Shown here: positions 1 through 64,000 of the stretch, one piece after another
Layout: each line of letters starts with the position of its first letter
Numbering within the stretch: position 1 is the first letter of the stretch
DNA from: Pseudomonadota bacterium
GTDB lineage: Bacteria; Pseudomonadota; Alphaproteobacteria; Rhodobacterales; Rhodobacteraceae
DNA length: 64,000 nt
NCBI GenBank assembly: GCA_039026375.1
Contig: JBCCML010000005.1
Span: forward strand, 66,906-130,905
Direction: 5' to 3'
Notes under the pieces: generated by a model
What the model saw: only the letters and a program-made list of their open reading frames with translations
Databases searched by the model: none
Told to the model about the DNA's origin: nothing
Made by a program: the position numbers and the translations under genes

Positions 1-762
1 GAAGCCGCCCGTCCCTATGCAGAGCGGATGGAGCGGGTTCTCGGTAATCTGTCGAAGGCGGCGGCGGGCAAGGACACCGCACCAAAGTTGCTGGCCGGAT
101 CTGGTAGCGATCAGGTTCACCTATTGGTCGTAGCAACCTCTGAGCGCGGCCTTTGCGGTGGATTTAACAGCCAAATCGTTCGTAAAGTGCGTGAGGACAT
201 AAACGCGCTGCTCAGGGCCGGGAAAACAGCAAAAATACTCACTGTCGGCAAAAAGGGCCGGGAGCAACTGCGACGCGATCAATCGGACAAGCTTGTCGAA
301 CATGTTGATCTGTCCGGTGTGAAAGTGCTGGGTTATGAGAACGCGGCGGTCATCGCGGAAGACGTCATACGCCGGTTCGAAGCAGGCGAGTTTGACGTTG
401 CAACCCTCTACTTTAACAAGTTCCAGTCTGTGCTCACACAGGTACCAACAGGCATCCAGCTGATCCCTGCGGTGTTCGAAGGGACCGAGGAAGAAGACCA
501 CGTTGCCCTCACGTACGAGTATGAGCCGGAAGAAGAAGAAATCCTGGCGGATCTGCTGCCGCGCAACCTTGCGACCCAGGTCTTCCGGGGTTTGTTGGAA
601 AACGGCGCGTCCGAACAAGGCAGTCGAATGACTGCGATGGATAATGCGACCCGCAATGCGGGTGAGATGATCGAACGACTGACGATCGAGTTCAACCGCT
701 CACGCCAGGCTGCGATCACCAACGAACTCATCGAGATCATTTCGGGCGCTGAGGCGCTCTAG
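1..762 (+). CDS. atpG: F0F1 ATP synthase gamma subunit (5' end outside window)
   Basis: Frame open from base 1; motifs [10 protein letters not shown] and [17 protein letters not shown]...[19 protein letters not shown]; precedes atpD. Confidence 0.98.
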
Positions 763-2196
<1,434 letters not shown>

Positions 2197-2222
2197 ACGG
2201 CCGACCGGCGGGAGACTGAGAA

Positions 2223-2615
2223 ATGGCTGATGCCTTAACCTTTGAATTGGTTAGCCCGGAGCGAAAGCTGGCGTCCGTAGAGGCGGAGATGGTTACTATT
2301 CCGGGGATGCAGGGTGATATGTCTGTGATGGCAAACCACGCGCCATTTCTCACAACACTTCGACCCGGCTTTGTTGTTGTCCGCACTGGCACAACTGCCG
2401 AGCGTTACTTCGTAACTGGTGGTTTTGCCGAGATCTCGGACAACACAATCTCGGTGCTCGCCGAGTTAGCTGTAGAAGAAGCGGTCGTTACGACAGATTG
2501 GTTGGATGCTCGGATAGATGAGGCGAAGCAGGCGGTCGAGGAGGCCGGCGAAGACCGATCGCAGGCTGTAAGGCAACGCCTGTTCGATTTCCAGGCGGTT
2601 CGGTCTGCTGCCTAA
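2223..2615 (+). CDS. atpC: F0F1 ATP synthase epsilon subunit
   Basis: TFELVSPERKL...VTIPG..GDMSVMANHAPFLTTLRPG; follows atpD. Confidence 0.97.
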   Translation: MADALTFELVSPERKLASVEAEMVTIPGMQGDMSVMANHAPFLTTLRPGFVVVRTGTTAERYFVTGGFAEISDNTISVLAELAVEEAVVTTDWLDARIDEAKQAVEEAGEDRSQAVRQRLFDFQAVRSAA

Positions 2616-2680
2616 CGCCACTTCTTTACGGGCACCTTAGGTCGCTTTTTGCGCAGGTGATAATGAGCCACGACAAGCCG

Positions 2681-3172
2681 CTACGGTAGAAAATCAGCGA
2701 ATTCTTCGAAAACCTTGTCGTAGGTCTCACGCTTGAAAGGCACGATCTTTCCGATCAGTTCATTGTGAGCCATCCAGGACCAGCAGGCGAATTCTGGTTC
2801 CTCAGTGTTAATGTTAATGTCGCTATCCGGTCCTTTGTATCGAAGAGCAAACCAACGTTGTGTTTGCCCGCGGTAGCTTCCATTCCAGAGCTTTGTGATC
2901 AGCGACGGCGGAAAGTCATATGTGTGCCAGACTGCACTTTCCCTGAGAATATCTACCGACGCCGGCAGTAAGCCCGTTTCCTCAGTCAGTTCGCGAAGAG
3001 CCGCTTCATGGGGCGATTCACCGTTATCAATGCCGCCTTGCGGCATCTGCCAAGCATTCCCCGAGTAGTCCAGTCGCTGACCCGCGAAGACTTCACCACG
3101 CCCGTTCAAGAGCATCAGGCCGACATTCGGCCTGTAGGGCAAAGCGGAGATCTCCGCGGTGTTCGGTAGCAT
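2681..3172 (-). CDS. rppH: RNA pyrophosphohydrolase (Nudix)
   Basis: LPYRPNVG, WQMPQGGIDNGESPHEAALRELTEETG Nudix box, GQTQRWF, IVPFKRETY. Confidence 0.93.
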   Translation of the reverse strand: MLPNTAEISALPYRPNVGLMLLNGRGEVFAGQRLDYSGNAWQMPQGGIDNGESPHEAALRELTEETGLLPASVDILRESAVWHTYDFPPSLITKLWNGSYRGQTQRWFALRYKGPDSDININTEEPEFACWSWMAHNELIGKIVPFKRETYDKVFEEFADFLP

Positions 3173-3180
3173 TCTGGTGT

Positions 3181-4497
3181 TTATTCCTGCTTGCCGTCGT
3201 AGATCGCCAGTCCGGCGAGAAGATCAAGTGCGTAAGCGAGTTGGAAGTCCTCCGACCGGAGTTGCGCGGTCTTCTCGTGACGTGCTCGCTCTTCATCCAA
3301 TTGGCGCCGCTCATCATCGCTGAGTTGGTTCTCCAAGCTACCACGAAGGTCAGCTTCGGAGCGGGCTGGACGACCGTTCTCGCCATCAGCATCGGTGACA
3401 CGCCGCTCTTCGACCAAAATGTCCGGTTCAATACCAAGCGATTGAATCGAGCGGCCGGATGGGGTGTAGTATCGCGCAGTCGTCAACTTCATTGCGCCTT
3501 TCTCACCCAGCCGCATCACCGTCTGAACAGACCCTTTCCCAAAGGACTTGGCGCCAAGGATGATGGCTCTGCGCTGGTCTTGGAGCGCCCCGGCAACAAT
3601 CTCGGAAGCCGAGGCTGATCCTTCATTGATGAGCACGATTATCGGCTTGCCACCGGTCAAGTCGCCGGGGCGCGCGTTTACGCGATCCGCTTCTTGCAAG
3701 TCACGGCCACGCGTAGACACAATCTCACCAGAGTCCAAGAATGCGTCCGACACCGCGATTGCCTGGCTTAACAGGCCCCCTGGGTTGTTACGCAAGTCAA
3801 CCACATACCCTTGGATCTGATCTTCGCCGATTTCGGCGCGCATCTTCTCGATCGCAGCTTCAAGGTTATCGAACGTCTGTTCGTTGAAGGTCGTAATGCG
3901 GAGGACTGCAACGTTACCTTCCGCGCGGGCGCGAACCGCGCGAATTTTGATAGACGCTCGTGTAATTGTGACGTCGAAAGGTTCATCGGCTCCGTCACGC
4001 GTGATCGTGATCACGATATCTGAGCCGACCGGCCCCCGCATCTTGTCAACCGCTTCGCTGAGCGACAGTCCGAGTACGGATTCACCGTCGATATGCGTCA
4101 CATAATCGCCAGCTTCTAGTCCCGCTTTGGCTGCAGGCGTATCGTCAATCGGGGCCACGACTTTTACAAAGCCGTCTTCCATCGTGACCTCAATGCCAAG
4201 CCCGCCGAACTCTCCGCGGGTCTGTTCACGCATATCCTGGAAGTTCTTTGGAGGCAGGTAGGCGGAGTGCGGATCCAAGGATGTCAGCATGCCTTCAATG
4301 GCAGCCTCGATCAGCTTCTGCTCGTCTACTTCCTCCACGTACGAACTTCTGACGCGCTCGAAAATCTCACCGAACAGGTCCAGGTATTCGTAGGTGTTGC
4401 GTGCGCTGTTGTCCTGGGCAATTGAGTGCCCCGATAGCATCGGCACGCTTGCGCCAATGATGGTTCCTGCCAACAGGGCCAAGATGGTCTTGCGCAT
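3181..4497 (-). CDS. ctpA: S41 family carboxyl-terminal protease with PDZ domain
   Basis: LDPHSAYL, GGLGIEV (PDZ), DLRNNPGG, SASASEIVAGALQD, KSFGKGSVQ; start taken at MRKTIL. Confidence 0.95.
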   Translation of the reverse strand: MRKTILALLAGTIIGASVPMLSGHSIAQDNSARNTYEYLDLFGEIFERVRSSYVEEVDEQKLIEAAIEGMLTSLDPHSAYLPPKNFQDMREQTRGEFGGLGIEVTMEDGFVKVVAPIDDTPAAKAGLEAGDYVTHIDGESVLGLSLSEAVDKMRGPVGSDIVITITRDGADEPFDVTITRASIKIRAVRARAEGNVAVLRITTFNEQTFDNLEAAIEKMRAEIGEDQIQGYVVDLRNNPGGLLSQAIAVSDAFLDSGEIVSTRGRDLQEADRVNARPGDLTGGKPIIVLINEGSASASEIVAGALQDQRRAIILGAKSFGKGSVQTVMRLGEKGAMKLTTARYYTPSGRSIQSLGIEPDILVEERRVTDADGENGRPARSEADLRGSLENQLSDDERRQLDEERARHEKTAQLRSEDFQLAYALDLLAGLAIYDGKQE

Positions 4498-4505
4498 TGG
4501 ACGCC

Positions 4506-5636
4506 TTATCCTCCAGTCAAATCGAACCACGGCAAAGGATCAACAGCTTCGCCATCCACTCGGAGTTCCATATATATCTTTTCCGTCCCAATGGCATCAC
4601 GATCGGTTGTTGCTTCGACCAAAAAGTCTTCAGACTGCGGAATAGGCCCGCCGAGATCGCCCAATGGCTCCCCCTGCAGGACACTTTCCCCAACAATCCG
4701 GTCGGTATGCCGCAGGCCAGCGAGAATTATCAACGTGCCCTCCTCCGGTTCGATGATGACAACGAGGTCATAGTCGATCAATGGGCCCGCATAGCGGACA
4801 GTGCCGTCCCAGGGAGATCGAATCTGTGCGTAGGCAGGTGCTTGGAAAGTTATGCCAAAGCCCGGTCGGCCCCAAGGGTCGGGTTCGCCATACCGCCCGA
4901 CGATCCGACCGGTGACTGGGGCTGGGATTAAGCCACGCGCCTCGCTGAACGACACGATTGGAGGAGATCCCGGTAACTCTGCTGTCGCCAATCGAGCAGC
5001 AAGGTCTTGCAACCCCGCGGCTTGTTCTGCCGCAGTGTCAGCCTGGCTCCCAAGTTCCGCCCGGGTGGCGAGTGCGCCTTCGCGACGCGACTTAAGTGCA
5101 GCGGCGGTGTCTCCTCGAAGCTCTTGCAAGGCAGCAAGTGCGCTGCGGGCTTCCAACCGCGCTGCGTTTTGCTGTGCACGTACTGCGGAAAGCGCCTGCA
5201 ATTTGCCCTGAACATCGGCAATCCTGGCGTCCAATTCTGGCTTGATATCACCCATAAGTCGCGCACCTCGCATCGCCTGGACAGGCCCGCCCGGATAGAC
5301 CAAGAGCGCGGATGAGGGCGCTTGCGACAGTGATTGGATGGCAGAGAGCAAGCGTTCGATCCGCGTTCGATCCGCAGCAATCTGCAGCGTCAACGCGTCT
5401 TGGCGTGTTGCCATCTGACGCAGACCGTCTCGATAAGCCGCAAGTGCTACTTCGTACGCTTGCGTTGCACGACCCAGCGCGACGAGTCGAGCCTGGCCCG
5501 AACGTGCGCCACTCAATGCCTCCGCAGCAGTTTCAAGCGCCAGTGCTGCCCGCTTTATCGCATCTTCCTGCGCGCATGCGGGCTGTGTTGCCACAAATGG
5601 CAAGCAAATCAGCAGCAAAACGCAGAATGATCTCAT
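4506..5636 (-). CDS. envC: Murein hydrolase activator EnvC family (coiled coil plus degenerate M23/LytM domain)
   Basis: Signal peptide, long coiled coil, C-terminal PVTGRIVGRYG...SPWDGTVRYAGPL...YMELRVDGEAVDP; lies between gpmI and ctpA. Confidence 0.82.
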   Translation of the reverse strand: MRSFCVLLLICLPFVATQPACAQEDAIKRAALALETAAEALSGARSGQARLVALGRATQAYEVALAAYRDGLRQMATRQDALTLQIAADRTRIERLLSAIQSLSQAPSSALLVYPGGPVQAMRGARLMGDIKPELDARIADVQGKLQALSAVRAQQNAARLEARSALAALQELRGDTAAALKSRREGALATRAELGSQADTAAEQAAGLQDLAARLATAELPGSPPIVSFSEARGLIPAPVTGRIVGRYGEPDPWGRPGFGITFQAPAYAQIRSPWDGTVRYAGPLIDYDLVVIIEPEEGTLIILAGLRHTDRIVGESVLQGEPLGDLGGPIPQSEDFLVEATTDRDAIGTEKIYMELRVDGEAVDPLPWFDLTGG

Positions 5637-7171
5637 CCAGGTGGGCGCCGCAACAAGGATCGACCCGTCATCTCAACTGGCTGGTCAACGTTCATCAAAT
5701 GAAGGACAGTCGGCGCAAGATCGGCCAAGCGCCCATCTGCCAGGACACAATCGAGCGCTTCGCTGCCTTCCTGCACTAGGACGACGGGGACTGGGTTGGT
5801 CGTGTGTGCTGTATGCGGCCCGCCATCATCTGCGACCATCTGTTCAGCATTGCCGTGATCCGCTGTCACGATCATGGCCCCGCCCGTTACCTTTAGGGCT
5901 TCAAGCGCACGGCCAAGCTGTGCGTCAACCACTTCGCAGGCCGTCACCGCAGCCTCGACGCTGCCTGTATGCCCTACCATGTCAGGGTTGGCAAAGTTCA
6001 CCACAATCAGATCATAGCCGTCATTTATCCCTCGAACTAATTTGTCCCCTACGTCGGCGGCCGCCATTTCTGGTGCCAGATCATAGGTCCTGACTTTGGG
6101 TGAAGGAGCCATTGCGCGATCTTCTCCGGGGTCTGGCGTCTCAACGCCGCCGTTGAGAAAGAATGTGACGTGTGGGTATTTCTCAGTTTCGGCGAGCCTT
6201 AGCTGTCGCTTGCCAAGCATCGCCATCCACTCGCCAAGTGTGTGAGCAATTTCTTCCGGTGGAAACATGGCTGGTATCAGCGAATCCAGCTGGTCCGAGT
6301 AGCTGACCATCCCCAAGGTCGCTGCGAACTCAGGTGCTGCCTCGGTGTCAAAAGCATCGAAGTCTGGGTCCAGAAGTGCACCGAGTATTTCTCGAGCGCG
6401 GTCGGCCCGGAAATTTGCGCACAGCAAACCATCACCATCCATCATGCCGTGGTAGTCGCCGACAACTGCCGGTTCGATGAATTCGTCAGTCGTACCTGTT
6501 GTATATGCTGCATCTATGGCGGCGAGTGCGCCCTCAAAGGGGGTGCCTTCAGCATCTGCCATAACGTCAAAGGCCCGCTGCACCCGTTCCCAACGGTGGT
6601 CTCGATCCATCGCATAAAAGCGTCCGCATATTGTTGCCACGCGCACGCCAGGCATTTCGGTCACGTCGGTCAGCAGCTGCATCATTGCGGCCCGGCCCGT
6701 CTTCGGTCCGACATCTCGCCCATCCATAAACGCGTGTATGGCAACAGGAATGCCTGCCTCGCTCAATGCAAGCGCAAGTGCAGCAACATGGTGTTGATGA
6801 GCGTGAACCCCGCCCGGGCTTATCAGGCCCAACAGATGGGCAGTTCCCCCAGTCTCCTTCAACCTCCTCATGAATTGCACGAGTGCTGGCAACTTGAAGA
6901 AACTGCCATCCTCGATCGACCGATTGATCTTTGGCAGATCCATCCAAACGACACGTCCTGCGCCGATATTGGTGTGACCAACTTCAGAGTTGCCAATCTG
7001 CCCTGGCGGCAAGCCTACATCTTCACCGCTGGCGGCCAATTGTGCGCTTGGACCCTGCTGCCAGATCCGATCGAAGTTCGGAGTGTTAGCCAATGCCACG
7101 GCATTTGCGTCCGTTTCGGCGCGCAACCCCCAGCCGTCCAAAATGCAAAGCACCACGGGCTTTAGGGACAT
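5633..7171 (-). CDS. gpmI: 2,3-bisphosphoglycerate-independent phosphoglycerate mutase
   Basis: KPVVLCILDGWG, GNSEVGHTNIGAGR, GRFYAMDRD, AETEKYPHVTFF, NPDMVGHTG, TADHGNAE. Confidence 0.98.
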   Translation of the reverse strand: MSLKPVVLCILDGWGLRAETDANAVALANTPNFDRIWQQGPSAQLAASGEDVGLPPGQIGNSEVGHTNIGAGRVVWMDLPKINRSIEDGSFFKLPALVQFMRRLKETGGTAHLLGLISPGGVHAHQHHVAALALALSEAGIPVAIHAFMDGRDVGPKTGRAAMMQLLTDVTEMPGVRVATICGRFYAMDRDHRWERVQRAFDVMADAEGTPFEGALAAIDAAYTTGTTDEFIEPAVVGDYHGMMDGDGLLCANFRADRAREILGALLDPDFDAFDTEAAPEFAATLGMVSYSDQLDSLIPAMFPPEEIAHTLGEWMAMLGKRQLRLAETEKYPHVTFFLNGGVETPDPGEDRAMAPSPKVRTYDLAPEMAAADVGDKLVRGINDGYDLIVVNFANPDMVGHTGSVEAAVTACEVVDAQLGRALEALKVTGGAMIVTADHGNAEQMVADDGGPHTAHTTNPVPVVLVQEGSEALDCVLADGRLADLAPTVLHLMNVDQPVEMTGRSLLRRPPG

Positions 7172-7377
7172 CAAACGGCTCCGATCGTCTATCGCTGGCC
7201 CCGTTTAACCCGACGTGCTGTTGCTAACAACACCGCTCGATGCGCGCTGTTCGATGGATCTGGGGATTTATCCGCGGCCGCTGCTTACACGAGTACCCAA
7301 GGGCGTAGATCTCAACGCAAGGCTGGAAGTCCTGTCGAAATCACGTATCGTTTTCAAAACAACGCATGGGGACGGTT

Positions 7378-9036
7378 ATGGATTATTTCGATCTTGGAAC
7401 GCATTCGCGCCCGGTGACGACATCTTCAGATGATGCACAGACGTGGTTTGATCGTGGACTGAACTGGCTGTTCTGTTTCAACCACGGTGAGGCCGCCGCT
7501 TGTTTTCAGCGTGCGATTGATGCGGACCATAAATGCGCAATGGCTCATTGGGGTTTATCCTACGCACTGGGGCCGAACTACAATCTACCCTGGCATCGGT
7601 ACGACGAGAAGGGCCGGGCGAAGGCCTTAGCGGCCGCTTATGATGCCCTGCAGGGCGCGTTGACGGTCGCCGGGGATGCGTCTGCCTTTGAGCAGGCAAT
7701 GATCAAAGCCTTGCAAGCAAGGTATCCGCAACGCGACCTGATCGAGGACATGAGTGCTTGGGACAAGGCATACACGACAGAAATGCGAAGCGTTTTTGAG
7801 GACAACAAGGACGACCGCGAGGCGCGTACGGTTTTCGTTGAAGCGATCATGAACGAGACGCCGTGGAAGATGTGGAACCTCGAGACCGGCGATGTCGCGG
7901 ATGGCGCAGGTACGGCGGAGGCCCGGGCGGTATTGGAGGATGCCTTCCAGAATATGCCGGAGTCGTGGGAGCATCCTGGCTTGCTGCACCTTTACGTACA
8001 CCTGATGGAGATGTCTCCGTTCCCGGAGAAGGCGCTTCGACAAGGCGATCGACTGCGCACGATTATGCCGGATGGCGGGCATCTTGTTCACATGCCGACA
8101 CACATCGATGTTCAGTGTGGTGCCTACCGAGATACCTTAGCCTACAATCAACAGGCGCTGGTGGCTGACCGAAAGTTCTTGGCCTACTCGGAGAACCCGG
8201 GTGTGTACCTCATGTACATCATCCACAACTTTCACTTTGCCATTTACGGAGCGATGTTCCTGGGCCAGTACCGGCCGGCCATCGAAGCGGCTGAAGAGTT
8301 GATCTCAACCGTTCCCGAAGCCGTTCTACGTATCGAGAGCCCGCCGATGGGGGATTTCCTTGAAGGGTATCTTGCGATGAAGCAGCACGTGATGGTGCGG
8401 TTTGGTCGTTGGCAGGAAATCATCGATCAAACTCTTCCTGCGGATCAGGAACTGTACTGCGCCACAACGGCTATGATGCTGTACGCGAAGACCGTCGCTC
8501 ACTCGGCGCTTGGAAACGTCGGTGACGCAGAGTCTTGCAAAACCTCATTTTTGAAAGCGAAGGCGCGGGTCAAGGAAGGGCGCCGTGTGCACAACAACAC
8601 TGTGGCAGACCTTTTGGAGGTGGCGGAAGCGATGCTTGATGGCGAGCTGGAGTATCGCAAAGGCAACTTTGATGATGCCTACGCGCACCTTCGCCGTTCG
8701 GTGTCCCTCGACGATGCGCTGCCCTATGACGAACCATGGGGGTGGATGCAGCCGGCCCGCCATGCGCTGGGCGCGCTTCTGTTAGAGCAAGGCCGCGCCG
8801 ACGAAGCCGAAGCCGTCTACCGTGCCGACCTTGGTTTGGACGGTAGCCTGAGCAGGGCTTGCCAGCATCTTGAAAATGTCTGGAGCCTTCACGGTTTGCA
8901 CGAATGCCTGATGCGCCGTGGTGCGACGGCTGAGGCTGCTCTGATCAAACAACGCCTGGACCTTGCGCAAGCCCGCGCCGATGTGCCGATCAAGGCGTCA
9001 TGTTTCTGCCGTCAGGTTGCAATGGCAGCTGAGTAA
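7378..9036 (+). CDS. His-rich tetratricopeptide-repeat protein of unknown function
   Basis: About 552 aa, helical; AQTWFDRGL...FNHGEA, CAMAHWG, HPGLLHLYVHLME, HLVHMPTHI, YDEPWGW..PARHALGALL; start codon uncertain (7366 or 7378). Confidence 0.75.
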   Translation: MDYFDLGTHSRPVTTSSDDAQTWFDRGLNWLFCFNHGEAAACFQRAIDADHKCAMAHWGLSYALGPNYNLPWHRYDEKGRAKALAAAYDALQGALTVAGDASAFEQAMIKALQARYPQRDLIEDMSAWDKAYTTEMRSVFEDNKDDREARTVFVEAIMNETPWKMWNLETGDVADGAGTAEARAVLEDAFQNMPESWEHPGLLHLYVHLMEMSPFPEKALRQGDRLRTIMPDGGHLVHMPTHIDVQCGAYRDTLAYNQQALVADRKFLAYSENPGVYLMYIIHNFHFAIYGAMFLGQYRPAIEAAEELISTVPEAVLRIESPPMGDFLEGYLAMKQHVMVRFGRWQEIIDQTLPADQELYCATTAMMLYAKTVAHSALGNVGDAESCKTSFLKAKARVKEGRRVHNNTVADLLEVAEAMLDGELEYRKGNFDDAYAHLRRSVSLDDALPYDEPWGWMQPARHALGALLLEQGRADEAEAVYRADLGLDGSLSRACQHLENVWSLHGLHECLMRRGATAEAALIKQRLDLAQARADVPIKASCFCRQVAMAAE

Positions 9037-9049
9037 GTTCGGAAAGTGG

Positions 9050-9520
9050 TTACACCCGATGATAGGGTGATCCGTCTAAGATCGAGAAGGCCCGGTAGAG
9101 CTGTTCTGTAAGCATGACCCGGGCAAGCATATGTGGCCAGACCATCGGACCGAAGGATAGACGATATCCAGTTGCCGCGCGCACGTTCTCGTCGATGCCG
9201 TCTGCGCCACCTATCATAAAGGCCATATCTGCGCAGCCGCCATCGCGCTCTCTTGCGATAAGCTTGGCGAGCTGTCTGGAACTAAGGTTGTCGCCACGTT
9301 CGTCAAGCGCGACAGCAGTCGCCGAACTGGGAACTTGGCTCAGAAGCTTCTGAGACTGTGCGCCGCGATCTCTGGCCTTGCGCTCATCAACTTCTACGAC
9401 TTTGCACGGACCAAGTCCGAGCGAACGGCCAGTCTTGTTTGCACGATCCAAGTAGTCATCGATTAGCGTGCGTTCGGGTCCGCTTTTCAGTCGACCTACG
9501 GCGACGATCGTGATCCGCAC
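9050..9520 (-). CDS. rlmH: 23S rRNA pseudouridine-1915 N3-methyltransferase
   Basis: GTG start RITIVAVGRLK; FMIGGADG, LSFGPMVWPHMLARVMLTEQLYRA, PYHR. Confidence 0.96.
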   Translation of the reverse strand: MRITIVAVGRLKSGPERTLIDDYLDRANKTGRSLGLGPCKVVEVDERKARDRGAQSQKLLSQVPSSATAVALDERGDNLSSRQLAKLIARERDGGCADMAFMIGGADGIDENVRAATGYRLSFGPMVWPHMLARVMLTEQLYRAFSILDGSPYHRV

Positions 9521-9527
9521 CTTGCCC

Positions 9528-9953
9528 CTAAGCTTGGGTGCGGGCAGCAGTGTCGGGCGCTGGCAACCACATCTTTTCAAGCTGGTAGAACTCGCGCACT
9601 TCCGGTCGGAAAATATGAACGATAACATCGCCTGCATCGATCAACAGCCAGTCTGCGCTGTCCTTGCCCTCGACGCGCGCGACAATACCCACGTCGTGCT
9701 TCAACCGATCCATTAGCTTTTCTGCCAACGCCGTGACATGTCGACTGGACCGACCAGAAGCCACGACCATGATGTCCGCTTCGGACGATTTCCCGGTGAG
9801 TGAAATAGACACCACGTCCTGCGCGGAGTCATCGTCCAAACTATTCAAGATCAACGAATGAAGCCGCTCGCTTCCAACGGTTTGCTCAGCGTTCGCATTC
9901 GGAACGTCTTGTGTCTGGGTGTTTGTCTCACCCGTAGCGATCTGGGCGCTCAG
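9528..9953 (-). CDS. rsfS: Ribosome silencing factor
   Basis: SLDDDSAQDVVSISL, VVASGRSSRHV, EG...DWLLIDAGDVIVHIFRPEVREFYQLEKMW; start uncertain, CTG at 9953 has GGAGG 6 nt upstream. Confidence 0.93.
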   Translation of the reverse strand: MSAQIATGETNTQTQDVPNANAEQTVGSERLHSLILNSLDDDSAQDVVSISLTGKSSEADIMVVASGRSSRHVTALAEKLMDRLKHDVGIVARVEGKDSADWLLIDAGDVIVHIFRPEVREFYQLEKMWLPAPDTAARTQA

Positions 9954-10160
9954 AACGTACCTCCGCCGGTATGGTCGGTCGTGCCCCCAATGGGCATGAT
10001 CCCGCGACCTCTCCAACACACCGAAGATATGCGAGTTTCATCTCGGTAACAAGACGACGGTGTTCAGATACCTTAGGAGCGCATGCGCGCACTATGTGAG
10101 GGCCGGATCGTTTGTCCACAAAACACGCCAGAGAGCTAGAACTCCGAAGTTAACCCCAGT

Positions 10161-10190
10161 TGTGGGCGTTCCATGGAAAGGGCGCCCACA
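10161..10190 (-). terminator. Stem-loop downstream of ilvE (possible terminator)
   Basis: TGTGGGCG (10161-68) and CGCCCACA (10183-90) inverted repeat; no clean U-tract. Confidence 0.4.
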
Positions 10191-10246
10191 GCCATGCAAA
10201 CTGAAGATTTTGCCGAGAAGAAACCAAACCCGTGGTGGTTGCTGGT

Positions 10247-11134
10247 TCAGTGATTTCCGCGCACCAATCGTTCGTAACCTTCGGCGACATCTCGGGCCAA
10301 TTCACCAACTTCGAAGTTGTAGTCGCCAATCTGTCCGATTGGCGTAACCTCTGCCGCGGTGCCAGTGAGCCAAGCTTGCTGGAAGCTCTCCATCTCGGAC
10401 GGTTGAATATGACGCTCGTGCACCGTGACCCCACGATCACGCAGCATCTTCTTGACCGTCTGTCGCGTGATCCCGTCCAGGAAGCAGTCAGGCAGTGGCG
10501 TATGAACTTCGCCATCACGGACGAAGAAGATGTTCGCCCCAGTCGCTTCTGCTACGTACCCCCGATAGTCCATCATCAAAGCATCCGAGCAGCCCTTTGC
10601 TTCGGCCTGGTGCTTTGACATCGTGCAAATCATGTAGAGGCCGCTCGCCTTCGCTTTGCACGGAATTGTCTCTGGGCTGGGACGTTTCCACGCCGAGATG
10701 TCGAGCTTTGCGCCCTTCATTTTTGCATCACCGTAGTAAGCGCCCCATTCCCAGGTGGCGACCGCCATCCGGATAGGGTTTCGAGAGCTCGCAACGCCCA
10801 TGTCAGGACCAGCGCCGCGCCACGCGACGACCCTGACGTAGGCATCGCTGAGGTTGTTGGCGCGCATCGTATCTTCCTTGGCGCGCTCAATCTCGTCAAC
10901 CGAATAGGGGATCGGGATGTCCATGGCTTTCCCGCTGTCCAAAAGTCGTTGTGAGTGCGCCTCGGATTCGAAAATCCGTCCACCGTACGCTCGCTCTCCC
11001 TCGAACACGGACGAGCCATAGTGCATCGCATGACTAAGGATGTGTACCTTGGCCTGGCGCCATTCGACCAGATTGCCATCCATCCAGATGAAGCCTTCCA
11101 TGTCGTCGTAACTGGTGCCGGGTGCCATTGTCAT
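10247..11134 (-). CDS. ilvE: Branched-chain amino acid aminotransferase (PLP, fold type IV)
   Basis: HAMHYGSSVFEGERAY, AKASGLY, EATGANIFFV, LDGITRQT, TGTAAEVTPI. Confidence 0.95.
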   Translation of the reverse strand: MTMAPGTSYDDMEGFIWMDGNLVEWRQAKVHILSHAMHYGSSVFEGERAYGGRIFESEAHSQRLLDSGKAMDIPIPYSVDEIERAKEDTMRANNLSDAYVRVVAWRGAGPDMGVASSRNPIRMAVATWEWGAYYGDAKMKGAKLDISAWKRPSPETIPCKAKASGLYMICTMSKHQAEAKGCSDALMMDYRGYVAEATGANIFFVRDGEVHTPLPDCFLDGITRQTVKKMLRDRGVTVHERHIQPSEMESFQQAWLTGTAAEVTPIGQIGDYNFEVGELARDVAEGYERLVRGNH

Positions 11135-11238
11135 TTCCTCTACCTAGCGGTTGCCCGCGATTGATTGTTGCGCTCCAGCCGGCGGACGCCTTCTATTCTT
11201 TCCCGCGGGCGATGCGGCAACTAACATTGCACTTGAGA

Positions 11239-11256
11239 TCAGTCAACAACACTGAC
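11239..11256. promoter_or_regulatory. Palindromic operator candidate in the ilvE/petP divergent promoter
   Basis: Overlapping dyads TCAGT-N7-ACTGA (11239-55) and GTCA-N7-TGAC (11242-56) next to a MarR-family gene; function inferred. Confidence 0.4.
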
Positions 11257-11297
11257 ATAATTTGTGACGCAAGGATCTGCAGGTACAAGGCAGAGGC

Positions 11298-11813
11298 ATG
11301 GAAAGAGCAGATACACCGACCCAAATCCCAGCAGGCGCTGACCAGTGGCTAAGTGAAGAACAGCTGCGACAGGGCATTGAGTTGATTTTCTTTGCCTATC
11401 GAGACTTCACGTCCGATCCGGATATGATCCTTGCGCAACGCGGCCTAGGTCGGGCGCATCATCGTGCAATCCATTTTATTAAACGCCGTCCGGGCATCAC
11501 GATCGCAGGGTTGTTGAACATCCTCCAGGTGACCAAGCAATCCCTGAATCGCGTGTTGCGTCAGTTGATCGACGAAGGGCTGGTGATATCGTCTGTCGGT
11601 GAGCAGGATCGAAGGGAGCGCAATCTGCATCTTTCGGCCGAGGGCAAGCAGCTCGAGCGGGCGTTATCTTCGCCCCAGCGGGAACGCTTCAAGCGGTCCT
11701 ATGAATCGGCTGGACCAGAGGCCGTTGCAGGTTTCCGTAAAGTGCTAGCCGAGCTGTTGAACGATGCGGAACGTGAAGACGTTTTAAGTCTCGTAGAAAC
11801 GGGTGCTCCATGA
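11298..11813 (+). CDS. petP: MarR family transcriptional regulator (PetP-like)
   Basis: LRQGIELIFFAYRDFT, GRAHHRAIHF, LQVTKQSLNRVLRQL, DRRERNLHL; stop/start overlap with downstream response regulator. Confidence 0.85.
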   Translation: MERADTPTQIPAGADQWLSEEQLRQGIELIFFAYRDFTSDPDMILAQRGLGRAHHRAIHFIKRRPGITIAGLLNILQVTKQSLNRVLRQLIDEGLVISSVGEQDRRERNLHLSAEGKQLERALSSPQRERFKRSYESAGPEAVAGFRKVLAELLNDAEREDVLSLVETGAP

Positions 11814-12517
11814 CGGTCGGCATGGACGTCGCGCATATTCTTGTGGTGGATGACGACCAGCGCATTCGAGACCTGCTGAAGCGTTTCTTGGCGCGCAACG
11901 GTTACTTGGTCTCTGTCGCACGGGACGCGGCCCACGCAACCCGGCTTTTGGAGAGCTTGGCGTTCGACCTTTTGGTGGTGGACGTCATGATGCCTGGCGA
12001 AGACGGGTTTTCGTTCACCCGCCGTGTCCGGTCCGACGTGGAGGTTCCAATTCTTTTGCTGACAGCACGTGGCGAGACTGGCGATCGGATCGAGGGTCTA
12101 GAAGCTGGAGCGGATGATTATCTGCCGAAGCCCTTTGAGCCACGCGAGCTTCTGCTCCGCGTTGCCGCCATTCTGCGTCGTGCAGTGCCCGTGGCGCCCG
12201 AACCGCCCCAGCCGAAAGCCCTGGCCTTAGGCGAAACCGTTTATGATATTCTGCGGGGTGAACTGAGCCGTGGTGAGGAAGCCGTAAGGCTGACTTCGAC
12301 GGAGCAAGCTCTGATGCGGGTCTTTTCCCGTCAGCCGAACGAGCCTGTCAGCAGAACACGGTTAGCAGAAGAGTTGGGCGGCGCGAGCGGCGAGGTGCAG
12401 GAACGCGCAGTAGATGTACAGATCACCAGGCTTCGGCGCAAAATCGAGCGTGATCCAAAGAATCCTCGATACCTGCAGACTGTGCGTGGTTCAGGATACA
12501 TGCTGACGCCTGACTAA
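11810..12517 (+). CDS. petR: OmpR-family response regulator (PetR-like)
   Basis: HILVVDDD, DVMMPGEDG, GADDYLPKPF, ERAVDVQITRLRRKIE, YLQTVRGSGY. Confidence 0.85.
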   Translation: MTVGMDVAHILVVDDDQRIRDLLKRFLARNGYLVSVARDAAHATRLLESLAFDLLVVDVMMPGEDGFSFTRRVRSDVEVPILLLTARGETGDRIEGLEAGADDYLPKPFEPRELLLRVAAILRRAVPVAPEPPQPKALALGETVYDILRGELSRGEEAVRLTSTEQALMRVFSRQPNEPVSRTRLAEELGGASGEVQERAVDVQITRLRRKIERDPKNPRYLQTVRGSGYMLTPD

Positions 12518-13455
12518 GCAGCGGATGCTGCCGGGCGCATCAGCTCGACTGTGCCCGTTTGGCTGAGCCTTATCATGTCTTGCTCGTAGCGTGCGTCTAA
12601 CATTGCTTTTTCCCTTGCTGACCAAGGCTGAAACGGCGCAAGTCCCTTCTGGCGACCATTGATGCGAAAAACCTGCCTTATGCGCGCCAACGAGGGCGCA
12701 CCTTCGTCACGCGCAAGTTGGTGAAGCCGCTGAATCGCGCGATCTGTGGGGCCTTGCATCGGCTTTTCTTTAACCGACGCAAGACGCTTGGCGGTTTTCA
12801 ACCCGACCATTGTGCCGACGATGTCCTGCTCGAGCCCTGGAAAGTCCTCGTGCTTCCAAACAATCAGTCGGGCGTTCGGTGGGCAAGACCGCTGGATGTC
12901 TCCGATCAAGTCTGGCCATCCACGATCGAGGGATGTCAGTCTTTGTCTCAACTCCTGATCGAAAGGCACAAACCCGCTCGTTCGGAGGGCTTGGGCATAA
13001 GCAGTGGGAAGGAAGCTGGCGTACCCCCTGACCCCCAACATGACGGTAAGCCTAGAATCTGGGAGACTGCTTAATACCCTTTCCAAACGGTCACCGGCTC
13101 GCTCGTAACACCAATTTCCCATCAAGATGCCGTTCAAATGACCGATGAGATTTTCTTCGGAGACTATCAGTCGACGCAAGCCCGACTGCTGTGCCTTGGC
13201 GACAAGCCGCAAGATCGTGTCGGCATAGCCAATCCGGCGCGGGCGCCGTAATGACCGCCATAGACCTGTTTGGGCGGTAGCGCCGGACCTCACGTCGCTC
13301 GGACCGATCAATCCGATTTCGGCCCCTAGAAGCCGATCACGATTGGTCTCCAGAAGGCGCTGAATGTAAGTGGACGCTGTTTTATGGGCGCCAAGATGTA
13401 AAACAATTTCCAAATTGTGCCCCGTCACAATCCGATTTAAGTCAGGCTTACTCAC
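12514..13455 (-). CDS. Hypothetical protein, sulfotransferase-like P-loop fold
   Basis: IVLHLGAHKTASTYIQ, LIVSEENLIG, W..LIGDI...LIVWKHED; start uncertain (GTG 13455; ORF open to 13557). Confidence 0.6.
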   Translation of the reverse strand: MSKPDLNRIVTGHNLEIVLHLGAHKTASTYIQRLLETNRDRLLGAEIGLIGPSDVRSGATAQTGLWRSLRRPRRIGYADTILRLVAKAQQSGLRRLIVSEENLIGHLNGILMGNWCYERAGDRLERVLSSLPDSRLTVMLGVRGYASFLPTAYAQALRTSGFVPFDQELRQRLTSLDRGWPDLIGDIQRSCPPNARLIVWKHEDFPGLEQDIVGTMVGLKTAKRLASVKEKPMQGPTDRAIQRLHQLARDEGAPSLARIRQVFRINGRQKGLAPFQPWSAREKAMLDARYEQDMIRLSQTGTVELMRPAASAA

Positions 13456-13536
13456 AAACCCTTGATGCGCGCCTAACTTGAAGCGTGGGACTCTGTTTGC
13501 TTTCCCTTGGATCAAATTAACGGCTACGGTCTCAGG

Positions 13537-14469
13537 ATGCTCAAGGTCTTCAGTCATCCATCATCTCATGAACATGTCACGCCTCAGGGTCACCCTGAGC
13601 GCGTCGCACGAATAGAAATAGTAGATCAGGTGCTTGAAGATGCTGCGTTTGCATCGCTTGGCAGGGAACTGGCGCCCGAAGCGACCAACCAGCAGTTGGT
13701 AAGGGCACACACCGAGCGATATGTCGACCAGATTACAGCGATGTCGCCGGAAAACGGTTGGGTCAGCCTGGACCCAGACACACATATGTCGCCCGGCAGT
13801 CTTGCCGCTGCGAAGTGCGCGGCTGGCGCCAATGTCGCTGCAGTTGACGCGGTGATGGGCGGTGCTGCACGCGCCGCTTTTTGCGCTGTGCGCCCCTGCG
13901 GTCATCATGCCGAACGTGAACGCGCCATGGGCTTTTGTCTATTTTCAAACGTTGCGGTTGGCGCGCTTCATGCCCTGGACGACCTTGGTGCGGCGCGCGT
14001 CGCAATCGTGGATTTCGACGTGCACCACGGCAACGGTACGCAAGATATCTTCTGGAACGATTCCCGCGTTTTGTTCGCTTCAAGTCATCAGATGCCATTG
14101 TTTCCTGGGACCGGTGCCGCCGGTGAGCGCGGTGAGCACGACCAGATCGTCAACACCCCTCTACGACCGATGACGGCGACTGGCGAAATGCGTGCGGCGT
14201 TTGCAAATCAAATCTTACCGGCTGTTAAGGCGCATCGGCCTGACCTGATCATGATCTCTGCCGGCTTTGACGCGCACCAAAATGATCCGTTAGCCAATCT
14301 TCTTTGGACCGCTGACGACTTTCGCTGGGCGACCGAGCGATTGACAGACGCAGCCGCCGAATTGTGCGAGGGTAGGCTGGTCTCGACCCTTGAAGGCGGC
14401 TACGATCTAGACGGCTTGGCTGAGAGCTTGACGGCACACTTGGAAGTGTTGGCGTCACACGCTGCATAA
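13537..14469 (+). CDS. Histone deacetylase family / acetoin utilisation deacetylase
   Basis: GHPERVAR, RPCGHHAE, GFCLFSNVA, DFDVHHGNGT, SAGFDAH..DPL, LEGGY. Confidence 0.95.
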   Translation: MLKVFSHPSSHEHVTPQGHPERVARIEIVDQVLEDAAFASLGRELAPEATNQQLVRAHTERYVDQITAMSPENGWVSLDPDTHMSPGSLAAAKCAAGANVAAVDAVMGGAARAAFCAVRPCGHHAERERAMGFCLFSNVAVGALHALDDLGAARVAIVDFDVHHGNGTQDIFWNDSRVLFASSHQMPLFPGTGAAGERGEHDQIVNTPLRPMTATGEMRAAFANQILPAVKAHRPDLIMISAGFDAHQNDPLANLLWTADDFRWATERLTDAAAELCEGRLVSTLEGGYDLDGLAESLTAHLEVLASHAA

Positions 14470-14479
14470 GGAAAGACGA

Positions 14480-14710
14480 ATGAGCGACGCAAAGATCGCC
14501 GACATGAGCTTTGAAGAAGCGCTGGGAGCTTTGGAAGACGTCGTCAAGCAATTGGAGGACGGCAAGGTTCCGCTTGAACAATCCATCGACTTGTATGAAC
14601 GGGGCGAAGCACTGCGAAAGCACTGTGAGGACCGCCTGAAATTCGCGGAGCTCAGAGTCGAGAAGATTGTCGGTGCCGATGGCAAAACTGAGCCGTTCGA
14701 GACGACTTGA
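14480..14710 (+). CDS. xseB: Exodeoxyribonuclease VII small subunit
   Basis: MSFEEALGALEDVVKQLEDGKVPLEQSIDLYERG. Confidence 0.96.
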   Translation: MSDAKIADMSFEEALGALEDVVKQLEDGKVPLEQSIDLYERGEALRKHCEDRLKFAELRVEKIVGADGKTEPFETT

Positions 14711-14713
14711 GCC

Positions 14714-15610
14714 ATGGACTTCACGACGCATCTCGGCGCCACTGCGGCCGAGCTCGAGACCACACTGGAAGCCCTTATTCGCCAACCGGCAGCAGCCACA
14801 ATGGGAGAGCCGCGTCTTTGGGACGCCATGCGTTATGCAACTCTTGGCGGTGGCAAACGCCTTCGCGGGTTCTTGGCGGCTGAGGGGGCAACGATAATGG
14901 GTGTAAGCCGACAGGCTGGGTTGCGGGCTGGCGCTGCGGCGGAATGCCTACATGCATATTCGTTGGTCCATGACGATCTCCCAGCGATGGACGACGATGA
15001 CTTGCGCCGCGGCAAACCGACGACGCACAAAGCGTTCGACGAAGCGATAGCGATCCTGGCTGGCGATGCTTTGCAGACACTTGCGTTCGAGATTTGCGCT
15101 GACCCAGCAACGCATTCCAGCGGAAGCGTTCGGGCAAATCTGTGTCACGCACTGGCCGTTGCTGCGGGCGGGCCAGGAATGGTCGGCGGTCAGATGATCG
15201 ACATTGCTGCAGAAACGGCGGATCAGGCGCTTACCATTGAACAGATTACGCGCCTTCAAGCGATGAAAACAGGCGCTTTAATCAAGTTCGCTGCCGAAGC
15301 TGGTGCGATCCTGGCCGATGATAAGGCAGCGCAGGACGCGCTGGGGACTTACGCCACTCATTTGGGCCTTGCTTTTCAAATTCGCGACGACTTGCTGGAT
15401 GTTGAAGGAGATGAGGCGTCTGCAGGTAAGCGGTTGCAGAAAGACGCGAACGCTGGAAAAGCGACATTCGTATCGTTGTTGGGCGTATCGGGCGCGAGAA
15501 AAGCAGCAAGCGAGGAGGTCGACGCAGCCATCGCCGCAATTCGTGATTTCGGATCGCAGGGCAAATGGTTGCAAGAAGCGGCTGAGTTTGCGATTCATCG
15601 AAAAAACTGA
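14714..15610 (+). CDS. ispA: Farnesyl/geranyl diphosphate synthase
   Basis: GGKRLRG, HAYSLVHDDLPAMDDDDLRRGKPT, FQIRDDLLD, GKATF. Confidence 0.96.
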   Translation: MDFTTHLGATAAELETTLEALIRQPAAATMGEPRLWDAMRYATLGGGKRLRGFLAAEGATIMGVSRQAGLRAGAAAECLHAYSLVHDDLPAMDDDDLRRGKPTTHKAFDEAIAILAGDALQTLAFEICADPATHSSGSVRANLCHALAVAAGGPGMVGGQMIDIAAETADQALTIEQITRLQAMKTGALIKFAAEAGAILADDKAAQDALGTYATHLGLAFQIRDDLLDVEGDEASAGKRLQKDANAGKATFVSLLGVSGARKAASEEVDAAIAAIRDFGSQGKWLQEAAEFAIHRKN

Positions 15611-15623
15611 CAGAGTGTAAAGC

Positions 15624-17561
15624 GTGACTGACAGCGCAAAGATAGAGCTATCTACACCGACATTGGACCGGGTGCATCACCCCTCCGACCTGCATAATAT
15701 GTCCGTTAGCGAGTTGAAAGCGGTCGCCGAAGAGCTTCGGCGCGAGACCATCTCGGCAGTGTCGGTGACCGGCGGACACTTGGGCGCAGGTCTCGGCGTC
15801 GTGGAGTTGACCGTCGCGATCCATGCCGTGTTCAACACGCCCCATGACAAACTGATCTGGGACGTGAGCCATCAATGCTATCCGCATAAGATCCTCACAG
15901 GCCGTCGCGATCGAATTCGAACACTTCGCATGGGAGGAGGCCTGTCTGGCTTCACGAAGCGAACAGAGTCGGAGTACGATCCTTTTGGCGCCGCCCATTC
16001 CTCGACATCGATTTCCGCCGGGCTGGGTTTCGCAGTTGCTCGGGATTTGGGTGCAGACACTGGCGACGCGATTGCGGTGATTGGCGATGGCGCCATGACT
16101 GCCGGTCTCGCCTACGAGGCGATGAACAATGCAGGGTGGCTCAAGAACCGACTGATCGTGATCCTGAATGATAACGAAATGTCGATTGCCCCGCCGGTGG
16201 GCGCGCTTTCCCAGTACTTGACGCGTCTGTACGCCCAAAGTCCGATGCAGGATCTGAAGAACTTGGCAAAGGGCTTTGCGGAAGCAGTTCCTGGCCCGCT
16301 AGGTGAGATGATGCGTGAAGGCGCGCATCGTGCGGAAACGATACTGAAGGGCGCGACGGTCGGCGGCACGATGTTCGAGGAGTTGGGCTTTGACTATATA
16401 GGGCCAATCGATGGGCACGATCTGGACCAACTGCTACCAATTCTGCGTGCGGTCAAATCGAAAGCAACTGGGCCAGTTTTGATCCATGCCTGCACCGTGA
16501 AAGGCAAGGGGTATGCGCCGGCTGAGGGTTCAGCCGACAAGGGCCACGCTACATCGAAGTTCGACGTGGTCACTGGAGAACAGAAGAAGGGCAAATCGAA
16601 CGCGCCCTCTTACACCAAGGTCTTCGCGCAGTCGTTGATCAAGGAAGCTGACAAGGACGAGAAGATCGTCGCTATCAACGCCGCGATGCCATCTGGCACT
16701 GGCCTTGATTTGTTTGAACAGGCCCATCCGAAACGGACTTTCGATGTTGGCTTGGCTGAGCAGCATGCTGTTTGCTTCTCTGCGGGTTTGGCGGCCGCGG
16801 GCATGAAACCGTTCTGCGCGATTTACTCCACCTTCCTCCAGCGTGGCTACGACCAGATTGTGCATGACGTCGCCATCCAGAAATTGCCGGTGCGCTTCGC
16901 CATCGACCGGGCCGGCTTGGTCGGCGCCGATGGTGCGACCCATGCTGGTTCATTCGATGTTGCCTACTTGGGCTGCTTGCCAGGCTTTGTCGTCATGGCA
17001 GCGGCAGACGAGGCTGAGTTAGTGAATATGATCCGCACCGCCGTCGAGATCGACGATAAACCATGTGCATTCCGCTATCCTCGCGGCGAAGGCGTGGGGG
17101 TAGAAATGCCTGAAGAGGGCGTTGCTCTGGAGATCGGCAAGGGCCGTGTTGTGAAGGAGGGTAACAAGGTTGCGCTCCTGTCGTTTGGGGCGCGACTGCA
17201 AGAGTGCGTTCGCGCTGCTGAGGATCTGGACGCGCGGGGTTTGTCGACCACCGTTGCTGATGCCCGTTTTGCCAAACCGCTTGATAGAGACCTTATCTTG
17301 AGGCTGGCGCGCGAGCATGAGTGCCTGATCACTATCGAAGAGGGGTCCGTTGGTGGCTTCAGTTCCCATGTGCTACATCTCCTAGCGACCGAGGGCGCTT
17401 TGGATCATGGTCTAAAGTTCCGCCCAATGGTTCTACCAGACGTGTTCATCGATCAGGACAGTCCAGCGAAGATGTACGAGGCCGCCGGCCTCACAGCCAA
17501 TGACATCGTCACAACCGCTCTATCAGCGTTTGGAGCGGTCAAGGCGGCACAGCTGGCTTAA
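15624..17561 (+). CDS. dxs: 1-deoxy-D-xylulose-5-phosphate synthase
   Basis: [28 protein letters not shown]...[22 protein letters not shown]. Confidence 0.99.
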
Positions 17562-17659
17562 GGACCGAACCGAACGCCCATTTTATCAGTTTGCCGATTT
17601 ACTCTGCTTTGATCGCACGCGATACTGTGCCTGGGTCAGAGGTCAGGGGTCCATTGCTC

Positions 17660-18109
17660 ATGCGTGTGCGTGCTGTAAGCGCTCTGTCTCTTCCAATGCT
17701 CTTTCTTGCGTTTGTCGTTTCCGGCTGCACGTCGAGTGAAAAGCCCAAACCTGCGGCAACGCCCCGGTCTGTCATTGCCGATGCCGAATACCAAACGCAG
17801 TCCAGTCACTTCCGGGCACTTCAACGCGCCGGTCTCTCGGGTGATTTTAAAGGTTTTGCGAAACACCTGGGTTCGGCTGATCAATCGAAGATTACAGCGA
17901 TGTTGGGCCGCGCCTTCGGCAATCAGCCGTTTGATGTTTACACATGGAAGACCGCGGCGACATCAGATGCGCATAGCCGACTGATCGAACTGCGCAATCG
18001 GAACGGTCGATTGTATCTGTTTGTGCGCCTGGATCGTGTCCCTGGGGGCTGGTACGTCGCTAACTCGGTCATCAACCGCGACCGCCGCGTGATCGCGGCA
18101 AAGCTCTGA
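17660..18109 (+). CDS. Hypothetical lipoprotein
   Basis: Hydrophobic N-terminus with lipobox-like VSGC; fills the gap between dxs and the next gene on the same strand. Confidence 0.6.
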   Translation: MRVRAVSALSLPMLFLAFVVSGCTSSEKPKPAATPRSVIADAEYQTQSSHFRALQRAGLSGDFKGFAKHLGSADQSKITAMLGRAFGNQPFDVYTWKTAATSDAHSRLIELRNRNGRLYLFVRLDRVPGGWYVANSVINRDRRVIAAKL

Positions 18110-18119
18110 GGGTCTTGGC

Positions 18120-18650
18120 ATGCACTTACTAGGCGGTTTGCTGGTGTTAATCGGTGCTGTCGCGGTCTGGTACTGGCGCGTGCGCATGGCGCGCGACGCA
18201 GCAGGCGAAGCGATTGAGGCGGGCAATGACATTCGCCTGTCCGCGCGGCGACTGATGTATAAACGCAAGCACGATGTGCATCCGGCGGATTGCGTTGACG
18301 ATCCGCGTCTGGCTGCTGCTGGCATTGCGGTCGCGGTGGCGACCATGGACCATCCGATCAGCCAAGCGGAGATTGCAGCACTTACCGATAGTGCCCGCCA
18401 GACATTCGATGTCACAGAGCGCGAGGCGCTTGATATCGTGTCGTTCGGCCGTTGGGTAGCGGACCAGTGCAATACCCAAGAAGAAGCTGTGCGCCGCCTG
18501 TCAAAAGTTGTTGCGTCCCTCGCAGGGCCAAATGCGGCAGATGACTTGGTTGCGATGATCGAAGCGGTTTCCACAGCAGGTGGAACCGAACTGGGTGAGG
18601 ACGAACTCGCCGCGATCGAAACAGTCCGGCGCGTCCTGGCCAGTGCGTAA
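18120..18650 (+). CDS. Membrane-anchored TerB/DjlA-N-like helical protein
   Basis: N-terminal TM helix, DDPRLAAAGIAVAVA..D.PISQAE, DLVAMIEAV, ELAAIETVRR; family call is recognition only. Confidence 0.6.
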   Translation: MHLLGGLLVLIGAVAVWYWRVRMARDAAGEAIEAGNDIRLSARRLMYKRKHDVHPADCVDDPRLAAAGIAVAVATMDHPISQAEIAALTDSARQTFDVTEREALDIVSFGRWVADQCNTQEEAVRRLSKVVASLAGPNAADDLVAMIEAVSTAGGTELGEDELAAIETVRRVLASA

Positions 18651-18704
18651 CGGGCAAAGGCGCCGCATGTTCGGTAGGTCTGCTCTACTCACGGCACTGA
18701 CCCG

Positions 18705-19430
18705 GTGACAAGGTTGGACCGGCGCATGGTTGACGAGGGATTGGTGCCCAGCCGAGCGAAAGCGCGGGCGTTGATAGAAGCTGGCGCGGTTACGGTAGAT
18801 GGCTCTTCTGTATCTAAACCTTCTGTCGACCTCCAGGGTCGAATTGCAATCACAAAAGACCCCTGCCCATGGGTCAGCCGCGCGGGGCTAAAACTGGCTC
18901 ATGCAGTAGAGACTTTTGGCTTGAAACCCAATGGCGTGGCGGTGGATGTCGGTGCTTCGACAGGGGGTTTTACCGATGTCTTGCTCGCCTACGGTGCCGC
19001 GCACGTGCACGCCATCGATGTAGGCCATGATCAACTGCACCCAAAGCTGACCCAAGATAAGCGTGTCACCCTGCACCAGGGCATAAATGCCCGCCACCTA
19101 CCCGCTGGCTTGGTCCCGCCAGTGGACTGGATTGTGGCCGACCTGTCGTTCATTTCGCTGGAAAAAGTTCTGCCCTCGGTCCTACCGTTGGCAAAATCGG
19201 GCGCGTATCTGGTCCTTTTGATCAAACCCCAGTTCGAGGTGGGTCGCGGCCATGTGGGCAAGGGGGGCGTGGTCCGTGATCTAATGCAGCAACAGGCCGC
19301 CGCGGACCGCATCTCGGCGTTTGTCACACGTCATGGTTGGCGCGTTATGGGCGTCATCGATAGCCCGATCGCCGGTGGCGATGGCAATCGCGAGTATCTG
19401 CTGGCGGCAGTGAACGATGGCAGCAATTAG
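18705..19430 (+). CDS. tlyA: TlyA family rRNA methyltransferase (S4 plus FtsJ domains)
   Basis: RLDRRMV..GLVPSRAKA, WVSRAGLKL, DVGASTGGFT, DLSFISL, LIKPQFE, GGDGNREY. Confidence 0.96.
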   Translation: MTRLDRRMVDEGLVPSRAKARALIEAGAVTVDGSSVSKPSVDLQGRIAITKDPCPWVSRAGLKLAHAVETFGLKPNGVAVDVGASTGGFTDVLLAYGAAHVHAIDVGHDQLHPKLTQDKRVTLHQGINARHLPAGLVPPVDWIVADLSFISLEKVLPSVLPLAKSGAYLVLLIKPQFEVGRGHVGKGGVVRDLMQQQAAADRISAFVTRHGWRVMGVIDSPIAGGDGNREYLLAAVNDGSN

Positions 19431-19484
19431 AAATCGCTTTACTGTCCCGGTTTTGTCAGCCCGCGCTACACCTATCTCTTGTTG

Positions 19485-20708
19485 ATGAGCGAAGTGGTCA
19501 CGATTGATGTTTTGGGCGCACGCGGCGACGGCGTGACCGCCGATGGCCTGTTCGTACCCGGCGCCTTGCCGGGCGAGCAGGTGTCGGTGCATCGAACGGG
19601 CCACCGCGCCCAGATCGATGCGCTGCTGGAGCGGTCGATCCATCGCGTGTCGGCTCCGTGTAGGCACGCAGGCAGTTGCGGCGGCTGCGCGCTGCAGCAC
19701 GCTTCGGATGAGTTCATCGCCGAATGGAAGGCCGAACTTATAGCGCGCGCACTCGCGGCTCGGGGTCTGAATGGCATCACCATTCGCCCCACGACAACCT
19801 CACCGCCAGCCAGCCGACGCCGAGTTACGTTTTCAGGAAGGCGAACTAAGAAGTCTGTATTGATCGGCCTCCACGCCGATAGCTCGGATCAAATCGTGCC
19901 CATTCATGCCTGCGAGGTTGCTCGACCCGAGATTGTTGCAGGCATGCCAGTCGTCGAACGCATTATAGCAGTTGGCGCCAGTCGCAAGGGTGCACTGCGC
20001 CTGCTGGTGACGCTCAGTACTGCCGGCTTGGACGTAGCTGTCGCTGGCGGCAAACCATTGGAGGGCGGCCTCTATGGCGAATTGATCTCCGCCGCAGCTA
20101 CGGGAAACCTTGCCCGGCTTTCGTGGGATGGTGAGGTCGTTGTCACCCGGCGAGAGCCTGTGCAGCGCTTTGGTAGTGCCGTCGTGGTCCCGCCTCCCGG
20201 ATCATTCTTGCAAGCAACCGAGGAGGGGCAGGAAACACTTGTAGATGCGGTTCTCCAGGCAACAAATGGTGCCCGCCGCATCGCAGATCTTTTCGCGGGT
20301 GTTGGTACGTTCACGCTGCCGCTTGCCCAGACGGCCGAGGTTCACGCAGTCGAAGCCGATGGCGCGCCGCTTCGCGCACTGGACCGTGCGTGGCGTCATA
20401 CTGAAGGCATGAGGAAGGTGAGTGCGGAGACGCGCGATCTGTTTCGCCGCCCGTTACGCCCAGCTGATTTTGCGTCCTTCGACGCCGCCGTGTTCGATCC
20501 CCCACGCGCCGGTGCCAGAGCGCAGGCCGAACAACTTGCATCCAGCCCGCTTCCCCGGATTGCCGCTGTCAGTTGCAACCCGGCCACCTTTGCCCGGGAC
20601 GCCCGACTTTTGGTTGATGGCGGCTATCGACTGGACTGGGTCTTGCCCGTCGATCAGTTTCGCTGGACCCCACATGTCGAACTGGTCGCGGCGTTCAGCC
20701 GGCCTTGA
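19485..20708 (+). CDS. TrmA/RlmD family RNA (uracil-5)-methyltransferase
   Basis: TRAM-like start, CRHAGSCGGC Fe-S motif, FLQAT, DLFAGVGTF, DPPRAG, SCNPATFARD, DQFRWTPHVE. Confidence 0.92.
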   Translation: MSEVVTIDVLGARGDGVTADGLFVPGALPGEQVSVHRTGHRAQIDALLERSIHRVSAPCRHAGSCGGCALQHASDEFIAEWKAELIARALAARGLNGITIRPTTTSPPASRRRVTFSGRRTKKSVLIGLHADSSDQIVPIHACEVARPEIVAGMPVVERIIAVGASRKGALRLLVTLSTAGLDVAVAGGKPLEGGLYGELISAAATGNLARLSWDGEVVVTRREPVQRFGSAVVVPPPGSFLQATEEGQETLVDAVLQATNGARRIADLFAGVGTFTLPLAQTAEVHAVEADGAPLRALDRAWRHTEGMRKVSAETRDLFRRPLRPADFASFDAAVFDPPRAGARAQAEQLASSPLPRIAAVSCNPATFARDARLLVDGGYRLDWVLPVDQFRWTPHVELVAAFSRP

Positions 20709-20714
20709 GGCTTA

Positions 20715-22091
20715 TTATCGAGCGGCAGGCACAACCTTTCCAGGGTTCAAAATGCCGTTTGGATCCAGAGCCGCCTTCAGCCGGCGCATCACCGCAAGCT
20801 TCTCCGCTGAGACATTGCGCTCAAGAATAGCAAGTTTTGCGGTCCCGATGCCGTGCTCCGCTGACACCGATCCGCCCAGGTCTTTGACCCCGTGTTCCAC
20901 GGCCTGCGAGATCCCTTTACGCAAATCCGGCCCAAAGGAGCCCTTTCGACAGATCGTCAAATGCAGGTTGCCATCGGCCAGATGGCCCAAGCCGAACAGA
21001 ACCAGTGAGGGCGCCAGTGTGTCCAGACGTGCGCGCAGGCTTGCCATGTATGTGTCCAGGCTTGCCAACGGCAGAGAGATATCAAACCACAACTGATGCG
21101 GCAGGCTCCAACTGGCGGCAAAGGTGTCTTCGCGGATTCGCCATATGTCGGCGGCTTCACGACCGCTTTGGGCAATGACTGCGTCAATCACGTCGCCTGC
21201 ATCCAGACTTGGCGATAATGCCTCTCCCAGGCCGTCTACGTCCAAAGCCGTTTCGATAATCAGGTAGACGGCTGCATCACAGAACTCCAACACGCGGCTT
21301 AACCCGGTGTGCTCAGCTACGACCCGAGCATAATCCCTCCACATGATCTCTGCTCGCAACATGCCGCCTCGATCCTCAATGTTGCGCATTGCTCGGATGG
21401 CAGTGCGCGCATTGGGACAGGCGGCCAGCATCGTGACAGAAGGGGGGTCTGCGCGCTCCAGCTTCATCGTAACCCGGGTGACGACGCCCAAGGTCCCCTC
21501 GGCGCCACAGAACAACTGCCTGAGGTCGTAGCCCTCGTTGTTCTTCGGTACTAACGCCAGGTCGCACAGGACTGTGCCGTCGGCTAGAACGGCCTCCATT
21601 CCCAGAAGGCGCTGGCGCATCATGCCGTAGCGAAATGCCTCCATCCCGCCTGCGTTGGTGGATACCATCCCACCGATTGTGGCACTGCCGCGGGCGCCCA
21701 GGTCGATGCCCGGCGACAGGCCTTCTGCGGCGCAGGCCTCTTGCAGGTTCTGCAAGGATATGCCGGCACCGACGATCGCGACCCGTCCAACCGGGTCGAT
21801 CGTCAACTCATCCAAACGGTCCGTCATCAGAACCAATTCGCCGGGCGCTGAAACCGCGCCGCCGGCCAGTCCCGTGCGCCCGCCGTGGCTGATCACGGGC
21901 ACACCCGTAGCGTCACAAAGGCTCAGGATCGCCGCCACCTCTGTTGCCGAGCTTGGACGCACCGCCAGTCCCGCCGCAAAATTCGATGGGTCAACGCCTG
22001 GATCCAACATGGCGACGGCGTTCTGCCCGCGTACGTGTTCCTCGCCGACGATGTCAGCTAGTGATTGCAGGAACTGGGTATCCAACGGCAT
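20715..22091 (-). CDS. FAD-binding oxidoreductase (GlcD/D-2-hydroxyacid dehydrogenase family)
   Basis: HGGRTGLAGG, ATIGGMVSTNAGG, GAEGTLGVVT, GHLADGNLH, SAEHGIG, LDPNGILNPGK. Confidence 0.92.
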   Translation of the reverse strand: MPLDTQFLQSLADIVGEEHVRGQNAVAMLDPGVDPSNFAAGLAVRPSSATEVAAILSLCDATGVPVISHGGRTGLAGGAVSAPGELVLMTDRLDELTIDPVGRVAIVGAGISLQNLQEACAAEGLSPGIDLGARGSATIGGMVSTNAGGMEAFRYGMMRQRLLGMEAVLADGTVLCDLALVPKNNEGYDLRQLFCGAEGTLGVVTRVTMKLERADPPSVTMLAACPNARTAIRAMRNIEDRGGMLRAEIMWRDYARVVAEHTGLSRVLEFCDAAVYLIIETALDVDGLGEALSPSLDAGDVIDAVIAQSGREAADIWRIREDTFAASWSLPHQLWFDISLPLASLDTYMASLRARLDTLAPSLVLFGLGHLADGNLHLTICRKGSFGPDLRKGISQAVEHGVKDLGGSVSAEHGIGTAKLAILERNVSAEKLAVMRRLKAALDPNGILNPGKVVPAAR

Positions 22092-22248
22092 GTGTCTCTC
22101 CCCCGATTTCCCCCCAGCCTAGTGCTTGCAGCTCCTGTCTGGTAGTCCCGTTCATCGCCCGCTCAGGTGGCCACCGGCAATAAGCTATCAGCACCGCGGG
22201 CGCATGATCTTTGCATTTGCGCTGATGGTTGACCCGCGGCCTTCTCCC

Positions 22249-22569
22249 CTACGGCGTCGGACCCCAAGGAGCAGACATTAGAAGCTTGTTGTCCTGTGTT
22301 AGAACAAGCGGCCGGAACTTCGCCGCAAATGCCATGAAGTCTGCGTCTGAAAACACCGATTCCCAGAAACCCCGCCGGTCTGCATCGTCGTAGAACCGCC
22401 AAAGGTGCACGATTTGGTTCATCGCGCCGATGTCGCCGGTGAAGTAGCCAATCAGGCGTCCACCCTCCAGCTTTGACAGGGCAGGCCACCCCAGGCTTTC
22501 ATAGTAGCCCACGGCTTCGGCCATCGCGCCGACCCGCAGCGTGTAGGTTCTCAACTCGAAGATCGCCAT
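22249..22569 (-). CDS. NIPSNAP family protein
   Basis: IFELRTYTL, GYFTGDIGAMNQIVHLWRF...RR, NKLL.SAPW. Confidence 0.88.
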   Translation of the reverse strand: MAIFELRTYTLRVGAMAEAVGYYESLGWPALSKLEGGRLIGYFTGDIGAMNQIVHLWRFYDDADRRGFWESVFSDADFMAFAAKFRPLVLTQDNKLLMSAPWGPTP

Positions 22570-22626
22570 CGCATGCCTCCTGATCTCACAGTCGTTGGCA
22601 TGAATAGAGGCCGCGGGCGGTTTGGG

Positions 22627-22959
22627 CTAGTTGCGCTTCTGATGTCGGCGCAGGTCAGGCGGCGCCCCAGACCGGCCCGATCGCATGTAAAGCCTGTAGT
22701 GCGCTAACTGCCGGTCGCGGATGACCTTGAGTTCTGCCTCCAACCGGGCGGCGCGCCGATGAAGCCAGGCACGAACCTCCCACCCGGCGACGATCGAGGC
22801 GATGGGCATCGTCGGCAATGGTTGATCTGGCAACACCAGGACAACCAAAACGGCAGCGACCACACAGGCCAGCATGATCAGATTGATGCCAGAATCGCCC
22901 TGACGCAGACGTCGGATCTCGGCCGCAATCTCGCCCTCGCGGTCGCGCCCGCCTGCCAT
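22627..22959 (-). CDS. Hypothetical small membrane protein
   Basis: 110 aa with two hydrophobic segments; starts 4 nt after the map stop on the same strand. Confidence 0.55.
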   Translation of the reverse strand: MAGGRDREGEIAAEIRRLRQGDSGINLIMLACVVAAVLVVLVLPDQPLPTMPIASIVAGWEVRAWLHRRAARLEAELKVIRDRQLAHYRLYMRSGRSGAPPDLRRHQKRN

Positions 22960-22963
22960 CTTC

Positions 22964-23818
22964 TCAGCTGATCTTGGGAAAGTAGACGTCGCCGGGCGAC
23001 AGCGTGAAGATCTCGCAGCCGTCTTCGGTCACGCCCACCGCATGCTCAAATTGGGCGGAAAGTTTTCCGTCCTGGGTGACGGCCGTCCAGCCATCCGACA
23101 GGGTTTTGGTGCGGTGTGTGCCAAGGTTCACCATCGGCTCGATTGTGAAGAACATACCGGGCTGCAGGACGGCGCCCTCGCCAGCGCGACCAAAGTGGAC
23201 CACGTTCGGCAGGTCATGGAAAACCCGGCCAAGTCCATGGCCGCAAAAATCGCGCACGACCGAGCAGCGTTCGCCTTCGGCATAGCGCTGGATGGCGTAG
23301 CCAATATCACCAAATGTGTGGCCCGGGCGTACCTGAGCGATGCCCTTCATCAGCGCTTCGTGGGTCACCTGGATCAATCGCGCAGCGAAAGGCTTGACCT
23401 TGCCCACAGTGTACATTCGCGATGTATCGCCGTGCCAGCCGTCCAGGATCAGGGTCACGTCGATATTGACGATGTCTCCTTCCTTCAGCGCTGCGCTGCT
23501 GCGACCCGGCACCTTCGAGCCTGGAATTCCATGGCAGACCACATAGTTCACCGAGATGCAGCTGGCATGTTGGTAGCCCCGATATCCGATCGTGGCAGAT
23601 GTCGCCTCGTGATCGATCACGAATTGATGGATCAGCGCGTCCAACTCATCGGTGCGGACGCCTGGCTGCACATGCGGGCCAATCATATCCAAGCATTCCG
23701 CAGCCAGCTGACCGGCCATGCGCATCCCCGCAAAATCCTCTGGTGCATAGAGGCGGATGCCCTCGCGCGTGCGCTTTTCTCTGCCGCTGGGCCGGGTATC
23801 TCTGACAGGCTCGTTCAT
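22964..23818 (-). CDS. map: Methionine aminopeptidase type I
   Basis: CHGIP, GDIVNIDVT...GWHGDTSRM, GHGLG..FH, FTIEP, AQFEH. Confidence 0.98.
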   Translation of the reverse strand: MNEPVRDTRPSGREKRTREGIRLYAPEDFAGMRMAGQLAAECLDMIGPHVQPGVRTDELDALIHQFVIDHEATSATIGYRGYQHASCISVNYVVCHGIPGSKVPGRSSAALKEGDIVNIDVTLILDGWHGDTSRMYTVGKVKPFAARLIQVTHEALMKGIAQVRPGHTFGDIGYAIQRYAEGERCSVVRDFCGHGLGRVFHDLPNVVHFGRAGEGAVLQPGMFFTIEPMVNLGTHRTKTLSDGWTAVTQDGKLSAQFEHAVGVTEDGCEIFTLSPGDVYFPKIS

Positions 23819-24525
23819 CCCGACCCCCTAATGACCGGTATCGGGTGATCCAAAGTGATTCGGTGCTGATCCAGCTTACAGGCATAGGCAAGTACCTCGA
23901 CACCCCTGGCCCGTGCCTTGTCGAAGGCGTTGGCGTAGGCGGGGTCGATATCATCGGCCATGTCCAGACGATCGCAGTCGTCGCGCTGGATAACGTAGAA
24001 CATTACGGCTCTGTGGCCCTTCTGCACTTCGTCGGCCAGATCGCCCAAATGGCGCGTGCCACGCGCGGTGACGGAGTCGGGGAACTCCGCCAGGCCAGGC
24101 TCGCGCATCAGGTGAACGTTCTTCACCTCGACATAGGCGTCAGGCAGCCCGTCGCCGGACAACAGAAAGTCAACACGGCTGGCCTGGGCATAGCGCTGTT
24201 CCGGGCGCACATCGGAATAAGCCTGCAATTCCGGCACCTTGCCGCTCCGCAGAGCTTCACCCACCACCTTGTTCGGCACGCCGGTGTCTATACCCGCCAT
24301 GGCGCCGTCCATTTCCACCAGCCGCCAGGAATAGGCCAGCTTACGCTTTGGGTCATGCGCAGGCTCTAGCCAGACTTTCAAACCGGCAGCGTTTAATCCC
24401 ATCATGGATCCGGGATTGGCGCAGTGCGCCGTCACGACATCACCGCCCGCCAACTCGACATCAGCCAAGAAGCGTTTATACCGGCGCACCAGTTTGCCAG
24501 GCACCAAAGGATGGGTGAAGTCCAT
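23815..24525 (-). CDS. sfsA: Sugar fermentation stimulation protein A (nuclease fold)
   Basis: RRYKRFLADV, HCANPGSM, SRVDFLL, YVEVKNV, FPDSVTARGTRHL. Confidence 0.96.
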   Translation of the reverse strand: MDFTHPLVPGKLVRRYKRFLADVELAGGDVVTAHCANPGSMMGLNAAGLKVWLEPAHDPKRKLAYSWRLVEMDGAMAGIDTGVPNKVVGEALRSGKVPELQAYSDVRPEQRYAQASRVDFLLSGDGLPDAYVEVKNVHLMREPGLAEFPDSVTARGTRHLGDLADEVQKGHRAVMFYVIQRDDCDRLDMADDIDPAYANAFDKARARGVEVLAYACKLDQHRITLDHPIPVIRGSG

Positions 24526-24558
24526 CTGGCAGATCTAACCTTTTGCGGGGCCATTGCA

Positions 24559-25320
24559 ATGACACAACCGACTGCAGCCATGCTGGTGATCGGCGACGAA
24601 ATCCTTTCCGGGCGCACCCGAGAGGGCAATGGCCACCACTTGGCGGGCGTGTTGACCGAAATCGGTATCCGGCTGATCGAGGTGCGTGTGGTGCCCGATA
24701 TTGCGGACGAAATTGTTGCAGCGGTGCAGGCGCTCAGTGCCAAGGCGGATCATGTCTTTACGTCTGGTGGGATTGGTCCAACCCATGATGACATCACTGC
24801 CGAGTGCGTCGCGGCGGCCTTTGACACACCGATAAGCGTGCGCGATGACGCGCGGGAGATCTTGGCGCGCCATTATGCCGAAACAGGCCGCGAGTTGAAC
24901 GAGGCCCGGCTGAGAATGGCACGGATCCCTGACGGCGCGGAGTTGATATTGAACCCCGTTTCGGCCGCACCCGGTTTCAGGATTGGCAATGTTCACGTCA
25001 TGGCCGGCGTGCCTTCGGTGTTCCAAGCGATGGTTCAGCAGATCCGGCCCAGCCTGAAGGGGGGCGCCAAGGTGCTGTCTTGGTCGCTGCGCTGCGAGAT
25101 CGGCGAAGGCGACCTGGCAGGTCCGTTGGGTGAGGTGCAGGGGATGTTTCCCGATGTGTCGATGGGCAGTTACCCATTCGTGACTTCCTCCAGTATCGGC
25201 TCGGTCCTGGTGTTGCGCCATGCGGATCGTGGGCTTTTGCAGGACGCGGCCCAGGCATTACGCAATATCCTGGCCCCGATGGGCGGCGTGGCATCCGAAG
25301 TGCTGCCCGAAGACGCCTGA
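24559..25320 (+). CDS. CinA-like molybdopterin-binding domain protein
   Basis: VIGDEILSGRT, TSGGIGPTHDDIT, ARLRMARIP, MAGVPSVF, GSYPF. Confidence 0.9.
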   Translation: MTQPTAAMLVIGDEILSGRTREGNGHHLAGVLTEIGIRLIEVRVVPDIADEIVAAVQALSAKADHVFTSGGIGPTHDDITAECVAAAFDTPISVRDDAREILARHYAETGRELNEARLRMARIPDGAELILNPVSAAPGFRIGNVHVMAGVPSVFQAMVQQIRPSLKGGAKVLSWSLRCEIGEGDLAGPLGEVQGMFPDVSMGSYPFVTSSSIGSVLVLRHADRGLLQDAAQALRNILAPMGGVASEVLPEDA

Positions 25321-25641
25321 TCGATTGCTGGCCCTCTTGGGACCAAATTGTGTTCGCAGGCCTATCGGCCTGCTCACACGGCTATTCCCTCGCATCGTCG
25401 CCCGTCACCATTCGGTCTGTGAGGTCGGTCTGTGCCGGGCGACGCTGCGAGGCGCTGGTGCCCGGATCTGATAGCTCAGGGCGTAGGGATAACTCGGTAA
25501 GATTAGTGACAAGTTAAGCGCAGATTTTTTGATTGCGTCTCAACTTGGTTCGCCGGCCGGGGCGGGCCTTCCCAAGCGGGCGCCAGTGGGGTAAGGCCGC
25601 GCTGTCCCATGAAGGGACTCAAACGCACAAGGAACGGAGAA

Positions 25642-26679
25642 ATGGGCTATCGTATCGCCGTCGCGGGCGCCACGGGTAACGTGGGTCGCGAAATGCTGAA
25701 CATCTTGGATGAGCGGGAGTTTCCCGTAGATGAAGTTGTTGCACTAGCCTCTCGCAGGAGCCAGGGCACAGAGGTCAGCTTTGGCGACGAGACACTGAAA
25801 TGCAAAGACATCGATACGTTCGACTTTGCTGGCTTTGACATAGCGCTGTTCGCGATTGGATCGGAGGCTACGGCTAAGTACGCGCCCCGGGCGGCGAAGG
25901 CCGGTTGCGTGGTCATCGATAATTCGTCGCTGTACCGCTATGAGCCGGACATCCCGCTGATCGTGCCGGAAGTTAACCCGGACGAAGTGGAGAAGTACGG
26001 CAAACGCAATATCATCGCCAACCCGAACTGTTCGACGGCGCAGATGGTCGTGGCGCTAAAGCCACTGCACGACCGGGCCGGGATCAAGCGCGTGGTGGTG
26101 TCGACCTACCAGTCGACAAGCGGTGCTGGCAAAGAAGGCATGGATGAATTGTGGAGCCAGACCAAGGGCTTGTATGTCCCGGGTCAGGAAGTGGAGCCCT
26201 CGAAATTCCAAAAACAGATCGCTTTCAACGTTATTCCGCAGATCGACAAGTTCCTGGATGACGGGTCGACCAAGGAAGAGTGGAAGATGGTGGTGGAGAC
26301 GAAAAAGATTGTGGACAAAAGGATTAAGGTCCATGCGACCTGCGTCCGGGTGCCCACTTTCGTCGGCCATGCGGAGGCGATCAATATCGAGTTCGAGGAT
26401 CCACTGCCCGCCGACGAGGCGCGCGAGATCTTGCGCCAATCCCCAGGCATCATCGTGGTCGATGAACGCCAGCCCGGCGGCTATGTCACACCGATCGACT
26501 GCGTTGGCGAATATGCCACTTATATCAGTCGCTTACGTGATGACATTACGGTGGATAATGGCATCTCGCTGTGGTGTGTGAGCGATAATCTGCGCAAGGG
26601 TGCGGCCCTGAATGCCGTGCAGATTGCCGAGCTTTTGGGACGGCGTTGCCTGAAGAAAGACACGGTCGCCGCCGAGTAA
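25642..26679 (+). CDS. asd: Aspartate-semialdehyde dehydrogenase
   Basis: VAGATGNVG, IANPNCST, VSTYQSTSGAG, TCVRVP, DNLRKGAALNAVQIAE. Confidence 0.99.
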   Translation: MGYRIAVAGATGNVGREMLNILDEREFPVDEVVALASRRSQGTEVSFGDETLKCKDIDTFDFAGFDIALFAIGSEATAKYAPRAAKAGCVVIDNSSLYRYEPDIPLIVPEVNPDEVEKYGKRNIIANPNCSTAQMVVALKPLHDRAGIKRVVVSTYQSTSGAGKEGMDELWSQTKGLYVPGQEVEPSKFQKQIAFNVIPQIDKFLDDGSTKEEWKMVVETKKIVDKRIKVHATCVRVPTFVGHAEAINIEFEDPLPADEAREILRQSPGIIVVDERQPGGYVTPIDCVGEYATYISRLRDDITVDNGISLWCVSDNLRKGAALNAVQIAELLGRRCLKKDTVAAE

Positions 26680-26702
26680 AATCGCCACTTTCAGAACCTC
26701 TT

Positions 26703-26727
26703 ACGGGCGTGCCTTGGGCGCGCCCGT
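26703..26727. terminator. Stem-loop after asd, in the convergent asd/glgP gap
   Basis: ACGGGCGTGCC-TTG-GGCGCGCCCGT: 11-bp stem with one G-U pair. Confidence 0.5.
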
Positions 26728-26753
26728 TAACGTATCTGGCGCTGGGATTTGGC

Positions 26754-26797
26754 GTGTATGATTTGCGTATGATAAACGTATGATCGGCGTATGCCAA
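26754..26797. repeat. Four direct repeats with an exact 11-bp period
   Basis: GTGTATGATTT GCGTATGATAA ACGTATGATCG GCGTATGCCAA; GTATG at 26756, 26767, 26778, 26789. Confidence 0.85.
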
Positions 26798-26935
26798 AGG
26801 TGCCGCGCACGGTCGGGGCAGGGATATTAACGACCCGACCGCTCAGCCCCCCTTTAACACCAATCTATCCCTAGGTAGACGCCTATCGTCCGATAGATAA
26901 CGCCGCCAATACCCCGCGAGATCGGCACCGACCCC

Positions 26936-29341
26936 TTAATAGGCCGGCTCGATCCCCCAGATGTCTGCGGCATAGCCCCGGATGGTGCGATCCGACGAAA
27001 AGCGGCCCATGCGTGCCGTGTTCAACACAGCCATGCGCGCCCAGTTTTCGTTGTCGTGCCAGACGCCGTCGGCCTTGCGCTGTGCGTCGTAATAGCTTTG
27101 GAAATCGGCGGCCACCATGAACCAGTCACTGGTACGCAGGTCGTGCGCGATGGGCGCGAACCGGCCCGGATCGTCCGGCGAGAAGATGCCGGTATCCAGC
27201 TGGGACAGCACCTCGGCCAGAGCCGGCGATTGCGCCACCGCCGCGGCGGGCGAGGCCCCGGCGGCCCGGGCTGCCGCGACCTCTTCGGCTGTCAGGCCAA
27301 AGATGAAGATGTTGTCTGGGCCCACAGCCTCACGGATCTCGACATTTGCGCCGTCCAGCGTGCCGATGGTCAGCGCGCCGTTCAGGGCAAATTTCATGTT
27401 GCCCGTGCCCGAAGCTTCCATGCCCGCGGTGGAGATCTGTTCAGAGAGATCTGCCGCCGGGATCAGCTGTTCGGCCTGCGAGACGTTGTAGTTCGGCAGG
27501 AACACGACGCGCAGCCGGTCGCGCATCAGCGGATCGGCGTTCACCACCGCGGCAACGTCGTTGATCAGTTTGATGATCAGCTTGGCGCGGGTGTAGCCGG
27601 GCGCCGCTTTGCCGCCGAAGATCTTGACCCGCGAAGGCCAGTCCCTGTCCGGGTCACGGCGTATCGCGTTCCACAGCGCCGCCGTCTCCAGAATGTTCAT
27701 CAACTGGCGCTTATACTCGTGCAGCCGCTTGATCTGGACGTCGAACATGGCGCCGGGGTTGATGTTGATCCCCTGGGTCGCAGCCAGGTGGCCCGCCAGC
27801 TTTTCCTTGTTCTGGCGCTTGGCATCCATGAAGCGCGCGCGGAAGTCGGAATCATCGGCCAGCGGCTCCAACTGCGCCAGCTGGTCCAGATCGGTCACCC
27901 AGCCATCACCGATCGTCTGGGTGATCAGGCGGCTGAGCGGCGCGTTACAGGTGCTGAGCCAGCGGCGTTGGGTGACGCCGTTGGTCTGGTTGACGATGCG
28001 CTCGGGGTACATGGCGTTCAGGTCGCTGAAGACTGTGGCGCGCATCAGGTCGGTGTGCAGGGCCGAGACGCCGTTCACCTTGTTGGCCGCGATGAAGGCG
28101 AGATTGCCCATGCGGACCTCGCCATGGTCGATGATCCGGGTGCCGTCCGGCCGCTCTGGAAATTGGCGGGCGTGCAGGTCATCGACCAGGTGGATCAGCT
28201 CCAGGTGGCGGGGCAGGACGCGCTTTATCAGGTGATAGGGCCACCGCTCCAGCGCTTCGGGCAGCAGGGTGTGGTTGGTGTAGTTCAGCGTCTTCGACGT
28301 CAGACCGAAGGCGGCTTCGAAATCCAGGCCGTGGCGGTCCATCAGCAGGCGCAGCATCTCGGCCACGGCAATGGCGGGGTGCGTGTCGTTCAGCTGGATC
28401 GCCACCTTGTCGGGCAGTTGCCCGATGATGGAATGGTGCTGCGTGAAGCGGCGCAGGATGTCCTGCACCGAGGCGGCGGTGAAGAAGTATTCCTGCTTCA
28501 GCCGCAGCTCCTTGCCGCGTTCGGTGGTGTCGTCGGGGTAAAGCACCCGGCTGATCGTCTCGGCCAGGATGGCGGGTTCGGCGGCGCGCAGGTAGTCGCC
28601 CTGGTTGAAGGCCGCCAGGTCGAAGACGTGCACCGGCTTGGCCGACCAAAGGCGCAGCGTGTTCGTCCAGCGCGCGCGCCAGCCGGGAATGGGCGTGTCG
28701 TAGGCCTGGGCCAGCACGGCGTCCTGGTGGTGCCACTGGGCGCGGCCGCTGTCGTGGGTGACGTGGCCGCCAAAGCGGATCTGCTGTTGAACCTCGCGAC
28801 GCTCGAACTCCCACGGGTGGGATTGGCGCAGCCAGTCCTCGGCCTCCTCGACCTGCCAGCCCTGGTTGAAGTGCTGGCGGAACAGCCCGTGTTCGTAGCG
28901 GATGCCGTAGCCGTAGGCGGGGATGCCGACGGTCGACATCGAATCGAGGAAGCAGGCGGCCAGACGGCCCAGGCCGCCATTGCCAAGCGCGGCATCCGGT
29001 TCGTCGCCGTAGATGGCGTCCGGGTCCTGGTCGAGGGCGATCAACGCCTCGGCCACATGTTCCTCCAGCCCCAGGTTTGTGACGGCGTCCTGCAGCAGGC
29101 GGCCGATCAGAAACTCCATCGACAGGTAGTAGATGCGTTTGCTGTCATTGCCATAGACCTCACGCGTCGTCTGGAACCAGGGGGTCACCACCTGGTCGCG
29201 GATCGCGGCGGTCAGCGCAAAGCGCCAGTCGGACAGGGTGGCGGCGCGGGTGTCCTTACCCACCGTGTATGTTAGATGCGATTCAATGGCGGCGCGCAGG
29301 TCGCCACTGGACGCGGCGGGCGCGGGGATATGCACATTCAT
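26936..29341 (-). CDS. glgP: Glycogen/maltodextrin phosphorylase
   Basis: LGNGGLGRLAACFLDS, ELRLKQEYF, QLNDTHP, QIKRLHEYKRQ, EASGTGNMKF, GTLDGANVEI. Confidence 0.98.
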   Translation of the reverse strand: MNVHIPAPAASSGDLRAAIESHLTYTVGKDTRAATLSDWRFALTAAIRDQVVTPWFQTTREVYGNDSKRIYYLSMEFLIGRLLQDAVTNLGLEEHVAEALIALDQDPDAIYGDEPDAALGNGGLGRLAACFLDSMSTVGIPAYGYGIRYEHGLFRQHFNQGWQVEEAEDWLRQSHPWEFERREVQQQIRFGGHVTHDSGRAQWHHQDAVLAQAYDTPIPGWRARWTNTLRLWSAKPVHVFDLAAFNQGDYLRAAEPAILAETISRVLYPDDTTERGKELRLKQEYFFTAASVQDILRRFTQHHSIIGQLPDKVAIQLNDTHPAIAVAEMLRLLMDRHGLDFEAAFGLTSKTLNYTNHTLLPEALERWPYHLIKRVLPRHLELIHLVDDLHARQFPERPDGTRIIDHGEVRMGNLAFIAANKVNGVSALHTDLMRATVFSDLNAMYPERIVNQTNGVTQRRWLSTCNAPLSRLITQTIGDGWVTDLDQLAQLEPLADDSDFRARFMDAKRQNKEKLAGHLAATQGININPGAMFDVQIKRLHEYKRQLMNILETAALWNAIRRDPDRDWPSRVKIFGGKAAPGYTRAKLIIKLINDVAAVVNADPLMRDRLRVVFLPNYNVSQAEQLIPAADLSEQISTAGMEASGTGNMKFALNGALTIGTLDGANVEIREAVGPDNIFIFGLTAEEVAAARAAGASPAAAVAQSPALAEVLSQLDTGIFSPDDPGRFAPIAHDLRTSDWFMVAADFQSYYDAQRKADGVWHDNENWARMAVLNTARMGRFSSDRTIRGYAADIWGIEPAY

Positions 29342-29508
29342 GGTCGTCTACCTACGATTGGGCTACGTCGGGTGCCAGACGTTCCCCGTCCAAGTCGTGT
29401 AAAAACCAGGGTGGGGTACTGATGGTCAACCTTGCACGACGGAGTTTGTCCAGCCCTTAATAGCGGGGTGCGTCGCTGGGTCAGGGTTTGGACCAAGGTT
29501 GGGCAGGC

Positions 29509-31524
29509 TCAGGTCCCCCCTGGTGGTCCCAATTCCGCCAGGCGGACGATTTCGGGGGCATCGGCCAGATCCTGGACCTGGGCAGGCGCGCGGCGGCGCC
29601 AGTTCGGTTGTTCATCCACGGTTCCGGGAACATTTTGCTGGTCGGGGATCGCGAAGATGTCATCCAGGCCGATGGCGACCAGATCGGCGCTGCCCCGGCA
29701 GAGCAGGCGGTGGATCGCGTGGCAGAGGTGGCTGTCGGCGATGGGCGGCGGGTGATCGGGGTCGATGCCGCCCGGCAGCAGCAACTCGCCCGCCAGCATG
29801 TGGCAGAGCGTGACGCGGTCGCGGGCGCGTTCGTCGCGTTCGTGGGGGCCGACGGGGTGGCCCAGTTCATCGCGGGTGGCGATCTCGCGGCCCTCCCACC
29901 AGCCGGCGATGCTGGGCAGGTCGTGGGTGCCGAAGGCCGCCAGCGTCATTTGGCGGTATTCGTTGGGGTGGCGCAGGCGCACCCATTCCCGCTCGAACGG
30001 CAGGATGGCGCAACCGTAGAGGCCTGCATTGCCCAGCGCGTCGCGCAGGCCGTCGGGGACGGTGCCCAGATCCTCGCCGACGACCAGGCAGCCGGCGCGG
30101 GCGGCCTCGATCCGGGTCAGGGCCAGCGTCGCCTCCAGCGGGAAGGCGACATAGCCCCCAGCCACGCCCGACATCGGTGCCCAATAGCTGCGGGCGAAGC
30201 CGATGATGTGGTCGATGCGCACCATCCCCGCCGCCGCCATGGTCTGGCGCAGCATCCGTCGGAAGGGCGCGAAGTGCTGGCGCGCCAGGCCCAAGGGCGA
30301 GTAGGGGGCGAGGTCCCAGCGCTGGCCCTCGGTGTTCAGCAGATCGGGCGGTGCGCCCAAAGATGCCCCCGTGGCAAAGGCCCCGCGATTGGCCCAGGTC
30401 TCGGCCCCGCCCGGACGCACGCCAACGGCGACATCCAGATAAAGGCCCAGCGCCATGCCACCCGCCTGTGCCCGCGCTTGGGCATCGGCCAGCTGCGCCT
30501 CGGCCGTCCACTGGCACCATTCGTGAAAGGCGATCTCATCGGTAAACCGGGCAGCGAAGGCCTGCACTTCGGCGCCATCGGGGTCCTGCAGCCCGTCCGG
30601 CCACCGTCGCCAATCGGGCCCGTGCTGGGTCGACAATGCTTCGTAGACGGATTGCAGCGCCTGCACCCGGGGGCGCGCCGCCGCCCAGGCGGCAAAGGCC
30701 TGCTGCCGGGGGCCGTCGCCCTGCCGGAACCGCGCGAAGAGCGCGCGAAGACCGGCCAGATGTACCGGCCGCACGGCTGGGTAATCGACCAGTTCCGCGG
30801 CTCGCGCCTGATCCAGACGGTCCGCCGCCTCGGCCAGCAGGGCGTCCAGTTCCGGGCAATCGGCGGCCTCTGGGATCGTGTCCAGCGCGATGTGGCCTGT
30901 CTCCAGCGTGGTGCGGCTGGAGGGCGAGTAGGGGCTGTAGCCGCCCTCGGCCACGCCGCGGCCGTGCACGGGGTTGATGCCCAGAAAGGCGGCGCCCTTG
31001 GGCCCAAGTGCCGCCGCCGTGCGGGCCAGATCCTCAAAATCGCCGACCCCCAGATGGCGATCCGATCGCAAGCCGTAAAGGGCCGTTGTCACACCCCAGA
31101 CCGGCCGCTTGTCCGAGATATCCGCCTGCACCGGCGCGCGGGGCGGGGCGGCGATCACCAGCGTCGCGCCACGTTCGCTGCTCATCAGATGGACGCCCAT
31201 GGGCAGCGCCGGAATGTGCCAGGGGGCGTCCGGATTGGCGGCGATCTCCTCGCCCGTCTCCAGCACCATGCGCCAGGGCGCCAGATCGTGGTCCGACCCC
31301 TGATCGGCGGTTACCACCAACAGGCCCGGCAGGGCGCCCGCCTGGGTCTCCTCCTCGATCTGCTTCAGGCTGTTCGCGGCCTGACCCTCGTCGGCGCAGG
31401 GCAAGCCCATGGCTGTCAGCAGGGCCTGGGCGGTTTCTGGCGCGCAGGGGTGATAGCTGCCATCGATGCGGTGATAGCCTTCCAGGATGCCGACGCGGGC
31501 GGCCAGGGCATTCAGCGCGATCAT
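29509..31524 (-). CDS. malQ: 4-alpha-glucanotransferase (amylomaltase, GH77)
   Basis: LYGLRS..LGVGDFEDL, SPYSPSSR, LYLDVAVG, GAPPDLLN.EGQRW, RIDHIIG, GEDLGTVP, THDLP, QNVPGT....PNWRR. Confidence 0.96.
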   Translation of the reverse strand: MIALNALAARVGILEGYHRIDGSYHPCAPETAQALLTAMGLPCADEGQAANSLKQIEEETQAGALPGLLVVTADQGSDHDLAPWRMVLETGEEIAANPDAPWHIPALPMGVHLMSSERGATLVIAAPPRAPVQADISDKRPVWGVTTALYGLRSDRHLGVGDFEDLARTAAALGPKGAAFLGINPVHGRGVAEGGYSPYSPSSRTTLETGHIALDTIPEAADCPELDALLAEAADRLDQARAAELVDYPAVRPVHLAGLRALFARFRQGDGPRQQAFAAWAAARPRVQALQSVYEALSTQHGPDWRRWPDGLQDPDGAEVQAFAARFTDEIAFHEWCQWTAEAQLADAQARAQAGGMALGLYLDVAVGVRPGGAETWANRGAFATGASLGAPPDLLNTEGQRWDLAPYSPLGLARQHFAPFRRMLRQTMAAAGMVRIDHIIGFARSYWAPMSGVAGGYVAFPLEATLALTRIEAARAGCLVVGEDLGTVPDGLRDALGNAGLYGCAILPFEREWVRLRHPNEYRQMTLAAFGTHDLPSIAGWWEGREIATRDELGHPVGPHERDERARDRVTLCHMLAGELLLPGGIDPDHPPPIADSHLCHAIHRLLCRGSADLVAIGLDDIFAIPDQQNVPGTVDEQPNWRRRAPAQVQDLADAPEIVRLAELGPPGGT

Positions 31525-33602
31525 GGGCGATCCTCTGACGGGGTGGCGATGGTCGCCAATAGCACAAGCAGCGTGCCGGCGGCGACTTTACCCGTCGGGT
31601 TGGTGTCCTTCGGTGCGCCGTCGGCCACGCCCGTATCCAGCGCCACCTGCCAGTTCCGCCCTGCAGCAGCAGGCAGATCCAGCGGGTGCGCGGTCTTGCC
31701 CGGGTTCAACACCAGTAGCGCCCATGCCTCGGGTGCTGGGCGGCGCAACAACAGCGCAAAGCCCCGGCGGTGTGCCTGCGGCCAGGGCACCGGCCCACCG
31801 TCCAGCCCGAACCAGGCCACATCCAACGGGCCGCCGGGCGCCACCGGCGTGCCGTGCAGCCAACGGTCCTGGCGCAGGGCGGGCGTGTCCGCGCGCAGCG
31901 CCAGCACCCGGCGGCAGAAGGCCAGCAGGTCCTGATCGCCCGCGTGCCAGTCGATCCAGGTGGTTGGATTGTCCTGGCAATAGGCGTTGTTGTTGCCGCC
32001 CTGGCTGTGGCCGACCTCGTCGCCCGCCAGCAGCATGGGCGTCCCCTGGGCCAGCAGGGCGGTGGCCAGCAGGTTGCGCTGGCGGCGCGCCCGATTGGCC
32101 AGGATGTCGGTGTCGTCGGTCGCCCCTTCGACGCCCAGGTTGTCCGATAGGTTATGGGCGTGGCCGTCGCGGTTGCCCTCGCCATTCGCATCGTTATGGC
32201 GTTGGGCATAGGCGGTCAGGTCGTGCGTGGTGAAACCGTCATGGCAGGCGACATAGTTGATCGAGGCGAAGGGCCGCCGGCCGTCCCGGTCAAAGACACG
32301 CGCCGAGCCCAGCAACCCGTCCGCCAATTGGCCCGGCGCCTCCGGCTGACCCAGCCAGAAGGCGCGGGTGGCATCGCGGAAGCGGTCGTTCCATTCAGCG
32401 AAGGGGGGCGGGAACTGGCCCAGCCGGTAGCCGCCGGGGCCGATATCCCAAGGTTCCGCGATCATCTTTAGGCTGCGCAACACCGGGTCCTGTGCCACAG
32501 CGGCCAGAAAGGCCGAGCCGGGCTCGAACCCGCCGGGGCCGCGCGTCAGGGCGGGCGCCAGGTCAAAGCGAAAGCCGTCGATGCCGATCCGTTCGGCCCA
32601 CCAGCGCAGCGAATCCAGAACCAGGCGCAGAACGAACGGGTGGCCCAGGTCCAGCGTGTTACCGCAGCCCGTGTCGTTGACATAGGCATGCTGCGGCCCG
32701 GTCAGCTGGTAATAGGCGCGGTTGTCCAGCCCGCGAAAGCTCAGCGTAGGCCCGTTGATGTCGCTTTCGGCGGAGTGGTTGTAGACAACGTCCAGGATCA
32801 CCTCGATGCCTGCGGCGTGCAGCCGCCGCACCGTTTTGCGCAGGCCCGCCAGCCCGTTGGGGCCCAGATAGCGGGGTTCGGGCGCAAAGAAGCTGACCGT
32901 GTTGTAGCCCCAGTAATTGGTGAGGTTGCGGGCCTCCAGGTGGCGTTCGCTGGTGAAGGCGTGGAGCGGCAGCAGCTCCAGCGCCGTGATGCCCAGGCTT
33001 TGCAGGTGGGCGATCACGTCTGGGTGGCCCAGTGCCTCGACCGTGCCGCGGATACTGTCGGGCAGTCCTGGCCACTGTTGGGTCAGGCCGCGGACGTGCG
33101 CCTCGTAGAGGACGGTGTTTGGCCAGGGGGTTTGAGGGCGTTCTTCAGGGTTGATGGGCGGCGGATCGGCGATAGCCACGCATTTGGCCAAGGTGGGCGC
33201 GCTGTCGGTGGGGTCCGGTTTGCTGGGATCGGTTTGGAGGTGGCCGACTTGGGCGGGGTGCCATTTGACCGACGCGGACAGGGTGCGGGCATAGGGGTCC
33301 AGCAGCAACTTGGCCGGGTTGAAGCGGTGGCCGTCCGCAGGCGCAAACGGTCCGGCGGCGCGCAGGCCATAGCGTTGGCCGGCGGCGATGCCGGGGGCAA
33401 AGCCGTGGTGGATGGGGCCCGAGCGGCCGGGGAGCGGCAGGCGGGCGGTCTCGCGGTCCTGGTCGTCGAACAGGCAAAGCCAGATCTGCTCGGCCCGTTC
33501 CGAGAAGACGGCGATGTTGGCGCCGTCCGTGGTCAGGGTCAGGCCCAGGGGTTCTGGGGTGCCCGGGGCGATGTCGGCAGGGGCGATGCCGCTGGCGTTC
33601 AT
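31521..33602 (-). CDS. glgX: Glycogen debranching enzyme (GH13)
   Basis: NPAKLLLDPYA, YEAHVRG, NYWGYNT, LDVVYNH, DGFRFDLA, AEPWD, HDGFT, GNNNAYCQD; ATG overlaps the glgA stop. Confidence 0.97.
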   Translation of the reverse strand: MNASGIAPADIAPGTPEPLGLTLTTDGANIAVFSERAEQIWLCLFDDQDRETARLPLPGRSGPIHHGFAPGIAAGQRYGLRAAGPFAPADGHRFNPAKLLLDPYARTLSASVKWHPAQVGHLQTDPSKPDPTDSAPTLAKCVAIADPPPINPEERPQTPWPNTVLYEAHVRGLTQQWPGLPDSIRGTVEALGHPDVIAHLQSLGITALELLPLHAFTSERHLEARNLTNYWGYNTVSFFAPEPRYLGPNGLAGLRKTVRRLHAAGIEVILDVVYNHSAESDINGPTLSFRGLDNRAYYQLTGPQHAYVNDTGCGNTLDLGHPFVLRLVLDSLRWWAERIGIDGFRFDLAPALTRGPGGFEPGSAFLAAVAQDPVLRSLKMIAEPWDIGPGGYRLGQFPPPFAEWNDRFRDATRAFWLGQPEAPGQLADGLLGSARVFDRDGRRPFASINYVACHDGFTTHDLTAYAQRHNDANGEGNRDGHAHNLSDNLGVEGATDDTDILANRARRQRNLLATALLAQGTPMLLAGDEVGHSQGGNNNAYCQDNPTTWIDWHAGDQDLLAFCRRVLALRADTPALRQDRWLHGTPVAPGGPLDVAWFGLDGGPVPWPQAHRRGFALLLRRPAPEAWALLVLNPGKTAHPLDLPAAAGRNWQVALDTGVADGAPKDTNPTGKVAAGTLLVLLATIATPSEDRP

Positions 33603-35071
33603 TGCGCCGTCATCTCGGCGTACAGCGCCGCATATGCGGCTGCCGACTGCGCCCATCCCACCGGCTGGCGCATGGCGTTGGCGCGCATGGTCGCCCAGGT
33701 CTTGGGGTCGGCATAAGCCGAGATTGCCCGCTGCAGGGCGCGGGAGAGGGCCTGGGCCGAGCCGGGCTCGTGTACGAAACCTGTGGCTACGCCTGCTGCC
33801 ATCGCGGCCGCGTTGGCGTCGATCACCGTGTCGGCCAACCCGCCCGTGCGCGCGACCACTGGCAGCGTGCCATAGCGCAACCCATAAAGCTGGGTCAGCC
33901 CGCACGGCTCGAACCGCGAGGGGATGATGATCGCGTCCCCGCCTGCCTGCATCAGGTGGCTGAGCGGCTCGTCATAGCCGATCACCGTGCCGATCCGGTC
34001 GGGTTGGGCCAGTGCGGCCTGGCGAAAGCCCTCCGCCAACCCCGGATCGCCGCTGCCGAGGACGGCCAAACCCGCCCCGCCATTGACCAGCGTGGGCAGG
34101 GCCTCCAGCAGCAGATCCAGCCCCTTCTGCGCGGTGAGGCGGCTGATCACGATGAAGAGCGGCGCCTCATCCGCCAGGTCCAACCCGAAATGCCCCGCCA
34201 AGGCCGCGCGGTTGCGCGCCTTACCGTCAGGGTCCTTCGCCGAATAGGACGCTGCCAGGGCCGGATCGCGCGCTGGATCCCAGGCGTCGGTATCGACCCC
34301 GTTCAAGATCCCCACCAGATCGCCGCGGCGGTAGCCCAGCAGACCCTCCATCCCCATACCGAAGGCGGGTTCCATAAGCTCGACCGCATAGCTGGGCGAC
34401 ACCGTCGACAAGCGGTCGGCCATGGCCAGACCACCCTTCAGGAAGCTGAGCCGGCCGTAGTATTCCAGCCCTTCCAGGGTCATCAGCGTCTCGGGCAAGC
34501 CCAGGTCGCTGATAACACTGGCTGGAAAAACGCCCTGAAAGGCAATGTTGTGGATTGTCAGCAGCACCGGCGGCACCGTCCCAGTCCCAGTCCCAGTCCC
34601 AGTCCCAGTGCCAGTGCTCGTGTGCCGCGCCAGATAGGCCGGCACCAGCCCCGCCTGCCAGTCGTGGGCATGCACCAGATCGGGCGCCCACCCTGCCAAA
34701 CCCGAGACAGCCAAGGCGGCGGCCACCTCGCAGAATAAGCCGTATCGCAGGTGATTGTCTGGCCAGTCTGCCCCGTCCGGGCCAACATAAGGATTGCCGG
34801 GGCGGTCGAAATACTCCGGCGCATCCAGCAGGATCAGCGAATGGTCGTCGACTTCACCCGTGATCAGACGCGCCCGGCGCCCACCCGGCAGGTTGATCAC
34901 ATGGCGCTGGGCCTGTGCCAGGCGCCCGGAGATCCCTGGATACCCTGGCAACAGCACCCGCATCTGGACGCCATGGCGTGCCAGGGCGCCAGGCAGGGCA
35001 CCCACCACATCGGCCAGCCCGCCCGTCTTGATGAGCGGCGCGCATTCCGAGGCGACGGACAGAACCCGCAT
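33599..35071 (-). CDS. glgA: Glycogen synthase (GT5), with a (Thr-Gly)6 insertion
   Basis: KTGGLADV, HAHDWQAG, TIHNIAFQG, SRLTAQKG, PSRFEPCGLTQL, TGGLADTV. Confidence 0.97.
   Translation of the reverse strand: MRVLSVASECAPLIKTGGLADVVGALPGALARHGVQMRVLLPGYPGISGRLAQAQRHVINLPGGRRARLITGEVDDHSLILLDAPEYFDRPGNPYVGPDGADWPDNHLRYGLFCEVAAALAVSGLAGWAPDLVHAHDWQAGLVPAYLARHTSTGTGTGTGTGTGTVPPVLLTIHNIAFQGVFPASVISDLGLPETLMTLEGLEYYGRLSFLKGGLAMADRLSTVSPSYAVELMEPAFGMGMEGLLGYRRGDLVGILNGVDTDAWDPARDPALAASYSAKDPDGKARNRAALAGHFGLDLADEAPLFIVISRLTAQKGLDLLLEALPTLVNGGAGLAVLGSGDPGLAEGFRQAALAQPDRIGTVIGYDEPLSHLMQAGGDAIIIPSRFEPCGLTQLYGLRYGTLPVVARTGGLADTVIDANAAAMAAGVATGFVHEPGSAQALSRALQRAISAYADPKTWATMRANAMRQPVGWAQSAAAYAALYAEMTAQ
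34580..34615. repeat. In-frame hexanucleotide tandem repeat inside glgA
   Basis: (CCCAGT)x5 followed by GCCAGT on the + strand; encodes (Thr-Gly)6 in GlgA. Confidence 0.95.
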
Positions 35072-35077
35072 GCGTGC

Positions 35078-36346
35078 CTAGTCCTCCAGCGCGTCCAACA
35101 TCTGCTGGGTCACCAGCACGATGCCATTGTCCGAGCGGCGGAACCGCTTCGCATCTTCTTCGGGGTCCTCGCCAATCACCATGCCGCGGGGGATCGTGAC
35201 GCCCCGGTCCAGCACGACATTGCTGAGGTGGGCGTGCCTGTGGATGGTGCAGGCGGGCAGAGCCACGACCCGGTGCAGTTCCGAGTAGGAATTGCAATGC
35301 ACCCCGGTGAACAGCAGGCTTTGGTCGATCCGGCTGCCCGAGACGATGCACCCGCCCGAGATCAGGGAGGACACCGCCTGGCCGCGCCGGTCCTCTTCAT
35401 CGTGGATGAATTTGGCGGGCGGCGTCAGGGCCGCATAGGTCCAAATCGGCCAGTCGCTGGAATAGATGTCCAATTCCGGGCTGAAGTCGGTCAGGTCCAC
35501 ATTGGCGGCGTGAAAACTGTCGATGGTGCCGACATCGCGCCAATAGGGCTCTTTCTCGTCGCCGGTCATCACACAAGACTTGGACAGCGAGTGCGCCATC
35601 GCTTTCGCGCCCTTGACCAAGGCCGGAATGATGTCCTTGCCAAAGTCATGGCTGCTGTTCGGGTTCTGCGCATCGTCGCGCAACACCTCGATCAAGCGCT
35701 CGGTCTCGAAGACATAGATCCCCATCGAGGCCAATGACGTGTCCGGCTTGCCCGGCATGGCGGGGGGATCGGCGGGTTTCTCGACAAAGTCGATGATGCG
35801 TCCGTTGGCATCAACGTCCATGACGCCAAAGCCCGACGCCTCTTTGCGGGGGACCTCGACACAGCCGACGGTTACATCGGCGCTGGCTTCGACATGGTCG
35901 GCCAGCATCATCGAGTAATCCATTTTGTAGATGTGATCGCCCGCCAGCACCACGATGTAGCGCGGTGCATAGCCTTCGATGATGTCGATGTTCTGAAAGA
36001 CCGCGTCTGCGGTGCCTTGGTAGACGTCGTGCCCCTCAACCCGTTGTGACGCAGGCAGGATATCCAGCCCTTCATTCCGACCGGCGGCAAAGAAATTCCA
36101 GCCCAATTGCAGGTGGCGTATCAGGCTGTGCGCCTTGTACTGCGTAGCGACGCCAATGCGCCGGATGCCGGAATTCACCGCGTTGGACAGCGCAAAGTCG
36201 ATGATCCGGGACTTGCCGCCGAAATAAACGGCAGGCTTGGCGCGCTTGTCCGTCAGTTCGCGCAAGCGACTGCCGCGGCCACCGGCCAGCACAAAGGCCA
36301 TGGTTTGCCGAGCCAAGGTTGCCCGGTCAGCTCTGGGGGCGTTCAT
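35078..36346 (-). CDS. glgC: Glucose-1-phosphate adenylyltransferase
   Basis: [61 protein letters not shown]; the track's extension to 36628 is not supported. Confidence 0.98.
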
Positions 36347-36509
36347 CTTCCCTGTCTCGTCTTGTTGCTTTGTCAGAGTATATGTGTCGCACCTGGGGCA
36401 ATCTGCCAACTGCCAATCCGGTGGATGGGATTTGTTGGCGGACCTGCGCCTTGCATCTACGGCGATTGCCCTTGGTGGGCGGCGCCGATGATTGGGGCTG
36501 AAAGGGGGG

Positions 36510-37622
36510 ATGATGACCACAGAGCTTGCGCCGCTGCCGCTGCCAGACGGCATCACAGCCCAGTTTGTCGAAACCGATTCGGGTTTGACCCAGCACGTCC
36601 TGAGTGCCGGGGAGCCGGACCGTCCCATGCTGCTGTTGCTGCACGGCTTCCCCGAGCTTGCCTATTCCTGGCGGCGGGTGATGCGGCCCCTGGCCGAGCT
36701 GGGCTTCTGGGTCGTGGCGCCGGATCAGCGTGGCTACGGCCGCACCACTGGCTGGGTGGGGGGCTATGACGATGACCTCTCGGCGTTCTCGTTGCCCAAC
36801 TTCGTGCGCGACGCGGTGGCGCTGGTCCGTGCGCTTGGGCGCGAGCAGGTGCATGCGGTGATCGGGCATGATTATGGCTCGCCCGTGGCTGCTTGGGCGG
36901 CGCTGCTGCGGGGGGATGTCTTCCCGCGGGTTGCGTGCATGAGCGCGCCCTTCGGTGGGCCGCCCGCGATCGCACAGCGCGTCGATCCGGTGCACGAGGA
37001 CATGCTGGCACTGTCGCCGCCGCGCAAACACTATCAGTGGTATTATGCAACGCGCGCTGCTGCTCCGGACATGGAGACCGCGCCCGAGGGCATGGAGGCC
37101 TTCCTGCGCGCATACTTTCACATGAAGTCCGCGGATTGGGCGAACAACCAGCCCTACCGCCTGGACGGGTGGACGGCGGAGGAGCTGGCGAAGATGCCGC
37201 TCTACTACGTGATGGAGGCTGATCAGACGATGCCACAGGCGGTGCGTGGTGCTCTGCCTGACGACGCGGCGATCGGTGCCTGCCAGTGGATGACACAGGC
37301 CGATATGGACGTCTACGCGGCCGAGTACGGGCGCACCGGGTTTCAGGGCGCGCTGAACAGCTATCGCTGCGGGACGTCCCCCCGGTTCCGGCGCGATCTA
37401 TCGGTGTTCCACGGGCGGCGGATCGAGGTGCCCGCGCTGTTCATCGCCGGGCGCCAGGATTGGGGTTGGGCGCAGGTTCCCGGCGCGCTGGAGGCGATGG
37501 AGACGCGCGCCACCGCCGACTGGCATGGCACGCATTTGGTCGACGGTGCGGGGCACTGGGTGCAGCAGGAACAGCCGGACGCAGTGGTGGAGATCCTGCG
37601 ACACTTCCTATCGATGGGCTGA
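36510..37622 (+). CDS. Alpha/beta hydrolase, epoxide hydrolase-like
   Basis: [28 protein letters not shown] (Asp nucleophile), [15 protein letters not shown]. Confidence 0.9.
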
Positions 37623-37630
37623 CGCCGCGG

Positions 37631-39385
37631 CTAGAGGCTGATGAAAATCGCCGCCGCCCCCGCGGTCACGGCCAACGCCCTGACCACCGCGCGGCCAGGG
37701 GCGATCACGCCGTAGGAGATTAGGGCCAACCCCGCCCCAACCTTGAATGCGCTCAGCACCGCAAGCCCTGGCTGTTCTGCCAATCCGATCAGGTCCGGAT
37801 TAGCGATCATACCCAGCGGGATCAGGTACAGCCCGATCCCCAGCGCCATGGCGCTGAAGGCGACCTTCCACCAATTCTCGTCGATCATGCCGGCGGCGAT
37901 GAAAACGGCCCCGCAGACCGGCGGGGTGATCGTCGACAACAGCGCGTACCAGAAGACGAACAGATGCGCCTGCAGCGGCGCCAGCCCCAGTTGGATTAGC
38001 GCGGGCCCCGCGACGGAAACACAGATGACGTAGGCCGCGGTCGTGGGCACCTCCATCCCCAGGATCAGACAGGCCACAGCGGTCAGCAGCAACGCGCCCC
38101 ACAGCACATCGCCCGAGCCCGACAGGATCAGCGACGTGATCTTGACCCCCAACCCGGTAATCCCCAGGACGCCGATCACGAGCGAGGCGCACAGGATGAT
38201 CGCCGCGATCATTGACACCTGTTTGCCCGCGTTCAGGCAGGCGCTCTCCAACCGTGCCAGCGTGCGTGCGCCGTCGACCGACAGCCTTGCGTCGATCCCC
38301 AACAGCACCGTGCCCACCAGTATCGCCCCGCAGGCGGCGTATTGCGGGGTCAGCCCGGCGAAAAACATGCCCCACATCAGGACCGCGAAAGGCACCAGAA
38401 AGAAGCACGCGGTAATCGCGACGTCGCGGCGACTGGGCTGGTCCTCGGCCGCGATGCCGCGCAGCGTGTAGCGCCGCGCATAGGCATCGATGCCGATCCA
38501 AACCGCCAGGAAGTATAACAAGGCGGGCAGCAGCGCCGCTGCCATGACGCCCGTGTAAGGCACGCCCGTCAGCTCCACCATCACGAAGGCGCCTGCCCCC
38601 ATCAGCGGCGGCATGATCTGGCCGCCGGAGGACGCGACCGCTTCCACCGCCCCGGCGAGGCGCTTCGGATAGCCCAGCTTCTGCATGGCGGGCAAGGTGA
38701 TCGCGCCGGTCGACGCAACGTTGGCCGAGGCGGAGCCCGAGATCGAGCCGAAGAGCGCGGACGACAACACCGACACCTTGGCGGCACCCCCTTTCAGCCG
38801 GCCTGCGGCAGCGGCGGCCACGTTCATGAACCCCTGGCCCGCTTCGCCTGCGTTCAGGACGGCGCCAAAGATGACAAAGATGGCGACTACACCCACCGAG
38901 ACTCCGGTCAGTTTGCCCCAAAGACCGCCCTCGGCGATCGTCAGCGTGCCTAGAAAGCTGGCCAACGGCGTGCCCGAATGGCCGAACTCGCCCGGGATGT
39001 GCTGGCCGAACAGACCGTAGGAAAGTGCCAGGGCTGCGATCACCGGCAGGGGCCAGCCGATGGCACGGCGCGCGGCCTCCAGCACCACCACAATCAGGGT
39101 GGCGGCAATGGCGATCTGCACAGGACCTTCCAGGAAGCCGTACTGATCGGACAGCGCATCGTGTTGCCAGGCAAGCCACAAGCAACAACCGATGCCGATG
39201 CAGGCAAGGACCAGCCCGGACCAAAGGCTCCAGCGGCCTCTCGCGGCGAACACCAGCACCCAGGGAAGGGCCAGCGCCATGTGCAGCGGCCGCGCGACCA
39301 GGTTAGGCACCAGGCCCGAGAAGATCAGGCCAAGGTGGAAGACAATGGTGGCGAGACCGAGCGTGGCCCAGATCCAGCGGCTCAT
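37631..39385 (-). CDS. TRAP transporter fused 4TM/12TM permease (TAXI type)
   Basis: VAIFVIFGAVL, SSALFGSISGS, AVEAVASSGGQIMPPLMGAGAF, LGMEVPTTAAY, ITPPVC. Confidence 0.92.
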   Translation of the reverse strand: MSRWIWATLGLATIVFHLGLIFSGLVPNLVARPLHMALALPWVLVFAARGRWSLWSGLVLACIGIGCCLWLAWQHDALSDQYGFLEGPVQIAIAATLIVVVLEAARRAIGWPLPVIAALALSYGLFGQHIPGEFGHSGTPLASFLGTLTIAEGGLWGKLTGVSVGVVAIFVIFGAVLNAGEAGQGFMNVAAAAAGRLKGGAAKVSVLSSALFGSISGSASANVASTGAITLPAMQKLGYPKRLAGAVEAVASSGGQIMPPLMGAGAFVMVELTGVPYTGVMAAALLPALLYFLAVWIGIDAYARRYTLRGIAAEDQPSRRDVAITACFFLVPFAVLMWGMFFAGLTPQYAACGAILVGTVLLGIDARLSVDGARTLARLESACLNAGKQVSMIAAIILCASLVIGVLGITGLGVKITSLILSGSGDVLWGALLLTAVACLILGMEVPTTAAYVICVSVAGPALIQLGLAPLQAHLFVFWYALLSTITPPVCGAVFIAAGMIDENWWKVAFSAMALGIGLYLIPLGMIANPDLIGLAEQPGLAVLSAFKVGAGLALISYGVIAPGRAVVRALAVTAGAAAIFISL

Positions 39386-39419
39386 GCCGTGGCGTTGCCC
39401 GGTCCCGGGTTTCGGGCGC

Positions 39420-40376
39420 TTACTGCTGCGCCTCGGTCAGCGCGAAGCCCACTTCCTGGTAGTAGCGGAGAGCGCCGGGATGGATCTTGCCGGTGATATT
39501 GGCCAGCAGGTCCTGGTCGACGCCATTCCACCAGGCAGCGCCGCTGCCCATGGCTGCCTTCTGCTCCCAGTAGGTTTTGGTCAGCTGATAGGCTGTGTCG
39601 TCATCCATTGCCGTCGTCGTGTAGGCGACCACCGGTAGCGACGTCGTGACGATCGGCGCATCTTGGCCGGCATAGGTGCCCGCAGGGATCACCAGGCGCG
39701 TGCGCTTGGTCTGGGTGATCTGGCCATCGCTAAGCGACAGAACCCGAACGCCGGTGGACGCTGCTGCCTCGATCACATTGGGGGCAGGGTAGGATCCAGC
39801 GGTAACAAATCCGTCGATCTGGCCGTTCTTCAGCGCTGGTACAGCGTTGGACAGTTCCACATCGGCCAGGTCCACTTTGCCTTCCAGCCCGAACAGGCCC
39901 AGGTACTTTGTGCCTTCGCGCGCGCCGAACGAACCCTTGCCCACCAGAATGCGCTTGCCTTTAAGGTCGGCGAAGGTTTCGATCCCGCTGTCGGCGCGGA
40001 CGACGAAGTGCATGGTCAGCGAGGGGATCGGGAACAGGGCGCGGATCTCGTCGAAGGCTGGGCTGCCCTTGCCCTCGAACATGGCCTTTTCGGATTGGGC
40101 CAGGCGCACCAGGACGGGCGGGGTGGTGAAGACATAGTCGCCGCCTCGGGCCCGAACCTCCATGACGTTCTGCACCGAGCCCTGGCTTTCTTCGACGGTG
40201 ACGATGATATCGCCGTCCGAGCCCGCCTTCATCGCTTCGGCGATTTGGACGGCCATCTGATAATAGGACGACGTGGATTTCGCGGACTTGTAGGTGATGC
40301 GCGTGTCGGCCTGGGCCGATGCGGCACCAAGAAGCAGTCCGGCCGCGGCAGCGGCGGCGATCAGGCGCTTGGTCAT
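39420..40376 (-). CDS. TAXI family TRAP solute-binding protein
   Basis: Signal peptide, SSYYQMAV.IAE, SQGSVQNV, DLKGKRILVG..GS, ALKNGQIDG, IHPGALRYYQE. Confidence 0.9.
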   Translation of the reverse strand: MTKRLIAAAAAAGLLLGAASAQADTRITYKSAKSTSSYYQMAVQIAEAMKAGSDGDIIVTVEESQGSVQNVMEVRARGGDYVFTTPPVLVRLAQSEKAMFEGKGSPAFDEIRALFPIPSLTMHFVVRADSGIETFADLKGKRILVGKGSFGAREGTKYLGLFGLEGKVDLADVELSNAVPALKNGQIDGFVTAGSYPAPNVIEAAASTGVRVLSLSDGQITQTKRTRLVIPAGTYAGQDAPIVTTSLPVVAYTTTAMDDDTAYQLTKTYWEQKAAMGSGAAWWNGVDQDLLANITGKIHPGALRYYQEVGFALTEAQQ

Positions 40377-40442
40377 GCAGGTTTCCTCCCCGGTCTGGCC
40401 CGGCCGTCATTGCGGTGGGCGGAGGAAGGTTATGCCAAGCAC

Positions 40443-40467
40443 CCGCCCGCAAGACAATCGCGGGCGG
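40443..40467 (-). terminator. GC-rich stem-loop downstream of flgD
   Basis: CCGCCCGC-N9-GCGGGCGG. Confidence 0.35.
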
Positions 40468-40499
40468 AAGGGGATCTAGGCATATTTGGGTGCGGCGGT

Positions 40500-41198
40500 T
40501 TATTCTGCGGTGTTCGCCAGCGTGGTCAGGCGGGTGACTTGCTCTGGGTTGGCGCGTCCGCCATCGGTGAGTTCCAGGAACAAGCCCTCCTCCGTGCCGC
40601 GAATGCCGCTGACGGTCCGGGGGATCTGCGCTGGGATTTCCTCCAGCACCGAGCCGCCTTCGACATAGGACAGCGAGATCGCCACTTCGGTCCCGGCGAC
40701 CTGCGCGCCAGCCTGGGAAAGCCCGTCCCATGTTGCGCGGCCATTGGCGTCGGGTTCGACCACGAACTGGCGCAGGGTGCGGCCGTCGCTTGCGCGCACG
40801 ATGGCTTCGATCCGATCGGCGTTGACGTTCGGAGGGACATCGAAGCTTTTCGGCGTCCCGTCGGCGAAGAAGGTTCCGTCGGACAGTACGACATCGCGGC
40901 CGATCCACGAGGCGAAGCTGGCGAGGTCGGCGCTGAAGCTTTGTTCAATGAAAGCGTCCAGGCGTTCGTTGGTGCCAACGACCTGTTCGACCGTCGAGAA
41001 GCTGGCGAGTTGCGCGATGAACTCGGTCGAATCGAGCGGAGACAGCGGATCCTGGTTGCGCAGCTGAGCCGTTAGCAGCGTCAGAAAGCTATCGAAGTCG
41101 GCAGCCGCAGCGCTGCGAGAATCGCCCGATAACGCAGAGCGGTCTGTGGCCGGCACAACGGGTCCGGGAAGCAGGGCGGCGAGTGTCTGATCGGTCAT
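40500..41198 (-). CDS. flgD: Flagellar hook capping protein
   Basis: DFDSFLTLLTAQLRNQDPLSPLDSTEFIAQLASFSTVEQ. Confidence 0.95.
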   Translation of the reverse strand: MTDQTLAALLPGPVVPATDRSALSGDSRSAAAADFDSFLTLLTAQLRNQDPLSPLDSTEFIAQLASFSTVEQVVGTNERLDAFIEQSFSADLASFASWIGRDVVLSDGTFFADGTPKSFDVPPNVNADRIEAIVRASDGRTLRQFVVEPDANGRATWDGLSQAGAQVAGTEVAISLSYVEGGSVLEEIPAQIPRTVSGIRGTEEGLFLELTDGGRANPEQVTRLTTLANTAE

Positions 41199-41207
41199 GA
41201 GAGTGTC

Positions 41208-42767
41208 CTACAGTCGAATGTCCATGCTGGCGCCGGGCGGCAGCATTGTGGGTGCGCGGCCAGGTGAGGCAGTCGGCGTCTCAGATGTGCGGTCGCCCAT
41301 TGCCAGGTCGGGCCCTGCCCGGTTGTCGCCATCGCCCTCCGCCTGTTGGTCTGAGAACGCACTCATACCCAGATCCACCTGGCCAAAACCTGCCTCGGCG
41401 AACTGTTGGCTGAGCAAATCCAGGTGCCGGCGCAACAGATCACCAGTCGCCTGACGCTCGGCCGAGATGGTGGCCCGTAGATGTTGCTCGTTCAGTTCGA
41501 TGGTGATCTCCAGGCGGCCTAGCTCTGGCGGATCCAGCAGCACTTCGACCACGCCGCCATTTGCACGTGTTCCGGCGGCGGCCACGATCTGTGGCGCGAT
41601 CTGCCGTTCCACCGTCGCTGCCTGCATCTCGATCGGCATGGTTGTCGGCAGCACCGGCGTAGGCTGGGTCGCCCGGGCCGTCGCCAAGGTTGAAGCCTGG
41701 TACCCGCCCTCCGCAGTGCTCTGCACGAAGGAAGTCGTCTTCCCGTCGCCTCGTTGAGCGGCGTTCTCGGCCAGCGCCGGTTTTGGGACGCCGACCTTCG
41801 GCAAAGAGATCTCGCCCTCCTCGGTCAGATTTGGTGAGCTTGCGCCAGTGAGTGGTGCCTCGCCAGCGTTGGCACGCACTGCCGCGGCGGTTGTAGATTT
41901 CTCGGTCCGGCGCTCTGGTGCCACCACGTCTTTTGATATCGGTGCCGCAACTGTCTTTGGCGCCCCATCGTCCACGGGCTGTAGCACCGTCTTTGGGGTG
42001 GCGCGGTCGCTGATCTCCGTGGCGCTTTGGGCGGTTTCAGGTGCCTGGGCTGCTTGAGCCGCTGGACGAACCACCGGCGCCGCTGGCTGAGCGGGCACCT
42101 TCGGCTGCGGCGCAGTAGGCGCCTCTTCGGCAGGAAGGGCGACCTTGACCTGTGGTGCCGGCGCCGGCGGCTCCTCGACCACGGGGCCAGTTTGTGATGC
42201 GCGAATCGTGCCTGTCGTCAGGGCCTCGGTCCTTGTGGCACGCGGCTTCTCGACCACCTTGACCTCTGCCTCTCCGTCGTCTGTCGGCAACGGTTCGGCA
42301 TCGACCGGCATGGCAGCTTTTGGGCGCGTCTCATCCGGCGTAGCAGCAACCTGGCGTCCAACCCTGACAGCGTCTTCGGTGACCTGAGTGGATGGACGCA
42401 CGACCTGATCAGCAGCCGGGCGCACGGGCACATCAGCGCTTGCTTCGATTGCAGCCGTCGTTAGGCGACTGTCATCGGTGTCGCGCGCATCGTTTGATGC
42501 ATCGCTGTCCGCATCTTGCGCCGTCGACGCGCCGTTGCGCGAATCTTCCGCATTGCTTTCTGGCGCTTCACCTTCAACATCGCTCGCGGGCTCGGTGCGC
42601 GTATCATTGCGCTCCACCTCGGCCGGTTGTGCGCCGCGGTCCTGACGTTCGGACGTGAAGGCTTCAGAGAAACGTCCATCGTCGACATCGCCGCCTTGTG
42701 GGGGGCGCCGTCCGCTATCTTGGTTGAGCCCCAGCGGTCGCTGGGTCAGCATTTCTGGCAAATCCAT
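41208..42767 (-). CDS. fliK: Flagellar hook-length control protein
   Basis: Long Ala/Pro/Thr-rich low-complexity region, then VEVLLDPPELGRLEI...AER..T.DLLRRH...L...F..AG. Confidence 0.88.
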   Translation of the reverse strand: MDLPEMLTQRPLGLNQDSGRRPPQGGDVDDGRFSEAFTSERQDRGAQPAEVERNDTRTEPASDVEGEAPESNAEDSRNGASTAQDADSDASNDARDTDDSRLTTAAIEASADVPVRPAADQVVRPSTQVTEDAVRVGRQVAATPDETRPKAAMPVDAEPLPTDDGEAEVKVVEKPRATRTEALTTGTIRASQTGPVVEEPPAPAPQVKVALPAEEAPTAPQPKVPAQPAAPVVRPAAQAAQAPETAQSATEISDRATPKTVLQPVDDGAPKTVAAPISKDVVAPERRTEKSTTAAAVRANAGEAPLTGASSPNLTEEGEISLPKVGVPKPALAENAAQRGDGKTTSFVQSTAEGGYQASTLATARATQPTPVLPTTMPIEMQAATVERQIAPQIVAAAGTRANGGVVEVLLDPPELGRLEITIELNEQHLRATISAERQATGDLLRRHLDLLSQQFAEAGFGQVDLGMSAFSDQQAEGDGDNRAGPDLAMGDRTSETPTASPGRAPTMLPPGASMDIRL

Positions 42768-42817
42768 AGAACCATTCCTGCTTCTGCTGGTCTGGCCTGC
42801 TGTTAGCGCGACTAGCC

Positions 42818-42832
42818 TTACGAATTATTTAC
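42818..42832. promoter_or_regulatory. Degenerate CtrA-like site in the fliK/flgJ divergent promoter
   Basis: TTAC-GAATTAT-TTAC versus consensus TTAA-N7-TTAA (2 mismatches) in an AT-rich gap between flagellar genes. Confidence 0.3.
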
Positions 42833-42877
42833 GACGATGCGCTCATTTGGCGGCGGTCATCAGAACGAGGCTTTTCG

Positions 42878-43207
42878 ATGGAATTCCTGCTGCCAAAGAT
42901 CTCGACGTCCCCGAACGCGCCCCCAAACGCAACGACGCGGGCATCCGCCGCAGAACAGCCCGCTAATGACGTGGTTCGCGATGCTCAAATGCGGCAGCTA
43001 GCACAAAAGTTCGAAGCAACTTTTCTAGCAGAGATGTTGAAGTATAGCGGTCTGGGGGCACAGCGCGGCACATTCCATGGTGGTGCGGGCGAGGCGGGCT
43101 TCAGTGGCTTCCTGACGATGGAATATGCCGAGCAAATCGCCGATCGGGGCAGCCTGGGCATCGCCGACAAGATTTACACGTCGTTGAAGGAGCGTAGCGG
43201 TCAATGA
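42878..43207 (+). CDS. flgJ: Rod-binding protein, short single-domain FlgJ
   Basis: LAQKFEATFLAEMLK..G, F.GG.GE..FSGFL..EYA..IA..GSLGIA. Confidence 0.85.
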   Translation: MEFLLPKISTSPNAPPNATTRASAAEQPANDVVRDAQMRQLAQKFEATFLAEMLKYSGLGAQRGTFHGGAGEAGFSGFLTMEYAEQIADRGSLGIADKIYTSLKERSGQ

Positions 43208-43617
43208 GCCATGCTGTTGAACTTCCTGAAACGACAGATCTGGAACCTCAGGCAGGTTTTCTCTCTGTGGTAGAGACGGCGCTGGACATCCTGGAAGAGG
43301 AACGGCGGCTGTTCCTGACCGGCGCCTACAGCACGATACCGGATGTTGTTTCCCGCAAGCAGGTGGTGCTGGAAGGATTGGATGCGTGGATCCCGCTGGT
43401 GTCGCCGGACGACCAAATCGTTGACGCGATGCGCCGGCTGATAGCATCCAGTCGTCGAAACGAGCAGTTGATCCAGGCGGCCCGCGCCGGCCTGTCGCAC
43501 GCAAAGCGCAAGATCGCGACGATCCGTGCCGCCGAGCGCGGCGACGTTGCATATGCCGAAGATGGCAGCCGAATTGCCAGCCGCGCCGACCTGATCGGCA
43601 ATGGTAAATCCGCGTGA
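43204..43617 (+). CDS. flgN: FlgN-like flagellar export chaperone
   Basis: LDILEEERR..L.G...., RRNEQLIQAA..G....K...; overlaps the flgJ stop; position in module. Confidence 0.65.
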   Translation: MSHAVELPETTDLEPQAGFLSVVETALDILEEERRLFLTGAYSTIPDVVSRKQVVLEGLDAWIPLVSPDDQIVDAMRRLIASSRRNEQLIQAARAGLSHAKRKIATIRAAERGDVAYAEDGSRIASRADLIGNGKSA

Positions 43618-43849
43618 GTTTTAAGCATCTGTCCTGATTCCGGTCAGCTGGCTTTACCACGCACTAAGCCTTTCCAGCCCATTGTCTCGCCATCCCGCAA
43701 CGAAGGCGGGTTCTCCGGAGGCGGGTGTCTCCGGTACGCTGTCAGAAGACACGTTCCGAAGCGGTCGGTCGTATGCCGTCCGTAAATCCCTTCGGGGGTG
43801 AAGTGAAATCGCGGTGCGAAGCGCACTGCTCGAATAAGGAATGATGTCA

Positions 43850-45187
43850 ATGGTTGCCAGTGTTCTGACGAACAACGCAGCAATGATCGCTCTGCAAACC
43901 CTGCGGACGACCAACGGAAATCTTGAACAGATCAACAACCAGATCTCGACTGGTAAGAAGGTCGCGACCGCGAAAGATAGCGCCGCCGTCTTCGCCATCT
44001 CGAAGATCATGGAATCGGACGTTTCGGGCTTCAACGCCCTGAACGAGTCGATTTCGCTGGGTTCTGCCACGGCCGCTGTTGCTGCCAACGCAGCCAACTC
44101 GATCGGTGAGTTGCTGAACGAGATCAAAGGCAAGATCGTCGCCGCGAACGAAGAAAACGTCGACCGGACATCGTTGAACAACGAAATCTCGTCGCTGCGT
44201 GATCAGATCAGCAGCATCGTGAATTCGGCGCAGTTCAACGGTCTGAACCTGATCGATGGTTCGAATGCGGATTTCGGCGTTCTATCGTCGCTGAATCGTA
44301 ACGCATCGGGCGCAGTCACGACCGGTAGAGTGGAGCTGGACACAGCCGTTACCAACCTGAACCTCGCCTCGCCCGGCATCGTGCTGGACGACTTCGGTGC
44401 GAACAGCAGCTCGGCCCTGGCCATCACCGGTGATGCGGCTGGTACCGACCAGGCCAACGGTCTCGGCGGCGGCACCGCCGTGCCGGGTGGTGTGGACAAC
44501 AGGAACTTCCAGGTCATTGAGTCCGGCACGAGTGTCACACTGACCGTTGGCGCGGTTGGATCGGCGAACAATGCCGGTACAGGTGCGTCGTCGCTAAGTG
44601 AGGCCTCAACCGGCGAACTGACGGCGACCGACGAATTCCTGGCGGGTGACATCATCTCTGTCACGCTGGGCTCGATTCGTGGCGCCTATGTGGTTCGCGA
44701 TAACGACAGCGTAAATGACATCGCTGCCGGTATCAGGGGTTCGTTGAGCGATGCGGGCGTTGATTCGACCACGTTCACCATCAACACTGCTGGTGGGGTT
44801 GTCACGATCATCAACAACGGCCCGCTTGAGCAGCGGTTCTCGGCATCCGCAACGCGTGGTCAGGGTGGTCTTGCACCGCTGAACACGGTCGATGTGACAA
44901 CTGGTGGGGGTGCTACGGCCGCCCTTGGCACGATCGAGGCTGTCATCCAGACGGCAACGTCGGCGCAGGCCGCACTTGGTACGCTTCAGAAACGTCTGGA
45001 GATCCAGGGCGACTTCACCAAGACCCTGGTCGACAGCTTCAAGTCGGGTATCGGCGCCCTGGTTGACGCTGACCTGGAAGAAGCCTCGGCCCGTCTGCAG
45101 GCCCTGCAGGTCCAGCAGCAGCTGGGTATTCAGGCCCTGTCGATTGCGAACCAGGCTCCCCAGAACATCCTGGCGTTGTTCCGGTAA
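43850..45187 (+). CDS. fliC: Flagellin
   Basis: SVLTNNAAMIALQTL, ISTGKKV.TAKD, C-terminal LVDADLEEASARLQALQVQQQLGIQALSIANQAPQNILALFR; start could be 43841, 43844 or 43850. Confidence 0.97.
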   Translation: MVASVLTNNAAMIALQTLRTTNGNLEQINNQISTGKKVATAKDSAAVFAISKIMESDVSGFNALNESISLGSATAAVAANAANSIGELLNEIKGKIVAANEENVDRTSLNNEISSLRDQISSIVNSAQFNGLNLIDGSNADFGVLSSLNRNASGAVTTGRVELDTAVTNLNLASPGIVLDDFGANSSSALAITGDAAGTDQANGLGGGTAVPGGVDNRNFQVIESGTSVTLTVGAVGSANNAGTGASSLSEASTGELTATDEFLAGDIISVTLGSIRGAYVVRDNDSVNDIAAGIRGSLSDAGVDSTTFTINTAGGVVTIINNGPLEQRFSASATRGQGGLAPLNTVDVTTGGGATAALGTIEAVIQTATSAQAALGTLQKRLEIQGDFTKTLVDSFKSGIGALVDADLEEASARLQALQVQQQLGIQALSIANQAPQNILALFR

Positions 45188-45195
45188 TCCTAGCG

Positions 45196-45222
45196 GATGG
45201 GGCGGGTCTGACCCGCCCCATC
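45196..45222 (+). terminator. Perfect inverted repeat directly after flagellin
   Basis: GATGGGGCGGGTC-T-GACCCGCCCCATC: 13-bp arms, no U-tract. Confidence 0.6.
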
Positions 45223-45280
45223 TCTCCCGAATGAAGAGTTTTGTTGGGTGGAACAACCCGGCTGCCTGAAAGGCTAGGCA

Positions 45281-45676
45281 ATGCCTGCGCTTGCACAACT
45301 ACAGAACGGTTATCTCTCGGCAACCCGGAACATCGGAACGCCACGAGAGGTCGAATATCAACTGCTTAGCCGGGTGACCGGTAAGCTGAAAAAAGCAGCT
45401 TCGGGGAAGGCCGAATTCAAGGACCTTGCCGCCGCGCTGCACGAAAACCTGATGATCTGGCAGACCTTGGCCTTGGACGTTGTGGAAGACGACAACGGGC
45501 TGCCCAGCCAACTTCGCGCTCAGATCTTTTATCTTTACGAGTTCGCTCTGGTGCACACCCCCAAGGTGTTGCAGCGCGAGGCTGATGCTTCGGCACTAAT
45601 CGACGTGAACACGGCTGTCATCAGCGGTTTGCGCCAGGCGGCTTTGGCGAAAGGACCGGATCAATGCCAGGTTTGA
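45281..45676 (+). CDS. flaF: Flagellar biosynthesis regulator FlaF
   Basis: TPREVEY.LL..VT..L, ALHEN...W..LA.DV....NGLP.QLRA.IF.L.EF, LIDVNTAVISGL. Confidence 0.92.
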   Translation: MPALAQLQNGYLSATRNIGTPREVEYQLLSRVTGKLKKAASGKAEFKDLAAALHENLMIWQTLALDVVEDDNGLPSQLRAQIFYLYEFALVHTPKVLQREADASALIDVNTAVISGLRQAALAKGPDQCQV

Positions 45677-46089
45677 TCCTGAAACTGCGCGCCCACGAGC
45701 AGATCCTGGTCAACGGCGTTGTGATGCAGAACGGCGATCGAAACGCCAGGCTGATCATCAAGACGCCAGACGCCAAAATTCTGCGCTTGCGGGACGCGAT
45801 ACACCCAGAAGAAGCGACCACACCGGTCAAACGCGTTTGCTACATCGCGCAGCTTGCAGTGGCGGGAGAAGCAGAGCCCGCGCAGGCACGCGCTCAGTTG
45901 GCAACCGGTATCGGCCAACTTGCCGATGCGCTGACGGGGTTGGAAGGGGCGCAATACCTGCAAGAGGCGATGGACGCGGTGCATGAGGACAACTTCTACG
46001 CGGCGCTTCGGTCTCTGAGGAAACTACTGCCCATCGAAGAAGAGCTGCTCGCCCGCGAGCCGGTGCAACTGCGTGCGGCTAAACAATAG
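45664..46089 (+). CDS. flbT: Flagellin translational regulator FlbT
   Basis: MPGLILKL...E.ILVNGVV, ILRL.DAIHPEEA.TPV.R..Y, Y.AL..LR.LLP.E. Confidence 0.92.
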   Translation: MPGLILKLRAHEQILVNGVVMQNGDRNARLIIKTPDAKILRLRDAIHPEEATTPVKRVCYIAQLAVAGEAEPAQARAQLATGIGQLADALTGLEGAQYLQEAMDAVHEDNFYAALRSLRKLLPIEEELLAREPVQLRAAKQ

Positions 46090-46097
46090 GCCGCATC

Positions 46098-46940
46098 ATG
46101 CCCTTGCCCCCAGCCATACCGCTGACCGGAATCGGTGGCCTGCGCTTCTTGGACCGTACCTACGATCGGCAGTTCGAGATCTTCAACCGCAGCCCCGACA
46201 TCGCGCGTGAAATCGAGTATTTCGAGCAAAATGCCGGCAGCATCACATCGGTCGATGACCTGATGGCGGATCGACGGATTTTGAACGTGGTGTTGGGGGC
46301 TTTTGGACTGGACGAGGACGTCGGTAAAAACGCCTTCATTCGCAAGGTGGTCGAAGAGGGGACAATCGATCCCGAAGCCTTCGCCAACCGCCTCGTCGAT
46401 CCGCGCTATCGCGAAATGTCCGAGTTTCTTGCACTTGGCGACCTGGGTAATGCGTTCGAGCGGCCGTCGGAGATCACCGAACTGGTCGATCGGTACAAGG
46501 AACGCCAATTCGAACTCTCGGTGGGCGATGTCGACTTCGACCTGCGTCTGGCGCTGAACTTTCGTCGCGAGGCTGAAGCCACCGTGAATCGGATTTCCGA
46601 TCCTGATTCGGCGTGGCTGGGCCTTCTGGGGTCGCGCCCGCTGCGCAGCGTTCTAGAAGGTGCCTTGAACCTGCCAACTGAATTCGGCACAGCGGATCTC
46701 GACCAGCAGGTCGAAGAAGTAAAACGTCGAATGGACAATTTGTTCGACGTCACCAGCCCAACCGATCTATTGGAGAGCGAGGTGCTTGACCAGGTTGTCG
46801 ATCGGTTTCTGGCTAACTCGCAGATAACCAATGGGGTTCTGGGCCCATCAGTCCGAGGTGCGACGGCACTCAGCCTTTTGCAGTTCGGAGGTGTGGGGAC
46901 GATCGGGGGTTCGAACCTCTTCGCGTCAAACTTCATCTGA
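46098..46940 (+). CDS. DUF1217 family flagellar-associated protein
   Basis: G..FL.RT...Q, REIEYFEQNAG.I.SVDDLMADRRIL.V.LGAFGL.ED, ANRLVDPRY. Confidence 0.85.
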   Translation: MPLPPAIPLTGIGGLRFLDRTYDRQFEIFNRSPDIAREIEYFEQNAGSITSVDDLMADRRILNVVLGAFGLDEDVGKNAFIRKVVEEGTIDPEAFANRLVDPRYREMSEFLALGDLGNAFERPSEITELVDRYKERQFELSVGDVDFDLRLALNFRREAEATVNRISDPDSAWLGLLGSRPLRSVLEGALNLPTEFGTADLDQQVEEVKRRMDNLFDVTSPTDLLESEVLDQVVDRFLANSQITNGVLGPSVRGATALSLLQFGGVGTIGGSNLFASNFI

Positions 46941-46957
46941 CACGACATCGCGCCACT

Positions 46958-47404
46958 CTAGCCGGTCGCTGGAAACTCGGCCTCGATGCGCTGTTTCAAT
47001 TGGTCCCGGGTCTGTCGATAGGCCGCTAGCTTGTCCTCGCGATTTTCCCCCAATCCTGTGGGGTCCAGAGTAGGCCAATAGGTGACTTCCACGTGGAATT
47101 CACGCGTGTGGTCCAGGACGTAGCGCTGCGCCCCGGGTGAAAGCGCGATCACCCGGTCATAGGCACCCAGGTCGTCACCCCATTCCTCCATCTGCTCGAA
47201 CGTGCGAGAGCGATGTTTCGAGATGTCGATGCCCACCTCGGCGGCAACCGCGATCATGAAACCGTCCACTTCAAGGTCGCTGAAAATCCCGGCAGATTGA
47301 ATAAACACTCGGCGCCCGTGCAGGTGCTTCATCAAGCCCTCGGCCATGGGAGAGCGGACGGCATTGTGATCGCAGCAGAACAGGATCGAGCCGGGCAGGC
47401 CCAT
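46958..47404 (-). CDS. Low-molecular-weight phosphatase / ArsC-like protein
   Basis: ILFCCDHNAVRSPMAE, QSAG, WPTLDP. Confidence 0.88.
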   Translation of the reverse strand: MGLPGSILFCCDHNAVRSPMAEGLMKHLHGRRVFIQSAGIFSDLEVDGFMIAVAAEVGIDISKHRSRTFEQMEEWGDDLGAYDRVIALSPGAQRYVLDHTREFHVEVTYWPTLDPTGLGENREDKLAAYRQTRDQLKQRIEAEFPATG

Positions 47405-47410
47405 GATCCC

Positions 47411-47908
47411 TTATCCTCGAAACTGCAGGGCGCAGATCACCGTGAAAAGTCGTCTTGCGGTGTCCTTGTCGGTCAGGATCTTGCCTTCCAGGCGTTCCGA
47501 CAGGATCTCGGCTCCCTCGTTGTGCAGGCCGCGCCGCCCCATGTCGATGGCTTCGATCTTCGAGGGTGGCAGGCGTTTGACGGCGTCGAAGTACTGTTCG
47601 CAGATGGCGAAGTAATCCTTGATTATCCCGCGCAATGGCGACAGCGACAGGCGCAACTCACTGGCGACATCCCCGTCCTCGGTTCTGACCTCAACCACCA
47701 GCATGCGTTCGGCCATGCCGATGCCCAGCCTATAGGGACCGACGGGCACCTCGCCTTTATCACGCGCCAGGGGTTTGAATCTGTTGTCCTGGACCAGGTC
47801 ATAGATTGCGACGTTTAATTCCTGCTCGATCTCGGGCGTGCGGGCCCGGGGGCGATCTTCGAGGAGTTCCACTGCGATCAGGCGGTCCGTGCGGGCGTAA
47901 CTGCTCAA
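47411..47908 (-). CDS. UPF0262 family protein
   Basis: EQELNVAIYDL...N.F, IKDYF.IC..Y..AV, IEAIDMGRRGLHNEG, D..TARRLFT.IC. Confidence 0.92.
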   Translation of the reverse strand: MSSYARTDRLIAVELLEDRPRARTPEIEQELNVAIYDLVQDNRFKPLARDKGEVPVGPYRLGIGMAERMLVVEVRTEDGDVASELRLSLSPLRGIIKDYFAICEQYFDAVKRLPPSKIEAIDMGRRGLHNEGAEILSERLEGKILTDKDTARRLFTVICALQFRG

Positions 47909-49203
47909 TTTAACCGCTCCAGTCGCCGTTCCACGGACAATGCATGCGCTTCCAGGCCCTCCGCGCGTGCCAGGGTTGCCGCCGCTGGGCCGATCCTGCG
48001 CAGTGCTTCAGGCGATACGGAAGATAGCGTGGTCCGTTTTAGGAAATCCATCACCGAAAGACCGGAGGAAAAACGCGCTGATCCATCGGTCGGCAAGACG
48101 TGGTTCGGGCCGCCGACATAGTCGCCGATGGCTTCGGGCGTGTAGGCGCCTAGGAAGATCGCGCCCGCATGATTGATCTGCGCCGCCAGAGCGTCGGCAT
48201 CTGAACACATAATCTCGAGGTGTTCCGGCGCAATCCGATCTGCCAACGCCGCCGCATCGCCAAGATGCTGTACGATGATGATTGCGCCGTGATCTTGCCA
48301 AGACGTTCGGGCGATCGCTCGACGCTCCAGCGTCTGCAGGCGTTGATCGACCGATGCGGCGACGGCGTCCGCAAATGCGCGGTCATCCGTGATCAGAATG
48401 GACTGGGCTTTCTCGTCATGTTCGGCCTGTGCCAGCAGGTCCAGCGCGATCCAGTCCGGATCGTTGTCTGCATCGGCAATGACCAGGACCTCGGACGGGC
48501 CGGCGATCATATCGATGCCGACATGTCCGTAGACTTGGCGCTTTGCGCTGGCCACGTATGCGTTGCCTGGCCCCGTGATTTTATCGACAGCCTCGATAGG
48601 GGCCGCGCCATAGGCCATAGCAGCAACGGCCTGTGCGCCGCCGATCCGGTAGACCGCCTCGACACCGCATAGCTGGGCCGCCAACAGAACCAGCGGGTTG
48701 ACCTGGCCGTCCGGTGTCGGCGCGCAAATCACCAAACGCTCGACACCCGCAACCTTGGCGGGGATCGCATTCATCAGCACAGATGACGGATAGCTGGCCA
48801 GACCGCCGGGGACGTAGAGCCCCGCCGAGCGAATAGCGGTCCAGCGCCAGCCCAACCGGGCGCCGGCCTCGTCGGTCCACGACTTGTCAGCTGGCATTTG
48901 CTGTTCGTGGTAGGCGCGGATGCGGTCAGCGGCCAATTCCAGCGCTGCGCGCTCGGCGCTTGGAATGCCGACGATCGCGGCCTCGGTCTCCGACGCTGAA
49001 AACGCCACGGTTTCTGGCGTCAGCGCGACGCGATCAAACCTTTCGGTCAGCGCCAGCACCGGGGCGATCCCATGTGCCCGGACATCTGCAATGATGTCGG
49101 CAACGACCCGATCTACATCTGTGGTGGCGGCTTCGCGTGCTTGGCGCAAGCGCTGGAATGCAATCTCGAAGTCTGGCTGCGTTGTGTCGAGGATGCGAGT
49201 CAT
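47905..49203 (-). CDS. hisD: Histidinol dehydrogenase
   Basis: GLYVPGG.ASYPSSVLMNAIPA, KITGPGNAYVA, DMIAGPSE, QAEHD, APEHLE, GPNHVLPT. Confidence 0.98.
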   Translation of the reverse strand: MTRILDTTQPDFEIAFQRLRQAREAATTDVDRVVADIIADVRAHGIAPVLALTERFDRVALTPETVAFSASETEAAIVGIPSAERAALELAADRIRAYHEQQMPADKSWTDEAGARLGWRWTAIRSAGLYVPGGLASYPSSVLMNAIPAKVAGVERLVICAPTPDGQVNPLVLLAAQLCGVEAVYRIGGAQAVAAMAYGAAPIEAVDKITGPGNAYVASAKRQVYGHVGIDMIAGPSEVLVIADADNDPDWIALDLLAQAEHDEKAQSILITDDRAFADAVAASVDQRLQTLERRAIARTSWQDHGAIIIVQHLGDAAALADRIAPEHLEIMCSDADALAAQINHAGAIFLGAYTPEAIGDYVGGPNHVLPTDGSARFSSGLSVMDFLKRTTLSSVSPEALRRIGPAAATLARAEGLEAHALSVERRLERLN

Positions 49204-49343
49204 CAGGCTCTCTCAGGTAACCGGCCGGTTACTTAGAAGGCCCAGACCACCGAGGCAAGAATTCTGACGGGGCTTCGGTAAGCGGTGGATTTGACCTGTT
49301 TTTCTCGGCAAGATCCGGCTGTGCACCAGAAGGGGAGATGATT

Positions 49344-50036
49344 ATGCGGGTCACATGGATGGGTCATGGCAGTTTTCGGATCGACGCAGGCAGCCAAGTG
49401 CTGTTGCTGGATCCGTGGATCACCGGGAATCCGGTGTTTCCGGCGGATCGCGCCGGCGAGATTACCAAGGGCGCCACGGCCATCCTTTTAACCCACGGCC
49501 ACTTCGATCACACGGCAGACTGCGTCGAAATTGCCAAGAAGACCGGCGCGCCACTCTATGGGATGTACGAACTGGTCAACTGGTTCACGGCCGTCGACGG
49601 GGTGGAGGGGACGCCCTTCAACAAGGGCGGCGCGGTCAAGATCGGAGATGTGACCGTGACCATGGTGGCTGCTCACCATTCTTCGTCGATCGGGACGGAC
49701 AGTGGTTTGGTGGTGGCGGGCGCCGAGACCGGCTTCATGATCGAGGCTGATGGCAAAACGCTATACGCCATGGGCGACACCGACATCATGGCCGATTGGG
49801 CGTGGATGGCCGAATTGCACAAGCCAGACTATGCCATTGTGCCGATCGGCGGTCAGTTCACCATGGATGGCACGCGTGCAGCATGGGGGTGCCGAAAGTT
49901 CTTTGATTTTAACGGTGTTATCCCAGGCCACTTCAAGACGTTCCCCCTGTTGGCCCAGTCAGCCGACGACTTCCGGGCCGGGATGGACCCTGTTCCCGTG
50001 CACGAATTGGACGTGATGGGGTCGGTGGATCTGTAG
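49344..50036 (+). CDS. Metallo-beta-lactamase fold hydrolase (UPF0173)
   Basis: TWMGHGSF, LLDPW, LLTHGHFDH, AHHSS, YAMGDT, PIGGQFTMD. Confidence 0.9.
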   Translation: MRVTWMGHGSFRIDAGSQVLLLDPWITGNPVFPADRAGEITKGATAILLTHGHFDHTADCVEIAKKTGAPLYGMYELVNWFTAVDGVEGTPFNKGGAVKIGDVTVTMVAAHHSSSIGTDSGLVVAGAETGFMIEADGKTLYAMGDTDIMADWAWMAELHKPDYAIVPIGGQFTMDGTRAAWGCRKFFDFNGVIPGHFKTFPLLAQSADDFRAGMDPVPVHELDVMGSVDL

Positions 50037-50040
50037 CCGT

Positions 50041-50721
50041 CTAGATCCCGAAGTTAGCTTGGGGTGCGCCCCCGCTCAACGATCCGTTCAGAAAGCCTAC
50101 CAGATCGTCAATGGCGTGATCGACGTGCTCGTGGTGTTCTGATTTGCCGTGCGGCAGCCAAACGGTCGTTGTGCCGCGCCGCTTTGGCTCCAGCAGATTT
50201 TCCGCATGGTCTTCGATCATGATTGCGCGCGCGGGATCAAATCCGGCGACTTGCTCGGTGATGTCGTAGGCTTGCGGGGTCGGCTTGGGCACGAGGTTTG
50301 TATCTTCGATGGTTATGATTTGTTCGAACAACCCCTCCATGCCCAGAGCGTCGAGGACGCCCATCGCATGCGACCGCGGCCCGTTCGTGTGGATCAACTT
50401 GCGGCCGGGTAGGTCCGATATCGCCTGCTTGAGCCCTGGATCCGGTTTCAACGCGGACAAATCGATGCTGTGGCACTCTTGCAAGAAGTCTTCGGGGTCG
50501 ATCTGGTGTTCCAGGATCAAGCCGGTCAGGGTGGTGCCGTAGCGCCGCCAATAGTGTTGACGCAGGTAATCGGCGCGGGCGCGGTCAACCCCTATGCGCT
50601 GAACGATGAAGTCTGTCATGCGTACATTGATCTGCGCGAACAGCGCGGCAGACGGGCAGTAGAGGGTGTTGTCGAGGTCAAATATCCAGGTGTCGATCGG
50701 CCCGTTTGCCCCCAAGATCAT
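50041..50721 (-). CDS. Pyrimidine 5'-nucleotidase (HAD)
   Basis: WIFDLDNTLY, YGTTL.GL, HTNGP, PKP, MIED...NL. Confidence 0.9.
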   Translation of the reverse strand: MILGANGPIDTWIFDLDNTLYCPSAALFAQINVRMTDFIVQRIGVDRARADYLRQHYWRRYGTTLTGLILEHQIDPEDFLQECHSIDLSALKPDPGLKQAISDLPGRKLIHTNGPRSHAMGVLDALGMEGLFEQIITIEDTNLVPKPTPQAYDITEQVAGFDPARAIMIEDHAENLLEPKRRGTTTVWLPHGKSEHHEHVDHAIDDLVGFLNGSLSGGAPQANFGI

Positions 50722-50793
50722 CGTCCGCCTCACTAGTTATTTGCCGGTATCCAGCTTAGGCTGAACCATGCGCCTAGCAAGCGGGAGGCTGCA

Positions 50794-51624
50794 GTGACGT
50801 CGCGCGAAGATTGGATCGGCCGCACAGGGTTGGAGTGGTCCCGCCACAGCGAGGCAATGGAAGGGATGCTGGGGCCGGCCGGACAGGCTGGTTTGGATGC
50901 ACTGGCGCCGCAAGCCGGAGAAAACATCCTGGATCTGGGGTGCGGCGCTGGTGCCAGCACCGCGGCATTGGCTGCCGCCGTGGGCAGTGCAGGCAATGTG
51001 TTCGGGGTGGACGTCTCACCTGATTTGATCTTGGCCGCGCGCAGTCGTCTTTCGAACCTGCCCCAAGCGGACTTGATTGAGGCGGACGCCACAACGCACG
51101 CTTTCCAGCCTGCAGGTTATGATGCGGTGTTCTCACGCTTCGGCTCGATGTTCTTTGAAGATCCGGCAGCGGCGTTTGCAAACGTTCGCGGGGCGTTGAA
51201 GGCAGGTGCGCGCGCCGTGATGGTGGCGTGGCGTGAACCGGCGCAGAACCAGTGGGCAACGGTGCCGATGTCTTTCGTGGCCGAGGGGCTTGCCGATCCG
51301 CGCAGCGCACCGGGACCGAGCCCATTTTCCTGGGCAGACCCTGATGTGTTCAGGGAACAACTCACCGCCGGCGGTTTTGAGAGCGTTTCAGCAACTCATT
51401 ATGACTTCATGGCCGCCGTTTCTTTAGGCGAAGACCCCGATCCAGTCCGTCGCGCCATCGCCCTGATGATGCGTATCGGACCACTGGCGGCAAGACTGCG
51501 CGGTGCGCCGGAAGAGGCAAAGCGCGAGGCTGAAGCATTTTTGACCGCTCGATTGGCGCGTCACGTCCACCAGGGTGTGGTCCGATTGCCGGCTTCAGCC
51601 TGGATTGTGAGCGCCGAGGCCTAA
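50794..51624 (+). CDS. Class I SAM-dependent methyltransferase
   Basis: ILDLGCGAG, GVDVS, EADA, SRFGSMFF.DP, GPSPFSWAD. Confidence 0.9.
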   Translation: MTSREDWIGRTGLEWSRHSEAMEGMLGPAGQAGLDALAPQAGENILDLGCGAGASTAALAAAVGSAGNVFGVDVSPDLILAARSRLSNLPQADLIEADATTHAFQPAGYDAVFSRFGSMFFEDPAAAFANVRGALKAGARAVMVAWREPAQNQWATVPMSFVAEGLADPRSAPGPSPFSWADPDVFREQLTAGGFESVSATHYDFMAAVSLGEDPDPVRRAIALMMRIGPLAARLRGAPEEAKREAEAFLTARLARHVHQGVVRLPASAWIVSAEA

Positions 51625-51646
51625 GCCACAGCGCCCACGCCTGCCG

Positions 51647-52039
51647 CTACTCAGCCGGCTCGAACTCTAATGCGACACCGTTAATGCAGTAGCGAAGCCC
51701 TGTTGGTTCGGGACCATCTGGGAACACATGCCCCAAATGAGCTTCGCATTTCGCACAATGGACCTCGGTCCGGCGCATCAGCCAACTGCGGTCTTCGCGC
51801 TCGCCAACTGCGTTGGCGTCGATTGGCTGGTAAAAACTGGGCCAACCAGTGCCGCTTTCGAACTTTGTGGCTTGCTCGAAAAGCTCGGCCCCGCAGCACA
51901 CGCAATTGAATGTCCCCTCGGTCTTTGGGAAGTTATCATGCGTGAAAGGTCGCTCGGTCGCGTGCTTTCGGGTGACGCGGTAGGCGTCGGGAGTGAGCTT
52001 TGCGCGCCACTCTTCGTCGGTTTTCACGACTTTATGCAT
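51647..52039 (-). CDS. msrB: Peptide-methionine (R)-S-oxide reductase
   Basis: [48 protein letters not shown]. Confidence 0.98.
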
Positions 52040-52179
52040 AGTCCTCTCCAGTCGGATTACCTAGATTTGCGCTGGTTTCGCGTGACACGCGTCATATCGG
52101 TGTTACTGGAGCACTATATATAGGTGGCGTGAACCAAGATCCGAGCGGTCTATACCGCCGCAGGGCACGAGGCAGAGCC

Positions 52180-52929
52180 ATGACACTAATCGGTGGGCGC
52201 CTAAAAGCGCGTTTGGCCGACACGGACGACGACGTTCGTGCTTGCCAGAGACTGCGTCATCGCTGCTTTTTCGAAGTGCGTGGGGTCGAAAACTCGGACG
52301 ACAGCGGCCTGGATGCTGATGAGTTCGATGTCCATTGCCGTCATATGATGGTCGAAGACAGCCGGACCAGGACGTTGGTCTGTTGTTTCAGAATTATGCC
52401 GTTGAACAATGGGTCTGAGATTTCACGCAGTTACTCCGCCAAGTATTACAATCTGGCGGCGCTTGCAGATTATCCTGGCAAGATGGTCGAAATGGGTCGT
52501 TTCTGCGTGCATCCGGATTGGAAGGATCCAGCGATCATTCGGGTCGCTTGGGCCGGTATGACAAAATTCGTCGACGACGAAGGGGTAGAGATGCTGTTCG
52601 GCTGCTCCAGTTTCTACGGGGTCGACGCCGACGAATACATGGATGCCTTTGCGCTTTTGAAGGAGCGGCACCTTGCGCCCAGCCGCTGGTTGCCCAGCGT
52701 AAAGGCGCCGCGGGTTTTTGAGTTTGCCGCACGGCTAGGGCTGAAGCGACCGGACATGAAGTTAGCCCTCAGCCGGATGCCGCCTTTGCTTCGAACCTAC
52801 CTCAGCATGGGCGGTTGGGTGTCGGACCATGCCGTCATCGACAATGAGTTGAATACGCTGCACGTTTTCACCGGTGTTGAAATCGCCCAGGTCCCAAAGG
52901 CGCGCGCGAGACTGTTGCGCGGCGGCTGA
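52180..52929 (+). CDS. GNAT N-acyltransferase, OlsB/GlsB-like (amino-lipid synthesis)
   Basis: ACQRLRHRCF, D.DEFD..C.H, YSAKYYNL, VEMGRFCVHP, LFGCSSF, MPPLLRTYL.MGG.V. Confidence 0.8.
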   Translation: MTLIGGRLKARLADTDDDVRACQRLRHRCFFEVRGVENSDDSGLDADEFDVHCRHMMVEDSRTRTLVCCFRIMPLNNGSEISRSYSAKYYNLAALADYPGKMVEMGRFCVHPDWKDPAIIRVAWAGMTKFVDDEGVEMLFGCSSFYGVDADEYMDAFALLKERHLAPSRWLPSVKAPRVFEFAARLGLKRPDMKLALSRMPPLLRTYLSMGGWVSDHAVIDNELNTLHVFTGVEIAQVPKARARLLRGG

Positions 52930-53020
52930 GCCAGACACAAGATCACGTCGTTGTTTTTTCGGCCTGCGCCTTGTCGGTGGCATAGCTCCATGCATGCTGA
53001 GAACAAACGTGGAGGACGCC

Positions 53021-53971
53021 GTGATCACTGACCTGACAGACCTTTTTGACCCTGGTGCTGCCAGCGTCGAGACGCGCGAATTCAATGCTCGCCTGGAAGC
53101 GGATCTGGCTGAACGCCCCGCGATGAACACGTTGCCGCCCGCTGTCGTTCGACAAGCGCGAGCCGAGGGTAAGGGTGCCTTACCCCTGGGGGGGCCGCTG
53201 GAGGGCTCGCAATGGCAGGATATTCCAGGGGCCGACGGTGGACCAGGGCGGGTGCGCATCACGGAGCCCGAGGGCGCGCCCCGGGGGATCTACCTGCACA
53301 TCCACGGCGGTGGTTGGACGATCGGGTCAGCGCAGGAGTATGACAAGACGAACCAGGCGTTCGCCAAGGCGACTGGAATGCGCGTCGTCTCTGCCGCTTA
53401 TCGCCTGGCGCCGGAGCACCCATGGCCGGCGCAACGCCTAGATACGGTTGCGGCTGCCCGCTGGGTGATCGAGACCACGGATCTGCCGATCATCATCGGG
53501 GGTGAGTCCGCTGGCGGCCACTTGGCAGCTGTCACGGCGATCCAACTGAGGGACGCGGGTCTGAGCGCGCGAGTAAGCGGTCTGCTATTGAACTATGGCG
53601 TGTTCGATGTCCGCGGCACACCTTCCGCGCTGAATTGGGGGCCGCGCGTATTGGTGTTGTCCACGCCGATCATGCAGTGGTTCTACGACTTCGTTGATCC
53701 AGATGGTTCAGCGCGGCACGGCCCTGATCTGTCGCCTGTACTTGCCCGGCTAGAGGGTCTTCCACCGGCACTGTTCCAGGTTGGAACGGAAGACCCGCTA
53801 TTGGATGATACGTTGTTCATGGCCGCGCGTTGGCAGGCGGCCGGCAATGTCACCCGCGTGGCGGTCGCGCCGGGCGGCGTCCACGGATTTGACATGTTCG
53901 ACGAACTCAAGATCGCCCATGATGCCCGCGAGAAGGCCCGTGCCTTTGTCGAGACCTGTTTGACTGCGTGA
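53021..53971 (+). CDS. HSL-family esterase/lipase
   Basis: HIHGGGW, YRLAPEHPWP, GESAGG, DPLLDD, GVHGF; GTG start with GGAGG. Confidence 0.92.
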   Translation: MITDLTDLFDPGAASVETREFNARLEADLAERPAMNTLPPAVVRQARAEGKGALPLGGPLEGSQWQDIPGADGGPGRVRITEPEGAPRGIYLHIHGGGWTIGSAQEYDKTNQAFAKATGMRVVSAAYRLAPEHPWPAQRLDTVAAARWVIETTDLPIIIGGESAGGHLAAVTAIQLRDAGLSARVSGLLLNYGVFDVRGTPSALNWGPRVLVLSTPIMQWFYDFVDPDGSARHGPDLSPVLARLEGLPPALFQVGTEDPLLDDTLFMAARWQAAGNVTRVAVAPGGVHGFDMFDELKIAHDAREKARAFVETCLTA

Positions 53972-53976
53972 GACCG

Positions 53977-55701
53977 TCAGTCCCCTAGTGCGATGCCCTC
54001 GCGTCGGGGGTCTGCGCCGCCTTGCAGTGTGCCGTCTGCGCCCACGGCGATAATGCCCAAGCCCGACGTCATGTCCTTTTCAACCACCTGATGCCCGAAC
54101 TGGCGCAGTCCTTCGCTCACCGCGCTCGGCATACCGGGCTCGATAGCGATTTCTCCGCGGTTGCGGTGACTGACATGCGGGAACGCAGCTGCCGCCGCGG
54201 GATCAAGACCAAAGGCCAGTTGGGCGATCAGGCTACCGGCCACATACTCGGGGATGCGAGAGCCGCCTGGTGAACCCGTTAGGACCGCGACCCGATCCTG
54301 CAGATAGACGATTGTCGGGGACATTGATGAGCGGGGGCGCTTTCCAGCGGCGGGGGCGTTTGCGATGGGCGTACCGTCCGCACCCAGTGGTCTAAACGAA
54401 AAGTCCGTCAACTGATTGTTCAAAAGGAAACCGCCCGCCATGCGCCCTGACCCGAAAGCGGTCTCGATGGAGGCGGTCAGGCTGATAGCGAGACCTGTGC
54501 TGTCTATGACCGATAGGTGGGTGGTGCCGGGGCTGTCCGATTGTACAGAAGGCGCATAGCGGCCCTCTCGCCACGGCGGATCACCTGCCTCTGCGCGTCC
54601 CTCCGAAGCTTGAAACCCGTGGATTAGCCGCGAACGCTGCGCAATGTAAGCCGGGTCCAACAATCCGCGGACCGGCACCTTCACGAAATCAGCGTCCGCC
54701 AGGTACTGGCCGCGATCCGCATAGGCCAGGCGGGATGCCTCGGCAAAGAGATGCCAGAGCCGTGCCTGGTCAAGCTCCAGTTCAGTTGGCTTAAACCGAT
54801 CCAGCAGCATCAGGATTTGACCGACCGTGGTTGCCCCCGAAGACGGTGGCCCCATGCCGCAAACACGATATTGCCTGTACGGATGACAGACCGGAGCACG
54901 CGTGACGACGCGGTAACCTGCCAAGTCCGTCGCATTAAGGGTGCCTAGCATTGGACCGCGTGTGACTGCGTCGACGATCTGGCCGGCGATTGTCCCTGCG
55001 TAGAATGCTCCCGCGCCGTCACTGGCAAGCAGGCGAAGGGTCTTGGCGAGTGCGGGCTGGCGCAGGATCGTGCCCTCGGCCAAGGGCACGCCGTTCGGTA
55101 CAAAAACTTGGGCTGCATCCGTCCCCGCCAGTCGCTCGCTATACCTTGCCAAAAGCCCAGAAAGCCGCGGGCTCACGGGAAAGCCAGCATCGGCAAGCAA
55201 TATCGCAGGTTGGAAAAGGTCCTGCCACGGCAGCTTCCCGTGCTTTGCGTGCAGTCTGGACATCAGGGCAACCAGGCCGGGGGCACCGACGGAACGACCC
55301 GACTGCACCGCTTCTAGAAAGGGAAGTGGTTCACCATCCGCACCCAAGAAAAGCTGCGGTGTGGCGCCGGCGGGTGCAATCTCACGGGCATCCCAGGCCG
55401 TCAGGCCAGCCGAGGGGTCTTCGACTAGCGCGAAGGCGCCGCCCCCGATCCCCGAGGATTGCGGCTCAACCACATTCAGGACCAGCAGGGCCGCGATGGC
55501 GGCATCTGCCGCGGATCCGCCGGCGCGCATCACTGCGAGCCCCGCTTCCGCGGCCAACGGGTTTGCCGCCACAATCATGTGCTGCTGGGCTTGGACGAGT
55601 GGCTTTGGCTCAAAGCCCGTTGCGGCCTCGGGATCCGCCTGTGTCTGCGCAAGGGCCGCTGACGACATCACCAAGAAGACTATGGAGAGAAGTGTCCGCA
55701 T
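53977..55701 (-). CDS. ggt: Gamma-glutamyltransferase
   Basis: GGSAADAA, EPQSSGIGGG, DARE.AP, TTHLSV.D, NNQLTDFS, KRPRSSMSP, GSPGG, GADPRREG. Confidence 0.97.
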   Translation of the reverse strand: MRTLLSIVFLVMSSAALAQTQADPEAATGFEPKPLVQAQQHMIVAANPLAAEAGLAVMRAGGSAADAAIAALLVLNVVEPQSSGIGGGAFALVEDPSAGLTAWDAREIAPAGATPQLFLGADGEPLPFLEAVQSGRSVGAPGLVALMSRLHAKHGKLPWQDLFQPAILLADAGFPVSPRLSGLLARYSERLAGTDAAQVFVPNGVPLAEGTILRQPALAKTLRLLASDGAGAFYAGTIAGQIVDAVTRGPMLGTLNATDLAGYRVVTRAPVCHPYRQYRVCGMGPPSSGATTVGQILMLLDRFKPTELELDQARLWHLFAEASRLAYADRGQYLADADFVKVPVRGLLDPAYIAQRSRLIHGFQASEGRAEAGDPPWREGRYAPSVQSDSPGTTHLSVIDSTGLAISLTASIETAFGSGRMAGGFLLNNQLTDFSFRPLGADGTPIANAPAAGKRPRSSMSPTIVYLQDRVAVLTGSPGGSRIPEYVAGSLIAQLAFGLDPAAAAAFPHVSHRNRGEIAIEPGMPSAVSEGLRQFGHQVVEKDMTSGLGIIAVGADGTLQGGADPRREGIALGD

Positions 55702-55790
55702 CGCTGACCTCGATTGCCGCTGAACCCACAGGTTGCGGCAGAAACGCGATGATGACTAGCCCCGTAAGACGCCGTGCCGAGAGCGTCTGT

Positions 55791-56711
55791 TCAGGCGGCC
55801 CCGATCGCTGCGCGGTCGTAGGGTGTTGTCTGGTAAATCTCGTTGATCCAATTGCCGAACAACAGATGCGCGTGGCTGCGCCAGTGGTTCAACGGCATTT
55901 TGGTTGGATCATCGCCCGGGTAATAGTTCAACGGCACGTCAATCGGGTCACCTGCGGCGACGTCCCGGTCATACTCTGCCTTCAGCGTCGTGGAGTCATA
56001 CTCAAGGTGATTGAACATATATAGCGCGCGATGTCCGGGGTCGTGGATCAGACAAGGCCCAACCTGATCCGACTGCATCAGCACTTCCAGATCCTGATCT
56101 TTGGGCAGGTCGCCGGTGCGCACCTCGGTCCATCGACTGACGGGGACAGCGAAATCGTCCGAGAAACCACGCAAAAACGGTGAGCAGGGCGCCAGGTTGC
56201 GATGCCGAAACACCCCGAAGGCCTTCTTATCCAGCGCGTGTTTTGGCACGGCGTGGAAGTGGTGGAGCATCGCCTGCCCACCCCAGCAGATCGCGAACGT
56301 TTGGTGCACGTTTGTCTGTGTCCAATCGAAGATTTCTCGCAGTTCGTCCCAGTAAGTGACTTCTTCGAATGGCAAATGCTCAATCGGTGCGCCAGTTATG
56401 ATCAATCCATCAAACTTCTGCCCGCGTGCTTCGGCAAAAGGTCGATAGAAGGCGGTCATATGCTCGGCATCCGTGTTGCGCGAGATATGGTCGGTCATGC
56501 GGATGAGTGTCAGTTCAATTTGCAGCGGGGTCGCGCCGATCAGACGCGTCAGCTGCGTCTCAGTCTGCACCTTCATGGGCATCAAGTTGACCAGACCGAT
56601 CTGAAGGGGCCGGATATCCTGACGCGCCGCGGCGTCGTCGGACATGACCATCACACCTTCGCGCGTGAGCACGTCGTGGGCGGGCAAGTTGGCAGGTATC
56701 TTGATGGGCAT
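55791..56711 (-). CDS. metA: Homoserine O-acyltransferase, MetA family (likely acetyl-specific)
   Basis: MPIKIP..LPA, NLMP.K..TE, TGAPIE, ICWGGQA, PVSRWTE, HLEYD, W.SHA.LLFGNW. Confidence 0.96.
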
Positions 56712-56946
56712 CTTAAGGTTCCGCAGTGGGCGTAACGAAGCGGGAAACTAGGCGAGACAGGTGCGGCTGTGAAGGGCGTTGCACGTCGATGTGTAGCTGC
56801 GCACGCCTGACGGTTCGTTTCGGAAGATCCACACGATTGGCAGGGGCTCACACGCGGAAGCTGTTACACGCGATGCCACAGGTGCCAAAGGTTGCGCCAC
56901 TTGCGACATCGCCGTACCCTTGCGCACGGGAACAGGGGGAAATCCG

Positions 56947-57993
56947 ATGTCTCGTTTCGTGCCGGGAAGATATGCCCTGCTGGTTGTAGCGGCGCTGCTA
57001 CAGGGGTGCTCGCCTGCGGTTTTCAAGAAGCAAACAGCTGAGTTCGCCGGCGCTGCCGAAACGGTAGAGCAGACTTGGATCGCGCTGCATGATGAATACG
57101 ACGCGCTGAAACAGGCTGAGCGAGACCGTGACCGCATAAGGCAAGAATGGGTATTCGACGTTTCGCCTGCATGCGGGCAGTTCGCCGGCATGCTGGCACC
57201 TGCGCTGGGGGCAGATCTCAGTGCGGAAGACCGGAAGGCAGCCATTGAACGCCGAGAAGCTGTCGTAAAGGCATGCGCGTTGGTTCGTTTGCAGGCCGAT
57301 CAACCGGCACCCGGTGTCATTGTTGACCCAGTTGACAGGCGCTTGTTGCCATACGCGAAGGCCATCACCGCCTATGCTGATGGCTTAGCATTGTTAACTG
57401 CGGCCGCAGACGAGGCGTCTTTTCGTGGGGCGGCGGCAGAATTGGGGGCGTCTCTTGGGAAGGCTGGCAGCTCGTTGGCGCAGCTTGGAGATGTGGACAT
57501 CGACGTCTCCGGCCCAATCTCAGCGTTAGCATCAGTGTATGCCGAGATCACGCTGGCAACGTTTGAACACCGCAAATACACGGCCCTTCGGGACGTGGTT
57601 CGCGGCAGTGAAGGCGCCATTGATCGCTTAACTACGCGGTTGGCCGGGCTAGAGACCCGCCTGCGCCAGCGCTTGCTGCAGGCCCAGTTCAAGGCCCTTC
57701 GTGCTGCCGCTGCCGATCTAGAAAACCTGCCGAACGGTGCACAGCGGGCAGAGCGCATTAAGCGGCAGCAGGCTGTAATAGATCGGCTTGCCGAGTATCA
57801 GGCTTACGCAAATACCCTGACGCAGGGTGGGGCAAGCTATCGCGACGTGGGCGCCGCGCATGCGGCGCTATTGGAAGCCGTGAACAACCCAGACAGTTTT
57901 GAGTTGGCGAAGGCCGCAGCTGAGCGGATCAAAGCCGTTGGTGATGCGGCGAAGGACGCAGCGGATGCTTTGAAGCTGGACCTTCCTTTCTAA
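56947..57993 (+). CDS. Hypothetical all-helical lipoprotein
   Basis: RBS AGGGGGA; signal peptide with lipobox LQGC; Ala-rich helical body; no family recognised. Confidence 0.75.
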   Translation: MSRFVPGRYALLVVAALLQGCSPAVFKKQTAEFAGAAETVEQTWIALHDEYDALKQAERDRDRIRQEWVFDVSPACGQFAGMLAPALGADLSAEDRKAAIERREAVVKACALVRLQADQPAPGVIVDPVDRRLLPYAKAITAYADGLALLTAAADEASFRGAAAELGASLGKAGSSLAQLGDVDIDVSGPISALASVYAEITLATFEHRKYTALRDVVRGSEGAIDRLTTRLAGLETRLRQRLLQAQFKALRAAAADLENLPNGAQRAERIKRQQAVIDRLAEYQAYANTLTQGGASYRDVGAAHAALLEAVNNPDSFELAKAAAERIKAVGDAAKDAADALKLDLPF

Positions 57994-58015
57994 GCGATTT
58001 CATAAGGATAGCGGT

Positions 58016-58384
58016 ATGACCACCAAGAAACTGGAGAACGATCGCGACAGTCTGTTGGACGGTCTTTTTCGGGCTCAACACGCCCTGCTGGTCGCCTTGC
58101 AGGGCCAAACAGACCCCGGCAAACGTGCCGAGATTAACGCCGAACTCGACCGGGTTATGGGTTTGATCGACGAAATCATTGATGCCGACATCAAGCAGCT
58201 GACGGATGACTTCATTGCCGACCCTCAAGTTCAGGCGGACGTAAAACAGATCCGAGACGCCACCAAGGAAGTTAAGAAGGTCGCCGCCGAGCTGGAGGCC
58301 AAGAAGAAGGACCTGGAGAAGATCAAGAAGGCGATCGACAAGATCATCAAGCCCTTAGAAAAACTCGCAAAGTTTGTTGCCTGA
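58016..58384 (+). CDS. Hypothetical helical/coiled-coil protein, 122 aa
   Basis: RBS AAGGA; 22 nt after the lipoprotein stop; heptad pattern and Lys-rich amphipathic C-terminus. Confidence 0.75.
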   Translation: MTTKKLENDRDSLLDGLFRAQHALLVALQGQTDPGKRAEINAELDRVMGLIDEIIDADIKQLTDDFIADPQVQADVKQIRDATKEVKKVAAELEAKKKDLEKIKKAIDKIIKPLEKLAKFVA

Positions 58385-58399
58385 CGCCTTTGGGAGCGA

Positions 58400-59266
58400 T
58401 TACGCGATGCTCTGATTGATGGCATCTGCGATCAGCGCATCGAATTCTGTCGGCGTTGACACCTTTGCTACATCGGCTGCCGAAACGGTGACGCCCCAGT
58501 TCTCGGCTATTGCATCGTACCGCGGCAGCCGCCGCGTCAGAAGTTGCCGGAAACCCCACCGAATGAAGTCGTCCGGGTCGACCCGATGATCCGGCACCCC
58601 ATGTGCGTTGCGATAACCCATCCAGGACGCCTTCAGAAACTCCTCAGGGTAATACATGGGCTTTGGTGCACGATCGAACCGTGCAGCCAACTCGTCCGCA
58701 TCCGCTTCCGTGCCGCGGATCTGGACCAACAGGACATGGCGCGTCAACTCGGTCAACACAGGGTCTTTTTCGTCGTCGGCCTCCACGACCTCGCACAAAG
58801 ATCCAGACGTGTCGCACAGAAAATGCGGGTACCCGTAAAGATCTTTGGCGCGCGCAACGAACGGGATGGCGTCCAGGGTCGCGGCAATCTCGGCGCTGCG
58901 ATGCTGGCGTTGACGCTCCAGGTAGGCGTCAAAGGGGATACCGCCTTTATCGGGGTCGCCCGGCTTGCCCAGATAGGTCGACAGCGGCGCGAGATTTTCG
59001 AATGTCAGGTTTGACGTGATGTAGACAGAGTCTGACATTAGCAGCTCTCGCAGGAAAGGCACCTGCATCGCCGCGCGCTTGAAGTTATCGGCAATGTGCT
59101 CGCCCATGTACCGCGTGCCGATACGGTAATCGACGGAGTAGTGGAACCACTCGCCCCCCTCACGCAGCATCGACGCAATGCGGGTTTTTCCCGTTCCAGA
59201 CATGCCGAAAAGCGCCACGGCCTTGCGGGGCGCTTTCAGATACGCATCAGCAGTCTGGTAGATCAT
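58400..59266 (-). CDS. Uncharacterised P-loop ATPase
   Basis: FGMSGTGKT, WFHYSVDYRIGTRYMGE, LGKPG...KGG, CDTSGSLCEV, PKPMYY. Confidence 0.85.
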   Translation of the reverse strand: MIYQTADAYLKAPRKAVALFGMSGTGKTRIASMLREGGEWFHYSVDYRIGTRYMGEHIADNFKRAAMQVPFLRELLMSDSVYITSNLTFENLAPLSTYLGKPGDPDKGGIPFDAYLERQRQHRSAEIAATLDAIPFVARAKDLYGYPHFLCDTSGSLCEVVEADDEKDPVLTELTRHVLLVQIRGTEADADELAARFDRAPKPMYYPEEFLKASWMGYRNAHGVPDHRVDPDDFIRWGFRQLLTRRLPRYDAIAENWGVTVSAADVAKVSTPTEFDALIADAINQSIA

Positions 59267-59362
59267 GGGAATCCCTCGAAGTTGCCTCCGCTTACGCACG
59301 AATGCCGGATTTGCCAAGCGCTGCCTTCCTGTGAGATGCTGCCGGCAAAAGGGAGATCGCCA

Positions 59363-59599
59363 ATGTCAGACGCAGAGAAGCACACGCCCGACACGCTGGC
59401 GGATGCCGAGATGGATGACGTGCAGGGTGGTGTCGGCGCAAACCGGACCGTGACGATCGGTGCGAACCAGACCGAGACGACACGGGTGTCTGCGACCGCG
59501 CCGCCGGCCGATCCCATTCCGGTGCCGTATCCCAACATCGACAGCAAGCCGTCGCAGGGTGTGACGACATCGCGGTTCAAACTCACGCGGGGCCGGTGA
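59363..59599 (+). CDS. 78-aa peptide with a double-glycine leader (RiPP/bacteriocin-precursor-like)
   Basis: RBS GGGAG 7 nt before ATG; leader MSDAEKHTPDTLADAEMDDVQGG; the track gives this only as the tail of a longer ORF. Confidence 0.75.
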   Translation: MSDAEKHTPDTLADAEMDDVQGGVGANRTVTIGANQTETTRVSATAPPADPIPVPYPNIDSKPSQGVTTSRFKLTRGR

Positions 59600-59624
59600 G
59601 AATGCCGGCTCGGAGGATGCATGT

Positions 59625-60599
59625 ATGACCACGGTCAAGACATCGTCGAAGCACATCGTGACCCCGGCAGAGGTCCGCCCCCTGGCGCAGCGGTCTGACT
59701 GGATGGGCGCCGCCTTGGTCGCGCATGCCTGGGGTGTGATCTTCGGCGCGGTGGCATTGTTCGCTTGGTGGCCGTCTTTGGTCACCGGGTTATTGGCCGT
59801 GATGGTCATCGGCTCGCGCCAACTGGGGTTGGCCGTTCTGATGCACGAGGCCGCGCACAAGGCGCTGTTCCGCACCGGTTGGATCAACGAGGTCGTCGGA
59901 CAATGGCTATGCGCGCGCCCGGTTCTGGCGGAGATGACGTCCTATCGCGCGTACCACATGGTCCACCACATCCACACGCAAACGGACAAGGATCCGGATC
60001 TTGCGCTGTCTGCAAAGTTCCCGACCACCCGTGACAGCCTGAAACGCAAGTTCACCCGGGACTTGACGGGCCAAACCGGCTGGAAGCTGCGCTTGGCTCA
60101 GTTCCGTCGTGCGCTGCAACTCGGCTTTGATGAAGATGCGATCTCTGGTGCGAAGATGGCTCAGACGTTTCAGTCCGAGGATTTGAAACCCGGCATTCTT
60201 TGCAACATCCTTGTGTTCGCAATCATGTGGGCAATCGGTGACTGGTGGTACTGGTTTGCCTTTTGGGCCTTGCCACTGCTGACCTGGTATCAGTTCGTCA
60301 TCCGCATCCGAAACATCGCCGAGCATGCCGTGCTGACGGCGCCGCAGGAACCACTGGGCAATGCGCGCACGACCTATGCCGACCCGATCACGGCGTTCTT
60401 TCTGGCGCCGTACTGGGTGAACTATCACTTGGAGCATCACCTGGTGATGCATGTGCCCTGCTGGCGCCTGTCTAAGGTGCACCGTCTGTTGCAGGAAAAG
60501 GGGTACGCCGAGCGGATGGAGACAGCACCCAGTTATTGGCGGGTTCTCAGCATGGTGGGTTGGCAGCAGCTAAGCCCAGAGCGTGCCGGTGCCGGGTGA
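59625..60599 (+). CDS. Membrane-bound fatty acid desaturase family protein
   Basis: Three His boxes HEAAH, HMVHH, HLEHH; RNIAEH; TM segments. Confidence 0.9.
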   Translation: MTTVKTSSKHIVTPAEVRPLAQRSDWMGAALVAHAWGVIFGAVALFAWWPSLVTGLLAVMVIGSRQLGLAVLMHEAAHKALFRTGWINEVVGQWLCARPVLAEMTSYRAYHMVHHIHTQTDKDPDLALSAKFPTTRDSLKRKFTRDLTGQTGWKLRLAQFRRALQLGFDEDAISGAKMAQTFQSEDLKPGILCNILVFAIMWAIGDWWYWFAFWALPLLTWYQFVIRIRNIAEHAVLTAPQEPLGNARTTYADPITAFFLAPYWVNYHLEHHLVMHVPCWRLSKVHRLLQEKGYAERMETAPSYWRVLSMVGWQQLSPERAGAG

Positions 60600-60639
60600 T
60601 CACTGAACCACTGGTTCCCTAGCCCCGACAGCGACGCAT

Positions 60640-61185
60640 TCATGTCTTTTCTTCCGGCGGCAGCAAGTGGCGCTCGTTGATCCAGGGGTGGACATTTACA
60701 GCCCGGCGCAATGCTTCCATGCCTTGCTCTCTGTCCCCCTGGCTGAGCAAGGTCAGACCCTGGCCAGCCAAGGCCCCGAAATGACGTGGCTCTAACTCTA
60801 AAGTCCGGTCCAGATCGGACATGGCCCCATCGTAGTCGCGCATCAGGAACCGGGCAAAGGCCCGCTGGTTCCAACCCTCTGGATAGTCCGGGCAGTACGT
60901 GACCAGCCGCGAAAGCGCCTTTTCGGCTTCACCAAACTCGCCCCATCGAATGCGGGTCATACCGAAATCCAGCAATTCTTGCGCCGTCGCATCGGGTGCT
61001 TCTGCCCAAATCGACCAGATCTGGGAGGCGACTTGCATACCGCTGTCTTCCTCGCTGCTCTGTGCCAATTCCTGAAACAAAGGGCCTGTCCGTACGTCAC
61101 GCGCAACGGGATCAGTCAGCGGACAGTCGGCCGCGGCGGCCTGGGCGCCAAGCGCAAGAACAAGGGCAAGAGGGATCAATCGCAT
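60640..61185 (-). CDS. Secreted tetratricopeptide-repeat protein
   Basis: Signal peptide; PDYPEGWNQRAF..F...DY..A..DL..TLELEPRHFGALAG.G. Confidence 0.85.
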   Translation of the reverse strand: MRLIPLALVLALGAQAAAADCPLTDPVARDVRTGPLFQELAQSSEEDSGMQVASQIWSIWAEAPDATAQELLDFGMTRIRWGEFGEAEKALSRLVTYCPDYPEGWNQRAFARFLMRDYDGAMSDLDRTLELEPRHFGALAGQGLTLLSQGDREQGMEALRRAVNVHPWINERHLLPPEEKT

Positions 61186-61259
61186 CGCATAGCGTTGCGG
61201 GAGCGGCGCTTCAGTTGCAACACTGAAGTTTCGACCGAACGCAGCCGATGGAGGCCCGC

Positions 61260-61973
61260 ATGCCCGATTATGTTTTGGCAATGGCCTACGCATCACTTGC
61301 GGGCATTGCCATCCCAATCGGCGGGGCGCTGGCATCTGCGGACTGGGTGGTGCCGAATTGGCTACGCCAAGAAGTGCGCCACGGCGTCATTGCGTTCGGG
61401 GCAGGCGTGCTGATCGCGGCGATCGCCCTGGTTCTGGTGCCGGAAGGCATGGAGGCGGTCTCTCTTTGGGTGGCGCTGGTGGCCTTTGCGGCGGGAGGTG
61501 CCGTCTTTTGCATGTTAGACCGGGCGATAAAGCGCACGGGCGGCGGTGGTGCGCAGCTGATGGCGATGGTTATGGACTTTCTGCCCGAGTCTCTGGCGCT
61601 GGGTGCGATGCTTTCAGTGAAACCAAAGACGGGTTTGCTGCTGGCTATCCTGATGGCCCTGCAGAACCTGCCGGAGGCATTCAATGCCTATCGCGAGATC
61701 CGAACCAGCACCCATATGCGCCCGGGCACGATCTTGCTCAGCTTTGCAGCGTTAGCGTTGCTGGGCCCTGCAGCTGCCTTAGTCGGCTACTTTGTACTTC
61801 AGCCGATGCCAGAGGTGCTGGGCGCGATCATGCTGTTCGCCGCAGGTGGGATCCTATACCTGATCGTCCAGGACATCGTGCCCCAGGCACCGATGGAGAA
61901 AACATGGGCGCCGCCGCTGGGGGCAGTGGCCGGTTTTGGTCTGGGCATGCTGGGCCAAGGCCTGACAGGATAG
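61260..61973 (+). CDS. ZIP family divalent metal transporter (ZupT/GufA-like)
   Basis: AFGAGVL, DFLPESLALG, QNLPEAF, AAGGILYL...D..P; GGAGG before ATG 61260. Confidence 0.85.
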   Translation: MPDYVLAMAYASLAGIAIPIGGALASADWVVPNWLRQEVRHGVIAFGAGVLIAAIALVLVPEGMEAVSLWVALVAFAAGGAVFCMLDRAIKRTGGGGAQLMAMVMDFLPESLALGAMLSVKPKTGLLLAILMALQNLPEAFNAYREIRTSTHMRPGTILLSFAALALLGPAAALVGYFVLQPMPEVLGAIMLFAAGGILYLIVQDIVPQAPMEKTWAPPLGAVAGFGLGMLGQGLTG

Positions 61974-62006
61974 GCTTGGCCCAGCACGTTAAAAGTAGAC
62001 GTCCTG

Positions 62007-62534
62007 TCAGCCCTGAGCGCGATCAATCGCGTCGGTAATCATCTTCTTCGCGTGGTTGGCATCCGCCCAATTCTGGACCTTGACCCACTTGCCGGGTTCC
62101 AGATCCTTGTAGTGCTCGAAGAAGTGGTTGATCTGCTGGCGTGTAATTTCCGGCAGATCCGCAAAGTCGTGGATGTTCTCGTGACGGCGGGTGATCTTGT
62201 TAGACGGCACCGCGACAACCTTCTCGTCCTGGCCCTTCTCGTCTTCCATGACCAGAACGCCAACTGGGCGACAGGAGATCACGCAGCCCGGTACCAAAGG
62301 CCGGGTGTTCGCCACCAGCACGTCGATCGGATCACCGTCATCCGACAGGGTGTGCGGGACAAAACCATAGTTCCCTGGATAGCGCATCGGCGTGTAGAGG
62401 AAGCGATCGACGAATAACGTGCCCGAGTCCTTGTCCAGCTCGTACTTGATCGGTTCGCCGCCAATCGGCACCTCGATGATGACATTGATATCTTCGGGTG
62501 GGTTCTTGCCGATCGGGATTGCTTCGATGCGCAT
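62007..62534 (-). CDS. ppa: Inorganic pyrophosphatase (family I)
   Basis: [51 protein letters not shown]. Confidence 0.98.
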
Positions 62535-62672
62535 GGGGCGTCTCCTGTGGTGTTTCTTGAGCGCGCTCTTACTGTGCCGACGCCCATGTTGCAACGCACA
62601 ATAAACGTGCTTTCGTGACAGATCTCGACCGCTTTGCCATAGTCGCTGCAGGGATTGGTTAATGGGGCGGGG

Positions 62673-64000
62673 ATGTCCGACGGGCGCGTCTTCATCAGTT
62701 ACAGGCGTGGGGTAGACAGTGCGTTCGCAGGACGTCTGCATGATCGGTTGGAGCGGCACTTTTCGCGCGACCAGCTTTTCATGGATGTCGACTCGATCCC
62801 GTTGAGTCGCGATTTCGTCGACCATCTGGATGAGCAGGTGGGCAAATGCAGCGTCTTCCTGGCGATAATTGGTCCCGGCTGGTTAGACGCGCGCGGTAGG
62901 CTGGAAGACCCGGACGATTTCGTGCGGATCGAGATTGAATGCGCGTTGCGCAGGCCAGACATCCCGATCATTCCTGTCTTTGTTGAAGACGTTGTGCTGC
63001 CCGAAAGCGATAACTTGCCCGCAAGTTTGGCGCCCCTGACCCGGCGCAACGGCATCGTCGTCTCACATCACAGTTTTGCAGCCGTAGTGGATAACAAGCT
63101 GACCACCGCGTTGACTGCATTGATGCCAGCTGGAGCCAGTGCGGGGCAGCGGGACGCCGTCCGCTCGGACGACGGATTGGACCTGGAGGCGCTGGTTGAA
63201 AGATCTGATGGCACGGCAGCGTCTTTGCCGTCTGCCTTCGAAAGCACAACGGCTGAACTACCCGGGCGCCAAGCCACGCCAGCAACCCCTGCCAACACGC
63301 AGGACACACCGGCCCGACCTGGCAACCAACGAAAGGGATTGATCGCCGCTGTGGCTGTGTGCGGACTAATCGCCCTCGGCGTGGGCGCCTTTCTAGCCCT
63401 TCCTTTAACGAAACCAGCGCTTGATGACCCTATCGAAGCAGATCAAAGCGCACAGGACCTCGTAAGACTTGCGCTGAACGGCGGGGATGCTGTTGCAGGA
63501 CGCGCCGCATACCGTGCCTGTGTCGGATGCCACAACGCCTGGATGCCCCAGCAGGGCGTTGGCCCAAACCTGGTCGGCATCGTTGGGCGACAGATTGCGT
63601 CGATCCCGCAGCTTTTCCGATATTCTGATGCAATGCTGGCGTTGGAGGGCGTCTGGACGCCCGAAGCGCTGAATGCCTACCTCGCCAATCCGAAGGAGTG
63701 GTTGCCCGGCACCCGCATGCTTTACCGTGGCATGCCTGACCCGGTTGACCGCGCGAATCTGATCGCATTTCTTGCGACAACCGGCGTGGTGCCAGGATCT
63801 GATGCCGAGGCATTGGATGAACCAGTTTCTGGCGAGCCCGTTCAGGTGGTTCTGGGGTTTAAGGTCATCGAAGAGGAGGCGCGCGCCGAATGGGCACGTC
63901 TGCGCAAGGCCCTGGCCATTCAGCTTCGTGACAAGGTTGGTCGCATCGTCCAAACCCGCTGGGGCTACAGCGTCCGGGCCGAACCATTTCCGAACGAAAA
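62673..64000 (+). CDS. TIR - transmembrane - cytochrome c - SPOR-like fusion protein (3' end outside window)
   Basis: Hand-translated, open for 442 codons to the window end: VFISYRR...FMDVD...[11 protein letters not shown] (TIR); [21 protein letters not shown] (TM); CVGCH, GPNL.GI.GR, YSDAM, PGTRM (class I cytochrome c); ARAEWARL...YSVRAEPF (SPOR-like). Confidence 0.88.

What the first reader, a model, noticed from the sequence alone, without database searches (positions are those of the whole stretch)
59363..60599. Double-glycine-leader peptide directly upstream of a membrane di-iron desaturase: candidate new RiPP-type system
Seen: the leader TLADAEMDDVQGG has L at -12, E at -8, M at -7, V at -4 and GG at -2/-1. 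Established: this is the consensus read by C39 peptidase ABC transporters (bacteriocin, Nif11 and NHLP leaders). The 55-aa core (VGANRTVTIGANQTETTRVSATAPPADPIPVPYPNIDSKPSQGVTTSRFKLTRGR) has 9 Thr, 4 Ser, no Cys and a basic tail. The desaturase starts 25 nt after the stop, same strand. I know of no RiPP class matured by a His-box membrane desaturase/hydroxylase, and no LanM, YcaO, rSAM or PCAT gene is in the window. Inference: either a new peptide-modifying oxidation chemistry or an orphan secreted peptide exported in trans.
Basis: partly seen in the sequence, partly recalled or inferred. Interest (0 to 1): 0.8.

Follow-up and report, generated by a model that had tools for sequence, protein, structure and literature searches.

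The report
Exported leader peptide beside unrelated desaturase
The small gene is real and carries a genuine export-and-cleavage tag, but it is one of about 40 scattered genes of that kind served by a single export pump elsewhere in the genome, and its position next to the desaturase is almost certainly an accident, not a new peptide-modifying pathway.

Summary
A 78-codon ORF (59363-59599, +) with a textbook double-glycine leader lies 25 nt upstream of a His-box FA_desaturase gene (59625-60599).

The headline reading, a RiPP matured by the desaturase, is not supported.
- Six desaturase orthologue loci read directly have no such ORF upstream.
- Five genomes of the genus have the desaturase but no leader peptide anywhere.
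- Four genomes have the peptides but no desaturase.
- The peptide's closest relative in another species sits between aminotransferase genes.

- The genome, a Limibaculum-like Rhodobacterales MAG, holds about 39 dispersed paralogues. They share the leader (..P..L.D..LD.A.GG) and have strong ribosome-binding sites.
- Their cores are hypervariable, almost free of cysteine, hydrophilic and often repetitive.
- One complete NHLP-type export operon lies on another contig: HlyD, a C39-peptidase ABC transporter with its catalytic Cys and His, a second ABC protein and a cNMP-binding protein.
- Across 51 genomes of the genus, peptide family and exporter co-occur perfectly (12/12 against 0/39). None of 300 other genomes of the order has the leader.

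One loose end remains. Several cores resemble short pieces of contractile-injection parts (PAAR-like, gp5/VgrG repeat, Hcp).

Verdict: a new lineage-specific member of a known kind.

The parts
59349..59355 (+). Shine-Dalgarno AAGGGAG, 7 nt before the ATG of the peptide gene
   Evidence: Read from the sequence. Conserved in the related MAG. Nearly all 39 paralogues have a similar AGGAG/GGAGG at this distance.
59363..59431 (+). Double-glycine leader, 23 aa: MSDAEKHTPDTLADAEMDDVQGG. Predicted cleavage is after GG.
   Evidence: Leader HMM 18.0 bits against 9.3 bits at most in the reversed control. Profile A3 gives 29.6 bits, E 5.8e-6. Cleavage itself is inferred, not shown.
59432..59599 (+). Core peptide, 55 aa plus stop: Cys-free, basic (pI 10.9), hydrophilic. 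The unmodified core would weigh 5790.06 Da (monoisotopic).
   Evidence: It is 86% identical to its only orthologue P0002, with dN/dS 0.25.
59432..59479 (+). Imperfect repeat GANRTVTI/GANQTETT (residues 24-39), resembling the gp5/VgrG C-terminal beta-helix repeat
   Evidence: Pfam Gp5_C E 8.9e-4, 19.7 bits, just under the cut-off of 20.4. It is shared with the paralogue on C48 (BLASTP E 3e-8 including the leader).
59486..59566 (+). SATAPPADPIPVPYPNIDSKPSQGVTT (residues 42-68), resembling profile positions 9-35 of the PAAR-like domain
   Evidence: Pfam Tox-PAAR-like 13.8 bits, E 0.063, not significant on its own. The reciprocal-best homologue in genome G005 scores 32.2 bits, above the cut-off of 31, at E 1.2e-7.
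59590..59611 (+). Short GC hairpin across the stop codon, with no U-tract
   Evidence: Fold is not better than shuffles (z -0.6) and no terminator-like site was found. Co-transcription with the desaturase is therefore likely; this is an inference.
59625..60599 (+). Membrane di-iron His-box enzyme of 324 aa (FA_desaturase superfamily; motifs HEAAH, HMVHH, HLEHH). Substrate unknown. A neighbour of the peptide system, not part of it.
   Evidence: PF00487 132 bits. The best NCBIfam hit is the GntB arginine hydroxylase at 120.7 bits against a cut-off of 380, so it is not a member. 497 relatives were found, mostly in Rhodobacterales. It is 97% identical in the related MAG, with dN/dS 0.08.
58400..59266 (-). 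Divergently transcribed P-loop protein (288 aa from ATG 59266; Walker A GMSGTGKT). This is the neighbour of the desaturase that is actually conserved within the genus.
   Evidence: The same divergent pair occurs in G042, G019, G030 and G005. No Pfam or PDB match beyond the P-loop.

Best explanation
The 78-codon gene encodes a precursor with a 23-residue double-glycine leader. It is one of about 39 dispersed paralogues in this Limibaculum-like genome. After translation, the leader is recognised by the C39 peptidase domain of the single NHLP-type ABC exporter on another contig. That operon comprises HlyD, ABC1 with the peptidase domain, ABC2 and a cNMP-binding protein. The leader is cut after GG, and the 55-residue, probably unmodified, basic core (VGANR...) is pumped out of the cell. 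The gene was inserted, in this species only, into the divergent intergenic region between a P-loop gene and a widespread fatty-acid-desaturase-family gene. It is probably co-transcribed with the desaturase, but the desaturase does not act on it.

Shown: the gene, the family, the exporter with its catalytic residues, and the co-occurrence. Inferred: cleavage, export and lack of modification. The extracellular role of the peptide (bacteriocin-like, signalling or other) is unknown.
For: The gene is real: Shine-Dalgarno site, conserved ORF and start codon, dN/dS 0.25, 14 of 25 differences at third codon positions.

Family: about 39 ORFs score at least 8 bits with the leader HMM, against one hit of 9.3 bits in the reversed control. 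Nearly all have an ATG with a strong Shine-Dalgarno site. Their cores hold 3 Cys in 2018 residues and every core has negative GRAVY. Seven cores carry exact internal repeats.

Exporter on G000:C4: TIGR03794 278 bits (cut-off 156), TIGR03796 918 bits (cut-off 853), TIGR03797 682 bits (cut-off 709), plus a cNMP-binding protein. The best PDB match is PCAT1 4ry2 (E 2e-96), with the catalytic Cys (AECGAASL) and His (FNHFLVV) aligned. No NHLP or Nif11 precursors exist in the genome, so this family is the only candidate cargo found.

Phyletic profile over 51 genomes of the genus: the leader family (9-34 copies) is present in exactly the 11 genomes with TIGR03796 above its cut-off. One further incomplete genome has 4 copies and a PCAT truncated at a contig end. 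The other 39 genomes have neither. Fisher P is 6e-12.

The peptide clusters on C6 lie among housekeeping genes (D-lactate dehydrogenase, LepA, Sir2), with no tailoring enzymes.
Against: The curated GG-leader models do not reach their cut-offs: there is no hit for this peptide, and TIGR01847 scores 13.9 against 15.7 for a paralogue. The exporter is not adjacent. The cores are hydrophilic and basic, unlike typical membrane-active class II bacteriocins, and no immunity gene was identified.

Two coincidences involve His-box enzymes. A different GG peptide lies next to the desaturase orthologue in G042, and an AlkB-type gene lies next to the PCAT operon in G000. The latter was shown to be specific to G000.
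Confidence: 0.75

Rival explanations
1. New RiPP class: the His-box desaturase/hydroxylase oxidises Thr, Ser, Pro or other residues of the core before export.
For: The two genes are 25 nt apart on the same strand with no terminator between them. The desaturase's best curated match is GntB, a member of this superfamily annotated as hydroxylating a free amino acid, not a lipid. A second GG peptide lies beside the orthologue in G042.
Against: Six orthologous or related desaturase loci read directly have no GG ORF upstream. A low-sensitivity leader pattern found none in 80 further loci. Five genomes have the desaturase but no leader peptide or PCAT at all, and four have peptides and PCAT but no desaturase. 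The closest homologue of this very peptide, in G005, lies between aminotransferase genes on another contig. The other 38 or so paralogues share the leader but lie at unrelated loci. The GntB score is 120.7 against a cut-off of 380. The G042 peptide is convergent, on the other side of the gene, and has an unrelated core.
Confidence: 0.03
2. Decaying or non-functional ORF: a leader cassette fused to a scrap of a spike/PAAR gene, or a chance ORF in GC-rich DNA, that is not made into a useful product.
For: Only one orthologue exists among 5.8 billion and 1.84 billion proteins searched. The core evolves faster than its neighbours (86% against 97% amino-acid identity). The core contains only fragments of the domains it resembles.
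Against: It has a strong Shine-Dalgarno site and a conserved start and stop. dN/dS is 0.25 with an excess of third-position changes. Its leader scores seventh highest of the family. Fast-evolving cores are the norm for such cargo families.
Confidence: 0.08
3. Regulatory upstream ORF: translation of the small ORF controls expression of the desaturase, and the leader resemblance is incidental.
For: It lies in the 5' region of the desaturase with a 25-nt gap, and a small hairpin spans the stop codon.
Against: The hairpin is no better than shuffled sequence (z -0.6). The ORF belongs to a 39-member family found at unrelated loci and tied phyletically to a PCAT. Desaturase orthologues do without it.
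Confidence: 0.04

Closest known systems
Precursor families served by the three-gene NHLP/N11P exporter (TIGR03794/03796/03797; Haft, Basu and Mitchell 2010, PMC2887384)
   Same: The same exporter families are present: two are above their curated cut-offs and the third is just below. Precursors occur in large paralogous numbers per genome and can lie far from the transporter. The link between precursors and exporter was likewise found by phylogenetic profiling.
   Different: The leader is 19-43 aa (mostly 21-23), of the classical short GG type, and is not related to nitrile hydratase or Nif11. The cores are almost Cys-free, and no cyclodehydratase or LanM was seen near the clusters examined, so the product is probably unmodified.
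Class II microcins and class II bacteriocins (GG-leader peptides exported by PCAT + MFP, such as CvaAB/ColV; PMC12219008)
   Same: A short double-glycine leader with hydrophobic residues at -4, -7 and -12, a ribosomal peptide under 10 kDa, and a PCAT plus HlyD-type adaptor.
   Different: The precursor is not encoded beside its exporter. No immunity gene was identified. The cores are hydrophilic and mostly basic. There are about 39 copies per genome instead of one or a few. Antibacterial activity is untested.
Prochlorosins (many dispersed Nif11-leader precursors, one remote processing and export system)
   Same: The genome architecture is the same: a conserved leader, hypervariable cores, dozens of scattered genes and shared machinery in trans (general knowledge; PMC2887384).
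   Different: There is no lanthionine synthetase logic, since the cores have 3 Cys in 2018 residues. The leader is unrelated, and the host is an alphaproteobacterium.
PCAT1 and its cargo CtA from Clostridium thermocellum (PDB 4ry2; PMC6959990)
   Same: PCAT1 is the best solved-structure match of the exporter's ABC1 protein over its full length, with the catalytic Cys and His conserved. Its cargo is an unmodified GG-leader polypeptide.
   Different: This is a Gram-negative system with a HlyD adaptor, a second ABC protein and a cNMP-binding partner, and it serves many cargos.
PAAR-like domain (Pfam PF13665, DUF4150), gp5/VgrG C-terminal repeat (PF06715) and Hcp (PF05638)
   Same: Short stretches of some cores match these profiles. 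The G005 homologue matches PAAR-like at 32.2 bits (cut-off 31). This peptide matches Gp5_C at E 8.9e-4. The only two PDB hits of a G005 neighbour peptide are both Hcp proteins.
   Different: Only about a third of each domain is present, after an export leader. These are not spike or tube proteins. The genome has no canonical VgrG.

Membership tests
Double-glycine-leader cargo of a peptidase-containing ABC transporter | N-terminal leader of about 15-30 aa ending in GG (or GA/GS), with hydrophobic residues at -4, -7 and -12 and an acidic residue near -8 | tested here: met
   Read from the sequence. Leader HMM 18.0 bits against a reversed-control maximum of 9.3. Profile A3 E 5.8e-6.
Double-glycine-leader cargo of a peptidase-containing ABC transporter | Match to a curated GG-leader model (TIGR01847, PF10439) above its cut-off | tested here: not met
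   No NCBIfam hit for this peptide. A paralogue scores 13.9 against 15.7 on TIGR01847. PF10439 reaches only E 0.018 in one paralogue. These models are very short and this lineage's leader is divergent.
Double-glycine-leader cargo of a peptidase-containing ABC transporter | A PCAT with a catalytically competent C39 domain, plus an adaptor, in the same genome | tested here: met
   Peptidase_C39 123.8 bits. TIGR03796 918 bits against a cut-off of 853, and TIGR03794 278 bits against 156. Cys and His align with those of PCAT1.
Double-glycine-leader cargo of a peptidase-containing ABC transporter | Cargo and exporter are co-inherited | tested here: met
   12 of 12 against 0 of 39 genomes of the genus; Fisher P 6e-12.
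Double-glycine-leader cargo of a peptidase-containing ABC transporter | Leader cleaved after GG and core found outside the cell | not testable with these tools
   Needs peptidomics or an in vitro cleavage assay.
RiPP matured by the adjacent His-box desaturase | Precursor and tailoring enzyme are linked across genomes | tested here: not met
   Searches show orthologues without the peptide, peptides without the desaturase, and the homologous peptide at another locus. A low-sensitivity pattern scan of 80 loci agrees.
RiPP matured by the adjacent His-box desaturase | Mass shift of the core that depends on the enzyme | not testable with these tools
   The unmodified core is predicted at 5790.06 Da monoisotopic.
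NHLP (TIGR03793) / Nif11-type (TIGR03798) precursors | Long leader homologous to the nitrile hydratase alpha subunit or to Nif11 | tested here: not met
   The leader is 23 aa and has no NCBIfam hit. Genome-wide, only a nitrile-hydratase-like frame scores 40.9 against 50.9 for TIGR03793, and there is no Nif11-leader hit.
Class II microcin | Dedicated immunity gene next to the structural gene, and antibacterial activity | not tested
   No small membrane ORF was identified as an immunity gene. Immediately downstream lies the conserved desaturase; upstream lies a divergently transcribed P-loop gene. Activity needs an assay.
PAAR-like domain protein (PF13665) | Full domain of about 108 positions above the gathering score of 31 bits | tested here: not met
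   13.8 bits, covering profile positions 9-35 only.
FA_desaturase superfamily (the neighbouring gene) | PF00487 above its cut-off, with three His boxes | tested here: met
   132 bits against a cut-off of 29.7. HEAAH, HMVHH and HLEHH can be read in the translation.
GntB L-arginine gamma-hydroxylase (NF041365), for the neighbouring gene | Equivalog score of at least 380 bits | tested here: not met
   120.7 bits.

The most novel reading that the evidence does not exclude
A sub-clade of Limibaculum-like bacteria exports a library of 10-40 short peptides. Some of them are miniature copies of the contact strands of contractile-injection parts: the Hcp end strands, the gp5/VgrG beta-helix repeat and the PAAR-like N-terminus. 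The peptide in this window joins a VgrG-tip-like repeat to a PAAR-like N-terminus. These peptides could be secreted decoys or inhibitors that interfere with spike or tube assembly, or with docking, of competitors' type VI systems, tailocins or phage tails. That would be a new kind of anti-injection defence, or a new microcin target.
Probability: 0.06. Interest if true: 0.85.

Novelty: new member of a known kind. Interest (0 to 1): 0.35.

Why it matters
The result removes a tempting false lead, a desaturase-made RiPP. It replaces that lead with a clean example of a lineage-restricted peptide secretome: a single NHLP-type exporter with no NHLP or Nif11 cargo, serving dozens of short-leader, nearly Cys-free, repeat-rich peptides in marine Rhodobacterales. 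The peptide family and the exporter are inherited together without exception in the sample. This shows that the exporter family is not confined to RiPP precursors. It also offers a compact system of one pump and about 39 cargos for studying cargo recognition by peptidase-containing transporters. The resemblance of some cores to injection-machine parts is unexplained and worth a targeted test.

Tried and rejected
- **Relic of a VgrG/PAAR gene of this genome.** Rejected. The genome has only a phage-like spike/PAAR pair on C11 whose sequences are unrelated to the core, and no canonical VgrG.
- **AlkB-type His-box gene upstream of the PCAT operon as a hint of a di-iron/peptide link.** Rejected. 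The adjacency exists in G000 only. The gene is on other contigs in 7 PCAT-positive genomes and is present in 8 PCAT-negative ones.
- **Shared promoter motif upstream of the paralogues.** No enriched 8-mer was found.
- **Insertion boundaries.** The divergent intergenic region was aligned with those of G030 and G019 to define the boundaries, but the sequences are too diverged.
- **Exhaustive phmmer of the peptide against 1.84 billion representatives.** The only true homologue is P0002. The other four hits are summed weak matches to highly repetitive proteins and are artefacts.
- **PDB searches.** Searches with the window core and with a C6-cluster core found nothing meaningful. A recalled identity of the 'WSWGMSQ' start of the C6 cores to an Hcp motif could not be confirmed and is not used.
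- **DNA pattern for the leader across 80 desaturase loci.** Negative, but the pattern caught only 3 of 10 known leaders in L041, so it is weak on its own.
Full report
**Observation.** The ORF at 59363-59599 (+) reads MSDAEKHTPDTLADAEMDDVQGG followed by a 55-residue core. The core has 9 Thr, 4 Ser and no Cys, and its pI is 10.9. Twenty-five nucleotides after the stop, a 324-codon gene starts at 59625. It is a clear PF00487 FA_desaturase (132 bits) with three His boxes. No terminator-like site lies between the two genes. The hairpin across the stop codon is no better than shuffled sequence.

**Is the small ORF a gene?** AAGGGAG sits 7 nt before the ATG. The 5.8-billion-protein collection holds exactly one homologue, P0002, at 86% identity. 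It comes from a related MAG in a fully syntenic locus.
- In that MAG a 1-nt indel puts the upstream in-frame ATG out of frame, so 59363 is the conserved start.
- Of 25 nucleotide differences, 14 are at third codon positions (binomial P 0.016).
- dN/dS is 0.25, against 0.08 for the desaturase.

The ORF is under coding constraint but evolves fast: 86% amino-acid identity against 97% for its neighbour.

**It is one of a large family.** A regex scan and then a 14-residue leader HMM, run over all 88,738 stop-to-stop frames of the window's genome, found about 39 small ORFs with the leader pattern ..P..L.D..LD.A.GG. The genome (G000) is 4.76 Mb, 97% complete, and the window is C5:66906-130905.
- Family scores run from 8 to 21 bits. 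The reversed-sequence control has a single hit at 9.3 bits.
- Thirty-seven of the 39 start with ATG, and nearly all have a strong Shine-Dalgarno site.
- Leaders are mostly 21-23 aa and cores 19-81 aa.
- The cores are unrelated to each other apart from small subfamilies. They hold 3 Cys in 2018 residues, are rich in Gly, Thr, Ala and Lys, and every one has negative GRAVY.
- Twenty-eight of the 36 cores scored have Lys or Arg among the last four residues, and seven carry exact internal repeats.
- The genes are scattered over at least 20 contigs. There are tandem clusters on C3 (6 genes) and C6 (6 and 4 genes). The C6 clusters lie among housekeeping genes (D-lactate dehydrogenase, LepA, Sir2), with no tailoring enzyme.

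**The exporter.** The genome has one Peptidase_C39 gene, on contig C4. It sits in a same-strand operon of four genes:
- a HlyD-type adaptor (TIGR03794, 278 bits against a cut-off of 156);
- a peptidase/permease/ATPase (TIGR03796, 918 bits against 853);
- a second permease/ATPase (TIGR03797, 682 bits against 709);
- a cNMP-binding protein.

This is the three-gene NHLP/N11P exporter of Haft et al. 2010 (PMC2887384). Its best solved relative is PCAT1, aligned over the full length, with the catalytic Cys and His conserved. The genome has no NHLP or Nif11 precursor. The short-leader family is therefore the only candidate cargo found.

**Phyletic test.** A 21-residue leader profile (A3) was searched in 51 genomes of the genus.
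- Eleven genomes hold 9-34 copies, one incomplete genome holds 4, and 38 hold none. One further genome has a single weak match inside a 413-aa frame.
- TIGR03796 above its cut-off occurs in exactly those eleven genomes. The incomplete genome has a PCAT truncated by a contig end, followed by the ABC2 gene.
- Co-occurrence is thus 12/12 against 0/39, Fisher P 6e-12.
- In 300 other genomes of the order, from 112 genera, the profile finds nothing at E<=0.001. It finds 29 matches in G000 at that threshold.

The family is real, lineage-restricted and inherited together with the exporter.

**The desaturase link.** Orthologues occur in only 11 of the 48 other genomes of the genus that were searched.
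- In the four closest loci (73-76% identity), the conserved partner is the divergently transcribed P-loop gene (window 58400-59266, -). The gap between the two is 115-243 nt, or holds other unrelated ORFs, and never a GG-leader ORF.
- A search with the peptide in 13 desaturase-bearing genomes found no match near the desaturase.
- The desaturase has 497 relatives, mostly in Rhodobacterales (Sedimentitalea, Sagittula, Ruegeria, Phaeobacter and others). Two loci read directly have hemC or a membrane-protein gene upstream.
- A low-sensitivity DNA pattern for the leader found no hit upstream on the desaturase strand in 80 loci.
- Five genomes (G013, G015, G019, G029, G038) have the desaturase but neither peptides nor PCAT. 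Four (G023, G031, G043, G081) have peptides and PCAT but no desaturase.
- The reciprocal-best homologue of this peptide, in G005, lies on another contig between a MocR-type regulator gene and a class IV aminotransferase gene.

What the desaturase acts on remains unknown. Its best curated match is the GntB arginine hydroxylase, but at 120.7 bits against a cut-off of 380. No solved structure matches it by sequence.

**Two coincidences were checked.**
- An AlkB-type His-box gene (PF00487, 114.5 bits) lies directly upstream of the HlyD gene in G000. In seven other PCAT-positive genomes it is on a different contig. It is also present in eight PCAT-negative genomes. The adjacency is therefore accidental.
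- In G042 a different GG-leader gene lies convergent to the desaturase orthologue, 75 nt from its stop. With about 18 such genes in 3.2 Mb this is unlikely by chance, roughly 4% over the six independent genomes. The core is unrelated, the side and orientation differ, and this intergenic neighbourhood is variable in several genomes. I treat it as unexplained and probably chance.

**Nature of the core.**
- Pfam gives weak hits to Gp5_C (E 8.9e-4, residues 24-39) and to Tox-PAAR-like (E 0.063, residues 42-68).
- The G005 homologue passes the PAAR-like gathering score (32.2 bits against 31, E 1.2e-7, profile positions 3-35).
- The only two PDB hits of its tandem neighbour are both Hcp proteins. 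The N- and C-terminal strands align collinearly, and Pfam T6SS_HCP gives E 0.031.
- A G000 paralogue on C48 shares the IGANQT repeat and weakly hits Gp5_trimer_C.
- Of 11 weak Pfam hits among 44 family members, five are to spike or tube families. This is far more than chance.

G000 has no canonical VgrG. It does have a phage-like contractile-injection locus on C11 with sheath, gp5-like spike, PAAR and gp25 genes, but those sequences are not the source of the core. So some cores are derived from, or mimic, short segments of injection-machine proteins. Why is unknown. I list a decoy function as the most novel reading, at low probability.

**Comparison with known systems and novelty.** The architecture is that of the precursor families served by the NHLP/N11P exporter, and of the prochlorosins: a conserved leader, hypervariable cores, many dispersed genes and one machine in trans. 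The leader chemistry is that of class II microcins and bacteriocins. The differences are a short leader unrelated to NHLP or Nif11, nearly Cys-free hydrophilic cores that are often repetitive, no tailoring enzymes found, and restriction to part of one Rhodobacterales genus. Earlier notes of this scan describe analogous dispersed GG-leader families in other phyla, so the kind is recurrent. This is a new member of a known kind. The specific claim that made the finding attractive does not hold.

**Limits.** Cleavage, export and lack of modification are inferences.

Noticed in passing
window 58400-59266 (-): A 288-aa P-loop protein (Walker A GMSGTGKT) with no Pfam or PDB match beyond the P-loop. 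It is the conserved, divergently transcribed partner of the desaturase in at least five genomes of the genus. The pair may be a functional unit of unknown role.
   Followed up: partly
window 62655-63998 (+, runs off the window end): A protein with an N-terminal TIR_2 domain (46 bits), followed by a hydrophobic stretch and a CxxCH motif (CVGCHN). This may be a TIR-cytochrome c fusion.
   Followed up: no
G000:C4:99015-100145 (L010 12013-13149, -): An AlkB-type His-box hydroxylase (HELVHQ, EHVHGHH, NYVEHYGL, LQRHSDHH; PF00487 114.5 bits) lies about 110 nt upstream of the HlyD gene of the PCAT operon, on the same strand. The adjacency exists in this genome only.
   Followed up: yes
G000:C11:35500-50000 (L130): A contractile-injection or phage-tail-like locus with sheath, putative tube, gp5-like spike (Phage_base_V), PAAR, gp25 and large baseplate-like genes. 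Whether it is an eCIS, a tailocin or a prophage tail was not determined.
   Followed up: partly
L027 476-757 (+) (G042:C12): A different GG-leader gene (MNKSSKTKAAEVSDTELDRINGG|AENAGYGY...) lies convergent to the desaturase orthologue, 75 nt from its stop. This is a second peptide-desaturase adjacency with a different geometry and is unexplained.
   Followed up: partly
L125 1496-1990 (G005:C22): A tandem pair of GG-leader genes whose cores look like a mini-Hcp (N- and C-terminal strands) and like the first third of a PAAR-like domain. The second has AAAAG instead of GG at the predicted cleavage site.
   Followed up: partly
G000:C6:112163-114362 and C47:535-828: A subfamily of four GG-leader peptides with longer leaders (35-38 aa) whose cores end in a shared FLRVRPGR(I/F)G..(F)GG motif. 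This is the only subfamily with a conserved C-terminus.
   Followed up: no

What the first reader, a model, noticed from the sequence alone, without database searches (positions are those of the whole stretch)
59432..59545. The peptide core looks like a mosaic of contractile-injection spike motifs
Seen: an imperfect repeat GANRTVT / GANQTET, then PPADPIPVPYPNI. From recalled family consensus, not a search: the first resembles the 8-residue beta-helix repeats of gp5/VgrG C-termini (VG.N.T.TIG.N.TET), the second resembles the P.P.PYPN motif of DUF4150 PAAR-like spike tips. Both in one exported peptide suggests a mimic or decoy of T6SS/phage spike parts, or a core built from captured gene fragments (inference).
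Basis: inference. Interest (0 to 1): 0.62.

Follow-up and report, generated by a model that had tools for sequence, protein, structure and literature searches.

The report
Exported peptide built from spike fragments
A small gene in a marine Paracoccaceae genome encodes an export-tagged peptide whose mature part joins a piece of the VgrG/gp5 spike repeat to the start of a PAAR-like spike tip, one of about 140 such peptides in this genus built from fragments of type VI secretion and phage-tail-like injection proteins, a peptide class for which I found no published description.

Summary
Window 59363-59599 (+) is a real 78-aa gene with a Shine-Dalgarno site. A syntenic ortholog is 86% identical, and dN/dS of 0.25 is the lowest of the six frames.

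- **Leader:** residues 1-23 form a double-glycine leader.
- **First motif:** residues 24-39 match the Gp5_C repeat at the Pfam threshold.
- **Second motif:** residues 42-69 match the first third of the DUF4150/Tox-PAAR-like domain. A profile comparison gives 94.5% probability, and a homologous peptide in a relative passes the Pfam cut-off.
- **Controls:** ten shuffled cores hit neither family.

The peptide is one of 22 paralogs in this genome. About 140 occur in 14 of 61 genomes of the genus, and their presence tracks an NHLP-type C39-peptidase exporter (p = 3e-11). In a scan of 137 cores, the only Pfam families hit more than once are Hcp, tail tube gp19, VgrG OB-fold, Gp5_C, PAAR-like and DUF1559 pseudopilin, mostly as ends of domains.

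The producer has no Hcp gene, so probably no type VI system, and no full DUF4150 gene. The neighbouring desaturase is not a partner.

The peptide is therefore an exported chimera of spike fragments. Acting as a mimic or decoy is plausible but untested.

The parts
59351..59355 (+). Shine-Dalgarno GGGAG, 7 nt before the ATG
   Evidence: Read from the sequence. It is conserved in the ortholog, while a 1-nt indel at 59341 breaks the longer upstream frame.
59363..59599 (+). 78-aa precursor peptide gene (P0001), stop codon included
   Evidence: Translation. A syntenic ortholog is 86% identical and has no indels. dN/dS is 0.25, the lowest of six frames, and differences by codon position are 6/5/14.
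59363..59431 (+). Double-glycine leader, residues 1-23 (MSDAEKHTPDTLADAEMDDVQGG), with predicted cleavage after Gly23
   Evidence: It matches the family leader consensus MxDxxKPETLxDxDLDxAQGG. Hydrophobic residues sit at -4, -7 and -12. NCBIfam gives only weak hits, all to GG-leader bacteriocin or RiPP families.
59432..59479 (+). Two gp5/VgrG-type octapeptide repeats (VGANRTVT IGANQTET), residues 24-39
   Evidence: Pfam Gp5_C at 20.4 bits, equal to the gathering score, E 5.2e-4, profile positions 7-22. AlphaFold2 predicts a beta-hairpin at 27-33/36-41, with block pLDDT about 85. 14 of 16 residues are conserved in the ortholog.
59480..59500 (+). Variable linker, residues 40-46 (TRVSATA)
   Evidence: Only 4 of 7 residues are conserved in the ortholog.
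59486..59569 (+). Fragment like the N-terminus of the DUF4150/Tox-PAAR-like domain, residues 42-69, with core PPADPIPVPYPNI at 59501-59539
   Evidence: Pfam PF13665 E 6.7e-3, profile positions 9-36 of 108. hhalign against DUF4150 N-termini of the genus gives 94.5% probability. The homologous peptide in G005 scores 32.2 bits against a gathering score of 31, and NCBI names it 'PAAR-like domain-containing protein'.
59570..59596 (+). Basic C-terminal tail (SRFKLTRGR), lining up by eye with the DUF4150 strand 'SRTVKITGK'
   Evidence: Comparison by eye with full-length DUF4150 proteins of the genus. This is inference. 10 of 12 residues (67-78) are conserved in the ortholog.
58400..59266 (-). Divergent neighbour: 288-aa P-loop ATPase of unknown family, not part of the system
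   Evidence: Pfam and NCBIfam give only weak P-loop hits. It is syntenic with the desaturase in relatives that lack the peptide.
59625..60599 (+). Downstream neighbour: fatty acid desaturase, not a partner
   Evidence: PF00487 E 4e-38. None of the 80 closest orthologous loci fetched (of 497 relatives detected) carries this peptide upstream. The spacer is 75-105 bp in the nearest relatives and 358 bp here.

Best explanation
The region encodes the mature part of a 78-aa double-glycine-leader precursor.

**Export (inferred from sequence and comparative genomics, not assayed).** The leader is cut after Gly23. The 55-aa core is exported by the genome's single NHLP-type exporter, which comprises a C39-peptidase ABC transporter, a second ABC subunit and a HlyD adaptor.

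**Composition of the core (shown by searches).** The core is a chimera of two short pieces of contractile-injection spike proteins: two gp5/VgrG beta-helix octapeptide repeats, then roughly the first 30-45 residues of a DUF4150 PAAR-like tip domain. This is the order in which these parts meet in a real spike.

**Family (shown).** It belongs to a family with a conserved leader and modular, hypervariable cores. There are 22 genes here and about 140 in 14 species of the genus. The cores are repeatedly assembled from terminal pieces of Hcp, tail tube gp19, the VgrG OB-fold, gp5 repeats, PAAR-like domains and pseudopilin.

**Mode of action (inference).** The likeliest mode is structural mimicry. 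Once outside the cell, or in the periplasm, the strand-sized fragments would pair with the complementary surfaces that these segments normally contact. The partners would be on spikes or tubes of rivals' type VI systems, tailocins or phage tails, or on a sensor of such parts. The effect would be to block or report them.
For: - **Real gene:** Shine-Dalgarno site, ortholog and purifying selection.
- **Motifs:** Gp5_C at the gathering score and a Tox-PAAR-like hit for the core and the ortholog; shuffles negative; hhalign 94.5%; predicted hairpin on the gp5-like repeat.
- **Family:** the leader profile finds 22 small ORFs in this genome and about 140 in 14 of 61 genomes of the genus.
- **Family cores:** among 137 cores, the only Pfam families hit by two or more are T6SS_HCP (6), Phage_T4_gp19 (2, best 6.5e-11), Phage_base_V (2), DUF1559 (2), Tox-PAAR-like (2) and Gp5_C (2). 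Several score above the gathering cut-off and map to domain ends. The cores tile the genus Hcp protein.
- **Exporter:** TIGR03796 at 918 bits, TIGR03794 at 278 bits and TIGR03797 at 682 bits, in one operon with no modifying enzyme.
- **Co-occurrence:** 13 of 14 family genomes carry the exporter against 1 of 47 others, Fisher p = 2.9e-11.
- **Foreign targets are plausible:** the producer has no Hcp gene and no full DUF4150 gene.
Against: - No experiment or transcript data.
- For this peptide alone, the two Pfam hits are at or below the family cut-offs.
- The window gene lacks the 18-bp palindrome found upstream of most paralogs, so it may be regulated differently or be a stray copy.
- dN/dS of 0.25 is weaker constraint than in the neighbouring genes (0.01-0.11; one, the 357-aa ORF, reaches 0.38 on only 19 differences).
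- Most cores (about 85%) have no recognisable parent.
- T6SS tubes and spikes assemble inside the attacker, out of reach of an exported peptide, so the mimicry target is unclear.
- The 14 genomes may form one clade, which would inflate the co-occurrence statistic.
Confidence: 0.6

Rival explanations
1. Historical relic only. A mobile leader cassette was fused to bits of decaying T6SS or injection-system genes. The resemblance records origin, not function. The mature peptide would act as an ordinary membrane-active class II bacteriocin or microcin, or do nothing.
For: - The cores are modular and the same modules recur in different combinations, for example LVxNLSVGV joined to three different tails and GMERVFDDE tails.
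- A GroEL-like fragment also occurs in some cores.
- Most cores have no Pfam parent.
- A published idea that a VgrG C-terminal extension may hide a membrane-depolarising peptide (PMC13373197) shows such fragments could be toxic in their own right.
Against: - The consensus residues of the parent families are kept well enough to pass Pfam gathering scores in several peptides.
- In the ortholog pair the borrowed segments are conserved and the linker is not.
- The source families are overwhelmingly tube, spike and pilin subunits rather than random genes.
- The fragments are not copies of the resident genes.
Confidence: 0.22
2. Chance resemblance. The core is a Thr/Gly/Pro-rich low-complexity peptide and the two motif matches are noise.
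For: - The whole-peptide scores are below the Pfam cut-offs (19.7 against 20.4; 13.8 against 31).
- phmmer against 1.8 billion representatives found no VgrG or DUF4150 protein, only the ortholog and spurious repeat proteins.
- No PDB sequence hit.
Against: - 0 of 10 shuffles reproduce either hit.
- Both hits recur in the ortholog.
- The homologous G005 peptide passes the cut-off.
- hhalign probability is 94.5%.
- The family-wide enrichment for the same machinery is strong.
Confidence: 0.05
3. RiPP precursor modified by the adjacent membrane desaturase, the reading of another first-stage note on this locus.
For: The desaturase starts 25 nt after the peptide's stop, on the same strand. The pair is kept in the one orthologous genome.
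Against: - None of the 80 closest desaturase orthologs fetched (of 497 relatives detected in Paracoccaceae and others) has the peptide upstream.
- The ATPase-desaturase spacer is a variable insertion spot.
- The other 21 paralogs found in this genome lie at other sites; their neighbouring genes were not examined.
- The family tracks the exporter, not the desaturase.
Confidence: 0.04
4. An intracellular small protein that regulates or caps the cell's own phage-tail-like injection system; the N-terminus would not be an export leader.
For: The genome has a phage-tail-like cluster with spike, PAAR-like, gp25 and baseplate J genes on contig C11, and a gp19 tube gene on C32.
Against: - The presence of gp19, Hcp or DUF4150 does not track the family (p = 0.15-0.76), whereas the C39 exporter does (p = 3e-11).
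- The leader fits the C39 recognition pattern.
Confidence: 0.05

Closest known systems
Double-glycine-leader peptides exported by peptidase-containing ABC transporters (class II bacteriocins, microcins, GG pheromones)
   Same: A short acidic leader ending in GG, with hydrophobic residues at -4, -7 and -12. A C39 peptidase ABC transporter with a HlyD adaptor. Small unlinked precursor genes.
   Different: The cores are neither amphipathic nor Cys-containing bacteriocin types. They are pieces of injection-machine structural proteins. No immunity gene is evident next to the gene.
NHLP/Nif11 multi-precursor systems with the TIGR03794/03796/03797 exporter, including prochlorosins (Haft et al. 2010, PMC2887384)
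   Same: The same three-gene exporter family. One conserved leader with many hypervariable cores scattered around the genome.
   Different: The leader is 21-23 aa and unrelated to nitrile hydratase or Nif11. No modifying enzyme lies beside the exporter operon. The cores derive from Hcp, tube and spike proteins.
DUF4150 / Tox-PAAR-like spike-tip domains (for example Tde2 of Agrobacterium and Paar1 of Serratia; PMC13373197)
   Same: The PxPxPYPN segment and the flanking residues of the domain's N-terminus.
   Different: Only about 30-45 of the 108 domain positions are present. There is no toxin domain and no vgrG or DUF2169 neighbour. The genome has no Hcp gene.
gp5/VgrG C-terminal beta-helix (Gp5_C repeats)
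   Same: Two VxGxxxTx octapeptide repeats, predicted to form a beta-hairpin.
   Different: Two repeats only. There is no OB-fold or trimerisation context, so it cannot form the triple helix by the known route.
Hcp-fragment double-glycine peptides noted earlier in this scan in Acidobacteriota, Gemmatimonadota and others (unpublished AI notes)
   Same: An export leader joined to pieces of a T6SS structural protein, served by a C39 exporter.
   Different: Here the host is an alphaproteobacterium, the leader is different, and the borrowed parts extend to the spike (gp5 repeat, PAAR-like), the VgrG OB-fold, the gp19 tube and pseudopilin.

Membership tests
Double-glycine leader peptide (substrate of a C39 peptidase ABC transporter) | Leader ending in GG, with hydrophobic residues at -4, -7 and -12 and an acidic residue near -8 | tested here: met
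   In TLADAEMDDVQGG the residues are V at -4, M at -7 (L in the ortholog), L at -12 and E at -8. The 20-leader alignment shows a nearly invariant L and GG.
Double-glycine leader peptide (substrate of a C39 peptidase ABC transporter) | A cognate C39-peptidase ABC transporter in the genome | tested here: met
   There is one PF03412 hit (E 1.4e-35). It scores 918 bits on TIGR03796 against a cut-off of 853, with a TIGR03794 HlyD adaptor beside it. Co-occurrence with the family has p = 2.9e-11.
Double-glycine leader peptide (substrate of a C39 peptidase ABC transporter) | Cleavage after GG and export demonstrated | not testable with these tools
   This needs mass spectrometry of culture supernatant.
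NHLP / Nif11 leader families (TIGR03793, TIGR03798) | A long leader homologous to nitrile hydratase alpha or to Nif11 | tested here: not met
   NCBIfam gives no hit for P0001. Only 1 of 20 leaders touches TIGR03798, at E 0.043. The leader is 21-23 aa.
Gp5_C repeat (PF06715) | Score at or above the gathering cut-off of 20.4 bits | tested here: inconclusive
   The whole peptide scores 19.7 bits and the core alone 20.4 bits. The ortholog scores 19.0.
Gp5_C repeat (PF06715) | Part of a gp5/VgrG spike protein (OB-fold plus a long trimeric beta-helix) | tested here: not met
   There are only two repeats in a 55-aa core, and no Phage_base_V or Phage_GPD hit.
Tox-PAAR-like / DUF4150 (PF13665) | Score at or above 31 bits over the 108-position domain | tested here: not met
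   The scores are 13.8-17 bits, covering profile positions 9-36 only. The homologous G005 peptide reaches 32.2 bits but also covers only positions 3-35. This is a fragment, not a domain.
Tox-PAAR-like / DUF4150 (PF13665) | Homology of the PxPYPN segment to genuine DUF4150 N-termini | tested here: met
   hhalign probability 94.5%, E 7.7e-8, against six DUF4150 proteins of the genus.
RiPP precursor | A modifying enzyme or leader-recognition (RRE) protein encoded with the precursor or the exporter | tested here: not met
   The neighbours are a P-loop ATPase of unknown family and a desaturase that is not conserved as a partner. The four genes of the exporter operon are transport proteins and a cNMP-binding protein; flanking ORFs were listed but not searched. 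Modification by an unlinked enzyme is not excluded.

The most novel reading that the evidence does not exclude
Some bacteria export a library of peptides tiled from the conserved ends of injection-machine subunits (Hcp, tail tube, VgrG, PAAR-like tip, pseudopilin). It would serve as an extracellular or periplasmic system for interfering with, or sensing, rivals' type VI systems, tailocins or phage tails. The window peptide would be the member that imitates the VgrG-PAAR junction of the spike.
Probability: 0.3. Interest if true: 0.9.

Novelty: new variant of a known kind. Interest (0 to 1): 0.72.

Why it matters
Peptides with a double-glycine leader are usually read as bacteriocins or signals with arbitrary cores. 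Here the cores are recognisable pieces of the machines bacteria and phages use to puncture cells, and the producer has no Hcp gene. If the pieces work as mimics, this would be a new kind of countermeasure or sensing system against type VI secretion, tailocins or phage tails. It would also be a natural source of short peptides that bind tube and spike interfaces. Even if the resemblance is only historical, the family shows how new secreted peptides can be built by fusing an export leader to fragments of existing genes. The idea can be tested directly with synthetic peptides and laboratory strains.

Tried and rejected
- **phmmer of the peptide against 1.8 billion representatives.** Apart from the ortholog, it returned only giant repeat proteins and translated repeats whose E-values came from many weak stretches. 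I rejected these as spurious.
- **A T3SS-needle reading of the recurrent module LGNFEIQDLMSRFNQAETLASSVQKK..NAVIGKI.** This came from my memory and was not supported. Pfam gave E 0.04 for one member only. The profile's best PDB hit was GcrA at E 0.6, and no needle protein was hit.
- **Cores as copies of this genome's own long ORFs.** Not the case, apart from a GroEL-like stretch in two relatives' peptides.
- **Desaturase as a partner.** Rejected on synteny.
- **Links between the family and a resident T6SS, gp19 or DUF4150.** None was significant.
- **Promoter and terminator scan around the gene.** Nothing found.
- **Sequence search of the core against PDB.** No meaningful hit.
- **AlphaFold2 on the single sequence.** Only the hairpin is moderately confident, and I made no fold search on such a model.
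- **Four literature searches.** No description of such peptides was found.

Full report
**The gene**

The stated interval, 59432-59545, lies inside a small ORF. Translating 59363-59599 (+) gives a 78-aa product: MSDAEKHTPDTLADAEMDDVQGG VGANRTVTIGANQTETTRVSATAPPADPIPVPYPNIDSKPSQGVTTSRFKLTRGR. A GGGAG Shine-Dalgarno sits 7 nt upstream. The word-indexed search of 5.8 billion protein clusters found one homolog, a 78-aa protein that is 86% identical, from a Pseudomonadota MAG. It lies in the same gene order: metA, two small ORFs, a P-loop ATPase, the peptide, a desaturase, a TPR protein, a ZIP transporter and a pyrophosphatase.

Across 9 kb the two genomes differ by a single 1-nt indel. That indel is at 59341, upstream of the ATG, and it breaks the longer upstream frame. 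Within the ORF there are 14 synonymous and 11 non-synonymous changes. dN/dS is 0.25, the lowest of the six frames. Most neighbouring genes give 0.01-0.11, though the 357-aa ORF gives 0.38 on few differences. So this is a real gene, under constraint that is weaker than in most of its neighbours.

**The observation**

- Gp5_C: E 8.9e-4 and 19.7 bits for the whole peptide. For the core alone, 20.4 bits, which equals the gathering score.
- Tox-PAAR-like (DUF4150): E 0.063 for the whole peptide and 6.7e-3 for the core. Residues 42-69 align to profile positions 9-36 of 108.
- The ortholog hits both families.
- Ten shuffles of the core hit neither.
- AlphaFold2 on the single sequence is mostly low-confidence. 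It does place a beta-hairpin exactly on the two octapeptide repeats, at 27-33/36-41.
- Between the orthologs, the gp5-like segment keeps 14/16 residues and the PAAR-like segment 19/20. The linker keeps only 4/7.

**A family, not an orphan**

Searching relatives' genomes with the peptide gave weak hits in other small ORFs that share the N-terminus. A leader profile then found 22 such ORFs in this genome and about 140 in 14 of 61 genomes of the genus. All have the consensus MxDxxKPETLxDxDLDxAQGG followed by unrelated cores with a median length of 47 aa.

Two sister species carry a peptide whose core, FPDVLKTPPPPSPVPIPYPNV..., scores 32.2 bits on Tox-PAAR-like, above the cut-off of 31. NCBI names it 'PAAR-like domain-containing protein'. 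It aligns with the window peptide through to the C-terminus. A profile of these four peptides against six genuine DUF4150 N-termini from the genus gives hhalign probability 94.5%, E 7.7e-8. A paralog on contig C48 carries gp5-like repeats (IGKSATQTIGANQTPTVGETDTIDV), with weak Gp5_C and Gp5_trimer_C hits.

**What the family's cores are made of**

I scanned 137 non-redundant cores against Pfam at E <= 0.1. The only families hit by two or more cores were these:

| Pfam family | Cores hit | Best E-value |
|---|---|---|
| T6SS_HCP | 6 | 8.7e-6 |
| Phage_T4_gp19 | 2 | 6.5e-11 |
| Phage_base_V | 2 | 2.1e-6 |
| DUF1559 (pseudopilin) | 2 | 7.9e-6 |
| Tox-PAAR-like | 2 | 1.7e-5 |
| Gp5_C | 2 | 5.2e-4 |

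Several hits exceed the gathering scores and map to the ends of domains: gp19 98-134 of 134, Hcp 95-129 of 129, base_V 38-75 of 75, DUF1559 1-20, and Tox-PAAR-like 3-36. Hcp 1-22 matches too, but only weakly (E 0.18, below the cut-off). Compared with full-length Hcp from the genus, different peptides cover Hcp residues 6-20, 44-59, 58-66, 98-118 and 122-141 at 50-78% identity. Others match this genome's own gp19.

Modules also recombine. The same N-terminal module (LVxNLSVGV) is joined to three different tails, and a GMERVFDDE-type tail closes many cores. The window peptide, a gp5 repeat joined to a PAAR-like start, is therefore the 'spike' member of a family that otherwise mostly draws on the tube.

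**Export**

The genome has a single C39-peptidase ABC transporter. Its operon on contig C4 (92167-98903, minus strand) encodes four proteins:
- a TIGR03794 HlyD-type adaptor (278 bits against a cut-off of 156);
- the TIGR03796 peptidase/permease/ATPase (918 bits against 853);
- a TIGR03797-like second ABC subunit (682 bits, just under its cut-off);
- a cyclic-nucleotide-binding protein.

No modifying enzyme is present. This is the exporter described for NHLP/Nif11 precursors (PMC2887384). The leaders here, however, are 21-23 aa and match no curated leader family, apart from faint hits to generic GG-leader models.

Within the genus, 13 of the 14 genomes with the peptide family have this exporter, and the fourteenth has a weaker hit. 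Only 1 of 47 genomes without the family has it (Fisher p = 2.9e-11). The genomes are related, so this overstates independence. Cleavage and export are inferred and were not observed.

**Relation to the producer's own machines**

This genome has no full-length Hcp gene, so probably no T6SS. It has no full DUF4150 gene. It does have a phage-tail-like cluster and a gp19 gene. Across the genus, the presence of Hcp, gp19 or DUF4150 does not track the family (p = 0.15-0.76). Full-length DUF4150 genes occur only in genomes without the family (7 of 47 against 0 of 14), which is not significant. The cores are not copies of the producer's own long ORFs.

**The neighbours**

The desaturase begins 25 nt downstream. 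I fetched the 80 closest desaturase orthologs, out of 497 relatives detected in Paracoccaceae and allies; the nearest named are uncultured Limibaculum. None has this peptide upstream. The divergent ATPase-desaturase spacer is 75-105 bp in the closest relatives and 358 bp here. In other relatives it holds unrelated inserts. The peptide gene is a lineage-specific insertion, and the desaturase is very unlikely to be a partner.

**How it probably works**

- **Shown:** a selected small gene; a leader that fits the C39 pattern; a single matching exporter that co-occurs with the family; and a core made of two segments related to the gp5 repeat and the DUF4150 N-terminus.
- **Inferred:** cleavage after Gly23, and export without modification.
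- **Hypothesis:** the fragments act as structural mimics that pair with the surfaces these segments normally contact.

Two things support the hypothesis. Parent-family consensus residues are retained under selection, and the choice of sources is biased toward tube, spike and pilin subunits. Two things count against it. Type VI spikes and tubes assemble inside the attacker, and most cores have no recognisable parent.

The main rival is that the similarity is only historical and the peptide is a conventional membrane-active bacteriocin. A recent paper proposes that a VgrG C-terminal extension may hide a membrane-depolarising peptide (PMC13373197). That makes this rival credible.

**Comparison with what is known, and novelty**

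The system works like double-glycine bacteriocin or NHLP-type multi-precursor systems. It meets the defining features of a C39 substrate that can be tested in silico. It is not a member of the NHLP or Nif11 leader families, and it is a fragment of Gp5_C and DUF4150 rather than a member of either.

Four full-text searches found no description of export-leader peptides carrying injection-machine fragments. Earlier unpublished notes of this scan report Hcp-fragment peptides in other phyla. I treated those as leads and tested the idea independently here. It extends to spike, OB-fold, gp19 and pseudopilin pieces in an alphaproteobacterium.

My verdict is a new variant of a known kind, and interesting. 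The function is unresolved.

Noticed in passing
Own genome outside the window (genome.fa coordinates), e.g. C64:5084, C35:17135, C24:29623, C16:30680, C47:447, C5:14084/14447, C3:137539, C6:112324: An 18-bp palindrome, CTGTARC-N4-GYTACAG, sits 66-105 nt upstream of at least 12 of the 22 family genes. The genome holds 6 exact and 13 one-mismatch sites, against roughly 0.1 expected by my own estimate (not a tool result). It is probably the operator of a shared regulator. The window peptide lacks it (best match has 5 mismatches). Further sites (C1:57220, C12:55396/55439, C19:10393/10426, C39:42011) may mark family members not yet found.
   Followed up: partly
window 59267-59624, and loci L123-L134: The divergent spacer between the P-loop ATPase and the desaturase is an insertion hot spot. 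It is 75-105 bp in the nearest relatives and 358 bp here, where it holds the peptide gene. In other relatives it is 1-1.3 kb and holds unrelated genes.
   Followed up: partly
L035 and L048 (G043, G008): Two family cores contain AAGANPMDLKRGID, which is close to a GroEL helix. It matches this genome's 553-aa ORF on C15, which I take to be GroEL without having run a family search on it. So not every borrowed piece comes from an injection machine.
   Followed up: no
Family cores in L028, L036, L047, L052, L073, L104, L115, L119; own C35:16897: Several short modules of unknown origin recur. They include C-terminal (K)GMERVFDDE / MEVVNEDE tails, FLR[KT]RPGR(F), GYIGETEKN (possibly like a sheath N-terminus, untested), LLGDDLGV[IL], AGLRSDGELVQAK and NIWVCDTME. 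His-rich repeats also occur (DHNHMP, YPVEHGIGHGD, FPGEMHNPE).
   Followed up: no
L066 / L078 (G005:C22, G049:C15): In two sister species, a 'mini-Hcp' peptide (Hcp N-terminal and C-terminal strands joined) and the PAAR-like peptide are adjacent genes 4 nt apart. This echoes the hcp...paar order of T6SS loci.
   Followed up: no
L122 (MAG JBCDID010000012.1), about 2518-2805, minus strand: A different double-glycine peptide (…SDTELDRINGG|AENAGYGYAGV…) lies just downstream of the desaturase ortholog in a relative, convergent to it.
   Followed up: no
Own genome C11:40758-44012 (L003) and C32:38143-38556: A phage-tail-like injection cluster (231-aa spike, 130-aa PAAR-like protein, gp25-like protein, baseplate J) and a gp19-type tube gene are present, although the genome has no Hcp gene.
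   Followed up: partly
window 28000-42000: G+C rises to 0.64-0.71, against about 0.57-0.61 elsewhere in the window. Another first-stage note already flags this.
   Followed up: no
window 56920-58384: Between this genome and its relative, the 357-aa and 122-aa ORF pair is far more conserved at synonymous sites (dS 0.01-0.03) than all its neighbours (dS 0.19-0.49). This suggests recent exchange or unusual constraint.
   Followed up: no

Follow-up and report, generated by a model that had tools for sequence, protein, structure and literature searches.

The end of the analysed window (the whole stretch of DNA, 64,000 nucleotides in length) carries a gene that stands alone between two pyrophosphatase genes, ppa and hppA. 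Its reading frame (frame 1) stays open without any stop from window position 62673 to the window end, i.e., over 442 codons. In the parent contig, the full ORF comprises 465 codons, and its stop falls 70 nt past the window end; this is why the ORF is absent from a track of closed frames. A previous sequence-only reading of this DNA had described the same stop-free run of 442 codons missing from the ORF track and proposed that the downstream sequence be retrieved, upon which the gene was indeed found to be complete. The coordinates of all features are given in Table 1.

Table 1. Features of the TIR-cytochrome c-SPOR locus, in window coordinates
Feature	Position	Strand	Basis or remark
ppa, soluble inorganic pyrophosphatase, divergent neighbour	62007..62534	-	Pfam Pyrophosphatase called in the orthologous locus
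Candidate sigma-70-like promoter: GTGACA, 17 nt spacer, CATAGT with TG	62615..62643	+	Consensus match only
CDS of the 465-aa TIR-TM-cytochrome c-SPOR protein	62673..64000	+	Codons 1-442 inside the window
Predicted cytoplasmic TIR domain, SARM1-like (residues 1-150)	62673..63122	+	Pfam TIR_2, SARM1 match, AF2
E87 codon, putative catalytic glutamate	62931..62933	+	Aligned to the Glu of SARM1 WVHKE
Ala/Pro/Thr-rich, predicted cytoplasmic linker (residues 151-221), ending in basic QRK	63123..63335	+	Composition; AF2 pLDDT <50
Predicted single transmembrane helix (about residues 222-245)	63336..63407	+	Kyte-Doolittle; AF2 helix 224-240
Predicted periplasmic class I cytochrome c domain, c552/cy type (residues 265-370)	63465..63782	+	PDB phmmer, NCBIfam, AF2
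Putative haem attachment motif C283-V-G-C-H287	63519..63533	+	Aligned to the CxxCH of c552
M349 codon, putative distal haem ligand in PGTRM	63717..63719	+	Aligned to the GTKM of c552
C-terminal SPOR-like domain (residues 387-463)	63831..64000	+	Last 23 residues past the window end

The gene and its slot

The ATG start of the gene agrees with the MSDGR(I/V)FISYRR N-termini of its homologues. A sigma-70-like promoter candidate lies approximately 30 nt 5' of the start codon, and the intergenic region upstream of the gene is 98% conserved in the orthologous locus. Overall, we conclude that this is a real, expressed-looking, single-gene unit, whose product is predicted from sequence to be a bitopic inner-membrane protein built of four parts.

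Evidence for the integrity of the gene came from a full-length orthologue, 95% identical and aligned without gaps, which two further assemblies carry, again in the ppa/hppA context. One copy lies on a 149.9-kb contig of a second MAG, and the other comes from an independent Logan assembly of a public run. The two lineages differ by 89 substitutions (dS 0.21) and by no indels, and all domains are under purifying selection, with dN/dS of 0.11 overall, 0.11 for the TIR domain, 0.19 for cytochrome c and 0.05 for SPOR. E87, C283, C286, H287 and M349 are unchanged in the orthologue. Such a low dN/dS, together with the presence of the orthologue in two assemblies, indicates that the ORF is not the product of a misassembly and not a chimera in decay. 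The genome is a draft of 106 contigs, and the sequence-only reading had itself raised the concern that a misassembly or a frameshift might have joined separate genes. However, besides recovery of the same ORF in two independent assemblies, GC3 is uniform across the domains and their junctions, and the sub-architectures TIR-TM-cytochrome c and TIR-TM-SPOR occur independently in other proteins; we thus regard the chance of an artefact as negligible.

The gene was absent from 24 genomes of the same genus. Among ten relatives examined, six have hppA and ppa adjacent, with no gene detected between them, while elsewhere the hppA-ppa gap holds a TIR-FGE-sulfatase gene (genome G006) or a tail-tube-like gene (genome G005). 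The gene is therefore an accessory insertion in a variable hppA-ppa slot, of which ppa forms one edge. A search for a mobile-element signature, i.e., terminal direct or inverted repeats flanking the insert of approximately 1.5 kb, found none. Since the slot accumulates unrelated insertions, and the combination of all three domains is confined to one species-level lineage, one could also think of a recent, selectively neutral product of domain shuffling devoid of function. The constraint measured over the 89 substitutions, the intact cofactor and catalytic residues and the recurrence of similar fusions elsewhere make this explanation very improbable.

The TIR domain and its family

Over residues 6-111, the protein matched Pfam TIR_2 with 46 bits (cut-off 28), and the nearest solved structure by sequence was the TIR domain of SARM1 (E 1.2e-8, residues 5-140, 136 residues). 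AF2 modelled residues 1-150 with a pLDDT of approximately 90, as five strands alternating with helices in a flavodoxin-like beta/alpha pattern. E87, lying in DFVRIEIE, aligns with the glutamate of SARM1 DWVHKEI, the catalytic residue of that enzyme, which we take to be E642. The same glutamate occurs without exception in all 78 family members compared, and FISYRR, the pocket motif, is intact here and likewise invariant across the family. These results are in line with the sequence-only reading, which had assigned an N-terminal TIR domain keeping a glutamate, E87, at the catalytic position. In common with the SARM1 TIR, the domain has the FISYRR strand, the D-V-(D/E) motif and the glutamate of (W/F)V(H/R)(K/I)E, while the ARM and SAM domains of SARM1 are absent from our protein. 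Unlike both SARM1 and the bacterial TIR NAD+ glycohydrolases (AbTir, ThsB-type TIRs), this TIR is predicted to form the cytoplasmic N-terminus of a membrane protein, the remaining domains of which would be periplasmic.

In bacteria, TIR domains are familiar as cytoplasmic enzymes belonging to immune systems, which detect intracellular events, and Thoeris was considered as a possible identity for the locus. It was rejected: the neighbours of the gene are ppa and hppA, no ThsA partner accompanies it, NCBIfam ThcB4 scored 29 bits against a cut-off of 220, and the ThsB models matched only approximately 70 residues (70 for PADLOC ThsB1), far below their cut-offs. No other adjacent effector and no defence-island context were found at this locus either.

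A scan of one genome per species yielded a sample of 80 TIR relatives. A single TM helix follows the TIR domain in 47 of them (59%), and the outer tail has a median length of 265 aa. Partner domains in the family include FGE-sulfatase, PD40/TolB-like, WD40, SPOR, IalB, TRAP-SBP, UDG and GDPD; cytochrome was found in none of the 80. As judged from these sequences, the TIR domain belongs to a large, undescribed family having a constant N-terminal TIR, usually one TM helix and interchangeable outer modules. Known defence genes were not enriched around the 34 family members whose neighbourhoods were considered (four of 134 neighbour ORFs matched PADLOC), no Pfam partner recurred among the neighbours, and the neighbours of P0262, P0011 and P0316 were unrelated to each other. 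In some family members, the partner of the TIR domain is a DNA-binding domain or a set of cytosolic repeats, so that the role of the TIR could be association in general and not catalysis.

The sequence-only reading was aware of no fusion between TIR and a c-type haem, but metagenomes do contain a handful of such proteins: P0196, P0171 and P0263 have the TIR-TM-cytochrome c layout, while P0190 and P0262 are TIR-TM-cytochrome c1-c proteins. TIR-TM-SPOR relatives lacking the cytochrome (P0011, P0012) occur as well. The TIR-TM-X proteins of metagenomes and MAGs share with ours the TIR clade (40-65% identity), the order of parts and the stand-alone gene; none of them, however, joins cytochrome c with SPOR, and a search of billions of proteins yielded no second one that has all three domains. 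That the architecture might already have been characterised was a caveat of the sequence-only reading; the literature searched contained no description of bacterial TIR-TM-periplasmic, TIR+SPOR or TIR+cytochrome proteins. As for the number of fusion events, the best TIR trees need three label changes for the cytochrome fusions, the AU test does not reject a single clade (p 0.49), and neither the cytochrome tree nor the TIR tree separates a single origin from multiple ones.

The membrane helix and the outer domains

The TIR domain is followed by a linker of approximately 70 residues, predicted to be disordered (AF2 pLDDT <50), and by the only strongly hydrophobic segment of the protein, with a Kyte-Doolittle maximum of 2.63 at residues 223-241; no other segment exceeds 1.6. 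The flanks of this helix carry charges of +2 on the N-terminal and -3 on the C-terminal side, and such a positive-inside distribution implies an N-in/C-out orientation. Composition, hydropathy and flank charges agree here with the sequence-only reading, in which a Pro/Ala/Thr linker, basic QRK and one TM helix had likewise suggested this orientation. From the helix and its flanks we infer that the cytochrome domain is placed in the periplasm.

The cytochrome part stays below the Pfam Cytochrom_C cut-off of 21.3: the full protein scored 14.4 bits and the isolated domain 19.0. Despite this, its homology to cytochromes c is clear from phmmer against PDB, where it matched c552 of P. denitrificans (3m97, E 7e-22) and cytochrome cy (6xkw, E 8e-20), and from the NCBIfam Cyt550 domain match (E 9e-13). 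AF2 pLDDT ranges from 72 to 93 over the domain. Both CxxCH and PGT(R/K)M are in register with 3m97 and 6xkw, so that the class I cytochrome c with C283-V-G-C-H287 and M349, as it had been read from the letters, finds a direct counterpart in c552. Moreover, E87, C283, C286, H287 and M349 are invariant in four TIR-cytochrome fusions. Covalent attachment of haem would be feasible, because the same genome carries CcmE (101.6 bits).

According to these alignments, the domain, predicted to be mono-haem, derives from the membrane-anchored c552/cy family. Paracoccus denitrificans c552 and Rhodobacter cytochrome cy have in common with our protein a class I cytochrome c that faces the periplasm and is joined by a linker to a TM anchor. 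However, in our case, 220 predicted cytoplasmic residues (TIR plus linker) precede the anchor, SPOR follows the cytochrome, the TM-to-cytochrome linker is short (approximately 20 residues), the branch is long and the gene is accessory. In the cytochrome tree, four of the six TIR-fused branches have lengths of 0.84-1.22, against a median of 0.37 for comparison, while those of the P0190/P0262 pair are short.

Such an ancestry invites another explanation, in which the main task of the protein is to carry electrons in respiration, as an anchored cytochrome c of cy/c552 type working between the bc1 complex and a terminal oxidase, with SPOR as a positional tether and TIR as a regulatory or scaffold appendage. 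In its favour speak identities of up to 54% and strong E-values to bona fide cy/c552, the retention of all hallmark cytochrome residues, the anchor-linker-cytochrome layout and the fact that P0190 and P0262 join TIR to cytochrome c1, itself a respiratory subunit. But a canonical membrane-anchored cytochrome c is encoded elsewhere in the same genome, and a gene absent from the 24 congeneric genomes does not belong to core respiration. In addition, the cytochrome sits on a long branch behind a short linker, a C-terminus tied to the wall would hinder shuttling, and it is not obvious what a conserved catalytic TIR would contribute to electron transfer. Taking the separate canonical copy and the long branches together, the domain is not simply a housekeeping carrier, and we consider the carrier explanation improbable.

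Likewise, the C-terminal domain scores below the Pfam SPOR (PF05036) cut-off of 21: the isolated domain scored 18.6 bits and the full protein 14.3; in a six-frame scan of the whole genome, the SPOR match reached 17.7 bits (E 0.0175). In a profile-profile comparison, hhalign against 16 bona fide SPOR domains from related genomes, each above the Pfam cut-off, gave 94% and E 1.4e-7 over 77 columns, and BLASTP matched the domain to the SPOR of P0011 with E 0.003. No match to the C-terminus was found in PDB by phmmer, and a word-indexed search with residues 376-465 returned only the protein itself. With two SPOR homologues in the alignment, AF2 produced a beta-alpha-beta-beta-alpha-beta arrangement with a pLDDT of 82, whereas the full-length run lacking them gave low-confidence helices. 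The top Foldseek match of the homologue-aided model was the SPOR domain of CwlC (E 3.8e-4, TM 0.59/0.66); SPOR domains of RlpA and FtsN were listed as well (1x60, 6i09, 1uta overall). Known SPOR domains also share its Y-x-V-R-x-x-P-F strand and its pair of C-terminal cysteines. Profile and model together suggest that the C-terminal part is a divergent SPOR domain; the SPOR segment that the sequence-only reading placed from about V390 thus gains support from hhalign and the CwlC match, though Pfam remains below its cut-off.

In FtsN and RlpA, a glutamine of strand beta1 (Q251 and Q270, respectively) contacts the MurNAc lactyl group of denuded glycan (PMC6895207). This near-invariant column aligns to V393 of our protein, with Q391 lying two residues upstream on the same strand. 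As valine replaces the glutamine, septal targeting is less certain than the sequence-only reading assumed, and glycan binding by the SPOR-like domain may be weak or altered.

FtsN, DamX and DedD resemble the protein in being N-in, with one TM helix and a C-terminal SPOR, yet their cytoplasmic part is a short divisome-binding peptide, while ours is predicted to be an enzyme-type domain. Herein lies the ground for regarding the protein as a structural or division accessory of the wall or septum, of FtsN/DedD/DamX type, in which TIR would be only a non-enzymatic association domain. The topology, including the periplasmic linker, is that of bitopic SPOR division proteins; P0011 and P0012 manage without the cytochrome; and TIR domains serve as association modules in animals. 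Nevertheless, a catalytic glutamate and a FISYRR motif invariant across the family are unexpected for a pure scaffold, the closest solved relative, the SARM1 TIR, is an active NADase, the gene is accessory and not conserved in the genus, and the key glycan-binding glutamine is out of register. A role of this kind therefore seems to us unlikely, to the same degree as that of an electron carrier.

A possible transmembrane TIR receptor

We find the chances about even that the TIR-TM-cytochrome c-SPOR protein is receptor-like, its outside modules driving the cytoplasmic TIR by clustering and leading to NAD+ cleavage. The mechanism that we infer is a plausible one. The periplasmic modules would be the input and the TIR the output: SPOR would tether the protein to glycan strands of the wall, while the haem domain would signal the redox state or the presence of a haem ligand or docking partner. 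External changes would then alter the lateral clustering of the protein. The active site of TIR NADases forms only when these domains associate with one another, so that clustering would start the cleavage of NAD+, resulting in NAD+ depletion or in a signalling nucleotide. Against the sensing part of this scenario, class I cytochromes with His/Met ligation normally carry electrons and do not serve as sensors, and their conformation changes little with redox state.

A partial precedent is given by the Geobacter chemoreceptors GSU0582 and GSU0935, which carry covalent c-type haem in a periplasmic input domain (PMC3460858, PMC8396549). As in these proteins, c-type haem, here predicted, would be bound covalently in the periplasmic part of a transmembrane signalling protein. 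In the chemoreceptors, however, CxxCH is set in a PAS-like fold and the output is chemotaxis, while our protein is predicted to combine a true class I cytochrome c fold with TIR.

Candidate roles for such a receptor are defence or abortive infection, surveillance of envelope damage and redox signalling. The more specific proposal of the sequence-only reading, a septal Toll-like receptor sensing redox or wall damage by phages or predators, is not supported by the genomic context.

It is tempting to suppose, though we hold this tentatively and would not bet on it, that bacteria have a whole family of genuine transmembrane TIR receptors, whose swappable outer modules (including c-type haem, SPOR, beta-propellers and C-type-lectin/FGE domains) directly gate a SARM1-type NADase by clustering; in the present member, periplasmic haem would let the respiratory or oxidative state outside control NAD+ cleavage. 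Both here and in the large family, TIR appears to be wired via one membrane helix to domains that are workable only outside the cytoplasm. If these outer domains control the TIR, they would provide a direct route from the state of the periplasm (haem redox or ligand, wall structure) to NAD+ metabolism or nucleotide signalling. The idea is directly testable, as the protein is small, is encoded by a single gene and offers clear point-mutant controls (E87, C283/C286/H287, M349). If it is true, the protein would offer a bacterial system in which receptor-type activation of TIR could be studied by simple experiments, and the family would represent a prokaryotic counterpart of the logic of Toll-like receptors.

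Gene, orthologue and insertion site

The fusion of a TIR domain, a transmembrane (TM) helix, a cytochrome c and a SPOR domain, which the sequence-only reading had followed to the window end, could be completed with downstream sequence: translation in frame 1 gave 442 residues without a stop, and 23 further codons in the contig extended the frame to 465 (protein P0002). The window corresponds to C5:66906-130905 in a genome of 106 contigs. Its ATG lies at position 62673, and the N-termini of close homologues read MSDGRIFISYRR. Flanked by divergent ppa upstream and convergent hppA downstream, the gene looks monocistronic.

The second member of the P0002 90% cluster, P0314, was found in another MAG (149.9-kb contig) and in the Logan assembly of a public run. 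It is 95% identical to P0002 across all 465 residues, without gaps, and has the same context (desaturase-TPR-Zip-ppa-this gene-hppA). The two genes differ at 65 synonymous and 24 non-synonymous positions (dS 0.21, dN/dS 0.11; by domain, 0.11 for TIR, 0.19 for cytochrome and 0.05 for SPOR), catalytic and cofactor residues are unchanged, and GC3 is even from domain to domain of the P0002 gene. A misassembly or frameshift joining separate genes had been named as a way in which the fusion might prove spurious. The orthologue, the dN/dS and the uniform GC3 make both misassembly and neutral decay very unlikely: we regard a neutral chimera as highly improbable and can practically dismiss an assembly artefact. 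The orthologue is annotated with 473 residues, eight codons beyond the ATG backed by homologue N-termini, which is probably a difference in start-site annotation.

In six of ten relatives (G013, G010, G002, G016, G001 and G008), hppA and ppa are tandem neighbours with no gene detected between them. The hppA copies of G015 and G014 are more divergent (41-42% identity), and ppa is on the opposite strand in G014. Three kinds of gene, each on the opposite strand, occupy the gap elsewhere: the P0002-type gene in the source genome and its sister MAG, another family member in G006 (TIR-FGE-sulfatase, 432 aa, TIR 54% identical), and a T4 gp19-like tail-tube gene in G005 (Pfam 115 bits). No terminal repeats flank the P0002 insert. 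Overall, comparison of these loci indicates that the hppA-ppa gap is a variable slot in this genus and that the P0002 gene was inserted there as an accessory gene. Throughout the genus, the region 5' of ppa contains a conserved motif, TTGCAACGCACAAT, which reads ATTGTGCGTTGCAA on the ppa strand. It survives beside the insertion and might serve as an operator or belong to the promoter.

Coordinates of the features discussed (G000, source genome; L, DNA loci)
Feature	Position	Also in
P0002 reading frame within the window	window 62673-64000	
Sigma-70-like site	~30 nt upstream of the P0002 gene	
GC-rich hairpin	between the P0002 stop and convergent hppA	
hppA-ppa gap	window 62535-62672 and past the window end; G000:C5 ~129440-131060	L122-L131
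ppa upstream motif	window 62555-62610 (L002 2461-2516)	L122, L124, L126, L127, L129
Orthologue P0314 as annotated	L132:6001-7422	
Canonical cytochrome c	G000:C6:103599-103940 (-)	
P0262 (TIR-TM-cytochrome c1-cytochrome c)	L015:7001-8596	

Domain anatomy and membrane topology

Residues 6-111 match Pfam TIR_2 at 46 bits (cut-off 28), and residues 1-150 are modelled at pLDDT ~90 (AF2). The closest solved relatives by sequence of residues 5-140 are SARM1 TIR chains (E 1.2e-8): FISYRR is the same in both proteins, and DFVRIE(87)IECAL aligns with SARM1 DWVHKEIVTAL, placing E87 over the catalytic Glu of SARM1, E642. By homology, then, P0002 is assigned to the TIR_2 family, and the proposed Glu at the catalytic position is borne out. 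E87 is without variation in 78 family relatives from named genomes; an invariant catalytic Glu speaks against a purely structural part for P0002 at the septum or wall with the TIR as scaffold, which we hold to be improbable. A Thoeris ThsB identity was ruled out by comparison with ThsB models and by the neighbouring genes (ppa, hppA).

An Ala/Pro/Thr-rich stretch, predicted to be disordered (residues 151-221), leads to the sole hydrophobic segment (223-241, Kyte-Doolittle 2.63). The residues before it carry a charge of +2 and those after it -3, which indicates the N-in/C-out orientation that had been proposed. We regard the anatomy, topology and purifying selection of P0002 as demonstrated.

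For residues 267-369, matches were obtained to c552 of P. denitrificans (3m97, E 7e-22) and to the cytochrome cy of Rhodobacter (6xkw, E 8e-20), with CxxCH and the Met of PGT(K/R)M in register with both; the Pfam Cytochrom_C score is under its cut-off. The haem domain is thus, by these alignments, homologous to class I cytochromes c and has intact motifs, in agreement with the sequence-only reading, and the source genome encodes CcmE. Elsewhere in the same genome lies a gene for a membrane-anchored cytochrome c of canonical type, with an N-terminal anchor, CKACH and GTSM; it shares 39% identity with the P0002 domain. This protein and the accessory nature of the P0002 gene make it unlikely that P0002 is a respiratory carrier with appendages.

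The SPOR assignment of the C-terminus was borne out by profile-profile comparison but fell short in other respects. Against 16 SPOR domains from related genomes hhalign gave 94% (E 1.4e-7), but the Pfam SPOR score is 18.6 bits, under the cut-off of 21, and the near-invariant beta1 Gln aligns with V393; this Gln contacts glycan in FtsN (Q251) and RlpA (Q270) (PMC6895207). When the entire genome was scanned in six frames, the SPOR model still picked up the C-terminus at E 0.0175; word-indexed search and phmmer against the PDB gave no match. Once SPOR domains from two homologues of TIR-TM-SPOR architecture were included in the alignment, AF2 yielded a beta-alpha-beta-beta-alpha-beta model at pLDDT 82, whose sole Foldseek match at E <= 0.001 was the CwlC SPOR domain (RlpA and FtsN SPOR were listed too); the region was of low confidence in the full-length run, whose alignment was without SPOR homologues. 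The C-terminus is thus predicted to be a divergent SPOR-fold domain lacking one defining residue, the beta1 Gln.

The TIR family and its fusions

The TIR clade ranges over Alphaproteobacteria, Actinomycetota, Chloroflexota, Bacteroidota and Cyanobacteria; no description of the family was found in the literature searched. One hydrophobic segment follows the TIR in 47 of 80 members (median tail 265 aa), several in nine and none in 24. Partners include WD40, UDG, PD40, GDPD, FGE-sulfatase, TPR/Sel1, IalB, a TRAP solute-binding protein and an OmpR-type DNA-binding domain. The last occurs in the metagenomic P0007 (286 aa), whose TIR, 62% identical, occupies the usual place of a receiver domain before a winged helix (Trans_reg_C, 35.5 bits). 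Uracil-DNA-glycosylase-superfamily domains accompany the TIR in 10/78 members and glycerophosphodiester phosphodiesterase domains in 7/78 (loci L045, L067, L068, L072, L073, L079, L087, L088, L093 and others; Chloroflexota). Family genes are solitary: the neighbourhoods of three relatives share nothing, no neighbouring Pfam family recurs above chance-like counts, and only 4/134 flanking ORFs match PADLOC at 1e-10.

No full-length relative of P0002 appeared in a search of 5.8 billion proteins or among the best 150 matches from 1.84 billion representatives; 24 same-genus genomes yielded none either, and the architecture was absent among 80 TIR relatives from a one-genome-per-species scan. Partial architectures are TIR-TM-SPOR (P0011, P0012), TIR-TM-cytochrome c (P0196, P0171, P0263 and the P0263 cluster) and TIR-TM-cytochrome c1-cytochrome c (the metagenomic P0190 and P0262; Cytochrom_C1 131 bits, then class I cytochrome c), the last of which puts a further type of respiratory haem module on the same TIR type. 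Of six TIR-fused cytochrome domains, those of P0002, P0171, P0196 and P0263 have long terminal branches (0.84-1.22, the median being 0.37), unlike the P0190/P0262 pair. Such branches, together with the retained CxxCH and Met of all four, suggest that constraint was altered after fusion. The P0002 cytochrome is closer to free cytochromes cy (<=54% identity, 101 bits) than to the other fused ones (41-70 bits). The TIR tree needs three label changes for the cytochrome fusions and does not reject a single clade (AU p 0.49), and the cytochrome tree gives no resolution; together they leave the origin of the fusions unsettled.

Possible mode of action

TIR NADases, SARM1 and bacterial TIRs alike, are active only when self-associated. 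The simplest regulation of a bitopic TIR protein would be lateral clustering by its outer domains, in P0002 the haem domain and the putative wall-binding domain. The nearest functional analogy to a periplasmic haem-c input is offered by the sensor domains of Geobacter chemoreceptors (PMC3460858), although their fold differs from that of the P0002 cytochrome. Overall, we see an even chance that P0002 is a receptor-type protein acting by the mechanism we infer; its role might be immune, or one of envelope surveillance or redox signalling.
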